Positions 1 to 64,000 of a stretch of DNA of 64,000 nt are shown here, piece after piece. Every line of letters starts with the position of its first letter. Position 1 is the first letter of the stretch. The notes beneath the pieces are model-generated. The model ran no database searches. It was not told where the DNA came from and saw only the letters and a program-made list of their open reading frames with translations. The translations under genes were made by a program, and so were the position numbers. The stretch is from the NCBI RefSeq assembly GCF_964355755.1, contig NC_092674.1, positions 16,120,001 to 16,184,000 of the forward strand, given 5' to 3'. The stretch is from Antedon mediterranea. Taxonomy: Eukaryota > Animalia > Echinodermata.

Positions 1-425
1 ACATTCGGGTTCGTAATGTCATGTTGTTGATCGGTTCTTGTCTGCTGAATGCACTTGCTGTCCAGTGTAACACTATTTTTCTATATTTTGCAATCACACT
101 GTATACTATTGCATTAAATTTCAATTGCAACGAAGTTATCCTGAAAATGAAATAATAATATAATAATAATAATAATAACAATCAAAACATATTGTTGTAT
201 TCGAATCGAGTTACTCGATGAGGTATGTTTTAACTATGGAAGTGGTTAACAACAGTTTTAAACGATACGTGTGACTGGGAGAAGGCAAATGGGGACACGA
301 CACCCCTACTACATCATCCAACGCTACTCCTGGGCAGAAATTAAAGCCAACAGACGAAATGGCGATTCAAATGGCCAAGCAGCTAAGGCAGAGTCGCCGT
401 TTACCGTATATAACAATATCGCCAT

Positions 426-717
426 GGGTCCGAGGCTGACTCGCTCCTAGTTCTGGTCTTCTCAGATAAGGACTATAAACCGTAAGTAGTCCAGTCATGG
501 ATTAAGTGGTCCAGTGTACTATACACAGTTTACCCGTGTGTACTTTAAATAACTCAGTTCATCATTCGAGACGAGTATGGGAGTTACCCCGGTATCTGGT
601 TCACAAAATATCCCCTGTTTCAGGGGGATTACCACCTACCGTATCTGATAGGACAGTGATTAATTTACTATTGGTAATCGTTTGCAACATGTGCTTAAAG
701 ATAATAAAATAAATAAA
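426..717 (+). mobile_element. Nin/Deu-domain SINE, degenerate copy
   Basis: Core GTCTTCTCAGATAAGGACTATAAACCG...TTCGAGACGAGTATGGGAGTTACCCCGG is shared with the copy at 27145-27417 and resembles the Deu/Nin SINE central domain as I recall it. Ends in an (AAAT)n tail. Confidence 0.55.
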
Positions 718-2149
718 TCGTCAAATGAATTGTTTTTTGACAAGAACGTCAAAACTAGAAAGTCAATTAGAATTAATCTTTTTTTTTTAACTAAGTAAAT
801 GCTGAAAGTTTAGTATCCGAGTCTGACACAGAAACTGTGCAAGAAGCCAACAGGAGTAAAGGCACATTATTTTATATTTTATTCTAGGACGATATCGATC
901 ATCACCCTTAACTATGGGATTCCCATTTTTTATTTTGTCATGCATTTTATCTTGGATGAAAATAATATTTACACAAGTCCAATCGAATAACGTATTGATT
1001 AGAAGAGCACGCATTTCGTGACATAGGCCTACAACGATTTATAATTGGATTTTTAACAACATTATTTTCATTAAAGACAGCATAGTAAAATGATTACCCA
1101 TTTTCTTACGACCATAGTTTTAAGTATTTGAGAATATTAATAAAATGTGGGATTAGTTATCTCTGAAAGCTTCAGAAAACTACGTTGTGGTGAACGTTAA
1201 TGTTTTCCCATCTTCAAATTCTTCCCATACCCTAAAACTATTTAACATCATTTCCTGCGTTCAAAATCGATATTTCAATAATCAGGGGTTGGAATATTCA
1301 GGGAGATGTAAAACTGAAACTCCTCCCATATGGGATGGAGTTGATAGAAACGCAAGAAGTGCTGATTCAGTTGCAGCGGCTACAAAAAGGAGTTGTAGAA
1401 TATATGCCTATTTTAGAGAAAAATCCGCGCCCACAACAGAGGCACAGGTGGATATTATGGCCCTTTTAGGTAGTTCAATTGAAATAAATAATGATAAGGA
1501 CAAAACAGCTAAAGCCTCAGATAACCAAAGCAAAAACATGAATAAAAAGGGGTAGGCAAAAACCGGTGGGTACAGATTCTGTTTGGGGATGACATGACAA
1601 AAGGTGTAAATAAAAGAGCTACGACAGACTATACGATTACGTGTGCATGTGTTGATTTACAAAAAGCCCTTCTGAAGCGAAAGGGCCGGAAACTATACGT
1701 AAATCTACCCTCCGATTATTCTAGGCTATTTTCAGGAATTTAATAAAAATGAATTGAAATGAATACAGCACTGTAGTATCCATGGCCTATCAACAAAGGT
1801 AATCTAGCCTATAAACTCTTAGGTACAATAACTCAGCATTGGTGGTTGACGTCCTTTCAAATGATATCTCCATAACTTACCTTTTTAAGAATTTACGTGA
1901 CAAAAGATACTATAGGCCTAATACCTTATAGGCTAAATAGGTTTATTTCAATTTCAAAATTCAACAGATTCCTAAAAGAAGTAAATTAATAAATGAACTT
2001 CAATGGTCGATTGCACTTAGTTCTGTTAAATCATAGAGATGGTTAAGTCATGGTTAAATACACCTACTTACTTTCAATTCTTATGCTAATATAATTTCCA
2101 CAACGTGAACAATAAAAAGCAAATACTTAACAATGACAAAGAGTTGCAT

Positions 2150-2190
2150 CATAGAGATATTATAGTGAACTTCACTATAATATCTCTATG
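2150..2190. mobile_element. 41-bp palindromic miniature P-like element/footprint
   Basis: Perfect 20-bp arms CATAGAGATATTATAGTGAA / TTCACTATAATATCTCTATG, flanked by a 7-bp direct repeat GTTGCAT (2143-2149) / GTTGAAT (2191-2197). Confidence 0.55.
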
Positions 2191-2896
2191 GTTGAATAGA
2201 TCAATGCTTCAGTAATTTTGTTTCATTAAAGGGAAATTAAAGAGGTCATAGGCCGTACTAATATATTAGTATAAATCAATCCAGCATTTTATGTCAAACA
2301 CATTGAAAACAATTTAAAAAAATGAAGCACATAGATCACAAATCACACCTCGGTCATACCTTGGGAAATTAGCTGAAATATTGAGAGTACCCATAGCACG
2401 CCAACCGCTGGTTGTACGTGAGTCTAAATGTAATTGTGCAGAACAGAGTTTACATATCTCCAGAAATACTAGGTAGATACGTTTATTTTCATTTTAGTCT
2501 CATACATTCATAAAGATAAGAATATTTAGCCTATTTCAGAAAAATCACACCTCTGTGCACATGTAAAATGTATATGAAAATCAACTGAATGAAACCATGA
2601 TGAAACATAGCATAAATTATCGTTAAAGTTAACGATAAAGTGTTTGGTTTTTTTCAACAACAAAAATATTCAGAATAGCTGTTTCTTTTTCATGAAATGC
2701 CATATTTGATCCTTTTTTCCGATCCTTATTTTGTTGGATTTAGATAACTCAAAGATCAAATTTTCTATTCTACTTTCTAAATGAGTACATTCATTAATGT
2801 TATATTTTACTAATTGTTTACTGTAATTATATTATGGAATGAGTTTAGAATCTAGTTGGGCTTTAGCCTATTTTCAATCCTAATTATTGTTCATTG

Positions 2897-3335
2897 GTTT
2901 ACTTTATCGTTTTGATTTAGCTTTTCGCTCTTTTTTTGTATCTCCTTTGAGATCCAGCCACTGATACCCACAGCATTATCATTTTGTTCAGTAATTTGCC
3001 TTTGGATTTATATATATATATATAAATCCAAAGGCAAATTACTGAACAAAATGACAATGCTGTGGGTATCAGTGGCTGGATCTCAAAGGAGATACAAAAA
3101 TAAAAAGCGAAAAGCTAAATCAAAACGATAAAGTAAACAGCCAGAAAAGTTAGCAGAGCTTTCGGGCAACACTAGCCCTTCATCAGTGCAAGTGAAGGAA
3201 TTTGGATAACGTCAGAGTATAAAGCTGGCAAGTGCTGCCTGGGTGGACAGGAATAAAAGAAATATAACAAAGGGAGCCAGGGTGGAGTCTGAATAAGAGT
3301 GGAAAACAAAGAAGGTAGCTTGGTAGAGATATAAA
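2897..3335 (-). mobile_element. Penelope-like element terminal repeat (pLTR) with inverted end duplication
   Basis: About 2897-3010 and 3020-3138 are inverted copies around a (TA)n run. The sequence matches the opposite-strand copy at about 50905-51225 and contains a hammerhead core. Confidence 0.6.
3153..3189 (-). ncRNA. Minimal type I hammerhead ribozyme (Penelope type)
   Basis: Minus strand reads GCA-CTGATGA-A-GGGC(TAGTGTT)GCCC-GAAA-GC-TC-TGC. This gives the CUGAUGA and GAAA cores, stem II, a GCA/UGC stem I, a palindromic AGCU in place of stem III and a UC cleavage site. Confidence 0.7.
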
Positions 3336-3353
3336 CAATTTTGGAATGAGACT

Positions 3354-4140
3354 AAACAAGGCCAACAGCCATTAAGTCGCGTGCTACAATGCATAGTGAT
3401 ACCGGACCGACAGACAAACAGACCGACAGACAGACCGACAGACAGACGGACCGACCGACATAGTGAACTATACTGACCGAAATTACTGAACATGTTTAAA
3501 AATGTTGAAATGTTTAAAAACATTTATATTTTTTTAATTTACACGTGCGTAGCCTGTCACTTTTGACGTGCTCGTATAACATAATTTCGAGTTGAAAAGT
3601 AAGTCAAGAAAACAGAAATCGGGCAAAAAGAGTGCGCAATAACATTTAACGCGCAGTGCGCGCGCAAAAATCTGCGCACTCATGGCAATTTTGTAAACGC
3701 TTAAAATTACCTGAAACGTACTCTTATTTCATCGAAAATAAATTTTGAAAATTTTAGGCGCGCGTACGCATGCGTTACATGCGCTACGCACGTAATTGTA
3801 TTGCCATATGATGATTTATGCCCTGAAATTTATGAGTACCAAATTTTATTTAATTGTGATTCATGGTTGTTAAGATATGATTACAAACGTGATTTCGTTA
3901 AATCGTGCGTAGACCGCGTAATTTTTTATTGCGCACCGTGAAATCATAACCACATCGATTCCTGGCCATAAGGAATATTCTGTGAAAAATTGATTTAGCT
4001 AGATTAAACTGATATCAAGATAAGGTCATAAAGCGATAAAACGCATAGTGATACCGGACCGACAGACAGACCGACAGACAGACAGACAGACCGACCGACC
4101 GACATAGTGAACTATAGAGTCGCTTCCACGCGACTAAAAA
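3354..4140 (-). mobile_element. Helentron-associated (DINE-1/HINE-like) non-autonomous element
   Basis: Two (GACA/GACC)n microsatellite blocks (3405-3460, 4057-4103), a terminal hairpin GTCGC-TTCCAC-GCGAC next to an A/T run, and an AAACAAGGCC end. A short decayed relative lies at about 38912-39008. Confidence 0.5.
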
Positions 4141-4390
4141 CAGCTTAAATGGTGGTTAATATTGAAACTTAAATTTTGGTAGTCAATGGAATAATTTTAC
4201 CGATCTGGGAGTATGAGTATGAGTATATATATATATATATACACACTTTATTTATTCACGAGACTAATGCACAGCACAACTCGTTCAATCAAACATTGAT
4301 TGTTTTCACACAAGTTCGTGATATTACAAAATAATCAAACACCATATAAATACGAAAAACGAAAGACAAACATTTGAAGAAAAAAAATTA

Positions 4391-4489
4391 CAGCAGAATC
4401 CCTTCCAATCTGACACCTCTATTTAGGGGACACCATACCGGGTAAACGGGAACCCCTATCTAAATGTCTCTTTTATAGGGATTCTTCTG
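4391..4489. mobile_element. Tc1/mariner-pogo-type MITE
   Basis: TIRs CAGCAGAATCCCT / AGGGATTCTTCTG (1 mismatch) flanked by TA on both sides. Confidence 0.5.
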
Positions 4490-6088
4490 TAGTACATAAT
4501 AAATGGTTTTTTGTTTTCATTTTTGATCTTAAAATGACGATGACGATGATGGGTTTTTTTACCATTCTTAAAAATTGGCGTGAGATCTTTCTTATTTTCC
4601 ACATATTTGGGAATTTACGTATTTGTGAAAGAGTTATTTATTATGTTTGTAATAATTGGGGCTATGATTAGGCAGAAATTTTAAACATGAATGGTGGTAA
4701 ATTATCATGGCCAGTGGCTTTGTTTTTGAAAGATTACTTAAGTATTTATACGTGTGATATGTTCGTATTCAAAATTATTGTCGGTGAAAGCATCGATTTC
4801 ATCATAATTTGTATCATTTATCGGCTCAAGATTTGTACCTGTATTAATTTCATCGCCATGATATTAATACAAATTGTTTAATAGTTTGATTTTCCTTTTT
4901 TGACGATATAATATATGGTTTATCTTTTCAATTACATCATCATTGAGCCAAAGAGCTGTTTAAAAAAACATAACATCTATTAATCTAGAGGAATGTTTTT
5001 CTATACGTGTTGGTTCTTCAATAATCTGTTTTAGATTAAAATTTTCACTTAATTCAATTAGCTTCTTTGTGTACAATGAGGATTGTCAGACATAACGTCA
5101 CAGTTTAAATCTCTCATCATCATCTGTGGAGTTGTAATCAAACTCAATACGAAGGAAATGGCGCCGATAATTTTGTCCGAGCTGGTGAATCGGAGACTTT
5201 TTATAATAATCGCACGTATAGAATACTATGTGTCTTAAACGGAGAGGTAGAAGGGGTGGAAGACACTGTCGCAGACCCATACGGCCAGTCATTTCTCGAC
5301 GGGTCTATCGGAGAAACAATGTACGTGGTACGAATCGAACCCTTGTCAATATTCCCCTCATTGATACTTGAATAAGTTAAACGAATCAACACAACATAAT
5401 CCTAAGCCTATTCCAACACGCATTTCGTTACCAATTCGTAGGCCCACCCCATGTACTAATTCGAAAGCAACGAACTTAACTAACATACAATTGACTGCAA
5501 TGTCTGTGTGTAATAAAACAATAACAGTGTTCGATTATATTCTAGAATTTAATGTGGATATACTCCTAATTACGGAGACATGGATTAAAAATGGCGACTC
5601 AGTAACCACCAAGGAATGTACACCTGATGGATATACATTCTTGAATGTCCCGCGCAAATCAGATCAAGATGAAGGTGGATTATTAATTATCTATAAGTCG
5701 TACCTGAAATTTGTAAGTTCACCACTTAAATCCGATTTTACTACATTTGAACATGCGTGCTTAACCGACACATTGAAGACGTATCAGTTAGTCGCAGTAT
5801 ACAGGCCCCCTCCATCGCAAAGGAATGGACTCAAAACCTGCACATTTATCAGAAGATTTTCTGCATGAAGTTTCGTGCCTGTCCGGAAATCCCATCATTA
5901 TTGGAGATATAAATGTTCATGTGGACACTCCAGATAAATGGGATACTTAGATATCTTAACCTGATCCATGACCACAACTTTATCCAACTAGTAGATGGTC
6001 CAACACAGCAATCTGGTCACACTCTAGATCATGTTATCGTGCGAAAGGATGACGGAGCTGTTTTAAATTGTGTAATATCACCTAACAC

Positions 6089-6542
6089 TTATGGATCAGA
6101 TCACAATATGATATCGTTTCGTCTACAAGCAGGTAACCCAGAAAAATCTTAATTAACTGTAACATCGCGTTGCTTTAAATGGGTAAACATAGAGTCGCTT
6201 AAAAAGGACCTCGAAGCAGAACTTTACCCTATACTCACAACTAATGACCCCAGCACACAAGTCAAACTTTATAATAAAGGAATTCGCTGTGTATTAGACA
6301 AGCATTAAAGGATTATTATGGATCAGATCACAATATGATATCGTTTCGTCTACAAGCAGGTAACCCAGAAAAATCTTAATTAACTGTAACATCGCGTTGC
6401 TTTAAATGGGTAAACATAGAGTCGCTTAAAAAGGACCTCGAAGCAGAACTTTACCCTATACTCACAACTAATGACCCCAGCACACAAGTCAAACTTTATA
6501 ATAAAGGAATTCGCTGTGTATTAGACAAGCATTAAAGGATTA
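6089..6542 (+). repeat. 227-bp tandem duplication inside the L2 element
   Basis: 6089-6315 is repeated at 6316-6542 (TTATGGATCAGATCAC...GCATTAAAGGATTA). Confidence 0.9.
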
Positions 6543-6783
6543 TCATAAAAAAAGTTTCACAAAACCCATTGTGGTTTACCGACGATGTTAAACGCGCCAG
6601 AATTGACCGTAGGAAAGCTGAGCGTAAAGCCTATTTTACACTAGACGAATTTATTCGCGCGACGCGAATTATTTCGCCGCGAAAAAGTTCGCGCGATTGT
6701 ATATTTTATTTTACACTAGCAATTCGTGATTCGATTCGCTCGGTAGTTTTCGCGCCATTAGCGGTGATTAGCGCGAAATTAAA

Positions 6784-8115
6784 ATGGCTGCAGTGAATGT
6801 TAGACAACTTTTACTTATAAAATCACGATTATTAACTATGTTAATACTAAGGAGGAGACAACAGACACGGATGCAGCGATTTAGAAGAAGACGACGGTTT
6901 TGGGTAAGGAAGATATATGAAGAACGTGAGCAAAAGGGAGAATTCCATCTTCTCGTTCAGGAACTGAAACTGCACGATGCAGAATACTTCTTTCGGTGTT
7001 TTAGAAGGTCTCCAGAATTGTATGAACACCTCTTGAGTTTAGTAGGTCCACATATTCAGAAATCTACGACTAAAATGAGACAGCCCATCGGCCCAAGTGA
7101 ACGATTTACAGTTTGTCTGAGATACTTAGTGACTGGAGATGCACAAGTAACAATAGGTGCAAGTTACCGCATGAGCCCAGCAACAGTAGGAATTATAATA
7201 AATGAAACGTGTAATGTTCTCTGGACGGTCCTAAACCAGGAAGGTTATATAAAACACCCATCGTCAGAGGATGAATGGAAATGCATTGCCAAAGATTTTT
7301 CTGATCACTGGAATTTCCCAAACTGTCTGGGTGCCATAGATGGGAAACATGTTGTCTTGCAAGCACCAGCAAATTCTGGATCAGCCTATTTTAATTATAA
7401 GAAAACATTTAGCATCGTACTCATGGCAGTCTGTGATTCAAATTATCAATTTACTTTGGTAGATATTGGGGATAGCGGTCGGCAAAGCGATGGAAGTGTG
7501 TATAATAATAGTCATTTGGGGTATGCAATTGAAAATAATTTGTTACACATCCCAGGACCACGACGGCTCCCAAATTCAGACAAACGTCTTCCATTTGTAT
7601 TTATTGGAGACGATGCATTTGGATTGAAACCCCATATGATGAAACCATTTCCGTCACAGAATTTGTCTATGGATAAACGCGTCTTTAATTATCGGTTGTC
7701 TAGAGCAAGAAGGGTGATCGAGAACACTTTTGGAATAGCTGCAAGTAGATTCAGAATATTACGAAGGCCCATTATTGCCAGTGTACAAAAAGTAATCCTA
7801 ATCACAAAAGCCATTGTTGTACTTCATAACTTTTTGATGAAAACAAATGCAATTAATAATAACAATTATTGTCCACCAAACTTTGTTGACCGTGACGGAC
7901 CATCCGGATTTAGAGGAGGGGATTGGAGAAAAGACAACGATGCTATTGGGGGATTGCAACCTATGCAGCGACTTGGTTCTAACAATTATTCAAACAATGC
8001 TGCTACAGTCCGACAAGACTATATGCATTATTTCAATAATGAAGGGCAAGTAGAATGGCAATGGCAACTGGTGAATCGTACTGTAACTTCACGCGATGTG
8101 TCTTTAGATGAATGA
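6784..8115 (+). CDS. Harbinger DDE transposase (HARBI1-like, DDE_Tnp_4), 443 aa
   Basis: Open ORF with LRYLVTG HTH region, NCLGAIDGKHV (D), IGDDAF (D) and FNYRLSRARRVIENTFG (E). Confidence 0.95.
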   Translation: MAAVNVRQLLLIKSRLLTMLILRRRQQTRMQRFRRRRRFWVRKIYEEREQKGEFHLLVQELKLHDAEYFFRCFRRSPELYEHLLSLVGPHIQKSTTKMRQPIGPSERFTVCLRYLVTGDAQVTIGASYRMSPATVGIIINETCNVLWTVLNQEGYIKHPSSEDEWKCIAKDFSDHWNFPNCLGAIDGKHVVLQAPANSGSAYFNYKKTFSIVLMAVCDSNYQFTLVDIGDSGRQSDGSVYNNSHLGYAIENNLLHIPGPRRLPNSDKRLPFVFIGDDAFGLKPHMMKPFPSQNLSMDKRVFNYRLSRARRVIENTFGIAASRFRILRRPIIASVQKVILITKAIVVLHNFLMKTNAINNNNYCPPNFVDRDGPSGFRGGDWRKDNDAIGGLQPMQRLGSNNYSNNAATVRQDYMHYFNNEGQVEWQWQLVNRTVTSRDVSLDE

Positions 8116-8648
8116 ACTACTGGAGAGTGATTTATCAACGTTGACAACTATTTTATTTTAACATGATACAATACAATACAAAACTAAACTCAATTGTGAC
8201 TACACTGGCATCAGTGAATGTTCATCACATTTACATTTAAGTATAGGAAAAATGGTTGCAGTACTCAAACTTTAACTAATTTTAAGAGTAAAATAAAAAC
8301 ATGAATGCTATAGCCTATAAAAGAGTAATTACATGCACAAATGTAACACTAAACTAACTAATTTCTATTGATTTACCATTTTGTATGTAATGTACAAGCT
8401 TCACAATTATTTGAAATAAAATGCATTGTATTCGAGGTTGTACCGATATGTTATTATTGTATATTGTATTTCAGGATCTTGTCTCGAGCAAGGGACAAGA
8501 CATCTGTTAACGATTGTGCAACAGGGTTTGATTAACCCAGTCCAACAGACATCAGTGAATTTTACTGAGGCCAAACCAAAACATTTGTTGCCAAATATAG
8601 ACATAATATGAAAGTTAATTAATGACATTCTATCTATAGGCCTACATG

Positions 8649-9966
8649 TTATTCAAAGTCAAATTCTAAGTCAAATAACAACTGGCTGACTTTGATCATC
8701 GCAAGTCTTCTTTTTCTTAACGGCAGTGACGAGATGATCGGAATGAGGCTTCTACAATACAAAGACACCTCGTTATCATTGTCTGGTTTTGTGGTCAGCG
8801 ACATTATCGCTTCATTTGTTGTTTCCAGGTTTTGTAGTAGAATTGTATTTAGTGGATCCGATGATTGACGCCCCTTTGACCCGTGTCTGTTTTTAGGAGG
8901 GGGTGCTGGTGTTTCAGTAATTTTTCGTTTGGCACAAACAATCGGATTGTTAATACTAGTATCACTGGACGTTGATGCAACATCTTCAATGATCCCTGGT
9001 TCTGGTTGAAGGTTGCTTTCGGTGGGTTTGTTAGCTGTGCGGTCATGTAAAAACCTCATTTGCTCGAAATACTTGCACTTTGGCAACACCGATGCGCCAG
9101 CACCAGATCTCGTCAGTTTGGTTCGCTTGTCTAGGCATTTCTTCAAACTGTCTTTGAGGTTCTTCATTTGTTTCTGCAAGAACTCAACTGAAAACAATTA
9201 AAAATGTATTTATTTACATTTTATTTGTTTAATACTTGAATGATCAAAATGGTTACTTATATAACTTATAGCAGTAAGCTGTCATTTATATTATACCATT
9301 ACCAGCTAAATATTAGTATTTATTATTATAATTCATATTATGGTTTATTTTACTGTTTACAATTTATTACATTTCTGGTCTGGATTATATTTTTTGCATA
9401 TATATTTTGCAATAAATATTGAAGAAATTTCACACAAAAAACATAATTAAAATGAGTTCTAGGAGGGATAGAATAGCAAATGTTTACTCTGTACACCTCG
9501 ACCGAGGGCCCTTTTGGCGGCCCCCTGGCCCCCCAGCCAACAATGGTGCTCGCTGCGCTTGCAACCTGACCACGCTACGGCCCTGATGATTAACCATCGT
9601 TTTCATATTAATCACAGACTGATATTTTTATTTACGAAACTAAAATTATAGAACAGTAGTATACCTAGGCCTAGGCTAGGCCTAGGCCTAGGCCTAGTAC
9701 TACTTACCGTCTTTGTTAAAGACTTGCCCTATTTTCACCCAGGCAGTTTGTTTCATCGGCCTGTTCTTATAGCCCTCACAGTGAGTGTCCCAGAGACATC
9801 TATATTTTCTGACCACTTCCAAGAACAGTTCCTTGTCAAATTCTAGTGCAAAATTTGGCTCTTCGATGTTTTCCTCGATATCAGTAGCATCAATTGTACT
9901 ACTATAAATTGAACTAGTAGTACTAGTATCACCGAACCATGACATATTATTATTATTTTCATCCAT
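8649..9966 (-). CDS. Harbinger accessory MADF (Myb/SANT-like) protein with BESS-like C-terminus, 2 exons, 265 aa
   Basis: Exon 1 is 9966-9708 (FLEVVRKYRCLWD...YKNR..KQTAW, donor G|GTAAG). Exon 2 is 9187-8649 (acceptor TTTTCAG). The phase-1 join reads NKD-V-EFLQKQMKNLKDSL. The C-terminus LYCRSLIPIISSLP..KRRLAMIKVSQLL is BESS-like. Confidence 0.85.
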
Positions 9967-10260
9967 TTTTTTCTCGGGGGGGGGGGGGGGGGATGAGGAA
10001 TAAAAGGTCAGGTCTGGTCAGGTTACAAGTATGACGTCGAAATCTCTATCGATTTGATTGGCTTGCGCTTTATTTCGCTGCGACGATCAACGAAAAAGTT
10101 AAAACTGGTCGAACTCACTTTTTCGTCGCGGCGAAAAATTGCGAGCTGCTAGAGCGATGCAGCGAAGGTGACGTTTCAAGGAAAAAACAAACAGCGCATG
10201 CGTATCCTCGAAATAATTCGCGTCGCGCGAATAAATTCGCCTAGTGTAAAATAGGCTTAA

Positions 10261-10634
10261 AGCCTATTTTCCACTAGGCGAATTTGTTCGCGCGAATCGA
10301 AAGCGTCATGCTCTGCGCATGCGTATTCGAGTTTCTGTCTGTCATACTCCCTTCTGCGACGAATTCTAGTTCCTTGATTTTTCGCTTCAGCGAAATTTAC
10401 TAGTTCGAATTGTTTCTACTTTTTGCGAAGCGAAATATTGCGCAACCAATCAGAGCTCAGGAAATGAGTTATGACGCTTTCATGAGCAGTCATGCGAATC
10501 GAAATGCTCAGCAACCACGCGAGGAACATGAACGTCGCAGCTTTTCGCTCATGTAGTGGAAAGAGAGTAGGCGATTTTTTTCTCTTCGAAACGTTTGATT
10601 CGCGCGAACAAATTCGCCTAGTGGAAAATCGGCT
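10261..10634. mobile_element. Harbinger MITE (374 bp)
   Basis: 38-bp TIRs AGCCTATTTTCCACTAGGCGAATTTGTTCGCGCGAATC (1 mismatch), related to the autonomous element's TIRs. TAA on both sides (10258-10260, 10635-10637). Confidence 0.9.
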
Positions 10635-13396
10635 TAAGTGGCGGAAATCGAAGCAGCTAGCGGATAAAGTTATCTTCGACGAAAAGCAAATGTTTGTCAT
10701 CGAACTAATAAAGAAGGGGAAAACATTGTTGTATACGTCCACATTTGAAAATTGCGACGTTAAAACCATGTATCGGACTTTATATGGACTTTTAGGCAAA
10801 CCATCTCACACTTTACCCACGTTGAATATTTCTAACCATACTCTTTGTAACGAATTTGCCAAGTTTTTTAGTAGTAAGATTTTTAAGATCAGGGCACGCA
10901 TTGATGATCTATCCATGGATAATTTAGATGTTGTTCCTATCCTTAATATTAATAGATTTAATGATGATGACAATAATTGTTCCCCACTCGAAAGTCTTTC
11001 TCCAATTAATGAGGAGGATATCCGCTGTATTATTAGCAAAATACCTTCCAAGTCCAGTCCTCTTGATACCCTCCCTACGTGGCTGATGAAAGAATGTGTT
11101 GATCCACTGGTTCCTTTAATTACCCATATTGCTAACTGCTCTTATGTGTCGGGGGAGTTTCCCTCTGATCTAAGAATGGCAGCAATCAATCCTATAATTA
11201 AGAAACCATCTCTCGACAGTAACCAACTTAGTAACTATAGACCCGTATTGAATTTGCCAACGTTGAGTAAGATCATTGAACGTTCAATTGTTAAGCTATT
11301 TAATGATCATCTGCAGAAGAATAATTTAAATGAACCCCTCCAATCGGCGTACAAATTAGCACATAGTACCGAAACGTCTCTATTAAAAGTTAAGACTGAT
11401 ATTGTCAATGAATTTGATAAATCTCGCGTGCTATAGTTTTACAGATAGCACCTATGGACAGTAGCAGAATCGGGTGTTTTATTAGACATGTCTTCAGCAT
11501 TCGACACTGTAGATCACGCTACCCTGATTAAGATAAGATAAGATAAATTTTATTGAACAAACGCTTTTGTATCAGCGGCACACGTTTGTAAGACGTTTGT
11601 GCGTTCATTTACAAGGCAATGTAAAAACAAACAGAAAAGTATCAACAAATAACATTTAAGTCTTAACTAAGAAGCGAATTATACAAGTAAAATGATGAAA
11701 TAGTAAAAACAAGGTAATCTTACAGATCGAACAATACTTAACCTATATGATGGAGTTGATAGATTGAAAAATGATTTAATATTAGGTTCAAATCATATGT
11801 AGTGAAACGGTATTGCAAAGTTACCATACTGGGATCAGAATCAGAATGTAGGCCTACTCCTCTGGATCATGGAGTGCCGCAGGGATCGACTTTAAGTCCA
11901 TCATTGTTCACTGCATATACTAAACCAATCTCTGACATAATGCAATCACATCGTGTATCATACCATATATACGCGGATGATACCCAGATGTATGTCCGTT
12001 TTGATCCCAGAAAACCATGTGATTTGAACGCAGCAGTAAGCAGGCTGAATAAATGTATTGACGATGTAAGGAAATGGATGTGTCTTCTTCAATTATAATG
12101 TTCAAAAAACTCTTGAAAACACATCTTTTCCCGAAATAATTATGTTCACCAGATGATCGGTCATTGTAAAGCGCTTTGATCCTTGTAAAGGCGCTATATA
12201 AATTGAAATGTTATGTTATGTTATCATCATAACATCTTTGTTTTCCAGTTCAATCCTCTGAAATATATTTTGTAAATATTGAAAAAGAACAGCTGTAGTA
12301 TTTAGGGGTCTATACCACAATAGAACAATTAGATTTTTACATTTATCACGTACTATTTCAATAGATAGGAGTTCGAGTTCATTACACATTAGATCATTCC
12401 TAATTTTGTGGATGGTTTTTAGGTTTATAATAGAGATTGTACATACACTTTATGAACAATTAAAGACCAATTTTAAGTGTGTACGACCAGTAATTATATA
12501 ATACTATGAGGTCAGAGGTCAATATTTAAAAAATGACCTTTCCTGCAACACTTTTATTAGCAAATAGACTAAATGTAAGCAGGGTCCTAAATATGCCCCT
12601 GAATATCAGCTGGCCTGCGGGTTCAGCTGGAAGGGTTACCCTCTATAAATAAAGTTGAAATAAATAAAATAAAATAAAATGTATGTTGTAAACAAGCTGA
12701 GACCACATTTAGCGGTTGCCAAGATATACAATCATATTAATGTAATGATATAGATTTATAATTGAAAAATCAACCTTAGTTTTACAATCCAATTTACCCA
12801 GAAAGGTCCAGTGAAGGAATTATTCAGAAGTTTTAATGTCCATTAGGCATAATTAGTTCCCTAAAGAAACAGTTGATTTGACCTATGATCTCTCCCATCG
12901 TAAAACTATTAGTATTATATTATATTGACAGTTTTTAGCAGAGATTCGACAGGACCAATCCATTATCGGAGAACCTTATATATACAATTAATCAAACCCT
13001 CCAAAAAGTGCCTGGACAAACTTAGGACCAATGAGTAAGCCCAGAGATGATGTAATGACATATGCTAATGAACAGAAGCCAATATACCCACAAGTTTCAG
13101 AAGAGCCCAGACACACCTCACAGATACTTCTTCGAAGACACACCTTACCGACACTTCCTCAGAAGCACATCTACAGCCACGCCTCACTTACAGCATCATT
13201 TATACTTTGTTCCTGTTTCTTTATTACCGTATTGTGCTGTATTGTATTGTGTAATTTACCATATTACTGAATAAATAATATTTTAATCAACCAAGCGAGT
13301 ATAGTCTTTTATGCAGCAAAATCTCACACACATTATATTACATTAATTACAGTAGGCCATTTTTATCAAACATTTTGAATAAAAGAAAAACGCGTC

Positions 13397-14751
13397 TCGG
13401 ACCTCTCCTTTTCCTCATTTACATCAATGATATCCAACAAGCCTCAAGTTCTTTTTCTTATGTTCTTTTTGCCGACGATTCCAATATTTTCCTCTCCAAT
13501 CCCGACCTTAACCAATTAACTTCAACTTTTAATTCCGAAATTCACCACGTCTCAAACTGGTTCAAAACTAACAAACTCTCATTAAACATTGGTAAAACTA
13601 ACTTTATTCACTTCTCAAATAGTTAAAAATCTAATAAAAACCCCATCGAAATATTCATAGACGATGTTTTAATCAAACAAGTTGATCATACTCAATTCCT
13701 TGGAGTGACAATTGACAACAAACTGAACTGGAAGCGTCACATTAATACAATTTCCAACACAATCTCTCGATCTATAGGTATAATAAACAAACTCAAATTC
13801 ACTTCCCCACAAAACATTTTACTTTCCCTTTATAATACCCTTATCCTGCCACATCTTAATTATTGTAACATTGCTTGGGCTGTCACACATTCTAAACACC
13901 AAACACTTTGTCCATGGACTAGCACAGAAACAACAAGACTTGACAAACTTTTTAAACTACAAAAAAAGGCGATCCGCATCTGTACCCATTCCCAACACCT
14001 CACTCATTCCAAACACCTTTTCTACAAAGTAAAAACTCTTAACATCTTCGACATAAATAATTTACAGACTGCTTTGTTCATGCACAAATTTAGTAATCAG
14101 AAACTTCCTATCACATTTAATCGATTCTTTACAAAAAACAACGAAGTTCACAATTATAACACCCGCAACTCTAATAAATATATCCCAATCAATAACCATT
14201 CCACAGCAAGAAACTCAATTAAATCCACTGGCCCTATTTTATGGAATTCTTTTCACACCTCCCTAACTAACCGCTCTTTCGAATCCTTCAAGTTTAGCTA
14301 CAAATCATCGTTGGTATCAAAGTATTCAATCGATCTCCCCTAAGAATTCAGTCGTTATCCTCTAACCATGGAGGTATACTAACCCAGTTTTTTAACTCTT
14401 GTCCAGCGTCTTTGTCCCTTCTGTCCTCGTTCTGTCACGTGTTTTGTCCTGTGTCTTGTTGTGTGTATGTAGCTTAAATTGTTTATCATTTTGTCTTTAT
14501 TCTTGTTATTTATTTATTCATATTTTATTTTCATTTATTTATTTATTGACTACTTTGGAAACAATTATTATATATACTTTTTGAATTATTGTTTTTTTCT
14601 GGTGGAACTAGCCTTAAAGCCCTCTGGGCTTATTTATGTTTCTCCAGCATAAGTGCATTATAATTATAAAAAAAACACACTGTAATATTATTTCACAATG
14701 ATGTACCTTATGAAAATAAATTGAATTGAATTGAATTGAAAAATTGAATTG
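13397..14751 (+). mobile_element. 5'-truncated CR1-group (Crack/Daphne-like) LINE nested in the L2
   Basis: RT motifs LGPLLFLIYINDI, LFADDSN, WFKTNKLSLN, FLGVTIDNKLNW, LYNTLILPHLNYC, QKKAIR, HNYNTR. AATAAA followed by a (TTGAA)n tail. Confidence 0.85.
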
Positions 14752-14906
14752 AAAATGTTTTGTTGATGGATTTTTGTTGATTTTGGATATGTAATTAATA
14801 AAATTCCGCTTCCGAATTTTTCCGGGTAGGGCCCATATTTTTTTTTTAACTACTACCAGACTATCAACCACCAAGATTTCTATAATTATAATATAAACTA
14901 TGATCA

Positions 14907-15125
14907 GAGTGGAGTTGTGGCTTGGTGGTTATGATGCTTGGCTACCAACCTAAGGGTCCGGGTTCAAGTCCTGTCATATGTCAGGATTTTTTCTCATGAC
15001 AATTTGCAACTCTACTCTCATTGTAGAGCATCTTGTGTATATGTTTGTCGTGTGAACAGGGGAGTTATCTTTGAGAGAAGGACAGTGATGGAGTTCACTT
15101 GTGGTTATCCTTTACAATTTGCCTA
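14907..15125 (+). mobile_element. tRNA-derived SINE
   Basis: Pol III A box TGGCTTGGTGG and B box GGTTCAAGTCC at tRNA-like spacing. No complete cloverleaf. The 3' limit is approximate. Confidence 0.55.
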
Positions 15126-17654
15126 AAATTGAATTTTGTAAAAATCAGATCAAGCTCAAATGTCATTAGGGGCTGCGGTGGTATTTTTCTTTCACAACAG
15201 TGAATAGAAAGTCGGCCATTCTGAATAATTTAGTATAATTTTTAAAGTGGCCAGTCGTTCATAGATTTTGAGATCTAAATGTAGGGTCAATGGTCAAAAC
15301 ATGCATTTCTAGTCATTTTTACTTTTTTATATTATATATTAAAATGAATATAAAATATGGGCTTTAGACTATGCAATTGTTTCACAGGAAACAAAAGAGT
15401 TGGTGACTATGATTTCTCATATCTCAAAAACTATTTCTGCGTCGTCTTTTCACTTGCGAAACATTCGAAGGATTCGCAAGTTTATAAATGAGACAGCAGC
15501 TAAACAACTTGTTCATGCTTTTGTCACTTCACGACTAGATATGGGAAACTCTTTGCTATACGGGCTACCACAAAAACAACTCCACAGGCTCCAACTGATT
15601 CAAAATACAGCGGCACGAGTTGTTAAAAAATTACCAAGATATGGACACATATCAAATACTTTGGAAATATTGCATTGGCTCCCTGTTAGGTACCGCATTG
15701 TTTTTAAAATATTACTCTTTGTTTTTAAGTCTATAAATGGCATGGCTCCTGAGTATATTTCTGACATGCTTAGGCTGTATGTTCCCGGACGTAATCTGCG
15801 TTCTAGTGACTCGCTGCTTCTACATCAGCCTAAGTCTCACCACTCATGGGGTGACAGAGCATTCTCCGTTACTGCTCCTCGTCTGTGGAATGCTCTACCG
15901 AGCTCTATAAGATTTTGCAAAACTGTTGATACTTTTAAAAAATTATTAAAAACGCATTTATTCATTAAGGCATATGGAAATCATGAGGTTTCTTAAAGTT
16001 GTTTAGACTTAGAATTGTTTTGTATACCTTTTCCTGGCCAGCATTATCTTTGGGGTGCCTCTGTCTTGGTTGTTGTCTCTGAGCACCCGGTCGTCTGTGG
16101 CAAGGCAAATGTGTATCCTGCTCCTTTGTTTGGTCACCTAGGTAGGGGTCCGGGACCGCGACAGAACGACAACGGATGGGGAATTTGTCAGGAATTTGTA
16201 TGATTTATTTCTTTTTTATTTTTAAATGCGCCTTGAGCACTCTGGAGTGGTATGTGCGCTTTAAAAATCTTATTATTATTATTATGAACTAGGTGTATAT
16301 AATTATGGAAGTGATCGCAACTTGTTGATAGTAAATTGAATGGCAAACAATAATAATTACCAAGTATGAAAACGAAATCAAATAAAAAACGATGGAACAT
16401 ACCTAAAGACTGGGGTGAATTTAGTAATTCAGTTAAAAATGAATTTGTCCACTGGGACCCTAATCTATTAAATGCTAATGATGCTTGGTTGGAGTGGAAA
16501 TATAAAGTAACTTTAGCTGCAGAAAGTACAATCGCTTATAAGAAAAAAACAGCCAATCAAAAAGGTATGATTTGATAAGGAATCAAAACAAGCAATAAAT
16601 CAGCGAAGAAATTCTTGTACAGCTCATGGTTTATGCTAAGAAAAAGAGTGACAGAGAAATCTACCGAGATAAACGAAAATTCTGTCGATCTTTTTTTAAG
16701 CGTAAAGTAATGCAGAAGAAATTATTTAACTGCTTAACAATTATGGAAAAAGGAGGGCCTCAATCCAAAGAATTCTGGAATGAACTTAAAGGAAGTGAAC
16801 GTCAACAAAATGTCGACGATTTGTCCAACCGATTCTGCTACTGTCCACAGGTGCTATCGGATGACAGCAACGGCAACATTCGAGAGAAGCTGCAAGAGCC
16901 TCTAAGATCACACCTGTATACAATGAATGATACTTCCCGGTCTTTGAAACATCTCTCCAAAGTTGAGTTCGCTTCCACCACCAAAGCAAATCATTCGCTA
17001 TCTTATGTACCAATAATGCCTGTGTGAGACAATTCAAAAGAGACAGAGGGAATACACTGCTTAATTTAGAATGAACAGAGTGTCTGTTCATTTTTAAAGG
17101 ACCACCTTTCCCGGTTTATTTTTGCCGGTTGCATTCAGCAACAACTTTTGTTTTAGTTTCTTTAAAATGATATTTTCGCAATAATGTTAACATAAAACTA
17201 TCCTATTAATTTAATTTAAACAGCTTACATTATCAACTTCGACAAACAATTGTTTCATACATTATTAAACAAAGGTGCAATCAACAAGTTCCTTGCTATA
17301 ATTTATAGTTTATATAGTGTAGGGGTATCGCGTTCGTTTAGGGGAGTTTAAGGGTGGGGAATAAATAATTGGTATACGATGTTCATGTACCAGAACCTCG
17401 ATTCTCGCATAAAACAATATATTGCGAGGGTCGAGGTTCTTTGGAGTCACTGGCTACAAAATTTGTTTGTTTGTTTACGTTGAGGAAAAAGTGTATTTTT
17501 TTTTTGTATGGAAGTATGATGTTATATACCATGCTATTATAGGAGTTTTTTAAAACGGAAATGTTAAGCTTTTGATTTTGGAATTATTTCCAGCTTCTTG
17601 TGTGTGAACAATAAAACTTAAAACTCGTTTTTCTATGAAATTTTGTTTAATTCA

Positions 17655-19283
17655 CTATTGGTTGTCTGCTGCAGCATCTGGAATAGTTCTGCTGTTTCGC
17701 CGTCGATGCCTGCTTGCCCATCGCCAGATCCGTCGAAGCCACGGCACAAGAATTCGCCAACGGCGGCGGCGAGGTTGGGCAGTAGTAGTACCTTCCTGCT
17801 GATTCTTGCCTACTGTTGCGTTATCACCATCGATGGCTGGCGTCGTGGTCTCGTCACAATGTGCCATTACATCTCCTTGGTGTTGATTACTGCCTACTAT
17901 TGCGTTATCACCATCAATGGTTGGCGTCGTGTGGTCTCGTCACAATGTGCCATTACATCTCCTTGGTTTTGATTACTGCCAACTGTTGCGTTATGACCAT
18001 CGATGGCTGGCGTCGTGGTCTCGTCACAATGTGCCATTACATCTCCTTGGTGTTGATTACTGCCTACTATTGCGTTATCACCATCAATGATTGGCGTCGT
18101 GGTCTCGTCACAATGTGCCATTACATCTCCTTGGTTTTGATTACTGCCTACTGTTGCGTTATCACCATCGATGGCTGCCACCGTGGTCTCGTCACAATGT
18201 GCCATTACATCTCCTTGGTTTTGATTACTGCCTACTGTTGCGTTATCACCATCGATGGCTGCCGTCGTGGTCTCGTCACAATGTGCCATTACATCTCCTT
18301 GGTTTTGATTACTGCCTACTGTTGCGTTATCACCATCGATGGCTGCCGTCCTGGTCTCGTCACAATGTACCATTACATCTCCTTGGTGTTGATTACTGCC
18401 TACTGTTGCGTTATCACCATCGATGGCTGGCGTCGTGTTCTCGTCACCATGTGCCATTACATCTCCTTGGTGTTGGTTCGTAGCTCTATCACCAGCACTA
18501 TGATCCATTACTCTATTCCTATCTTCGTTCCCAAATAACTGTCGTCCAGTCAGTAACGCTTGTGATTCCTCATTTTGGCGGGAATTTCGTACTTCTTGAA
18601 CATCGGCTACACTATTAGCACGATTAAATTTACGTTGCCTGATTTCAACTATGTATTCGCATAGCTGTGCAAATTCTTCCTCCGCTTCGCGTTTCATTTT
18701 CATCCTCATTTCTTTTCTCAGAAAATATCTCTTTCTAAAACCGTCATCTGGGAAAATCTGTAAATTCTTCGCATTTTCATCTCGTTTTCTTGATTTTAAA
18801 CTCATTTCGTATGCGTGTGCACACCTCTGACGTGTGTTTTCATAATATTATAGTATTTTTTCATCTATCGTTCTTCCGGAGAAATCAGCAGCCGGTGGTT
18901 CATCCCCTTGTATATTTGTAACTCGTCTATCGGCTAAGTCCACACAATCGGACATCAGATCAGTAAACCGTTGAATTTCAGAACGGGCACTTACTAGCAA
19001 GTTTCTGATTGTTCCAGCATCACAATCATTTGTTGAATTTACTGAAACTTGTTTAGGTCTTCTGAACGATGGCGGTAATTCGAGAGAGCGCTCTCGGTTG
19101 TTCGGTTTACGTCTACGGCGGGTCTCAGACTTATGCACAGGACCTTAATAAAAAAATGAAGATGAATTGTTGTACAGTATAGGCCTAAATCAATTTAATA
19201 ATCAATGCAATTACAGTATTATACTATTATTAGAGCACAAAAATATTACATAAGTAAATTATCTTACCATTTGGCATATCCAT
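17655..19283 (-). pseudogene. Spliced orphan gene (~500 aa) with 8 x 28-aa repeats; one nonsense codon and one frameshift
   Basis: Exon 1 is 19283-19268 (MDMPN-G|GTAAG). The acceptor TTTTATTAAG opens exon 2 at 19143. ORFs 18848-19138 and 17897-18805 are in frame across a single TAA. A 2-nt insertion in one repeat unit (~17930) shifts to ORF 17655-17867. Confidence 0.6.
17801..18474. repeat. 84-bp coding minisatellite, 8 copies
   Basis: Unit GATTACTGCCTACTGTTGCG...ATCTCCTTGGTGTT. One unit is 86 bp. The minus strand encodes QGDVMAHCDETTTPAIDGDNATVGSNQN. Confidence 0.95.
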
Positions 19284-21229
19284 TTATTAATTCTTTTAGA
19301 TTTCTAGGTAATAATAGCAGATGTGGTCAGCATAAACGATTTTTTCGTTTCAGCTGTTCAATTGAATGTTTATTATTTCTGTTTCCATAGTACATTTGAC
19401 CCGCATTCACTAGTAAAACGCGCGCGTACCAACACAGATCGGAAACGATGTGCGCGCGTGTCACAGTGCGTTGTGCAATTCGGAAATGGTTCAAATATGG
19501 AGGAGCGACACCAAATGCGCAGACAGAAAGTGGGGAAACACCGATGCAATACGTCTTGTTGAAGTTGCAAAGCTTCTTCAATAACGATTTGGAAGCAATG
19601 GACAGCATGTGTAGCGAGAAATGAAGGATTCTTAATAACAACGGAGCCGTCTGGACATTAAGTTTCAGTCGAGAAGACCCATTTACCCTCCTACCACTTG
19701 ATTGGTTTGCCATACATATCAGAGACAGCGAGTGTTGTTATAGAAGGATCTGATATTGTTTGTCTTTATGACAGCAATGGAAACATTCCAGAGAAGCTGC
19801 AAGAGCCTCTAAGATCACAGCTGATTACAATGAACGATACTCCCCGGTCTTTGAAACATATGGGTCGTTGATTTGTCCATAATTATTGCATTTTGCCGGA
19901 GATTCCCTATTATTTAAGTATTTCCGTATTTATCTTCATCTTATGTCCTAATATTGAGCAAAATTTTCGTAGAAATTACGAACGTTCCAAAGTTTTAAAT
20001 AAAAGTGTTTGCTTCTTTTTGCAAATTTCGATCATAGTTTATTTTCTTCGTTTAAGCAACGCTGATGTACAGTTTATAGTGGATAAATGAAAAATGAGCT
20101 TTGGAAATTGTGGTTTTACTGATTTATTGATCAAAATAATACAATTTAACGTTTTGCTTAATATATTTATAGCAGCAGCTTCAAGTATTTTGTATTCAAC
20201 TTTTTTAAATTAATAATTGATAATAATCATTAATTTGTATTTATTGATTATAATTGCCAGAATTTATTAGCTTACTGGAAGTACATTCGTCGGGGACCTC
20301 TTCCGAAGTTAAATAATGTCGCGTGTGCTTTACCGGCGGAAAAATTAGGCGGCATACGATGGTATTATTGCTGTTTGGTAGCCCGATATAGAGTGTCATT
20401 TCCGACGAACTATAGGTGCGATTTATCGTGAATTTTACGTGCGGGATTACCATTTCCGGCCCTCTAGGGTGTAATTTAACAAAAATCGCTTCGCCACAGG
20501 CCTCTAAAAAATCGTTATCTACGGTCCTGACCTCGTGGGCAACCACCTTAAAATAGTTCTGCGACCGCTCCTGGTCGTTATCATATACACCAGACAAAGA
20601 TGATATGAAAAATTCATTGAAACTGCACTTTGGTAATATTGCAAATAACAGTAACGATAAAATGCACTCTCCAGATATAAGTAACAGCTAGTCATCAGCA
20701 AGCTTGTGATCATGGTTTAGATGATATAACTATTTCGTTTTGAGGATGTTGCTTATGTTCTATCAAAGGCTAAAATAAATAAAAGTCCAGTCACCGATTC
20801 CATAACAAATGAAATGTTGAAACATGTATGTGATCTCATGACCTTATCTCTCCAAACATTATTTACCAGGATCATCCAAACTGAAAGAATCCAAATTGGC
20901 GCTTTGTTTTTTGCCGACGACGTTGTTTTAATTGGTGATAATGAATTAGAACTTGCAAAGCTCCTTAAAGTAGTTAGTAAGTATTCAAAAAAATGGAGGC
21001 TAGAATTTTTGAAAAATCAAATGTAGGCCTACTAATTACAGGATAAAGAGTAGAACATGGAATCTTGGTAAACATTATATTACGGAAAAAGAATCCTATA
21101 AATATCTTGGTGTTATAATCTCTAGGTCATATACTGATTCACATAATGTTAATGAAGTAATTAAAAAGGGAAATAGGATAATTGCTTATATTACGAACAA
21201 CCAGCAGGAAGATTTCAATAGGGTTTACT

Positions 21230-23150
21230 TTTTTTGTGGCGTAATCTACCACATTTATTCGTTCATCATAATTATTATACATACATATTAACATATTACT
21301 CTCTTTTTTTCATTTTCTTGAATTTAGGATAGGCCTACTCAAAGTTATAATAAATAAAGTAAAAATGCATATAATAATGTTTACAATACAGTGTAATATA
21401 TATATTTGTATATCTAAAATTTCTATATAAAATATTTCATCAGGAGGTGGAAACACCATGAATGATTAATAAAAAGTATCTTATATATGGTAAATATATG
21501 ACTAGCACCATTTGCATTGCAGTTTTTTTTTTTCACTTTTGTTGTGTAACATAAACTGAATTTATTCAAAGTTACCGTAATTCATGCAATATAATTATGC
21601 TACATTGTATGGTAAAATAAATATAATAAAACACATTTAAATCAAACCTACGGCAGTCATATCAACATTAGATTTAAAGACCACCCATGGATTTTGACAA
21701 AACAGTTTTTTTAATTCATTATATATTTTGATTCTATATAGAATAGGTAGCGATTGTAATATAATTGTTTTTTTGTATAATTTCCACTGCCAAGAATCAA
21801 GAATGAGATCTTTAAAAGAGCTTTTACTACCATCAATATTTTTTTTAATGTCATCTATATTTCCCCATAATTTCTTGTTACCTGGACATTCAAAGAACAT
21901 GTGTTTTTCATCGTCTAAGGCATCACAATTATTGCATTTACTAGTACTCTTAATATTCCACAAATAATTGGTAACTATTGGTAGGAATAGTTCGATTCAA
22001 CAATTTATAATTAAATTGTGCATTTTTTGTTTTTTTTATTAAATACTTTTTGTTTCCAAACTTATATTTTATCGTATTTTTAAAAACATTTTCCCATTTA
22101 GGTATACATTGAGAAGGAATACAAATGCTTTTGTGGTCGTTTCTGTATCGATTACGTCACATTGTTTTTCTTAATTACATTTATCCATATTTTTGGAATT
22201 GCCTCAACAAGTGTAGTGTATTCACTAATCCAATTTCTTTCTATACACAAATTATTCTTTATTTCACTTGTGTTTAAAAAACGATTAAAGAAAACAACGT
22301 GTTTCACTTTTGTAAACCCTGATGAAACCGAATTTTTATCAAATAAAGCTTTGTTATTTATTTTAATATTCTTATTTCCCCATAAATATTTTACAACAAT
22401 CTGTTCATAATTACTGATTATCACAATTAAGTTAAAATATTCGATTGATGTAATGCAAAGGCAACAATTTCCACCTTACATGTTTTCTCGATAGGAGATT
22501 TCTTGCTCATTTATTGCTTTTACTTGTAGTGAGAAATCAGGCATGCCAATGCCTCCTTCTAACGGTTTACCAATTATAGTTTTTCTTTTTATTTTTTATT
22601 TTTTTCCATTCCATAAAAATTTATATAACAATTTATTTACTTTCGCGATAACATGGTTAGGTACATCTATAATTGAAACATTGTATACCAATTTTGACAA
22701 TGCGAGACTTTTTAAAATTGTCACCTTACATAATATGTTGATCTCTCATTTTCCAAGTATTCAGTAGTCTTTCAAAGTTTATCATTTTAGCGTCCACTTT
22801 TGCACAATCTGGTATTGTATCCAATATAGATTCCTAATATCTTAATTGGTTTATCTACCCAATTCAACTTACCAGGCTTCTCAATTCTATTTCTATTTTT
22901 ACCTATCCACATAGCGTTGGTTTTATGCTCATTTAAACACATACCAGACACTTTACAAAATTCTTTTACAATTTTTACACTCCTAGTTATACTTTTGTCA
23001 TTTCCGACAAACAACACCGTATCTTCAAGCTGCGCAATACGCACCTCTCAAAACTACAATTTTTGTTAGGAACTGGTATTCCTTTTATATTAAATCAACA
23101 ATATATAAAAAGTCCATCTACTCCAAGCCATTACTTCTGTTGTAAGGATA
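21230..23150 (-). mobile_element. 5'-truncated L1/Tx1-clade LINE
   Basis: Degenerate RT (IAQLEDT for QYADDT, LNEHKT..MWIG, IKILGIYIG) and a C-terminal CCHC knuckle CNNC...HMFFEC. T-run at the left end. 13-bp TSD AATAGGGTTTACT (21217-21229) / AATAGGATTTACT (23151-23163). Confidence 0.8.
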
Positions 23151-24300
23151 AATAGGATTTACTATGGCAATCTGTTATGGAGAACAATAGGGCTACCCGC
23201 CATTAATTATGCCTCTTCAATGTGGTTATGTAACTCTGTAAGCTCTTTTAGACAAATGAGAAAACCTTTAATATTAAATGGCCAAGAAATGTTGCCAACA
23301 TAGGCATTACTTGGGGATCTTGGTTGGGAACCAATCTATTATACCAAATAAGTTTAGATTGTCTTACTTTAATAGACTTTAAAATATGGATGATCAGAGA
23401 TGGCAAAACCATCTATGTAGGTCATTAATTGAGGTTCAAGATAACATTAAAAAGTGGATTAACCATATCAAAGAATTACTATATAATTTTGACTTAGATT
23501 CTGAATTTAATTTAAACCCGGAGAATCAGACGTGGCTCAAACATTTTAAATATGTTTTTAACTCTTTCGAAAATGCAAAGCAATGGTTTGAACGAGCAAA
23601 AAGCAAGTCAACTTTGTCTGACTACTAAATAAGCATAGACCTAAAGCGGAGATGTACCTATTTGATGTGGTTTATTTTGATCCTGTAAGTTTGAAATTTA
23701 AAGCAAGAAGTAACAATCTAGAACTAGAAGCCAAAAAGAGTACATGGTCGAAGTATAGGCCTACAGAGTCTGGTTTCTGCTATCTATGTAATAATAATAC
23801 AGTAGAAAATACAGACCTTATGATCTTATATATTTTGGTTATGATTCTGTTTGGGAAAATTGTTCTAAGGGTAATACTGATTATCAACGACATGTACTAC
23901 TTGATGACCTTTTAGTTGCTTTTGAAAAATTAGGTGAAATTATTGATTACCATTGTAAACATCACTTAACTGCTGCATGGAGGTATAGAAAGACTATACT
24001 TAAAGATTTGAAAAACACTTTGAGTTAAGTATTGGCTGTAATTATATTTTATATATTTAAATCTACTTGCTAAGTTAAATTTCTTCCTTTTTTTGTAACT
24101 GTATTGTTAATGTTAGAACGCACCGTTTTATAAACGTGTGCCGCTGATCCAAAAGCGTTAAGTTTGTCACTAGCGACAGAGCAAAATTGCAACCGTAGAT
24201 CGTAAATAGTAATTGCTGAAGCGCCATGCTATTGTTAAGGGGTCGTGCTAAAGACCGGAAGACAACGCTATACAGTATTATAATAATAACTTTATTGAAA

Positions 24301-24930
24301 CACTTTTGGATCAGTGGCAACACACTCATTAGTAGTGCACTTTTGGATCAGTGGCAACACACTCATTAGTAGTGCACTTTTGGATCAGTGGCAACACACT
24401 CATTAGTAGTGCACTTTTGGATCAGTGGCAACACACTCATTAGTAGTGCACTTTTGGATCAGTGGCAACACACTCATTAGTAGTGCACTTTTGGATCAGT
24501 GGCAACACACTCATTAGTAGTGCACTTTTGGATCAGTGGCAACACACTCATTAGTAGTACACTTTTGGATCAGTGGCAACACACTCATTAGTAGTGCACT
24601 TTTGGATCAGTGGCAACACACTCATTAGTAGTGCACTTTTGGATCAGTGGCAACACACTCATTAGTAGTGCACTTTTGGATCAGTGGCAACACACTCATT
24701 AGTAGTGCACTTTTGGATCAGTGGCAACACACTCATTAGTAGTGCACTTTTGGATCAGTGGCAACACACTCATTAGTAGTGCACTTTTGGATCAGTGGCA
24801 ACACACTCATTAGTAGTGCACTTTTGGATCAGTGGCAACACACTCATTAGTAGTGCACTTTTGGATCAGTGGCAACACACTCATTAGTAGTGCACTTTTG
24901 GATCAGTGGCAACACACTCATTAGTAGTGC
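24301..24930. repeat. 37-bp minisatellite, 17 near-identical copies
   Basis: Unit CACTTTTGGATCAGTGGCAACACACTCATTAGTAGTG. I saw one substitution; there are no spacers. Confidence 0.95.
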
Positions 24931-25879
24931 GTCAACTTAAACTACATACAAATAAACGTTATAAACCAAACAAATTTTAAATGTACATTCAGCGATACAT
25001 ACATAAACATTAAATGCAATAGTAACAAAAAAACAAAACAATTGGTAAATAATAAACAAAATAAGAATAGGCCTAAACAAAATTAAATTAGCAACAATGC
25101 AAATTAGCTCTTTTTTAACTCAGATCTTTTTGCCCAGGCAACTTTAAGAAAATCTTTACAATATTTGTCAAATGCTGTCAATACAGCATTACTAAGGTCC
25201 ATGTTAATATTCCCCCAAAAACTAAAATTGGTTTTTATTAACATTAGCATTTATAAAATTGTCCCATGTTGCAGACTCATCCAAAATGTCAAGGTCATTA
25301 TTTAGCTTTACTAATTCAATCTCTCTTATAGTGCTAAGAGCTTGGCAATTAAATGAAAAATGTTGTATATTTTCTATTTCACCACTCTGACATATAGTGC
25401 ACTGGCCAGATATTTCTTCTTAGACCAATTACAGGTTCGTCCATCAAGAGGTAAAGTGTTCGATCTTAATTTAAATTTTAAGCTTGCACCTGTGAAATTG
25501 GTTTTATAATAGGGAGATAACTCCAAGGCTAGGACTTTCTTTTAGAATTTTATTTTTAAATTGATCTGTAAGATCATTTCCCACTTTAACCTTTGCTTTG
25601 ACATTACTATATAAGCATTTGATGATTTGCCACATAGACCGGCAGCCCAGAGACATTTGGTTAGATGAGCTAGGTACCAATATCTGACTATTTAAGTGTG
25701 TTGGGGGTCACTTGAAGTCAATGAAAATGGGAGTCTGCCGGGTACTCCCTGCTGCGTCTAGACCCAGGGGACCCCGAAAGGTGCTAAAAAATTGGCCCAG
25801 GTTAGATGAGAGAGATACCACCTAATTTTACCACCATGGGATGCCCATTGGCATCCTTATACCAGTATCACAAACGACA

Positions 25880-26260
25880 GACTTTTTGTCTGCTGCAATA
25901 GGCCCGCCAGAAAAATTTCTTGTACACGTTAATATGTTGTTGCTGAGATAATTTCCTTCCGAAATTACTACATTCGAGTTTGATTTTGAAACCGTCAACA
26001 TGTTAAAAATTGGAATAAATAGCGGGTCCCGTAATTTCACCTATTCTACACTGTATGTGAATGTGATATGTATACAGATTATACTGTGTATACTTTATGA
26101 CACAAAATAACAGAATTCAGCAATAACAACATATCATATTCTTCAGTTCAGGTCATAATGCCATAATCTTTTTCTGTGTGCAATATTCCAACGTATGACG
26201 TGCACGTGGCGTTTGTCGTGCGGATAACTAACTCGTCAAAGTGACGAGTTACATGTCTAG
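25880..26260 (+). mobile_element. Non-autonomous Helitron-like element, 3' end
   Basis: Hairpin AACTCGTCA-AAG-TGACGAGTT (26230-26250), then CTAG (26257-26260) followed by T. Shares blocks with about 28950-30150, 40660-41600 and 52740-54000. Confidence 0.55.
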
Positions 26261-26269
26261 TTTAATTTG

Positions 26270-27510
26270 TTTATATTGAATGGATAATCAGATGTCCATA
26301 ATACATTACCATACAGAACATGTGGTTGAAGAATAGTGTTATAGAGAGTAATGAGGATGTGTAGAGGGAAAATATGTGTTAATTTACAGAATAAACTGGT
26401 CAATTACTTTAGATACTTTACTTTAGTCCATCTTACATGTTCATTTATATATACACCAAGAAATAAAGTAGAACTCTTTCGATCAACACATTTACCATTA
26501 ATTTGTAAGAAAAGGTCAGTATTAACAATGTTATATAAGGAATTAATATCTTTGTGAGAGAAAATATTTGTTGTAGCATCAGCAAAGGATATGACCCGAA
26601 GTATTCACTTGATCTAGAAAGGTTGTTTACATAAATTAAAAATAAGAGGGGTTTTTAGACTGATCCTTGTGGCACACCGCAAGTCGCATACCTCACTGAT
26701 GATCGAGATGAACCTAAATCAACATATTGACTACGATTTTTTAAATAACTTTCAAACCAACTTAGAACTACTGGCCTAACTCCATAATTAGATAATTTAC
26801 GAAAAAGGATAGAGTAACTTATGACATCAAATGTTTTTGATAGATCAATGAATATAACTAGTAAAAACTTATTATTTTCAAATGAGTCAATAATGTTTTG
26901 TACAAGATCGAGGATGGCATGAGAAGTTGATACTTAAGAGAGATATGGGACAATAATTTGAAACGTGATCTTTTGCACATTTTTAATTCTGGAAACACTT
27001 TGGCCTTTTTAAAAAAATTAGGAAATGTGGCAAATGAAAAAGAACAGTTAATAGCATGTGTAAATGGATTGATTATGGAAGTACTGTACTTGCTTCAACA
27101 TTATCACTCCCTGATCCTTTGTTAGGGTTTAAATTGTTAACATCGGCAGGGGTTCGAGGCTCACTCACTCCATGGTTCTGGTGGTAGAACGAGTCTTCTC
27201 GGATAAGGACTATAAACCGTAGGTCCAGTGTACACAACTTGCTCGTGTGCACTTTAAAGAACCTAGTACATCTTTCGAGACGAGTAGGGGGTTACCCCGG
27301 TGTACTAGTACATCACGGCCACTGATCACCAACTGGGCCCTCTGGGAGATCAGTCTTTGACTGAAGAGGTCACCCAGTATATAAAGATAAAACAAACAAA
27401 CAAACAAACAAACAAACTATATTTAAAACCTCATCTTGAGTTACAGGACTTACAAAGAACGAGTTGAGCATTGGGTTAGGTAAGTAGGACATTGGATCAA
27501 TTTGTGATAC
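26270..27510 (-). mobile_element. Decayed CR1-group LINE RT fragment
   Basis: Minus-strand GVPQGS (about 26660-26677), WFESYLKNRSQYV and IDLSKTFDV. Many stops. Carries a nested SINE. Confidence 0.65.
27145..27417 (+). mobile_element. Nin/Deu-domain SINE (5'-truncated)
   Basis: B-box-like GGTTCGAGGC; core GTCTTCTCGGATAAGGACTATAAACCGTAGGTCC...GCACTTTAAAGAACC...TTTCGAGACGAGTAGGGGGTTACCCCGGTG; (AAAC)n tail. Confidence 0.65.
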
Positions 27511-27662
27511 AGGCATTTATTTTTGTAAAAGAAAACAGCAATGACACAAAAATTAAAAATATTTAGTGAAAATCATACTTAAAGCAATAATGTAACATTA
27601 AAAAGGATCAAATTAAAAACCTTACATAAAATAAATATGTTTTTTGTGCAATATTCAAAATT

Positions 27663-27822
27663 AAAACACACCTGAGTAGATTCTTGTCATTTGAGGATTT
27701 GTGGGTCACATGATATTCAACTACTCCATTGAACACTTACGCCACCGAGAGTGCAATTCCATTATATGTGTACCCACAATCCTGCAATCAAATGACAAGA
27801 ATCTATTCAGGTGTGTTATAAA
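27663..27822. mobile_element. ~160-bp MITE-like inverted-repeat element
   Basis: AACACACCTGAGTAGATTCTTGTCATTTGA and TCAAATGACAAGAATCTATTCAGGTGTGTT are inverted repeats, related to the IRs at 41614 and 48390. Confidence 0.6.
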
Positions 27823-27947
27823 GTTATTTAATAAATAGTATTAAAATAAGTTTTCAAATAAAATAAAATGAACCCGTTATACTTTATATGGCATTCTTCA
27901 TAACATATAGTATTTAATAGTTTGAAAAGCATCATTGCTTTTGTATG

Positions 27948-30900
27948 TTAACTTTGTTGTTTTTTATCATTAATTTTCAATTGACATAAAAGATGGTCTA
28001 TTGTGTCTTCTCTTATTTCAACAAACCGTTGCAGCTCTGAACAAAAGATGAACATATTTCCAGATAAGATATCAAACCACATGGCATGGAGTCTGACTTG
28101 ACCCTTACACAGTTGATGTTTGATGAACTTGTGAGTGGAAAGATTAAGAAGTTGTTGCAGAGTATTAACCTATTAACAAAATAAATAATGTCAGTGGTAC
28201 AGTATTATAATACAGGCTACGGCCTAGGTCCTAGGAATCCTAGCACTACTAAGAGGCCAGTCTTCATTCAGATAATTTAGGATGTTGGCTAGGTCTAGCC
28301 TTAGGTTACTCTTAAGGTGTTTCCAAGTTGCACTTTCATACCGGTCAATGAATTAAAATAGTACCGCACAAGTTTATACAATTTGTGAAGAGTTAGTCTA
28401 CTGGTGGGATTTCCCACCCATGTTGACATTAAAATGAAATCAAAAACTGCCTAGTGTTTACCAGCTGATACCCAACGAGGTATAATGATAAAAAGGTTTT
28501 AAAAAGAAAACAGAAACTGCGCAATAAGTTACCTGAGAAAGTCTGTCAATTAAGGTCAATTGTTTTTCAGGATCTATAAATGCATTAAAAGACAAGTTAG
28601 GAACTTCACTCTCAAAATACAATGCAGCTGATTTACGTTTACTGAGATCCTCAAACTTAACCAATGTAGGATTTCCTATTTGAAGAAGATATCGACTAAC
28701 AAGAGAATCGGAATCAACTCCATCATCCTTGGATTTCGCATGTGACTGTGAGTGTACTGCATGTAATGCATTCATTGCCTGTGAGAACAAAAAAGTTACT
28801 CATTATTTGTACAATCTGTGCTGAACAATAAATTGGCTGGCTGGGGGTCCACCATTCTAGTTGGTTATCCGCAACTTTGGTTGTCAGGATCTTTTTTTTC
28901 CACTTTATTCTTCTTTCTTTCCACGATTTTTGTGCACAGCCTATCTCAAAAACTTGTTGTAACTTTACCACAATTCAAACCTTTATCTGAAGATGTTGTA
29001 ATAAGGTTTCCATTAACGCCCAAGTTGCGCTGCGTAACGTATGTGTGATTTTATGAAATTTTATGATTGATCATGAATTCAGAACGATAAGTCATTTTTA
29101 TTGAAACTTAATAAAATCATAATTTATATAAGGGTCAACTTTGTATGGAATAAAAATGGCTTATTACACAAGAAATTACACGCGCACACACAATTAAAAT
29201 CTTATATTTCGAAAAATCAATTTCTCATTTTGAGCATTTCAAATTTTATATTTTTACATTGCATGCACATTTGCGCACGCAGCTCATAAGCAGCATGGAA
29301 AGGTCGTTTTTGCAATTTGTTTTTTTTATACTTTCTGTAGTAGATTGCATTCATTTTGAGGAACTTTAATTGCAAAATAACAACGCACGTGTACTTTAAT
29401 AATCATGTGTAAAAAAAGGGGTAACTAATGCAAATTTGTGAAAAAATATACTAATTTTAAATCACTTTAATTACCCCTATTTTTTATTTAAAATGTATTA
29501 TGGAAGCTGATGAGTTTTAGATATAATTTCATGTAAAATTTGTACCTACCGGATGTTCTGACATCACCATATGGCCACTTGAATTTAAAAAATAGAATTG
29601 TATAGAGCGCATTGCGCTAATGCGTTACTCGTTTTTTTTTCTAGATTTAAATACATGTTCTTGATAAATCAATTTTCTTTCACATGAGTTACAAAAATTT
29701 TAATTTTTATTATGTTATCATATAAAAAAATTAGAATAACGTGAGTTACTTAATTTAAATATCGATATGTTATAGATCATCAGAATGATAAGTTTAACCC
29801 ACATTATTAAAGCTTACTATAAAAGCTGTTGAATTGTAGATATGAATTCATGTAAAAATGTTGTCTATCGGATGTCGGATGTTGAATTCAAAAAGTCGGA
29901 TTTTTATCTCTTTCGTAAAAGTTTGTCGCGTTTGAAAGAGTGTCTTGCTTTTACGTGCCAGAAATTCTGCAATTTTTTATGAATGTAATTATTTAGATAA
30001 TTATCTTCTAAAATTATTAACTTCATGTTTCATTTTGATGACGTCATCATGTTAAAAATTGGAATAAAAGATTGGTCTCGCAATTTCTTCTATGCTACAC
30101 TGTATATTATTATATACAGTGTATTCTGTAAAAATACTGTATACTGTATGACTGTGTGAATCTGTTCATTTGAATAACAAGACACAAAAGGGAAACTCCC
30201 AAATCGACATTTACTGTGTGAATCTGTTCATTTAAATAACGAGACACAAAGGGAAACTCCCAAATCGACATTTACGTACTGGTGAATCTGTTCATTTGAA
30301 TGGCAAGACACAGAAAGGGAAACCCCCAAATCGACATTTACTGTGTGAATCTGTTTGAATAACAAGACGCAGAAAGGGAAACCCTCAAATCGACATTTAC
30401 TGGTGAATCTGTTCATTTGAATAACAAGACAAAAAAGGGAAACTCCCAAAATCAACATTTACTGGTGAATCTGTTCATTTGAATAACAAGACACAGAAAG
30501 GAAAACCCCCAAATCGACATTTACTGGTGAATCTGTTCATTTGAATAACAAGACAGAGAAGGGAAACCCCCAAATCAACATTTACTGGTGAATCTCTTCA
30601 TTTGAATAACAAGACACAAAAGGGAAACTCCCAAATCGACATTTACTGGTGAATCTGTTCATTTGAATAACAAGACACAGAAGGGAACCCCCCAAATCGA
30701 CATTTACTTGTGAATCTGTTCATTTGAATGGAGGGACACAAAAAGGAAAAACCCCCAAATCTACATTCACTGGTGAATCTGTTCATTTGAATGGCAAGAC
30801 ACAAAAAGGAAAACCACCAAATCGACATTTACTGTGTGAATCTGTTCAGAAAATGTTTTTCTTTATGTGATTTCACATTTAAAAAAACCTCACATGGACT

Positions 30901-31437
30901 ATAATGCGTCACTTTTCAACAGTGTTTATAGCATAGACTAACACATTTGTTTGATCTCACTGTTAATGCAGTCTTTCAGTTTCTTTTGTCTGTGTTAAAT
31001 TTCACATACTAACCTTACAATCAGAATGACCTAGTACAACAACATCTTGAACTTTTACTAAATTACAAGCCATATCCAAAGCTGCTGGTCCTTCTAAACA
31101 ATCACATTTGGAAGATAAATTATTTGGGGCAATCATATTTCCTGGATTACGAACATAAAATACATCACCAATGTCTGTTTGGGTAAATCTTGTTGGCAAC
31201 ATCCGGCTGTCCATGCAAGTGAATACAAGAGCTATTGGCTGCAAAACGAATTATGGAATGTATTGCTAAATTATTAGTAATCATTGCCAGCCATATTTTA
31301 GTTGGTAAAATCAATTTAAAATAATTATTTAAACTTACCTTTGGGTGATCAGTAACTGCCTTCATTTTCTGCACTATCCCAGGTTTCACAGTTGTCCTAT
31401 ACTTCATTACACCTTGTAAAATCTTTTTAATTCCCAT
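27948..31437 (-). CDS. Beta-class carbonic anhydrase, 4 coding exons, 263 aa
   Basis: Exons 31437-31339, 31238-31014, 28778-28533 and 28169-27948, all phase 0 with GT-AG introns. Zinc motifs FTCMDSR (CxDxR) and GHSDC (HxxC), plus VRNPGN and SQ|VNTLQQL...LHAMWFDI, typical of metazoan beta-CAs. No stops. Confidence 0.93.
30150..30848. repeat. ~55-bp minisatellite in a beta-CA intron
   Basis: About 12-13 diverged copies of TACTGGTGAATCTGTTCATTTGAATAACAAGACACA...CCCAAATCGACATT. Confidence 0.9.
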
Positions 31438-31929
31438 ATTCAAATTGTCAGTTCAACAATCACTATTTAAAAAATAAGGTCTAAAATAATGCTAGTTTGT
31501 TAGCTGTCAATTGTAAATGGAGGGGAAAAGGTGGAATTTTGGTCAACCAATGGTGCATGTTTAGTATTTTCAATCAACACGGATTAACGCATCAAATTCC
31601 TCGTTTTCTTTCTATGTGCAAGGTTGACCATGTTCCATAATTATTGTCTTATCAGCACCAAGTACAAGGTGAACACGCTGATAGAAAACACGGTCAATCA
31701 TTCTGATTGAAAATAGTAAACTACATGCACATTTTTCCATGCTAATAGCCACTTTCCTTTAACTCAACAGAAATAAGAGGATCTGTATTACAGAAATGAG
31801 GATCGGAGAGTTAAAAAAGTTATCTATTTAGTCTGTTTATCCCCCGTCTGAATCCGCGCCAGATTATATCCATCCAAATAATTTCAGAAACTTAAAAATA
31901 AAACAAGAAACATTTTGATATACAGTATG

Positions 31930-32309
31930 CAGTACACCACGTATATTTAGTTCTGAAGAACTGTTGAATTTCTCGACTTTTTAATCAATATATTTTGATT
32001 TGATAATCCTGAGGAGTGAGAATGATCAAAGTACTGTATATTGATCGAAATGCAATGGCGTAATATAGAGACCTGAGGCCCCTGGTTTAGGAAACTAAGT
32101 GGCCCTCCAACGTTGAGGAGGGCATTTTTAGACTTTTTCAACATATTTTAATGCCTATTTTCTTCTCTAGGTACTGTACTACTCAGGGGCCCCCATAAGC
32201 TCCGGGGGCCCCTGGGTTCAACCAGTTAGTCCTCATAGCCATTACGTCACTGTAGAAATATCGAGAAACTCAACAGTACTTTTCAGAACTAAATATATGT
32301 GGTTTACTG
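31930..32309. mobile_element. MITE with a nested hAT-like MITE (32053-32252)
   Basis: Outer ~47-bp imperfect IR CAGTACACCACGTATATTTAGTTCTGAA... Inner CAATGGCGTAAT / ATTACGTCACTG with a degenerate 8-bp TSD TCGAAATG / TAGAAATA. Confidence 0.45.
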
Positions 32310-33007
32310 TAAACTTTTTACAAGGATTTTCAAAAAACACAATACTTCGCATCGTAGGGTTTTATGATATAATATGTTATCAAGTACATGCTAACATAAT
32401 ATTTAATATTATACAGATATTGACTGCTTAGAGGTTAAATATAAGATTTGACATCCCCGAGGGAATAATATTATTTTCGAGGGAATATATATTTCCCAAA
32501 GCGCCAGCTGAGGGAAATATATAACCCTTCTCATTCTCACCGATTTTCTCATCTTTATCGTTAATTAATTAAATTTCAGTATATAACCGGGTGGTTTAGA
32601 ATTCATGTTCTGCGCCTGATGTGTTTATATATAATATATCTCTTCAGATATCCCACTTCGTGAATAAAAATATTGTAAAGATGAGGGTATATCAATTTGA
32701 TCTCTGGTGCGTGTGTGTACCGTACCATGTCTAGAGTGTTAAGGAGGTGCGATCCAATCGAGTTCCAACAATACCATAAAAGCCTCAGTGGTCTCAAATG
32801 GTTAGGACATCAAGCAGAAGATTCCGGGTTCAAATCTCGGTTGGGGGGACTTTTTCTTAATAACATGTACTCGACATCATTTTATATCATAAAACCGTAT
32901 CAGGCGATCTACCTGGCGATACCGATTAGCATTACCGTACACGGCAAAACTTATTTATGTCGCTGGCTTCGTTCACAACAACTACTGCAGGCCTGGGTAG
33001 GCTAGGC

Positions 33008-33236
33008 GGTTCCAGGATGATTTGGCCCTGAGACGATTCGGCCCGGGACTATTCGGCCCACTTTTGGTGGGACGGAACATCCCACTTTGTGTTTTTAAAG
33101 GTGTAACAATCCGTATTTTATTGATATTGACAATTTTGATATAGCCCAATATAAAATAAATTACTAAAAAAACTTAATATATTTTATATTTATTAGGCCT
33201 ACTTGAATCGTCTTAGGGCCGAATCGTCCCGCTACC
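33008..33236. mobile_element. MITE with 4-bp TSD
   Basis: Imperfect ~32-bp IRs (GGTTCCAGGATGATTTGGCCCTGAGACGATTC / GAATCGTCTTAGGGCCGAATCGTCCCGCTACC) flanked by AGGC on both sides. Confidence 0.5.
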
Positions 33237-34019
33237 AGGCTAGGCCTACGCCCTAGCTAGCTAGGCCTACTAACTAAAAGAATACCCAACTAAAAAAGGT
33301 TAGGCCTAGGCCTACAGTAGGTCTGGGCTAGGCCTAGTAGTAGGCCTAGCTAGGCTAGTTTAGTTAGATTATTAAATGTTGGATGGTAATGCGTATAGTT
33401 TCCCCAAATCAATAATATTTATTGTCCACCATCATAAAAGATTTGTAGTGTATTGTAAATAAATCCAGATGGAAGACGTACATACCGGAAAATAGGCTAG
33501 CTAGGCCTAGGCTAGTTAGGATGCCTCTACTACTAGGCCTAGGCTAGTACTAACTACTGGGAACTATGGCCTAGGCCTCCTAGTACTAGCCTAGGCCTAG
33601 GCCTAGTAGTAGTAGGTGAATCATGTGCGAGTCCTACAGTTACACTAAACTTTACACCACCAGATAGTAGTAATACCACCAGATACCAGATACCACCAGA
33701 ACAACAAATCCTACCACCAAAGAGCAGTCACCTGTTTGGAATTGATTATTAATAGTATATTACAAGTTTCAAAGGTTAATTTCTCACCGTCGCAATTCCA
33801 GAATCGAGTGCGTTCGATCTTTATAAATAACAGTAACGAAACGAACGCATTGTATTCAGCGGTTAACTTTGGTCAAAAAATCACTATAACATTTTCAAAA
33901 TAAATAACGCGTTTGTTACTCAGTCAACTGCTCTCACAGAATTTATTTGGTCAAATAAAATCAGAAATTCTTTTTGTACACTTTATTTAAAAATAAATAA
34001 CAAACTTAATGCAACATCA

Positions 34020-34828
34020 GTTGCCAGTGGAGCACAGTGATATAGAATAGAAAAAAGTCACTGAATTTTAATATCATTTCGTATGTTAATAGTTAATACA
34101 CTGTGCTCAAGTGGACCCAATTTGGCGAAAGGAGAGCACAGTGATATAAAATATAGAAATAAGTCATTGAATGTTTATATATTTTCGTATGTTAATACAC
34201 TGTGCTCAAGTGGACCTAATATTTGGCGCCAGTGGAGCACAGTGATATAAAATGGAAAAAGTCACTGAATTTTAATATCTTTTCGTATTACACTATGCTC
34301 AAGTGGACCCGATTTGGAGCCAGGGGAGCACTGTGATATAAAATAGAAATAGCCTAAGTCACTGAATTTTAATATCTTTTCGTATGTTAATACACTGTGC
34401 TTACGTGGACCCAATTTGGCGCGCGCGCCAGTGAGCACAGTAATATAAAATAGAAAAAAGTCACTAAATTTTAATATCTTTTCGTCTGTTAATACACTGT
34501 GCTCAAGTGGACCCAATTTGGCACCAATGGGAGCACAGGGAAATAGTCACATACAAAAACATCGAGAAAAAATACTTCTGGAATTTAAAAATATTTCATT
34601 CAAACTTGGTATATATGTTCAATATCGGTTACTCCATCAGTAAACCAAAAGAAAAAATGGTTTCAAGCCACATCAGTGATTTTAATAACTTGCCTTCGCT
34701 TAAGATAATACTTATGAAAAAACATACAATTCCGACACATATATTATGTTAAACTGTAATAATGATTTTGACAACAAAAAAAACGGTTAGGAATTCGATT
34801 TTTTCCCTGTAAATTGAGCAACTTAAAT

Positions 34829-34927
<99 letters not shown>

Positions 34928-35963
34928 TATTATCACAGATTTTCATCCACAAGATCTCATTCTCTAAAAAAAAAATACTCCTTGATATATATATATATAT
35001 GTATATATATATCAAGGAGTATTTTTTTTTAACAAAAGAAATGTTCGTATGTTAATACACTGTGCTCCAGTGGATCCAATTTGGCGCCAGTGGAGCACAG
35101 GGAAATAGTCACATACAAAAACTTCTAGAAAAAATATTTATCGAATTCAAAAATATTTCAAACTTGGTATATAAGTTCAATATCGTAACTAACATACAAA
35201 AAGATATTAACATTCAGTGACTTATTTCTATTTTATATCACTGTACTCCACTGGCTCCAAATTGAGTTCACTTGAGCACAGTGTATTAACATACGAAAAG
35301 ATATTAAAATTCAGTGACTTTTTTCTATTTTATATCAATGTGCTCCACTGGCTCCAAATTGGGTCCACTTGAGCACAGTGTATTAACATACGAAAAGATA
35401 TTAAAATTCAGTGACTTTTTTCTATTTTATATCACTGTGCTCCACTGGCTCCAGATTGGGTTTACTTGAGCACAGTGTATTAACATACGAAAATATATTA
35501 AAATTCAGTGACTTTTTTCTATTTTATATCACTGTGCTCCACTGGCTCCAGATTGGGTTCACTTGAGCACAGTGTATTAACTTACGAAAAGATACTAAAA
35601 ATCATTGACTTATTTCTATTTTATATCAATGTGCTCTCCTGGCTCCAAATTGGGTCCACTTGAGCACAGTGTATTAACATACGAAAAGATATTAAAATTC
35701 AGTGATTATTTTTATTTTATATCATTGTGCTCCCATGGCTCCAAATTCGGTCCACTTGAGCACAGTGTTATTAACATACGAAAAGATATTAAAATTCAGT
35801 GACTTATTTCTATTTTATATCACTGTGCTCCTCACTGGCGCCAAATTGTGTCCACTTGAGCACAGTGTATTTACATACGAAAAGATATTAAAATTAGTGA
35901 CTTATTTCTATTTTATATCACTGTGCTCCACCGCCGGTGCTAAATTTGGTCCACTGGAGCAGT
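34020..35963. repeat. Fold-back array of ~90-bp units flanking a (TA)n microsatellite
   Basis: About 6 units (CAGTGGAGCACAGTGATATA...) at 34020-34540 and about 8 reverse-complement units at 35190-35963. (TA)n at 34832-34925. About 34483-34628 is duplicated at 35045-35185. Confidence 0.8.
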
Positions 35964-37954
35964 TACCGTAGTACTATTTCTAATTCGGAAGTAAATAAAG
36001 GCATAAATGGCGCTCCGTAGAAGTAGATCGTCGAAATGACGCTCTGAAAAAAGGGAAAATACCTCCGATGATGGTGGTGGATGGGTGTCACGGTACGATG
36101 TGGAGCTAGAGAGAGGGAGGAGAGACGTCGTACGTGGATAAATTCAATTGTCTCGTTAAAAATCCCAGTTTTTGTACGACGCAACATCAATCAATGGTCT
36201 TTCTAGTACTGAAAGTTATATTAAGATATGAAGTTGCTAATGTCACAGACGGTGTCGGTTTCTAGTAGTACTAGCCTAGCCTAGGCCTAGTAGGCCTGGC
36301 CTGGTACTGGCCTACTACTAGGTCTAGGCCTACTACTACTAGGCTAGGCTAGGCCTGGCCCTAGGAGTACTAGGCCTAGGGTTAGGCCTAGCCTACTAGT
36401 AGTAGGCTAGGCCTATGCCTATCCCGAGGTAGTGCTACCCGAGGCCTAGTACCTTACTAAATGATTACCCTACTAAATACTACGGTTACTAGGGAGAGGG
36501 GCCTAGTACTAGGCCTAGCTAGGGAGCTAGCTAGGCCTACTACTAACTAGGCTAGGCCTAGTACTAGCCACCACTCTCTAGGCTACTATATTTTTATAGA
36601 CTAGGCCTAGGCCTAGCCCTAGTAGTAGTAGTACACTACAGTAGTTCGGCTATCCAGGGCCTAGCCTAGCTAAGCCTTGGCGGCTTTTTAGTTAGGTCTA
36701 AGTAAGAGTAAGACCACCCATCCCAATTTCCCAGCACAGATCGTCGTATTTTATATTAATAATTAGGCCTCATAAATACTTTTATGAAGAAGAATCACAT
36801 AAAAACTAACAAATAATCCTTTAAATTGATGATTTTACAGACGTATTTCTCGTACACTGTTCGTGAATTTCGCATACCGTACTCAAAGTTCAATATTTTG
36901 TTTTTATGGAGCGCCAAAAGAGCAACTATAATAGAGGGTTAAAAACTCTGTTGAATGCATCTACTTTTAATGCATTTATTATGGAAATAAATGTTTAATT
37001 TCAATATAATTTGTCAATAAAAATTCTGTAACATGTTACTGCTGATAATGTGCAGTTTTCAAAGAATATCGATCAATCAATATCAAGGATATAATTTCGA
37101 TCATTGAGTTATAAACACTACATGTTATAATGATAAATTTGTTGATTTTTATTCATTAAAAGTTAGCAAAAACCGTGTACAATATCAACAGTAACATTTT
37201 AGTTAGATTTTCGTGCTACAGAAGCCATCTTGCAGAGATGAAAAACAGTCGTGACCAGCCGAGCAGAAAAAACAAAAATAACATAGCGTTTTCAGTGGAT
37301 TTTAGGACACTATGTTGATTGAAAAATCGTACCTTCTGTACGGAGGGTTGTATGAGAACAAAAATTACTGTAAAATTTTTTTTAAAGATCGCCCTACATA
37401 ACTGTATGATTGAAAAAAAATGTTTTCACGGCATTTTAGTGTTTCTTCGATGGATTGGTGGCGAAAACATTTTTATAATTTACCAACCGATTTGAATCAC
37501 GACTGAAATGATTTGTTACCAACTAGGCTACCCTCTAGTCTACTACTACTGGTAAGCTAGTCTAGAATAGTCTGGAGACATTTCTTTTTTTTGGGTGATG
37601 GTAAAATGCATTAATTAAATTAATAAATCAACAACATAATTAATATCAAGTGATAAAATACAGTAAAAATGCTTGGTAAATTGTAGATCATGAAATAAGT
37701 CAATGAATCCTAAGCTACAAATATAGAAATATACTGTATCTAATAATATTGTGTATTTATGCATGTGGCTGAGGCGTTTATTGGAGGGCGAGTTTTTCCT
37801 AAAAGATGTTTTATGAGGGTTTGGGGCGTTTATTTGAAAACTGTAAATACAGTATGAACATTTTGTTAATTGCAGGAAATGGAAGCTACCTTTGTTGTAT
37901 GCTTATGAAAGGATCATGATAAAATTGTAATTCCGTTTAGAATCTACCTTTAGG

Positions 37955-40900
37955 ATGACATCTAAATTATTTTTAACACTCATTGGACAGCTGATGTTGG
38001 GGTTTGTATTTTCCAATAGTTTAAAGGTTAAGCCAGTTATAAAAGACCTGGCTAATCATGAATTAAAACTGTATAGAGGGCGCTCGTTCCTCGAAAAGCT
38101 TCAAGACAAAGGACATACAGCATGGCTGGAAAACTCTTGTGAAAATATTCTTGGACTTCTTTTAATGAAGAAAAAAGTGATAAAAAAACTGGATATTGCA
38201 ATTAGTGAAGTTAAACAAAATCAGGAAATTGAGGCACCAGAAAGGCAATTTCAAGTACATACCTTTGAGATATTTCAAAAAGAGTTAAATGAGAGTGAGA
38301 ATTCAATATTTATGGCAATTAATTCTTTGAAAAGAGACTTGGAAGGAGATTACAAAGACATAATTAACATAAAAGACAGTAGTCTTGAGAGACTTGAGGC
38401 ATTAAGAGAGGCAACTTTAAGAGAGGAACAAGAGTTTAATGACTTATTGGCAGCTGAGAAGCATCAAGTTGAATATCAATTGCATTTAAAACAACTAGGA
38501 AATAAATCTTTTGGAGACAATCGAACAAAAGTTGATTTTATCTTGGATGAGATTTTGGCAGAGGTTGCTATAGCAGCAGATAATCTGGAAAATCGTATTG
38601 AAGATCATGCATTTGATCAATCAAAGCAGGTAACACAATTTTTGTTTGATAATAAACTAATAATGATTGTATATCATAAAACACAATCCATACTTTCACT
38701 AGAGATTCATTTAAGGCCCTGTTCACACTGATCAAGTGTTTTATTTATTGTAGTATTGGTACATTTTGTTATAGTTTGCTATCACGGTATCATATTTTAA
38801 AAGGCAGTGGGAAAACAATTTAGGTCATGAATATGTAACAATAATAGTCATGAATGTCGGAACTTCCGTTCTGTGTCTGAATTTATCAATAATCAAATAT
38901 GCACTGTATCCATTTTAGTCACGTGTAACCCGACACTACAGCTCACTATGTTGGTCGGTAAAAACTTGAGCACATGACTGCAGCCATATACAGTATATAG
39001 CCTTGTTTACCATTGTTTTTAAATTAATTTGAAAGAATCAAGAGTTTGTTCCAAGAAAGGATGCAACAAAAGAAAAAAGTGACCTTGCAATCAGTGTGAA
39101 TATAGCCTAGTCCTGAATATTTCAAGCCAAATGTTTTCTCTCGGTGACCAACTACCAACTTTTCACTCCCAAATGTTGGCAGGTATCCAAAATGGCACCA
39201 AATTGGACCAGTAGGTCAGAAATAAACGAAGAATGAATTGCACTGTATACAGAATCATCAATCATAATATCAGAATTGGCACATTCAAAGTTTTCATTAT
39301 ATATCTGTAGGTACGAGGTGCTTTTATTGAAGCAGTTGTTCGTTTAGATGAGAATGGTAGAAATATGAATAATTCAAATACACGACACAATCATCAAGAT
39401 ATTATGAGTTTGTTGGTTGACACTAATAATAATCAGTATGTTTTAACTAAACCTAAAGATACAACAGTTCCCCATGAAGACCATCATTTCATTCAGGTAA
39501 ACAAATTACTTTGATGATTATTATTATTTGACATTTCAAGCACAATCTTGCCAGGAACAAGAAAAGGTTAATTGAAGTATTTTTAATGATTATATTTTTG
39601 TATGCCAAAGTTCAAAAAGATATTTATAAATTAAATCGGCAGTCCAAAAAAATGCCTTGCTTACAGTAAAAACTAGTTCGTGTCCGTGAACATAGATAGG
39701 CTTTGAAGAATATAAAAAGTATACCTGGCTAGCTACTCAACTGATTAGAGATAAAATAAACCATCTCGGCCAAAGTCAAGTCAAAGTGAACTCAACCACA
39801 AATTAATAGGTCAAATCGGCCCCAATAAAGTATAGAATGAAAAAGTTGCAAACAAAGAGCATGGGGAATATAGCTGTTCAAGAAGACTTTTAAATGAATA
39901 ATTTTAGACTAGGAACAAAAATAATAAAGAATAACTTTATACTACAATAAATAAATATTTATTATTTTTCTTATACGTATACCGAAGTTTATGTGAGACC
40001 ACGGTGACTTGAGTTGCCGTGGGGATGAGTTGAAACAACTTGACTTTGGCCGCGATGGTTTAGGGACGACATCCGACATCCTAACCTACAACAGATTATT
40101 TGCAAATTCAAGTTTTGACAAATTTTGTCAAAAGTCTTTAAAAACATCTTGTTTTTATATGTTTTCAAAATACTGTAACTTGCGTACATTTATGTTTCTG
40201 TTTACTAGGATATCATCATTCTTATGATAGTGGCATTTGTCTGTGGATGGCTCTGTAACTCAATTCATTTACCAGCAATGTTTGGCTATATTATGGCAGG
40301 TGTAATTCTTGGGTCTTCAGGATTTGGAGCTATCAAGGTACAGTAATTACAAAATAACTATTTAAAATATTTTTTAATTTTTGCCCACTTGTATTAAACA
40401 AAAGAAGAAACAATATTGCCATGCATCTAGTTTGGGAATCGAATGGCGAGGTACACACCTTTGGGAGGTGGAACTAAATCTACTGGCCAATTCAAAACTT
40501 TAAAAACTAAGCATCTCTATCTAAAGATAGGTTGCCATTCAAAATAATTTGTATTACAAAAATTTTTTATTTCACTCATTTTTAGCTGCCTAGTTTTGTT
40601 GGGTTGATAAATGACGAATTTAATTCCAATACTAAAATTGAAAAGTCACTATGGACAAGTTAGGATATCCACCGCGCAAATGTGCACGTCATACGTCAAA
40701 ATATTGCGCAACGAAAAAAGATTATGCCATTGTGACCTGAAGAAAATAAAATGTTGTTACTGTGCTCTCTATTTTGTGTCTAAGTATATATACAGTATAC
40801 ACTATATACTGTATATACTACATATAGTGTAGCATAGGTGAAATTACCCGCCTTTTATTCCAATTTCATCAAAATGAAAAACGAACATAGCAATTTTGGA

Positions 40901-43900
40901 AGGGAATTATCTGAGAAACAATTCAGTAATTCATGCATTTGAACATGATATCATCAAAATTTTAAAAATGGTAAATCATGCAAAAGATAATTAATTGACC
41001 TAGACAATATCAAAATCTGGGGGAAAATGGAATACGGATAAGTGGAGATGCGCTCAGATATGATCAGCTATGAAGACAAATATCCTATATTTCATATTCA
41101 AGTGGCCATACGATGATGTCACAATATCCGGTTAGCCATATATCTACAACTCATCACCTTCCAGAATGTGTAATAAAAATAATTTTCATAATTTTTTTTA
41201 AAATACATCATTTTGACAAATTTGTGAACGTTTTCATCAAAAACGTGCGTGAATTGTTTAATTTGAAGTTATCGTATGATGTGATCTTATATCGGAATGG
41301 TTTAAAATTTGGTAAACTTTCTGTGAAACATGCCATTTTTTTCATTACAAAGTTAGCGCATGATATAAATTACACTTTTGCTAAGTTTCAATTTACCTAT
41401 GTTAAATACGCAAATTTTATAAAATCGTGTGTAAGGTCACGTTGCGCAATTGTAAACGACATGAAAATGTTAGCTGCACAACCTCACGTGAATGACGATT
41501 TGTTGAGAAAATTACGAAATGTTATGTTTGCAAATTTTAGAGATACGAGAGACACAAAAATTACAGAAAAAATAAAGATCTTTGACAATCACATAACTGT
41601 TGCAGATAACCAATTTTATATAACACCTAAATAAATTCCTGTCATTTGATTGGACGAATGTGGGTCACATGGCGTGTAATAGTACGCACTATTAAACGAT
41701 CGTTTAATAGTACTTTTTTAAACATTTTGTGTACGGAAAAAAAGACGTTTCGCTGATGAAAACAAATTTAGAATACATCATATAATGATGGATTAATGGG
41801 TTTAATAAAGACGTATTTTTTCATTGAGCAAATAATAAAAATAATTCTTTACTCCATGGTTTTTAGGGCCTAAGCCTACGAGTATAAAATTAGGCCTAAG
41901 TACGATCGTTGTAGATTAATCCTAATCTTGGTTGTATTTTATATGTTTTCAAAAATAAAAAAATACTTCAAATACAATCAAAATGACGCGTCCTAAGAAA
42001 ACTGCACAAGACGACCTTTACTACGAGTCCGACTTTTCCGATTTAGATTTTGAATTAGAAGATTTAAGCTTTAATTCCGGTGACGAAGATGTGACAGACG
42101 AGTTTAATTGTGTTTGTAAAGAAAAAGATGATGCAGAAATGATAGGGTGCGAAAATCCCAAATGTTTGAAATGGTACCATTTTCGTTGCGTTGGAGTAAC
42201 ACAAGACTCTCTACCGAAGGGCCAATGGAAATGTTACGTTTGCACCGAATCCGCCATTTCTACAGATAATTTGCACACCCAAAAACTAAAAAAAGGTAAG
42301 CTTTTATGATTGTAAAAAAGTAATGAATTCAACTACAGTATTCTGTTTAGCAGACATATACAAAACTCTTCAAATGTTGATATAAAACTATTAATTAGGC
42401 TTATATATTTTATTTGGATTGCCTTTTATTTTACGTGTAAATGAAATAAACTAATAAAACGACAACAAATAAATCAAAAATTTAAAAAAAAAGTGTATTT
42501 AAGATTAATTTTAATGGCTAAAAACGTCTAGTATAATAAATGGGGTGGGAAAACATAAGTGGGATATAAGTTTAAGCATGCCGATTTCCACTAATGTTTT
42601 GTGAAGCCTATAATTTATTTTCTTTACATTTATTTAGGTAAAATGAAACGCCCCAAAAACGGGTATAGCGGGGACGAGGCATTGGAGTTTGCCAACGAAA
42701 ATTTACGAACGTCTGTATTGTCAATCAAATCACATCCGATGTTCAGTGGCTCGTTTCCTAACGCCGAAATAGCGCAAGAAATAGCGGCACAGATCTTAAC
42801 AGATAATATGTCAACATTTGCAGAATTCGCTCGGAAAACAACAAGAAAGTTGTGGACTGTGGTTACCAGCGGTGACAATACATTTTTAGGACCAGAAGCT
42901 AATGAATGCATGTTCAGGGAGTTGAATTCACTTATATCTAAGGATGAAGACATTTTTTAACATTGGAAAACATTATGTGGCAGAAAATGTAGAGTATCAG
43001 ATATACTTTACAGTTATGTGATGAGGACAATGTACGCCAATATTGTGGCTGAACGGAACTGAGTCGAGAAACCGACAGAAACGGATAACCAGGATGAAGA
43101 TCTACTGACTTCCAAAGACGAACAAGTTATACGGTATGTTGCTGGCTACATTTCATTCGCGTTGATTAAACGGTTTAAAGGCACTAAAGCCTCTTCTCTC
43201 TGCCATATGCTCTCATCGTGGAAGGAAGGGGATCCGAAGGAAGGAGTTGAACCTGACGGAGATAACTTCTATACGTATTCAAAAAAATGGATTGACAAGC
43301 AAAGTAGAGGGGGACTGTTTAAAGTCAACCATAATGTTTATATCTTCTTTAGGAGGGTAGAAGTTTTGACTAGACGAGTACTACATGTTTCGAAAATATT
43401 AACATTCAAATCATTAAGCATGAATGACGAGATAATAAACATTGTTATTAACGACGCTATGATACAACAGTTGTGGTGCGCACTTGTCGACGGAAAGCTC
43501 CACGGTGCACCCAGTACACACTTCCTGACGACGGTGATAAAATACTTCGTTAAAATCCGTTGTACTGCGTTTGTCCGAGTAAACATGTTGATACTAAGAA
43601 AAAAAGAAGAAACAAAAACAAATAAGTCAGAAAAGCCTCTTAGAAAAAGACTACCTAAAAAGACAAATACAAAGAAATGAAATTAATACGCACAATGATT
43701 TTACATAATACTAATAACAATTGAATATAGCACGACATAAATTAGCCAATGTATATTTGGTTTTTCCTTGGCGATAAAATGTTTTCATGTTTTTTTATAT
43801 ATTTTAATATTAGGCTATGATGATGATGTTTTTTTTTTATTTACCAGTTTAATAAAATAAGTACGATGTTATTAGTCTTACTTTACTTCTTTTTCTTGGC

Positions 43901-46900
43901 CAAAGGTGTTCCATCAAGCAAGTTAGAGACTGATTCACCCTCTCTTCTTGTATTTCCTCTTTTTGCAGCTTTGATGCAACGTCCAGTAGCATGTAAAATT
44001 AAATAACTGGGTGATATCTGGATTTGTATTTTGCCCTCCAGCACTGCGTTGTTTAGAAAAATACTGTTCTAACGGATCCTGGTTGAACTTACGACTCAAA
44101 ATAAATTCTACTCCCGGTATTTCAAGCAACAACTTAGAGAGCTCAACAAAAGATTTCACTGTCAGAATTAAAAAGAAAATTAATTTAAATATTTTTATTT
44201 GTACATATATATAAAAATATATATTGTTGTTGACACAATTCAGGCTGTTAACGGGTCACGAACTTAATTATAATTGTTCATACCTGTTATCCGTAAGCCA
44301 GTAAGTGTTTGTTCACTAAGCAGCGTTTTGCGTTTCCCGTTCCCACTGTAGGCTGATTTTCCCAGTCGTCGATGTATTTCAAAAACACGTCTGTCAGCCA
44401 CTGAGAATATAAAATTATCAAATAAATGTCTGAATGTAGGTAGGCTGGCTTATCATTCATGATTACCGTACATATTTGAAAAGCCATTTCTTTTATAACA
44501 TGAAATAAATTTACTGTACCTACTATAATACAATAATGAGCAAATATAACTGCACTTTGTTTTATTTGAATAAAAAACTAGACATTATGACGAGGACCTA
44601 CCGTAAAGCGTTCGTCATTGGAGCTGCGGTATGGGTTAAGATCTGGATTTCTTTTATTCCTACCCTCGTAAGAATTCTTAACGTTCAAGCAATCGAAAAA
44701 ACGATTGAACATCCTAACAAATTGTACCGTTGAGGAAAGCTCGTCATCACCAAGTAGCTCTAAAGCGTTAGCAACAGTGCTACTAAGTACCTGTGAGAAA
44801 ACGTGTTAAAAAGTATTAAATGTCAAATCAGGATAGTAGGGTCGGTTGTGACATATAGGTTCATTAACATAGCTTTTGATCTCAATACCTGTGCAGCAAG
44901 GTACACTCACATCCGCAATGATGGTGTCAAGTAGATATGCTCGTTCTTTAGTTTATGTAAAATTCTTAGTCCAGGAGATTTCTGTTCAAGACCTATATCA
45001 TGTTCGTAGATTTTTACCAGATGCGACCATTTGATTGGTTTTCCTTTGTTCTGTGGACAAAAGAAGATTATTATTATTTGTTCTACAAAAAATAATGTAT
45101 TTAACCGGTTTAGATACGGTAACGTATACGGTAACTTACCATTAGCTTTCTTGAAGTTCTGCTGGACCAAGACTTCTCCCAATTGTTTTGTGTTGTCTTT
45201 ATAAGGTGCGGGACATCCGAGAAGAAATATATATCTCTATCGCGTGCATACAGGTTGACAGTCTTGTATTGCAGTCGGTCGTCGTCAGTGCTGTGTATTT
45301 TGAAAAATTTTCTGCAATAACTGCACGGACTTTTAAGCTTAAGAATTCTAGAGCTTCAACAATATTCCAGATAATTGGAAATAGTTGGTCCCCTGTCATT
45401 GCTCGACATGGGTAATATGCAATGGGTAGTCGGTGACTCGTAAAGATGCCCATCACCATGATTACTAGGACATGCGTTGCGCATTCACTTTGATTTCGTC
45501 CTTCTACTGACATTCGGAACGCTTTGAGTTCTTCATTCAGTGCTCCCAGTTCTGTCATACCGTCGATTTCCCCGGTTTTGTGATTATAAACCATCCCGCT
45601 CTTGATGTTCATTTCATCAATAGCAATAACAACATTCTGTTGCCACGTGTTTAAAATATCGGGATTTATACCAGGTACAGCATCTGTAAAGTGCTTGTAC
45701 CTGCTGATAGTGTTTATGTGTGGTAACACAAGCATCCCACACTTCTTTAAAAATTGGTAAGCGGCAGGAGATTTGGTGTGTAGGGCCATGCATAAGCGCA
45801 TTATAGCTGGGTGCCATCTTATTCCTTTCTTGTTTTGTAACGCTACTGCCTGCAGTTGTTGTTCAAAAAGTAGTTTTTCTGGAGATCTGTCAGGAAAGTT
45901 CAACGAACATTTAGACTCATCTAGAATAGTGCAAAATGCATCGTTTTGTTTGTCGTTTAACTTCACAGATTCCTTGTTTAGCATTTCTGCGATTTCATTT
46001 GTTAGTGTCTTGTTCCTTGCTGTGAGACGTTTTTTATCTTTCTTCATGTTCTGTAATCTTTTTTTCTTTTCTTCTTCGGAAAGAACGGAAAACGTCAAAT
46101 GTGACGATGATTCTGTTTTTAAGAAGTTTTTCGTTCTCTTGCGTGCATACGCCGTCATCGCTCTAACAGTAACATTTACTCCATACACGCGACAAACTTT
46201 ACATTGGCGACCGGTTGCTACAAAAACTTCGCACTTAACATGGATGATAATGTCATCTTCAACATAGGCAATTTCTTTCCCATTTGTACCCTTAAAAGAA
46301 GTTTTCATTTTCAAAGGGGCTGGAATCAGGTTACCACCACATAAAGGCATAGATATGAGATCTAGAAAAGTGCTAATGTTTTCGGTTTCCAAAACTTCTG
46401 GTATATCTGAAAGAAAGGCGCAGTTTTTATGATCTATTTTTTTACCTCGTATAACAATTTCCCAGTTACCGTTGCTTTGAATAGAAACGCATCGCTTATT
46501 TTGTAAAATGGCTGAATCAAATTCAATTAAAATTAGGCGTTTTTCTTCCTTTACTACAATGTAGCCTCGTTTTATGGATTCAATCTCCAGAACATCGCGG
46601 TTTAATGCAGCAGGACCACAAATTAAGCAATCAGAAGACGAATGTGCAATAAACGGCTTAACCTCAATTGAAACTGTTACGTGCATCTTTTTCTTTGCCC
46701 TATCACGCCAACTTCGCAATTTTCGTTCACATTTTGAGCATATATAAGGAGGGTGTACACTTTCGTCATCGTTGCTAACATCAATATTCAGCCATTTTGT
46801 GATAAGTTCACTGTATTACTCCTTTCTGAAAGGTAATGAACGATTTCGATGTTCCTCAGTCGTACCGTTACATTGACATAGCCGGCAAATATTTGCCAGA

Positions 46901-49900
46901 TTCAATTGATGTAATTCGTTCATTTAAACTGAAATAACGACATAAAAACAGTAATGAGTAGGGGCCTATAAATAATAAATTATTATAAATCTAAATTCTA
47001 TTTTCTTAAGTTAACAAAATAGGCCTACTTCTAATATTTATTTAGGCCTAAACAGGCGGAATAGCACAAAGACCTTTATCTAATGCAGATTGTTTTACTA
47101 ACCGCGATGTACTGAACTGTACATAATCCTTTTAAACAATGGCTTATAATTACAAAAGAGCATAGACTATATTTGTAATTGAATTTTAACCAACACATGT
47201 AATTTGTAGTTGTTGTTACGGGTTGATACAATGGAGTAACGATTTTTACTCCATGTTGATACTAAACGAATATTCTCGTAATATTTTATACCATATTTCA
47301 TAATAACGACTATCCGAAAACTAAAACCAATTGATTAATTTCTTCTTTAATAAAATATTACTACTAATACTATTTCTAACGTTATTACAATTATTAAATA
47401 TTAATAAAAAACGTATTGCTACTATTATTTATATTGTTTTTTATCACTATAGACGCGCCTATGCATTAACCTATTGATAGGCCTACCGGTTAAGGTATGC
47501 ACTAAATATGTCCATCATTATATGATGCAATTTATTAAATAATAATATATTACGAAAATATAGGCCTACTGTGTAGTAGGCTTGTCCACACATCGTTAAA
47601 CGATAGATAATTTAGTCCTACAATTTCACTGAACTCTAAGTTTCTGATCGTAAAAACCATATATTTTATGATATTAATTTAATTATACAATATCAGACTA
47701 AAATAAAAGAACTAAACAGTCATAATATAGACTGAAACATAAATTAAATGTCATGATAGTAATAAAAATAAGAAATTGTGTCGTTGGAATTCTACTATAC
47801 GTATATTTTTGAATATTCATGAGCTTAAATTATACAATTTTTTTCATGCGCGCATTTGCGCGCACTAAAATATAATTTTAAAATAAGTTAGTTAGAGTGT
47901 TTTATATGCTACAAAATGCACTAGGGTTCGTAAATTAAAAAGTTGTTTAAACGGTAAAATTTCGACTTACCAAATGATACGTCTATGGCTTGATAAAAAA
48001 TATGATTAATTTGTTAGCTGGTATAAAAACTGCGATATCTCCATGAAAAATTACTCGATTTTTAAACGTTTTTTTCGAGAAAAAAGCTCAAAGAACAATG
48101 AACAACTGCACAAAGGTCATGCTTCACTATGATGTATTAGAAACTACTGCGCAGCCTCTGTTTACTTTTCTTGTCACCGATGTCATGCCTGGCTTCTTCC
48201 TTAATTAGGGCGTTACGTAATCAGAGCCGACTCTGCAGCGAGCTGCACGGGTAAGCAGGATGTTCTTCAAAGGATCGTTATGGGAAGTTTATTACCCTAT
48301 GCTTAAGCACTACCGCACAGCGTGATACTAGTTCGATTAACTGGATAGCTAGGCCGAGTTGTGTCTCCTTTTATTCTTTACTCCATGATTCAAATGACAG
48401 GAATCTATTTAGATGTTATATAAAACAAATAATGAATGTTTTATATTCGTGTAATGGTACAAATAATGGCATTTGGTGAATGATGAAAGGTTATATTTGT
48501 ATAATATTGTATTCTTTATAGATTAAAGTATATATTAACTTAAAAAAGGGCAAAACGTTAACAAATCAGCATTTTTAGCGACTTCCGGAGCAGAGCGTTT
48601 AGCTGTTGCACTGGCCAAAAATATGTTTGTAATGGGTCAAATATAATTTATAGAAATTTCCCATGGTGCACATAGAGAAAGAAATTAAAATAATTTGGGA
48701 AACTGTGCATCAACTACAGTAATATAGTTGATTCAAAATGTAAAAACTGGAAAATTATTAATTTTAGCATTTTTAATATATATTTTGCATTGGGAAACAA
48801 TTAAACTGCATGTATATGTATTAAGGTAAACTTCTAATTGATTTACACTCTGAAAACCTCCTATGTCATCCCCATTTCATACTGATACAATTTTACTTGT
48901 GAAAATGCCAAAAAAAGTTTAATATTATCAATATCAGGTTGAATTTTCATTTTTTTTTAAATTTTCCTTTGTAGGCTGTTGTTCAAGTAGAAACATTAAG
49001 TGAGTTTGGTGCATTTTTCATATTGTTTTGTGTTGGATTGGAGTTTTCACCTGAAAAAATAAGAAAGGTATGTTTCTCTAAATAAATAGACATTTTGTCA
49101 TAACTACTGTTACAGAGGTCCCAACTTGGGAAAGTCCATTCGCAGGAGATTTTGTTGTAAACCTCATTCAATTCGTCGGGGCGTCGAAAGTCAACGCGCA
49201 GGGAAGTGAAAATCAACACGCGTGTTGTTTACATCTCTTAATTAACTTAATAATGCAACATAACATGGCATTTAATGATCAGACAAACAAATATACAACT
49301 TCTTGAAAACTTGTTATTTACAATATTTACAAATAGCAAGTTTTTTAAGTCTTTCATCCATCATGATCAGTATGTTACATACAATATTTACACATAAGTT
49401 GGCTTAATGTTTACATAAGTTTATCCATCAGTATTTTTATATATATTTTTTTTTATGGACACTTCCTCAGTACAAAGAATTAAAAAAATATATATTTTAA
49501 CTAAAATTCATGACATAACATAATTTAACTTAATTACATAATGTATAATATTCCCACATGATAGTATTGCCCAATAGAATTTAATACATTTTTTTAGGAA
49601 CAGACCTAGGCCTTCTACTTCTAGGCCCTAGCTACCATTTTTAAACCCAAAAACAATCAAGATTGAAATAAACTATTTCCGTCTTATATGCTACATTAAG
49701 CGAATTAACATATTATTTCAGATGAAAAACATTTAGTTTTATATTGTTTTATCCATACATAATTACACTGGCATTAAAGATATAAGAGTAAAATGTAGGC
49801 CGTTTATGAGCTATATATTTCGCCGATTTATTATCGCGGGGAAATTCCCCACCAGCGACATCGATCGATCGAGGAGTAGGCCTAGGCTAGAGGCCTAGCG

Positions 49901-52900
49901 TGCATGCCGGAATGGGTGGATTATTGCTATATAAATAACAAGTTTGAACAAAAGAGCTTACGACAATCTTAGGTACTACTTGCTTGGCGAATCCATACCT
50001 TTTAAATCATTTAACAAGTTCGTAATCGGATCGTACAGTAAAACCAAATAACACTGCCTCAACAACCTCGTGCGATCTGTTGTTCTTTGCAGCAGATCAA
50101 CATTGGTAGAGTCCATTAATTATGAGGGTGTTTAAAAATGTAATAACTATTAAAAACGTGTCTCAACCACTGTGTAATCAAAGCGTTTATTTAGTTAAAA
50201 CTTGGATCCTCTCAAAATTGATAATCGCGTATTCCGGTTACCACGTGATTGATTCACGGTTGGTTGCACGCTTCTTTTTTTTACACGTCCGGCGTGTAGT
50301 ACTGTGCATGTTTATATTATTGTTACGGTTTAACAAAGGCAGTGCATACAAATAAAAATACAATAATAGACCACGGAGACTGCATGAATAGACATTGTTT
50401 CAACATCCTGCCTCACTTTTGTCTGGTTATTGACTATTGTTGACCTGGGCTGAGCCTGGGTGTAACCGTAAATCAATTTGGCCAAAAATATGGAGAAATT
50501 TGAAAATGCGGTAGAAAACGTCGAGATATCGGTAGCACGGTAGATGGGTACTAAAAGCGGTAGACTACCGCGAGTAGCGGTAGACTTGGGACCCCAGCTG
50601 TTAGCTTTGGTATTTTTCCATGTAGTTGGTAATGTCATTCGTACAAAGATCACAATTGGGTTCGATGATATAAATAATACACGGTAATAGTACCTGTAGC
50701 AAAAGATACTGTAGCCAGGTATAGGTAGGCAATTTTAAAGCAAGGACCAATTGAAAGTATAGTCTGAACAGGGAGTTTAACAACTCCCTGGTCTGAATGC
50801 CATCTTGAAATGGGGTTTATTGGATGGACTGCTCGCTATTGTTAAGTCTATGGAGTAATGCTCACATACTGTATGTTTGTTCAGTGCAACTTACAGTATA
50901 TATATTTTTTTTATATCTCTACCAAGCAACCTTCTTTGTTTTCTACTCTTATTCAGACTCCACCCTGCCTCATTTTGTTGTATTTCTTTTATTCCTGTCC
51001 ACCCAGGCAGCACTTGCCAACTCTTATACAATGACGTTATCCAGATTCCTTCACTTGCACTGATGAAGGGCTAGTGTTGCCCGAAAGCCCTGCTTACTTT
51101 TCTGGCTGTTTTACTTATCATTTTGATTTAGCTTTTCCCTTTTTTTTTGTATCTCTATTGAGATTCAGCCACTGATACCCACAGCATTGTCATTTTTCAG
51201 TAATTTGCCTTTGGATTTATATATATGCTGTATATATATATATATAATAAATAAAATAACAGCAGAAAACTTGGTTACTTCATTGTTTTAATCACTACAA
51301 ATTTGTTTCGTACGACCAGCATGTAGCTGGCCGCACTCTTCATGTGAGCTATGCTCACTGAACCGTAAGAACGAGTTAGTCTCTACTTGTAGACATAGGA
51401 AAAAATTCTTACTAAATTTCAGATCCAAATAGTTTATCTAAAACAATAGGCTATTGTATATGACTTCCTGATGACTCACTTCTATTAAGCACTATGAGAC
51501 AACTGTGTCACTTATGTTTTATATTTCACCTGAAGAGTGTGGCCAGCTACATGCTGGTCGTACGAAACAAATTTGTAGTGATTAAAACAATGAAGTAACC
51601 AAGTTTTCTGCTGTTATTTTATTTATTTATGCTCTACCTTGGTATTGAGCACTCTATCCTAACGGTCTGATAATTTCAACCTGAATATATATGATGTTTG
51701 GTTCAATGTAACCGTCTAAAAAGTTCTCAATACAGTAAAGTAGAGCTGAAATATACGTTAAGTCATATTTATGCAAATATTGAGAAATGGGGTCAAGGGT
51801 CAAAATTTGGTACTTCCGGACATTTTTTTGTAAAATGTCTCATTAGAGCAAATATAAATATATATATTCTGAACCAGACTGTGCAAAAACAAACTCTACG
51901 ATTAGTAGTTTTTAAGATATGGTAACCCAGCAATTTCACCCTTATTTGCATATTTAAGCTAGTTTGCATACTTTCGGGATGAGTGACAGAGGTGTGATGC
52001 TAAAAAAATAATCACCTTATCATATGTAACCATTTAAAAAAAAAAATCTCTGTTTGCAATTTGTTTCACTCAAAATGCTAGATTGACTAGCCTAAGAGTA
52101 TTGTTCGGCAATTCTGAATGAGGATATGGAGTCATTTCTCCAATGCTTTTACCAGAAAGCTTTATTTTTTATTTTTCACCTCTCAAAATAAATGGGGTAC
52201 AGGATTATATCTGCCTATTAAACTGTCAAATTAAAATTGTACTCATATCATTGGTAAATACAGAACAAATTGTTTCACAATCTTAATGAATTTTAACTAA
52301 AATAAGCAAAACAAATTCAACCAGTTGAGACAGACCTGACATCAGTTAATTTATATAAAATGTTGCTAAATTATGTGCACTTTCTTTAAAGGTTTTACAT
52401 GTTGCGGTATTTGGAAGTATGTCTATGACTATGTTAATGGTGCTGTTTGGTCTGGTATGTGGTTATTTTCTTCATATTGCACCAAGTCAAAGTACCTTTA
52501 TTGCAGCCTGTCTTTCATTGTCTAGTACACCATTGGTGGTGAAGTTTCTAGGATCTACTCATAAACATGGAAAAGCTGAAGGTATACTATATATATATAC
52601 TATATTATTTATTGTTTGTACTAAAATAGGATAACTATAACTGAGTAGAAGTAAGATGTCCAGCAAAAATACAAATATTAAATAAAACTAATTGATTGAG
52701 CAAACATATAATAAAAAGTGGGAGAAATTGAGGTATGAATAGGCAAGATGCGCTCTATTTAATGCGATGAGCTATGACGAAAGAGACAAAAACAATATAT
52801 TTTATATTCGGGTGGCCATATGATGACATCATAACATCCGAGAGGTAACAATTTTGCATAAATTCATATCTACAACTTTCTGCTTGCAAAATAAGTTAAA

Positions 52901-55900
52901 CAAATTAGTGGTCACCTTTGATCATGAAGAGCTATGAAATAGGCATTATTTTGACATTTTTCAACTAAAATGCGCAGAAATTGTCAAATTCAACTTGTTT
53001 GCATGGCGTGCTTGAAAGTGGAAATTGGTCTTATTATTTATTTCAAACTGCTAGAAAAGGCTGGAAAAATATAATTCAAGTAAAAAAAAATGTTTTTTAC
53101 ATTCCATGTAAAAAAGTGTGTGCGTGGGAATTTTTGACATGCGTTAAATGCCATATTCGTGTAGAAAGTTGATTAAAAATTAATTTTGCGCATTTTGAAA
53201 TTTTAAATGCGTGTGCGCGCATAACTTTGTGTACAAAACGCCATTTTTTATCCACAGAAAATTTGCCATTGATATGAATTAAACTTTTACCAATTGTCAA
53301 TAAAAATTAAGTTTGGTTTTTATTCTATGATCAATCATAACAATTCTTATAATCGTGCTTTAGTCATGTTGCGCAACCATGCAAAAATAAGTGCACAACT
53401 TCACATAAATGTCCATAGGTTGACAAAGTTATGAAATGTTATGTTTTCACATTTCAGAGATAGGCAACTCACAAAAATTAATGAAAGAAAGACGACTAGA
53501 TTTGAACTCGTCACTTTGACGAGTTAGTTATCCGCATGACAAATCATGTGCACACCATAAGTTAGAATATTGCGCACAAAAAAGATTATGCTATTATGAC
53601 CTGACAAAAATGGAATGTTAGTGTGCTGTCTATTTTGTGTCTAAATATATATACAGTATACACTAAATTCTGTATACATATTACATACAGTGTAGCATAG
53701 GTAAAATTACGAGACCCGCCATTTATTCCTATTTTAAAAATGGTGACGTCATCAAAATGAAGCACATCACGATACGACAACATCCGATAAATTTGTACAT
53801 GAATTTGTATCTACAATTTAATATCATCTAGAATACGTTTTAATCACGAGTATCACTTTTTATTCTATAAAGAGCTTTAACAGATTGAAATTTACTGTAA
53901 AGATGAAAATAATTGACCCACATTATTTAAATTTTTAGACATGATATGTCTGTATGATAAAATATTTTTTAACTCATGCGAAAGATAGTTGATTAAACTA
54001 GTCAATATTAAAATATAATACAGGACTAACTAATATATAATACAGGAAAACAAATTTGATGATAAGTTTCAACAGTTATCCACCAAGGTGAACTAAAAAA
54101 ACAAATAACATTTTTAATTCTATTTTATATGCAGGTAATTCGACCACTAGTGTAATAAAACCTCTATTTGGTTTTTTGGCTTTTTTAACTTCTGCAATTT
54201 GCCTCTGTTTGCCTATGTTAAATATTTCTACCTTGGTAAAAGTGCTCATTATCTGCACTGAGGAAACAAATGGATGGTTAACGGTTAAGATTAATAGTGA
54301 TGTATGTTGCAAAATAGGGATCTGTTCTTTTCTAATCTCAAATGCAAGAACATACTAGAAAACATGAGAAATGGGAAAAAGGTAATTTATTATTAATGAA
54401 AATAGATGTATGGTAACAACAATATAAACAGCAACAAGAGTGTTGAAAAGTGTACAGATACACAGTAAGGGTACATTCACAGCTGCTCTGCCTCCTGGAA
54501 TGGAAAACAGTGGGCTGTCTGGTAAACAATTGAATATGGTATTGAACAATCAAACCCTCGTAGTTTATGTGAGTTCACAGGTTTAAATCATGGAACATAT
54601 GTTTCAATGGCAAGTAACTATACATTTAACTGTATCGGTGTTATCCACATGGTATTTATACATGGTACGGGTAGTGGGCCGACTTATATTTCACATTTTT
54701 ACCGTTTAAAGACGAAAAACTATCGCAGTAAGCCGGTATAGTAATTTCACGTAAAATACAGTTTGTGGCCGTAAATTAGATCGAAAAAATTTAAGGATTT
54801 AAATGTTAGCCAAATGATGGAGTCATAACAAAAAATGACAGCTCACTTGGTTTTCATTCAAGAAATGGAAATTGGCAATAAAAAAAAATAAAATTCTGAC
54901 ATCTGACCCTAGATAGATAAAATAATTTTAATATTTGTGTAAATTACATACTCCTGAGATACACTGCATATCAGGAGTTGTTTTGGGACATTCTGTGTGT
55001 CACCATGAAAATCATGAATGAACAATTTGGACCGAAGGTCTAGCTTCTGTCTTAGGTATGCAACAAAAGGGAGTCTCATACAACATGTACCGAATGCAAA
55101 ATCAATTTATTCTTCTATGATCAATTTCTTATCAAACGTGAACAAACACAAAATGATACAAACACAAAAACCATGGACCTCAAACAAGTGAGTGACCACA
55201 ATTGAGGGCAATAATTTAACCTTATGGATAATAAATCTACTTAAGTATGACCTGTCTCCAATTACCAGGACTCTTACAGTATGGTTCTTATCAATAACAT
55301 TAAATTTGTTATAAATCTGGATTAATATATTACGACGTAACCCGTCTCCAATTACCACCAGGGTGTCTTCAATGATATTACCCTTCTCAACAACTTTACA
55401 ATAATTGCCACTCAGGGCTTACAGAGTAAATACTAGCTCCAGTGTGGTACTTATGTGACTTAAGTGTCAACAATCAACTGTTATTACCTAATGCAATTCA
55501 AATAATATGGAAATATACTACTGCTTATTATTCTGATACTGTGGATTTACAACACCAAGTTATCTTTTCGAATGTCCAAGTGTAAGCTACAGTTCCACAC
55601 GCTAGCCGTCTCTTCTTCCAGTGGTTAACATGATTAAAATGGCTGTGGCTTTCAGACTTCCTCCGGTTGTACAAATTAACAGATTGTTAAGTGTAACCTC
55701 ATGTACTTGAACGTAGGTGACACTATATTTGAATCAGACATATATAAACAATACTAACAAATTCTATGGTGAACTTCAATTATCATAAGAAACATAAATT
55801 TTTATCAAGCGACTATTAGGTATAACTTATATACTCACAATGTCCACTGCCAAAGGCTGCTTAGACTATCATAGGAGACGACAAATTCCATGCACGTTCA

Positions 55901-57739
55901 GCTGGGAGCCTTGTCGGGAGTTTCAATCCGCGATACTGCGCTCACCCCAGTCCGTCGGTTTATAACTGAACTACAATAATATGAGCATCATGGTTCTACC
56001 AATTCTTATAAAAGGCCAGGCTTATACAGTTAGGTGCAACCAATGCACACTGCGCCCCACGATAAATAAGCTCTAAACAATCACTCCTAGATGTCCCGCA
56101 CAATTGGCTGTGGGAATTAATGACTCAATGCAGTGATGTCGAGCGATTGAGCGCCTAACATTTCGCAAACCACGCTAGACAACGCTTCGCCTCACCGGGC
56201 GAGCGATATGCAAATTTTGCCACCGCAACAATACCTTGAAATGACACTGTGTCTGTTAATTTGTAGAGAAATACCAACAATTCATCAAATGCTGTTATTA
56301 ATAAAGCTTGTATTTCCATTTTTTAGATAAAGAGGATACAGATTACAGCAGTACTTTGCTTAGTATTCTGGTGGTACAAGACATTCAACTAGGTTTGTTA
56401 GTGGCAATACTCCCAGCATTAGCAGGTGCTAATAACCAACTTGTGATTCATGAACATCACTCTTCATCTAAAGCTTTCAAGTTTTTTCATGTACTTATTT
56501 TGATATTTGAAATAGTTGCATGTAAGTTAAAACACAACAAACTAACAATCATAATGTGTATTTTAAATACAAATCGCAGTCAATAAAGACTGAATAGGAA
56601 TTATTTTTACATAGATATTAAAATTATTAAAAATGAAAAAAGAGAGCTTCAATCAATCAGTTTAGAGGAAGTACTGGGGAATTCCTGATAATTGTTTAGA
56701 ATTCATCCATATGTTTTTTTCATTTTCACACCAACGAATAGGTAAGAGGTTTAACAAAAAAAAAACAACACAAAAGGTAAATCCAAATGAAAAAAAACGA
56801 GCAAAATTATATTATTGTAGGTTTGGTCCCAAGTTGTGTATACTAAATAAAAGAAAGGTTTTTGTTTACATTTCACATGTTAAAGGTTTTCTAAGGCATT
56901 ATTTATGTTTCCAAGAACCATACGTGTACACTTACTAGAGGATGGGCATTAATAAATAAACTATTACAAGAACCATACGTGTACACTTACTAGAGGATGG
57001 GCATTAATAAATAAACTATTACAAGAACCATACGTGTACACTTACTAGAGGATGGGCATTAATAAATAAACTATTACAAGAACCATACGTGTACACTTAC
57101 TAGAGGATGGCCATTAATAAATAAACTATTACAAGAACCATACGTGTACACTTACTAGAGGATGGGCATTAATAAATAAACTATTACAAGAACCATACGT
57201 GTACACTTACTAGAGGATGGGCATTAATAAATAAACTATTACAAGAACCATACGTGTACACTTACTAGAGGATGGGCATTAATAAATAAACTATTACAAG
57301 AACCATACGTGTACACTTACTAGAGGATGGGCATTAATAAATAAACTATTACAAGAACCATACGTGTACACTTACTAGAGGATGGCCATTAATAAATAAA
57401 CTATTACAAGAACCATACGTGTACACTTACTAGAGGATGGGCATTAATAAATAAACTATTACAAGTATATTTTCTTCTTGAGTCTGCTTTTACAAGGCCT
57501 AAAAATCTTCAAGTTTCAGAACACTTTAAAGCACTTTAAGATTACAGAAGATATTTTATAAATAATGTATATTTCTAATCTTTGTATATTCTTTTTTGTT
57601 AGCTCTATGGTCAGTGTTGATGCTGAGTTTCTTCATTAGCCGATATTTAGTTTCACCTATATTTTACAGACTCAGAGGTGAGGCAAACAAGGAGCTATTG
57701 TTACTAGGGGCAGTATCATTGGCTTTTTTTATGCTTACG
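37955..57739 (+). CDS. TMCO3: TMCO3-like transmembrane and coiled-coil protein (CPA2/KefC-like cation/H+ antiporter), 3'-partial
   Basis: Exons 37955-38629, 39311-39496, 40209-40337, 48975-49067, 52392-52581, 56327-56521 and 57603-57739, with GT-AG introns and consistent phases. Signal peptide and coiled coil, then [11 protein letters not shown]...[28 protein letters not shown]...[18 protein letters not shown] and VQDIQLGL, matching vertebrate TMCO3 as I recall it. I found no later exons in the window. Confidence 0.92.
41983..43680 (+). pseudogene. PHD finger plus P-transposase C-terminal-like domain protein (2 exons, ~450 aa, two in-frame stops)
   Basis: Exon 1 (41983-42295) has C4HC3 CVC...[15 protein letters not shown]...WKCYVC. 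Exon 2 (42638-43680) is in one frame with TAA at 42958 and TGA at 43060, and contains [11 protein letters not shown] and [10 protein letters not shown]. Confidence 0.75.
43849..46923 (-). pseudogene. P-element/THAP9-family transposase with RAG1-N-terminal-like Cys/His domain (multi-exon, disrupted)
   Basis: RWHP...SPAAYQFL...LP, IDEMNIK (D1), [15 protein letters not shown]|[23 protein letters not shown] (E). ATG at 46923 with TAA at 46818. A deletion/frameshift near 45312 removes the D2 motif, and there is a TGA at 44907. The 3' end is approximate. Confidence 0.85.
50905..51225 (+). mobile_element. Penelope-like pLTR copy (same family as 2897-3335)
   Basis: Near-identical reverse complement of 3010-3335, ending in (TA)n. 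Confidence 0.65.
51057..51093 (+). ncRNA. Minimal hammerhead motif, cleavage-site U mutated
   Basis: GCA-CTGATGA-A-GGGC..GCCC-GAAA-GC-CC-TGC. The 3153 copy has TC where this one has CC. Confidence 0.55.
51292..51347 (-). ncRNA. Inverted copy of the 51526 hammerhead, core mutated
   Basis: Minus strand reads TCAC-ATGAAGA-...-GAAACAAATTTGTA-GTGA. The first C of CUGAnGA is replaced by A. Confidence 0.5.
51526..51581 (+). ncRNA. Type I hammerhead ribozyme (second family)
   Basis: TCAC-CTGAAGA-GTGTGGCCAGC(TACAT)GCTGGTCGTAC-GAAA-CAAATTTG-TA-GTGA. Stem I is TCAC/GTGA, stem II is 11 bp, stem III is palindromic, and the cleavage triplet is GUA. Confidence 0.7.
52740..54000 (-). mobile_element. Helitron-like non-autonomous repeat, two partial copies in tandem
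   Basis: Minus-strand hairpin (53505-53525) followed by CTAG (53499-53496), the same terminus as at 26230-26260. The flanking blocks match 40660-41600. Confidence 0.5.
56912..57465. repeat. 55-bp minisatellite, 10 copies
   Basis: Unit CAAGAACCATACGTGTACACTTACTAGAGGATGGGCATTAATAAATAAACTATTA. Two copies carry GGCC instead of GGGC. Confidence 0.95.
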
Positions 57740-57894
57740 GTAAGAAATATCCTTATTATATAGAGTCCTCATTGATAGCTTGAACCTTCTATTAAGTGAA
57801 AATTAAGTGATGTATATTAGGTAGTTATTAAGAAATGAACATACTGTATATGCAAAACAATTATTTGGTTTATCTCAATTGGCAGAAACATATT

Positions 57895-60800
57895 CAGGGC
57901 CATAATCAGGTTCGATGGTGGGGTGGATCGTTTAAATTCTTTAGTGAAACCGCAAATCGTATTTCTGGCTATTCTCTTGTATTTCTGAACTATATAATTT
58001 GTAATTCACTATTTATAGAGCGTCATATGCCATTTTTGAAGATTGTGACACCGCCAGACATCCGAATGAGAGTATTGAAATAAAAAAAGTTTATTTAAGC
58101 CTACACACAACACACTCACATACACACACCACAGTTGATACGGCAACTCTTTGCTGTTATTGTTAAAAAGAGCTTCATAACTTTATAACCTGGCACTATA
58201 TACAAATTATTGATAATATTATTATAATAATCTATAGATCTACATGATGACTGTACGTTCATTCAAAAGACTCAATCAACAGTTTACAAATTCCATTTTT
58301 TAACTTCTTTAATTTCAGTATGTTTCAAAAACAACCTTTCATCTTTCAAAAACAGAAAACCAAACCTTTCATATTCATAGGTAGACACCGTTTTTGTATT
58401 GAATGTAATGCATTGTGTTTTTATGATAATGCTGATATTTAACACAGTGGTGTTATTATTATTATTACAGACAGTAAAATATTGCTTAAAAGGTTTGACT
58501 GTCTGTCTGTTTCATGATAAAGGACCTATTTACATTTTCCTCGGGTGCTGTTCAGCAAATATCTTCACCACTTCGTCCATATCTATCCTGTGGTCATAAT
58601 GAATTGTAAAGAGTGCCAAGCTCGACAGACACTTTTGACCCATGGAGGCGGGCAGATACGTATGCAACCGACGAATGGTACTAAACTGTGTTCGCATTCG
58701 CACGAAGTCATCGTTAATGTGCATTTTTAGTAAATCGTAGATGTTTGGAAACATTGACCTGTCGCATGCCTTTAATGCCTGAGCAAGGGAGCTCGGTGTT
58801 TCGATGTTCGAAACATTTCTGAATTTATGTTTCCATCGATCGAGTTGGGTGTTCACAAGATGTGGCGTCTGTAAATCATCTTCATACATGGCCACAGCAT
58901 CAGTGACATCAATGTTTGCCGTATGTAGACTCGACCTTTTAATGTAGTCGCTGTTGTTTGTAGACTAGAAAACATGGCGTCGAGCTCCTTTATAATGTGG
59001 TCTGTAAAGGGAATCATCAGGTTTCATTTGTAGTAATCCTTAACACTCTCTGCTGGGGCATTACTACGGTGCATCTAACGTGCTATAATACACGGTTTGG
59101 AGGAAACCAACCTTCAACGCCATCTCAACACATTTCGTATATATGTCGGCCATTACGTTGTCGATATTGTTTCTGCGCTCCACGAAATATTCCTTGAATT
59201 CTTGTACCCTTGTGTGAGCTTCTAAAATGTCCAAAGACGACTTTTGAAGCTTTACGGTGATTCCAACAAGATGTGCGAGTGAATAATAAACAATAGAAAA
59301 GGTGATAAGAAACCCAAATGACGTTATCGACTCGAGAATTGATGTAACGTCTTGTTTAGACTTTTCCTCCCATTTCGCTCTGAATTCTTCATTTATAGTA
59401 TCTTGATGCAGTTCATGTGCAATTATTTAACAATAACACTTTACTAAGCAAGTACTGATGCAAATCATTAAAATGCGACTTGTCGTTCTGCCCAGCGGTT
59501 CTTGCACAGGTCCAGTAACGGCTTGTGTTTAACGTTAGGCGCAGCTTTAGAAATAATATGCGCTAAGAGCCCCTGTCTCTTCGGACTATGTTTAAAGTAC
59601 AGAGTTACAGCTTTTATTTTATCTAGCATATTGCTAACATCGGTGTTGGAACACGCATGTCCTATAACCAAATTCAGGCAATGACCACTGCAATGCATTA
59701 TTGCTTTTGGGGTGTCATCTCGAATCAGTTTCTGTACACCAATACGCTTGCTGGACATCGCTGCTGCACCATCATACCCCTGGCCATGCATGTTAATGAT
59801 ATCAATTATTGTAATTCCAAAATTATTCTGTGCTATTGTAAGTCTGATTATTGAATATGGTATACCTGCATGGTTACCTTACCAAAAAGGACATCTCTAC
59901 TCATTGGAACAAGTCCATGAACGCCGAATGACTAAAACTTGTTTCTATGGGGATGATATTTCCTATGAACGGCATCTTAATGTTTTAGGATTAAGTTCAC
60001 TTGAAAAACATTTCCAACATTTATCCATGTCATTTATTGTCAAGTGTCTTTATGGCATATATACTGTGGATATTTTAAACCATATTTCAATCAACCCTCG
60101 TCACGGTGATCATCTCATATTCATACACCCTTTTGCTGGGACAAATTCTTTAAAATACTCAATTTTCCACATATTTCCCGGTGCATGGGAGGAACTACTG
60201 GAAGAATTAAATAAGAGATTTTATTCATTTTAAATATTGGTATTAAGACTTTTATAAATAAGCTTTAAATTTATTTTAACTAAGATTTTGCTATGTATTG
60301 ATGATTTTTAATGATATTGCAATATATTTTAATTTATTTTGATATAGTATTATATGCATTTTTTATGTTTATACAAATTATATTCTAAATGTTTTTTATA
60401 CAATCAGTGCAATAGAAGACCTACTAGATAGTGATTTAGTTCGCTTTTTAGGAATCCTGTCTCTATCTGGTTTTGTGTGATGTTTTCTTGTTCTTTGTCC
60501 ACGTTTTACGAGACAAATAAATGAAATGAATTCCTAGGTCAGCTAAAATACACTTGATGTCATCTGCAATATGCTGTTTTAGAATAATGTCATCGCTTAT
60601 TACATTGATGACTTCATTTTGGATCTTTGCAGTATGTTGTGTTTTTCATAATTGGTAAATCTAGATGACATTTTAAAATCGTGTCATGATGGGCCAACAA
60701 TTTAAGGAGCGGCAGGAAGTTACCCGGGTTGCCGTCCGTATTCAAGTTTTCCTTGTCACCATGATTATACATTTCAATATGTGTCTATTTCATGTGATGT

Positions 60801-61617
60801 TCGCTTCTGGACTTTCGAAACTATGTATCAAACTCTCTGCTGCTTCCATCGCCCGGATATGGTATGCGCATTCTGCATGCGGATTCACCGTGTCCTTTTT
60901 CTTGTTCCATTCTTCCTGATCCTCATACCGTTTGAAGAATTTATCTAGAATCTATCTGACAGTTTACCGCTGCACGTTTTTGGTCGCATCTGCTCTGAGT
61001 GTCCCATGATTCGATTCCCTGTGTTTGAAAGAATTATTAAGAATTGGCATGATTATTCCAAAGCCATTTTGTCCGCGAAACCGGGTCTCTCTTTATGCTA
61101 ATACAACATTTTGTTTTCTAATTATCAAACGTCCAAGACTTGTATTACTGTAGGCCTACTGGACAATATTCAAAAAGACGTTCGATCATAAAAAAATGAT
61201 AATAAAAGAAAAGTCAATCTTACCTTACAGAGGACAATGTAATAATAAGCACAAAATCGTTTGGTTTGGTTCATAAACTAGTATCTACTGACTGACCGCG
61301 CCAAATAGACTTACACGCCGTACACGCGAGAAGATCCATCTTTCCTGCGCGTACCATAACTTTTTTTTAAAGATCCAGACGTCTTGGTGTTTGGTAGCTC
61401 AAATTTATATTTTAAGCGTAAAACTAATAAGATAATTGATATTAACAATTGGTTTTGGTTGTAAAATATATTCGTATGTCGTTTGTTAATTGAATGACGA
61501 TTTAAATTAGTTAAATTTATTAAGGCTTGACTAGGCCTGTAGTAAACAAGCAAAAAAAAGTGGGAGGCCATGCGGAACTCTCTGTTCAGCGATCCCCCAC
61601 CCCTGGTTACGGGCCTG
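57895..61617 (-). mobile_element. Decayed hAT transposon (P52rIPK/ZMYM1-like transposase)
   Basis: TIRs CAGGGCCATAATCAGG / CCTGGTTACGGGCCTG (13/16), with ATATT on both flanks. Motifs GQGYDGAAAMS, HCSGHCLNL, CKNRW, and the dimerisation region FPNI...STIRRLHTYL..SMGQ..LSSLAL..IH. Frameshifted. Confidence 0.85.
59795..60532 (+). mobile_element. CR1-like LINE 3' fragment nested in the hAT element
   Basis: IEYGIPAWLPYQ...LEQV..RMTK...SYERHL..LGLSSLE, typical of a CR1 ORF2 C-terminus. AATAAA(TGAAA)n tail. Confidence 0.65.
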
Positions 61618-62944
61618 ATATTCTTTACTTTTGTGATCTATTCAAGGCAAATGGTTTAAATTATTTTTTTTTTTTTAATCATGAATAATTATCATAATAA
61701 AATAATTAACTCAACTTGATTAGCATATTTGATTTCATTATGTAGTAAAAATCATAACCAAAAGTATGTACCGACTTTCTATACCATTGAGTACAAATTA
61801 TATTTTCTTGCGATTTACTGAAATTTTCCCTTACGTAAATGTATGTATAATTGAAGAATTTATTGTACTTGGAACAAGCAAGGTGGTACAAATCTGGAAA
61901 ATTCTGACCCCAGCGGACTGTACCATTTTTATGTAAAAAGGCTTAAAAATCTTGGTTTAAAACTTTTAAATTTTAGTTTAGAATATGCAAAGAAAATTAT
62001 TTAATAGAGGCATTTGATTTTAATTGTTTTACTAGTCTACACACCAGGCTGGACTTATGCCTTCTATAGCTAGTAGTGTAGACCATTAAAGCTGAAAGTG
62101 AAACTTATGTATACTAACTATGGGCGTAAATGCGTGTGTCACCTTTGGATAGCCTAAGCTATACTGTATCTAGGCATAAGGTTTAGAAAAGCTACAGACT
62201 AGGGACTTACGCATTATGATGGTAGATGAAAGAATACAGTCATTTACGCATGCGTAGCACAGTATACTCGACTCGGTTCCTTTATTTACAGGATTTAATT
62301 GTATATGCTCAATTTTACGTTTGGTATTCTAGGCAGAGCAAAGTTTATGACATAATTTTGAAACTTTTCAACAATAAAAAATAAGCGATGAATAATTCAT
62401 GTTTATTTAAGTTTTCATTCTTAAGCACTGTCTACACTATCAAAGTTTGTGACAAAAAAATGTGATGTGTCACATAAAGTTTGATAGTGTAGACAGAGCT
62501 TTAGTTGTTGTTGAAACAAACGGTGCTGAAACAATGTATTTAAATCAAAAGTGAAAGTTTTAATCTTTTTTACGCTCCTTTTCCCGATTTTTTTTCCTTT
62601 ATGGTAGGATAATTTTTTTTTTTCCAGATTTATAGGGGGGGGGGGGGCGTGCGTGCATCCCAATGCATAAAGTTCTTACTGATGATTAGGAGATGACCTT
62701 TTGTTTGGATTTGACAATCAGTTATGAAATTCCATTCCTTTTAATTCTTTAGATGAAATGAATGGTTGCCAATATGCACTTTGGCTTTTTTTTACCAATA
62801 ATAGCATGCATGATTTATTTTGAATACTATGTGGCATGGAGAAGCATTTTTCCCCTACAGTGAATGCTAGATCCAGCATTCAGTCGAAGCTGATAAACCA
62901 CAATGGATGTCGTGAATTTTGTTCAAAATTGAGAAATTTGTGTA

Positions 62945-63425
62945 AAAAATGGAGAAATATTTTGTCCAGAATAAGGACAAAATCGAAAAAATAGGGAAGT
63001 TGTCCAACATAGAAAAATCCGATTTGTCCAAAATGGGGAAATTCCTGTCCAGAATGGGGAAGTGCTGTGTCCAAAATAAGAAAGCTGTCTAATATAGAGA
63101 AATCCGATTTGTCCAGAATGGGAAAATTTCTGTCCAGAATAGAGAAGTGATGTGTCCAAAATAGAGAAATTGTCCAATATAAAGGGAAATCCGATTCGTC
63201 CAAAATGGGGAAGTGATGTGTCCACAACAGAGAAATTCAGATTTATCCAAAATGGGGAAATTTCTGTCCAGAATAGAGAAGTGCTGTGTCCAAAATAGAG
63301 AAGCTGTCCAATATATTGGGAAATCCGATTTGTCCAAAATTGAGAAATTTTGTCCAGAATAGAGAAATGATGTGTCCAAAATAGAGAAATTCAGATTTGT
63401 CCAAAATGGGAACATTTTCTCTAGA
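62945..63425. repeat. Compound minisatellite (~20-bp TGTCCA(A/G)AAT subunits in ~80-bp units)
   Basis: Recurrent TGTCCAAAAT/TGTCCAGAAT roughly every 18-23 bp. Confidence 0.85.
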
Positions 63426-64000
63426 ATTAGTAGGGGTGTGAAAGATACGGAGGCTCTACCCACCTCGTAAATGTCCCGTGTTTCATGAACTTTCTTATCG
63501 AACTTGAGAAATAAAGTCTCTCATAGACCTGACCTAAACTGATTTACGCATCCAATCTTTCCATTTATTTAGGACCAAAATGTGTAGAATTATGAGAGAC
63601 GGTATCATCCATGTAAAAATCTTCAATTGGGTTTCCTGGACGAGCCTCCAATTTGTAACCCCGGTTCGAAAAGATAATAAAACTAGGATTCCAAATATTT
63701 ATATATTTATTCCGGAGTTTATTCCAATTGAAGTAGTGTTTATTCTGAAACTAAAAGAGAAAATACATACATGTATATAAGATAACTAACATACAAACAA
63801 TACAAAACAATGTGATATGGTATACTCGTGATCTCAAATTAATCCAAAATTGTCTTCATAATCAATAATATCGTAACAAAACATAAATGCTATAGCAATG
63901 GTAATTAAGTGAAAATTCAATATAAAACACGCTAATGCTTCATCACTTTATACATTTATTTACTAAGCCAAACATATTCCTTGGAGTATCTTTAACAATG

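Follow-up and report, generated by a model that had tools for sequence, protein, structure and literature searches.

Closest described systems

The Drosophila P element (PDB 6P5A; PMC7776569, in the part used here) and vertebrate THAP9 combine an HTH, an RNase H domain split by a GTP-binding insertion and a CTD fold in one protein, encoded by a spliced gene between inverted repeats. In the fly structure, the same part of PMC7776569 describes the CTD as contacting both donor and target DNA. RAG1/RAG2 and RAGL/ProtoRAG loci (PMC7204232 and PMC4411706, available portions) consist of two convergent genes, with an NZD at the N terminus of the transposase, and the second protein, RAG2, bears an acidic tract as well as a PHD finger. 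Among transposons, the available portions of PMC4411706 and bioRxiv 10.64898/2026.01.24.700457 confine the NZD to RAG1L/TransibSU and Chapaev; the supplement of the latter lists sporadic NZD-like proteins, and P-type ones may be among them. An N-terminal two-zinc NZD/Chapa with type I ligands (one His, then His plus two Cys) occurs in Chapaev (the Chapa domain of that preprint, in part) and in Aplysia N-RAG-TP (as cited in part of PMC8355894).

We analysed a 64,000-nt stretch of genomic DNA, hereafter the window, from the feather star Antedon mediterranea. Positions 41983-46923 most likely hold the two genes of a P-superfamily DNA transposon that is now dead, in which a CTD-less transposase gene faces a gene for a PHD protein predicted to fold as the missing CTD. 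The locus shares the HTH, the split RNase H with GTP-binding insertion, the (predicted) CTD fold, splicing and inverted repeats with the Drosophila P element and THAP9, whereas its predicted CTD is encoded apart from the catalytic chain, by the facing gene, which adds acidic, PHD and helical modules; its transposase bears a RAG1-type zinc domain and no THAP match, and its ends are candidates. With RAG and RAGL loci it shares the convergent gene pair, a putatively homologous NZD and a PHD and acidic tract on the second protein; in contrast, its catalytic core is P-type rather than Transib/RAG1-type, and, in place of a second protein with a kelch propeller and a C-terminal PHD, it has an N-terminal, ING-like PHD on a partner that lacks a kelch propeller and is predicted to derive from the transposase's own CTD. 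The N-terminal zinc domain resembles those of Chapaev and N-RAG-TP, and the P-superfamily core and the second gene set the locus apart from Chapaev. A PIF/Harbinger element at 6627-10301 of the window also has two convergent genes, for a transposase and a DNA-binding partner, but that partner is a MADF/Myb protein without a PHD and is not a split transposase domain. The literature searched, with Repbase outside the search, held no earlier description of a P-type element with PHD and NZD together.

Gene architecture and lesions

The transposase gene runs on the minus strand from 46923 to about 43883, with five exons by GT/AG sites; gene 2, the partner gene, is on the plus strand.

41983-42295, plus strand: gene 2 exon 1 (ATG at 41983), with an acidic tract and an ING-like PHD finger
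42109-42243, plus strand: the PHD finger, codons 43-87, within gene 2 exon 1
42296-42637, plus strand: gene 2 intron (GT..AG, phase 1); the spliced product matches annotated copies P0001/P0002
42638-43680, plus strand: gene 2 exon 2, ending at the stop at 43680
about 42658-43074, plus strand: helical domain without a clear fold, gene 2 exon 2
42958 and 43060, plus strand: premature stops in gene 2 exon 2
43099-43605, plus strand: domain like the P-transposase CTD, then a basic tail, gene 2 exon 2 (predicted fold)
43681-43882, no strand: stretch between the genes, bearing one poly(A)-type hexamer per strand at 43851-43856 (plus) and 43836-43841 (minus)
43883-44158, minus strand: transposase exon 5, RNase H C-part
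44067-44069, minus strand: catalytic Glu, in exon 5
45050-44889, 44790-44602 and 44400-44284, minus strand: transposase exons 2-4, GTP-binding insertion domain, disrupted by frameshifts and stops
45140-46923, minus strand: transposase exon 1, with a stop at codon 36
46911-46615, minus strand: putative NZD/Chapa RAG1-type zinc domain, in exon 1
rest of exon 1, minus strand: middle region, basic helical stretch, P-type HTH and RNase H N-part
45616-45618, minus strand: first catalytic Asp, in the RNase H N-part

Spliced gene 2 has 451 codons, with premature stops at codons 212 and 246. Of the two annotated copies, P0002 is intact, and gene 2 departs from it at 10 of 451 positions, a count to which the two stops contribute. 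Relative to other copies, the transposase lacks 19 nt after 45310 and about 32 nt near 45637, and both transposase variants observed bear indels. Splice sites, premature stops, frameshifts and deletions thus bear out the initial annotation, which described two spliced convergent genes, both lesioned. The whole copy has decayed and lies in a setting of nested repeats. The distance between the stops, first put at about 170 bp, is 168, 202 or 254 nt, according to which frame is read after a 3' frameshift, and the 202-nt value seems to fit the tail of a relative best. An Rfam search of 41000-49500 returned no match; therefore, no histone-type 3' hairpin was detected there. A contig from run X1, presumed to be RNA, extends through the gene 2 intron, which makes this run uninformative on expression.

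A transposase without a CTD

The transposase has the P-superfamily traits of an RNase H core with a GTP-binding insertion and a P-type HTH. It matches the Pfam TNP-like RNaseH_N, GBD and RNaseH_C families above cut-off (PF21787, PF21788, PF21789) and the HTH family PF12017 just below it, and its Atlas neighbours are P transposases. The first Asp and the Glu of the D-D-E triad are present; the region of the second Asp carries the 19-nt deletion, the bases of which are present in another copy. In any frame the protein ends 44-73 codons past the catalytic Glu, and the window transposase therefore has no CTD. The transposase of a distant relative, at loci L001 and L003, likewise ends about 50 residues past the Glu.

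At its N terminus, the transposase matches PF12560 (25.0 bits against a cut-off of 23.3) and also zf-AD, while no THAP match (PF05485) was found at E<=10. The closest PDB sequence is the RAG1 NZD 21WB (E 0.009). All eight zinc ligands are present (H5, C13, C16, C62, C65, H94, C100, C103), and the hydrophobic positions of the published NZD motifs (H-x3-L-x3-C-R-x-C, D-x3-I-h-P-x2-F-C-x2-C and W-x-p-h-x(3-6)-C-x2-C; PMC1131882) show conservative changes; a single-sequence fold model was poor (pLDDT 45). These matches indicate that the transposase begins with a RAG1-type NZD/Chapa zinc domain. Overlooked by the initial annotation, this putative NZD is the closer link to RAG.

The partner as the predicted missing CTD

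An AF2 model of the partner, built from 150 sequences (pLDDT 84), is all-helical after the N-terminal PHD. The best match of residues 259-427 among 48,161 chains is the CTD of the Drosophila P transposase, 6p5a_B, with 118/118 residues aligned at an rmsd of 2.1 Å and the next row at Z 6.7; its Z of 11.7 lies in the range (below about 13) where helical folds can score through a common arrangement, a source that full coverage and sequence hints argue against. The same chain was matched weakly by Foldseek (rank 28, E 0.38) and by profile search (E 0.93), and one of the 43 partner-family members scanned matched Pfam Tnp_P_element_C, below cut-off. For the helical domain at 112-250, the whole-model structure search gave no match above Z 6.4. 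Positions with at least 90% conservation are Y271, G274, W322, RG-L 328-331, E346, W384 and R412, and the LRK-L tail is 87-96% conserved.

The partner family comprises 806 matches at E<=0.001. The best 150 of these 806 are all of stand-alone size (128-535 aa), and none of these 150 matches a piece of the transposase core; the lack of longer fused forms in word-indexed protein searches, which returned the species' own proteins or nothing, is weak evidence. Front modules vary among the 29 finger-bearing or full-length members (PHD in 10, a C2H2 finger in 11, neither in 8), so that the PHD appears to be a swappable front module, exchanged with a C2H2 finger. On a tree of these 29, which omitted 121 shorter members, the PHD label needs 4 changes versus 8.4 when shuffled; a single gain of the PHD is neither shown nor excluded by these sequences. 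Proteins that join a PHD to the CTD, 380-535 aa long, were found in a hemichordate as well as in crinoids, sea stars and sea urchins, and three species have almost identical copies of the partner on separate large contigs. A search of viral contigs found no relative.

Genomic context covered the family in the window and a second one, represented by the four near-identical loci L001-L004. In two organism-B runs, a single contig each carries gene 2 together with the transposase's 3' half, arranged as in the window and about 96% identical to it. At L001 and L003, the partner gene is on the same strand as the transposase, about 50 nt before its last exon; at L002 and L004, no transposase was found within up to 1.5 kb after the partner. 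Convergence of the two genes is thus not universal, being replaced by a tandem arrangement in the distant relative at L001/L003.

The present analysis establishes the two genes, the truncation of the transposase, the sequence family of the partner and its predicted fold. Since the transposase has no CTD and the product of the facing gene is predicted to fold as one, the two proteins likely assemble as a single cut-and-paste enzyme, and we think it probable that the partner is a working subunit. The initial annotation had proposed a two-component transposase with a chromatin-reader subunit, an independent analogue of RAG; a two-component P-type enzyme is supported, but the modelled partner is the transposase's own split-off CTD plus extra modules rather than an independent recruit. 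By analogy with the fly structure, cutting and joining of DNA would fall to the catalytic subunit (NZD zinc domain, HTH and RNase H with its GTP-binding insertion), the partner's CTD would pack between the RNase H and GTP-binding domains, and its basic C-terminal helix would contact transposon ends and target DNA. The target-gripping subunit would then bear a histone-tail reader, the PHD. As a guess, the added helical domain (112-250) may stand in for the lost covalent link.

Alternative origins and roles of the partner

The exchangeable PHD/C2H2 front modules and the acidic tract are like those of transcriptional regulators, and gene 2 has an intact annotated copy while both observed transposase variants carry indels. 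The partner could on these grounds be a CTD-derived regulator, either a repressor or an anti-silencing factor using its PHD on the element's chromatin, and not a required subunit. We regard this as unlikely, given that the catalytic gene lacks the very domain that touches donor and target DNA in the fly and that the partner retains that domain whole, basic tail included.

Far less probable still is a one-gene P element broken in this copy, its CTD exon flipped by inversion or insertion beside a PHD exon that is a chance neighbour. Such damage might be expected of a decayed copy among nested repeats, but gene 2 has its own start, its own intron and an intact 451-aa copy, organism B shows the same layout, and PHD-plus-CTD proteins occur in the three echinoderm groups and the hemichordate named above; this reading is largely refuted. 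A host origin of gene 2, as an ING pseudogene or as a captured gene carried as cargo, might be suggested by the ING resemblance of its PHD but has hardly any likelihood: the match is limited to residues 31-90, and the N-terminal PHD is followed by 364 residues of the transposase-CTD family. Such an origin was accordingly rejected for the complete gene, and an ING-like source may apply to the PHD module alone. A split-off CTD acting as a transposase subunit is thus the reading we prefer.

The PHD finger and possible histone reading

The acidic tract and ING-like PHD first noted at the start of gene 2 are real: the finger matches PF00628 (E 1e-7), and its closest PDB sequences are ING PHDs (E 2e-11). 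ING proteins carry their PHD at the C terminus, behind an ING N-terminal domain; unlike them, the gene 2 product has it at 43-87 of 451 residues and no ING Pfam match. An Atlas search with P0002 retrieved generic PHD clusters only, below 0.9. No kelch match was found in the gene 2 product with Pfam, and the spacing of its PHD does not follow the RAG2L pattern in the available part of PMC7204232; we thus agree that gene 2 is not a RAG2 homologue.

H3K4me3 readers of the ING type have an aromatic cage, with an invariant Trp and 2-4 aromatic residues. Phe, Met and Trp had been proposed to occupy cage positions. Alignment with ING4 upholds Met53 and Trp64, but Phe41 is one place off, leaving Asn42 opposite ING's cage Tyr; because the cage is incomplete, H3K4me3 reading by this PHD is unproven. 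Among PHD-bearing family members, the ING Tyr position is aromatic in 2/9 and the Met is present in 6/10. An acidic run precedes Cys1, a mark of readers of unmodified K4 (PMC3241642). The PHD may well bind the H3 tail; that such binding would bias insertion toward H3K4-methylated chromatin is a doubtful further step.

Element boundaries

The initial annotation placed both genes inside the same inverted repeats. They are indeed bracketed, not by a single pair but by two candidate pairs, the outer of which is common to a very abundant short repeat family.

41616-41623, again 48416-48423, no strand: palindromic 8-mer TTATATAA, candidate target-site duplication or fixed end motif
41624-41649, plus strand: outer left inverted repeat, 26 bp, starting with CA, candidate terminus
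41776-41792, plus strand: inner left inverted repeat, all 17 bp pairing with 47511-47527, either an alternative terminus or a subterminal repeat
47511-47527, minus strand: inner right inverted repeat, pairing with 41776-41792
48390-48415, minus strand: outer right inverted repeat, 24/26 match to the left, followed by TTATATAA

Being inverted, CA-starting and flanked by 8 bp, the outer repeats are what is expected of a P element; short contigs link 41616-41719 to 48386-48423 like deletion derivatives, and summed contig depth, which is not a copy number, climbs stepwise toward 48415. It is an even question whether they instead belong to an unrelated, abundant non-autonomous family, which may be Crypton-like, with the element itself extending from about 41785 to an end somewhere in 47100-48400. 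The outer motif occurs four times in the window and is also found within other contigs, where the sequence in front of it differs. The 8 bp flanking it form a fixed palindrome, and the flanks before 41616 differ in 32, 81 and 71 contigs (runs X1, X4 and X6), so the 8-mer is common to the whole repeat family. Two organism-B contigs resemble the window from 41785 on, with unrelated flanks before it (agreement 0.65), and others leave it at 41771-41777. For the inner pair, 0/500 shuffles reach 15 bp; against a boundary there, no TSD-flanked pair was found at 41776-41785, and the contig of another copy, with 29 extra bases at the inner right repeat that leave 13 bp of match, continues to 47635. A loose-end sequence from contigs meeting the window is absent from its 64,000 nt.

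Implications

An NZD on a P-type core contradicts the restriction of this domain to RAG1L/TransibSU and Chapaev cores, as published in the available portions of PMC4411706 and bioRxiv 10.64898/2026.01.24.700457. It suggests that the NZD has passed from one transposase superfamily to another in the very animal group that still has RAG-like transposons, a point relevant to the assembly of RAG1. With a naturally split P transposase, the role of the CTD can also be studied on its own, and an exchangeable PHD or C2H2 reader carried by the subunit expected at target DNA suggests modular aiming of a cut-and-paste enzyme. We suggest only tentatively that P transposons of echinoderms and hemichordates independently reached the RAG design: an NZD-capped catalytic subunit and a split-off, target-gripping subunit whose PHD would read methylated H3K4 and steer insertion into active chromatin. 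If so, P elements would be a further carrier, and possibly a donor, of RAG1's N-terminal domain, and a PHD-guided split enzyme, if steered by histone tails, would parallel the antibody-gene recombinase.

Two facing genes within inverted repeats

The initial annotation had described two spliced, lesion-bearing genes placed tail to tail, and both exist as claimed. The main features of this P-type element are as follows.

Genes and candidate terminal repeats of the element
41624-41649 and 48390-48415: outer inverted pair, 26 bp, with identical 8-mers outside its ends (41624, 48415)
41776-41792 and 47511-47527: inner inverted pair, 17 bp, perfect
41983-43680, + strand: gene 2, the PHD-bearing partner, with one intron (42296-42637)
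46923 to ~43883, - strand: transposase, five exons

Spliced by coordinates, gene 2 has 451 codons, with stops at codons 212 and 246; compared with P0002, an intact annotated copy, 10 of its 451 positions are different. P0001, another annotated copy, is a truncated product, and both copies are labelled Antedon mediterranea in their source, which makes the host a feather star. The transposase matches three P-transposase Pfam domains above cut-off and carries an early stop, frameshifts, and deletions compared with contigs of other copies. The gap of ~170 bp first reported between the stops holds in one frame (168) but becomes 202 or 254 by other frames; the 202-nt gap is probably the best fit to the tail of a relative. 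One poly(A)-type hexamer per strand lies in this gap.

Both genes lie inside the same inverted repeats, as had been stated, and this is true for the outer and inner pairs alike, each a candidate terminus. The outer 8-mer, however, is a palindrome common to many unrelated insertions, and the outer-repeat motif, with four copies within the window, is part of a short repeat of very high abundance. A ~165-bp non-coding element at 27659-27823, both ends of which resemble the outer repeat, is a member of this family. Abundant-family sequence also occupies 48416-48500, just outside the outer right repeat, which suggests that copies insert in tandem or target themselves at the TTATATAA motif. The inner pair beats 500/500 shuffles, and two contigs from a second organism (organism B) meet the window sequence at 41785 with unrelated flanks; it counts against the inner pair that no duplication flanking it was found and that another contig continues through its right arm.

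Other repeats in the window

A two-gene Harbinger-type element with ~50-bp inverted ends occupies 6627-10301, adjoined by a short relative at ~10255-10637. Its genes are convergent.

Genes of the Harbinger-type element
6772-8115, + strand: DDE_Tnp_4 ORF
8649-9197, - strand: MADF-like ORF

Another repeat family has diverged copies (67-85% identity) at 25937-26261, 29047-30152, 52689-53994, and 40631-41572, the last just left of the P-type element. Tandem arrays lie at 17791-18478, 24301-24930, 30151-30848, 34023-35961, 56909-57465, and 62915-63427; 34023-34627 and 35041-35961 are one unit in opposed copies. An open frame of 266 codons at 37931-38731, with no Pfam match, is possibly a host exon near the P-type element.

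The partner gene and the transposase C-terminal domain

A full HMMER search with gene 2 exon 2 gathered 806 proteins at E<=0.001. The best 150 of these 806 are all 128-535 aa long, and pieces of the transposase core had no match among them. We compared an AlphaFold2 model of gene 2, built from partner-family sequences (pLDDT 84), with 48,161 solved chains. The top structural match of residues 259-427 was the C-terminal domain (CTD) of the Drosophila P transposase (Z 11.7, rmsd 2.1 Å, 118/118 residues; next row, 6.7). Three further signals, each weak alone, concern the same domain: Foldseek placed this chain at rank 28 (E 0.38), a profile search returned the CTD at E 0.93, and a Pfam scan of 43 members gave one sub-threshold match in the same direction. 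The window transposase stops 44-73 codons past its catalytic Glu, and further on there is only the antisense strand of gene 2. Because the predicted gene 2 fold matches the CTD and the transposase ends soon after the Glu, the domain appears split off: the CTD absent from the transposase is, according to the model, encoded by the facing gene. In the fly protein, according to the accessible text of PMC7776569, the RNase H and GTP-binding domains flank this domain, which touches transposon and target DNA.

At the other end of the transposase, no THAP domain match was obtained. Residues 1-103 give a PF12560 match above cut-off (weaker, at E 0.001, once 36 upstream codons are added), and the best PDB match is the RAG1 N-terminal zinc domain (NZD) structure 21WB (E 0.009). 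Three motifs, as defined in the available part of PMC1131882, are recognisable, and the domain has 8/8 zinc ligands, arranged as in type I of the NZD preprint (bioRxiv 10.64898/2026.01.24.700457, accessible text). That text names Chapaev as the sole lineage consistently keeping NZD/Chapa, and the accessible part of PMC4411706 reports the Chapa domain as not encoded by other known transposable elements; an NZD on a P-type core is known here from one element only, a search for further members of this transposase's kin having yielded none.

Finger modules of the partner family

The PHD finger of gene 2 is genuine and ING-like, as first annotated. In the best 150 of the 806 proteins, counted with a PHD pattern that demanded the Trp, we found 10 with PHD and 11 with C2H2 fingers; neither occurs in 8 proteins of at least 400 aa or in 121 shorter ones, the first exon of which may be missing. 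We traced the species of 20 proteins: those with a PHD belong to crinoids, sea stars, sea urchins, and a hemichordate, and those with a C2H2 finger to amphioxus, a sea anemone, Hydra, and the hemichordate. Three sea urchin members (P0023, P0024, and P0030) have a long low-complexity insert in the PHD, ahead of the last two Cys.

The proposed aromatic cage survives in part: the Trp is present, but Asn stands opposite ING's cage Tyr. Across PHD members, that position is aromatic in 2/9 and the cage Met is kept in 6/10. By the criteria in the accessible text of PMC3241642, the Trp points to a methyl-K4 reader, and an acidic run ahead of the first Cys is a feature of unmodified-K4 readers; the window PHD combines the two. 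Binding of the H3 tail is plausible.

Linkage of the two genes and a model of transposition

Two runs of organism B each yielded one contig with the same convergent order (gene 2 plus the transposase 3′ half, ~96% identity). In three species, almost identical copies of the partner sit on separate large contigs, a dispersal that fits mobile genes. Our metagenome scan for the partner gave 257 pattern matches and 4 confirmed loci, all of a single family, in which the partner gene is distant and its finger degenerate. Loci L001 and L003 have the final exon of a P transposase 50 nt past this gene, on the same strand. That transposase likewise ends soon after the Glu, which supports linkage of the partner gene to a tail-less transposase. 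L002 and L004 have other sequence past the partner gene, with no transposase seen there. Given the same-strand order, either the convergent layout is variable or these copies have undergone rearrangement. A rearrangement specific to the window copy is, in our judgment, very improbable, and capture of an ING gene as cargo is scarcely credible.

A LINE-like fragment is inserted into the 5′ part of the L001 partner gene (348-1070) and is absent from L003. Contigs of both organisms contain an internally deleted derivative in which 41785-41821 is joined to 45565, fusing the left part to the transposase 5′ half; this form is older than their split or has moved between them.

A regulatory role for the partner is unlikely. 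We consider it probable that both proteins form one transpososome, in which the catalytic chain would cut and join and the partner would supply the DNA-contacting CTD in trans. The front module of the partner would tether the complex, to chromatin through a PHD or to DNA through C2H2. Tentatively, a PHD tether may further direct insertion to chromatin methylated at H3K4.

Relation to known elements

Placement of the element in the P superfamily rests on its core. Canonical P/THAP9 proteins have a THAP domain and a fused CTD, both missing here, and neither the core nor the kelch domain of RAGL is found in it. The initial annotation had seen an independent analogue of RAG; half of this parallel is indeed convergent, but the other half is a shared domain. 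No two-gene P element appeared in the paper listings and abstracts searched.
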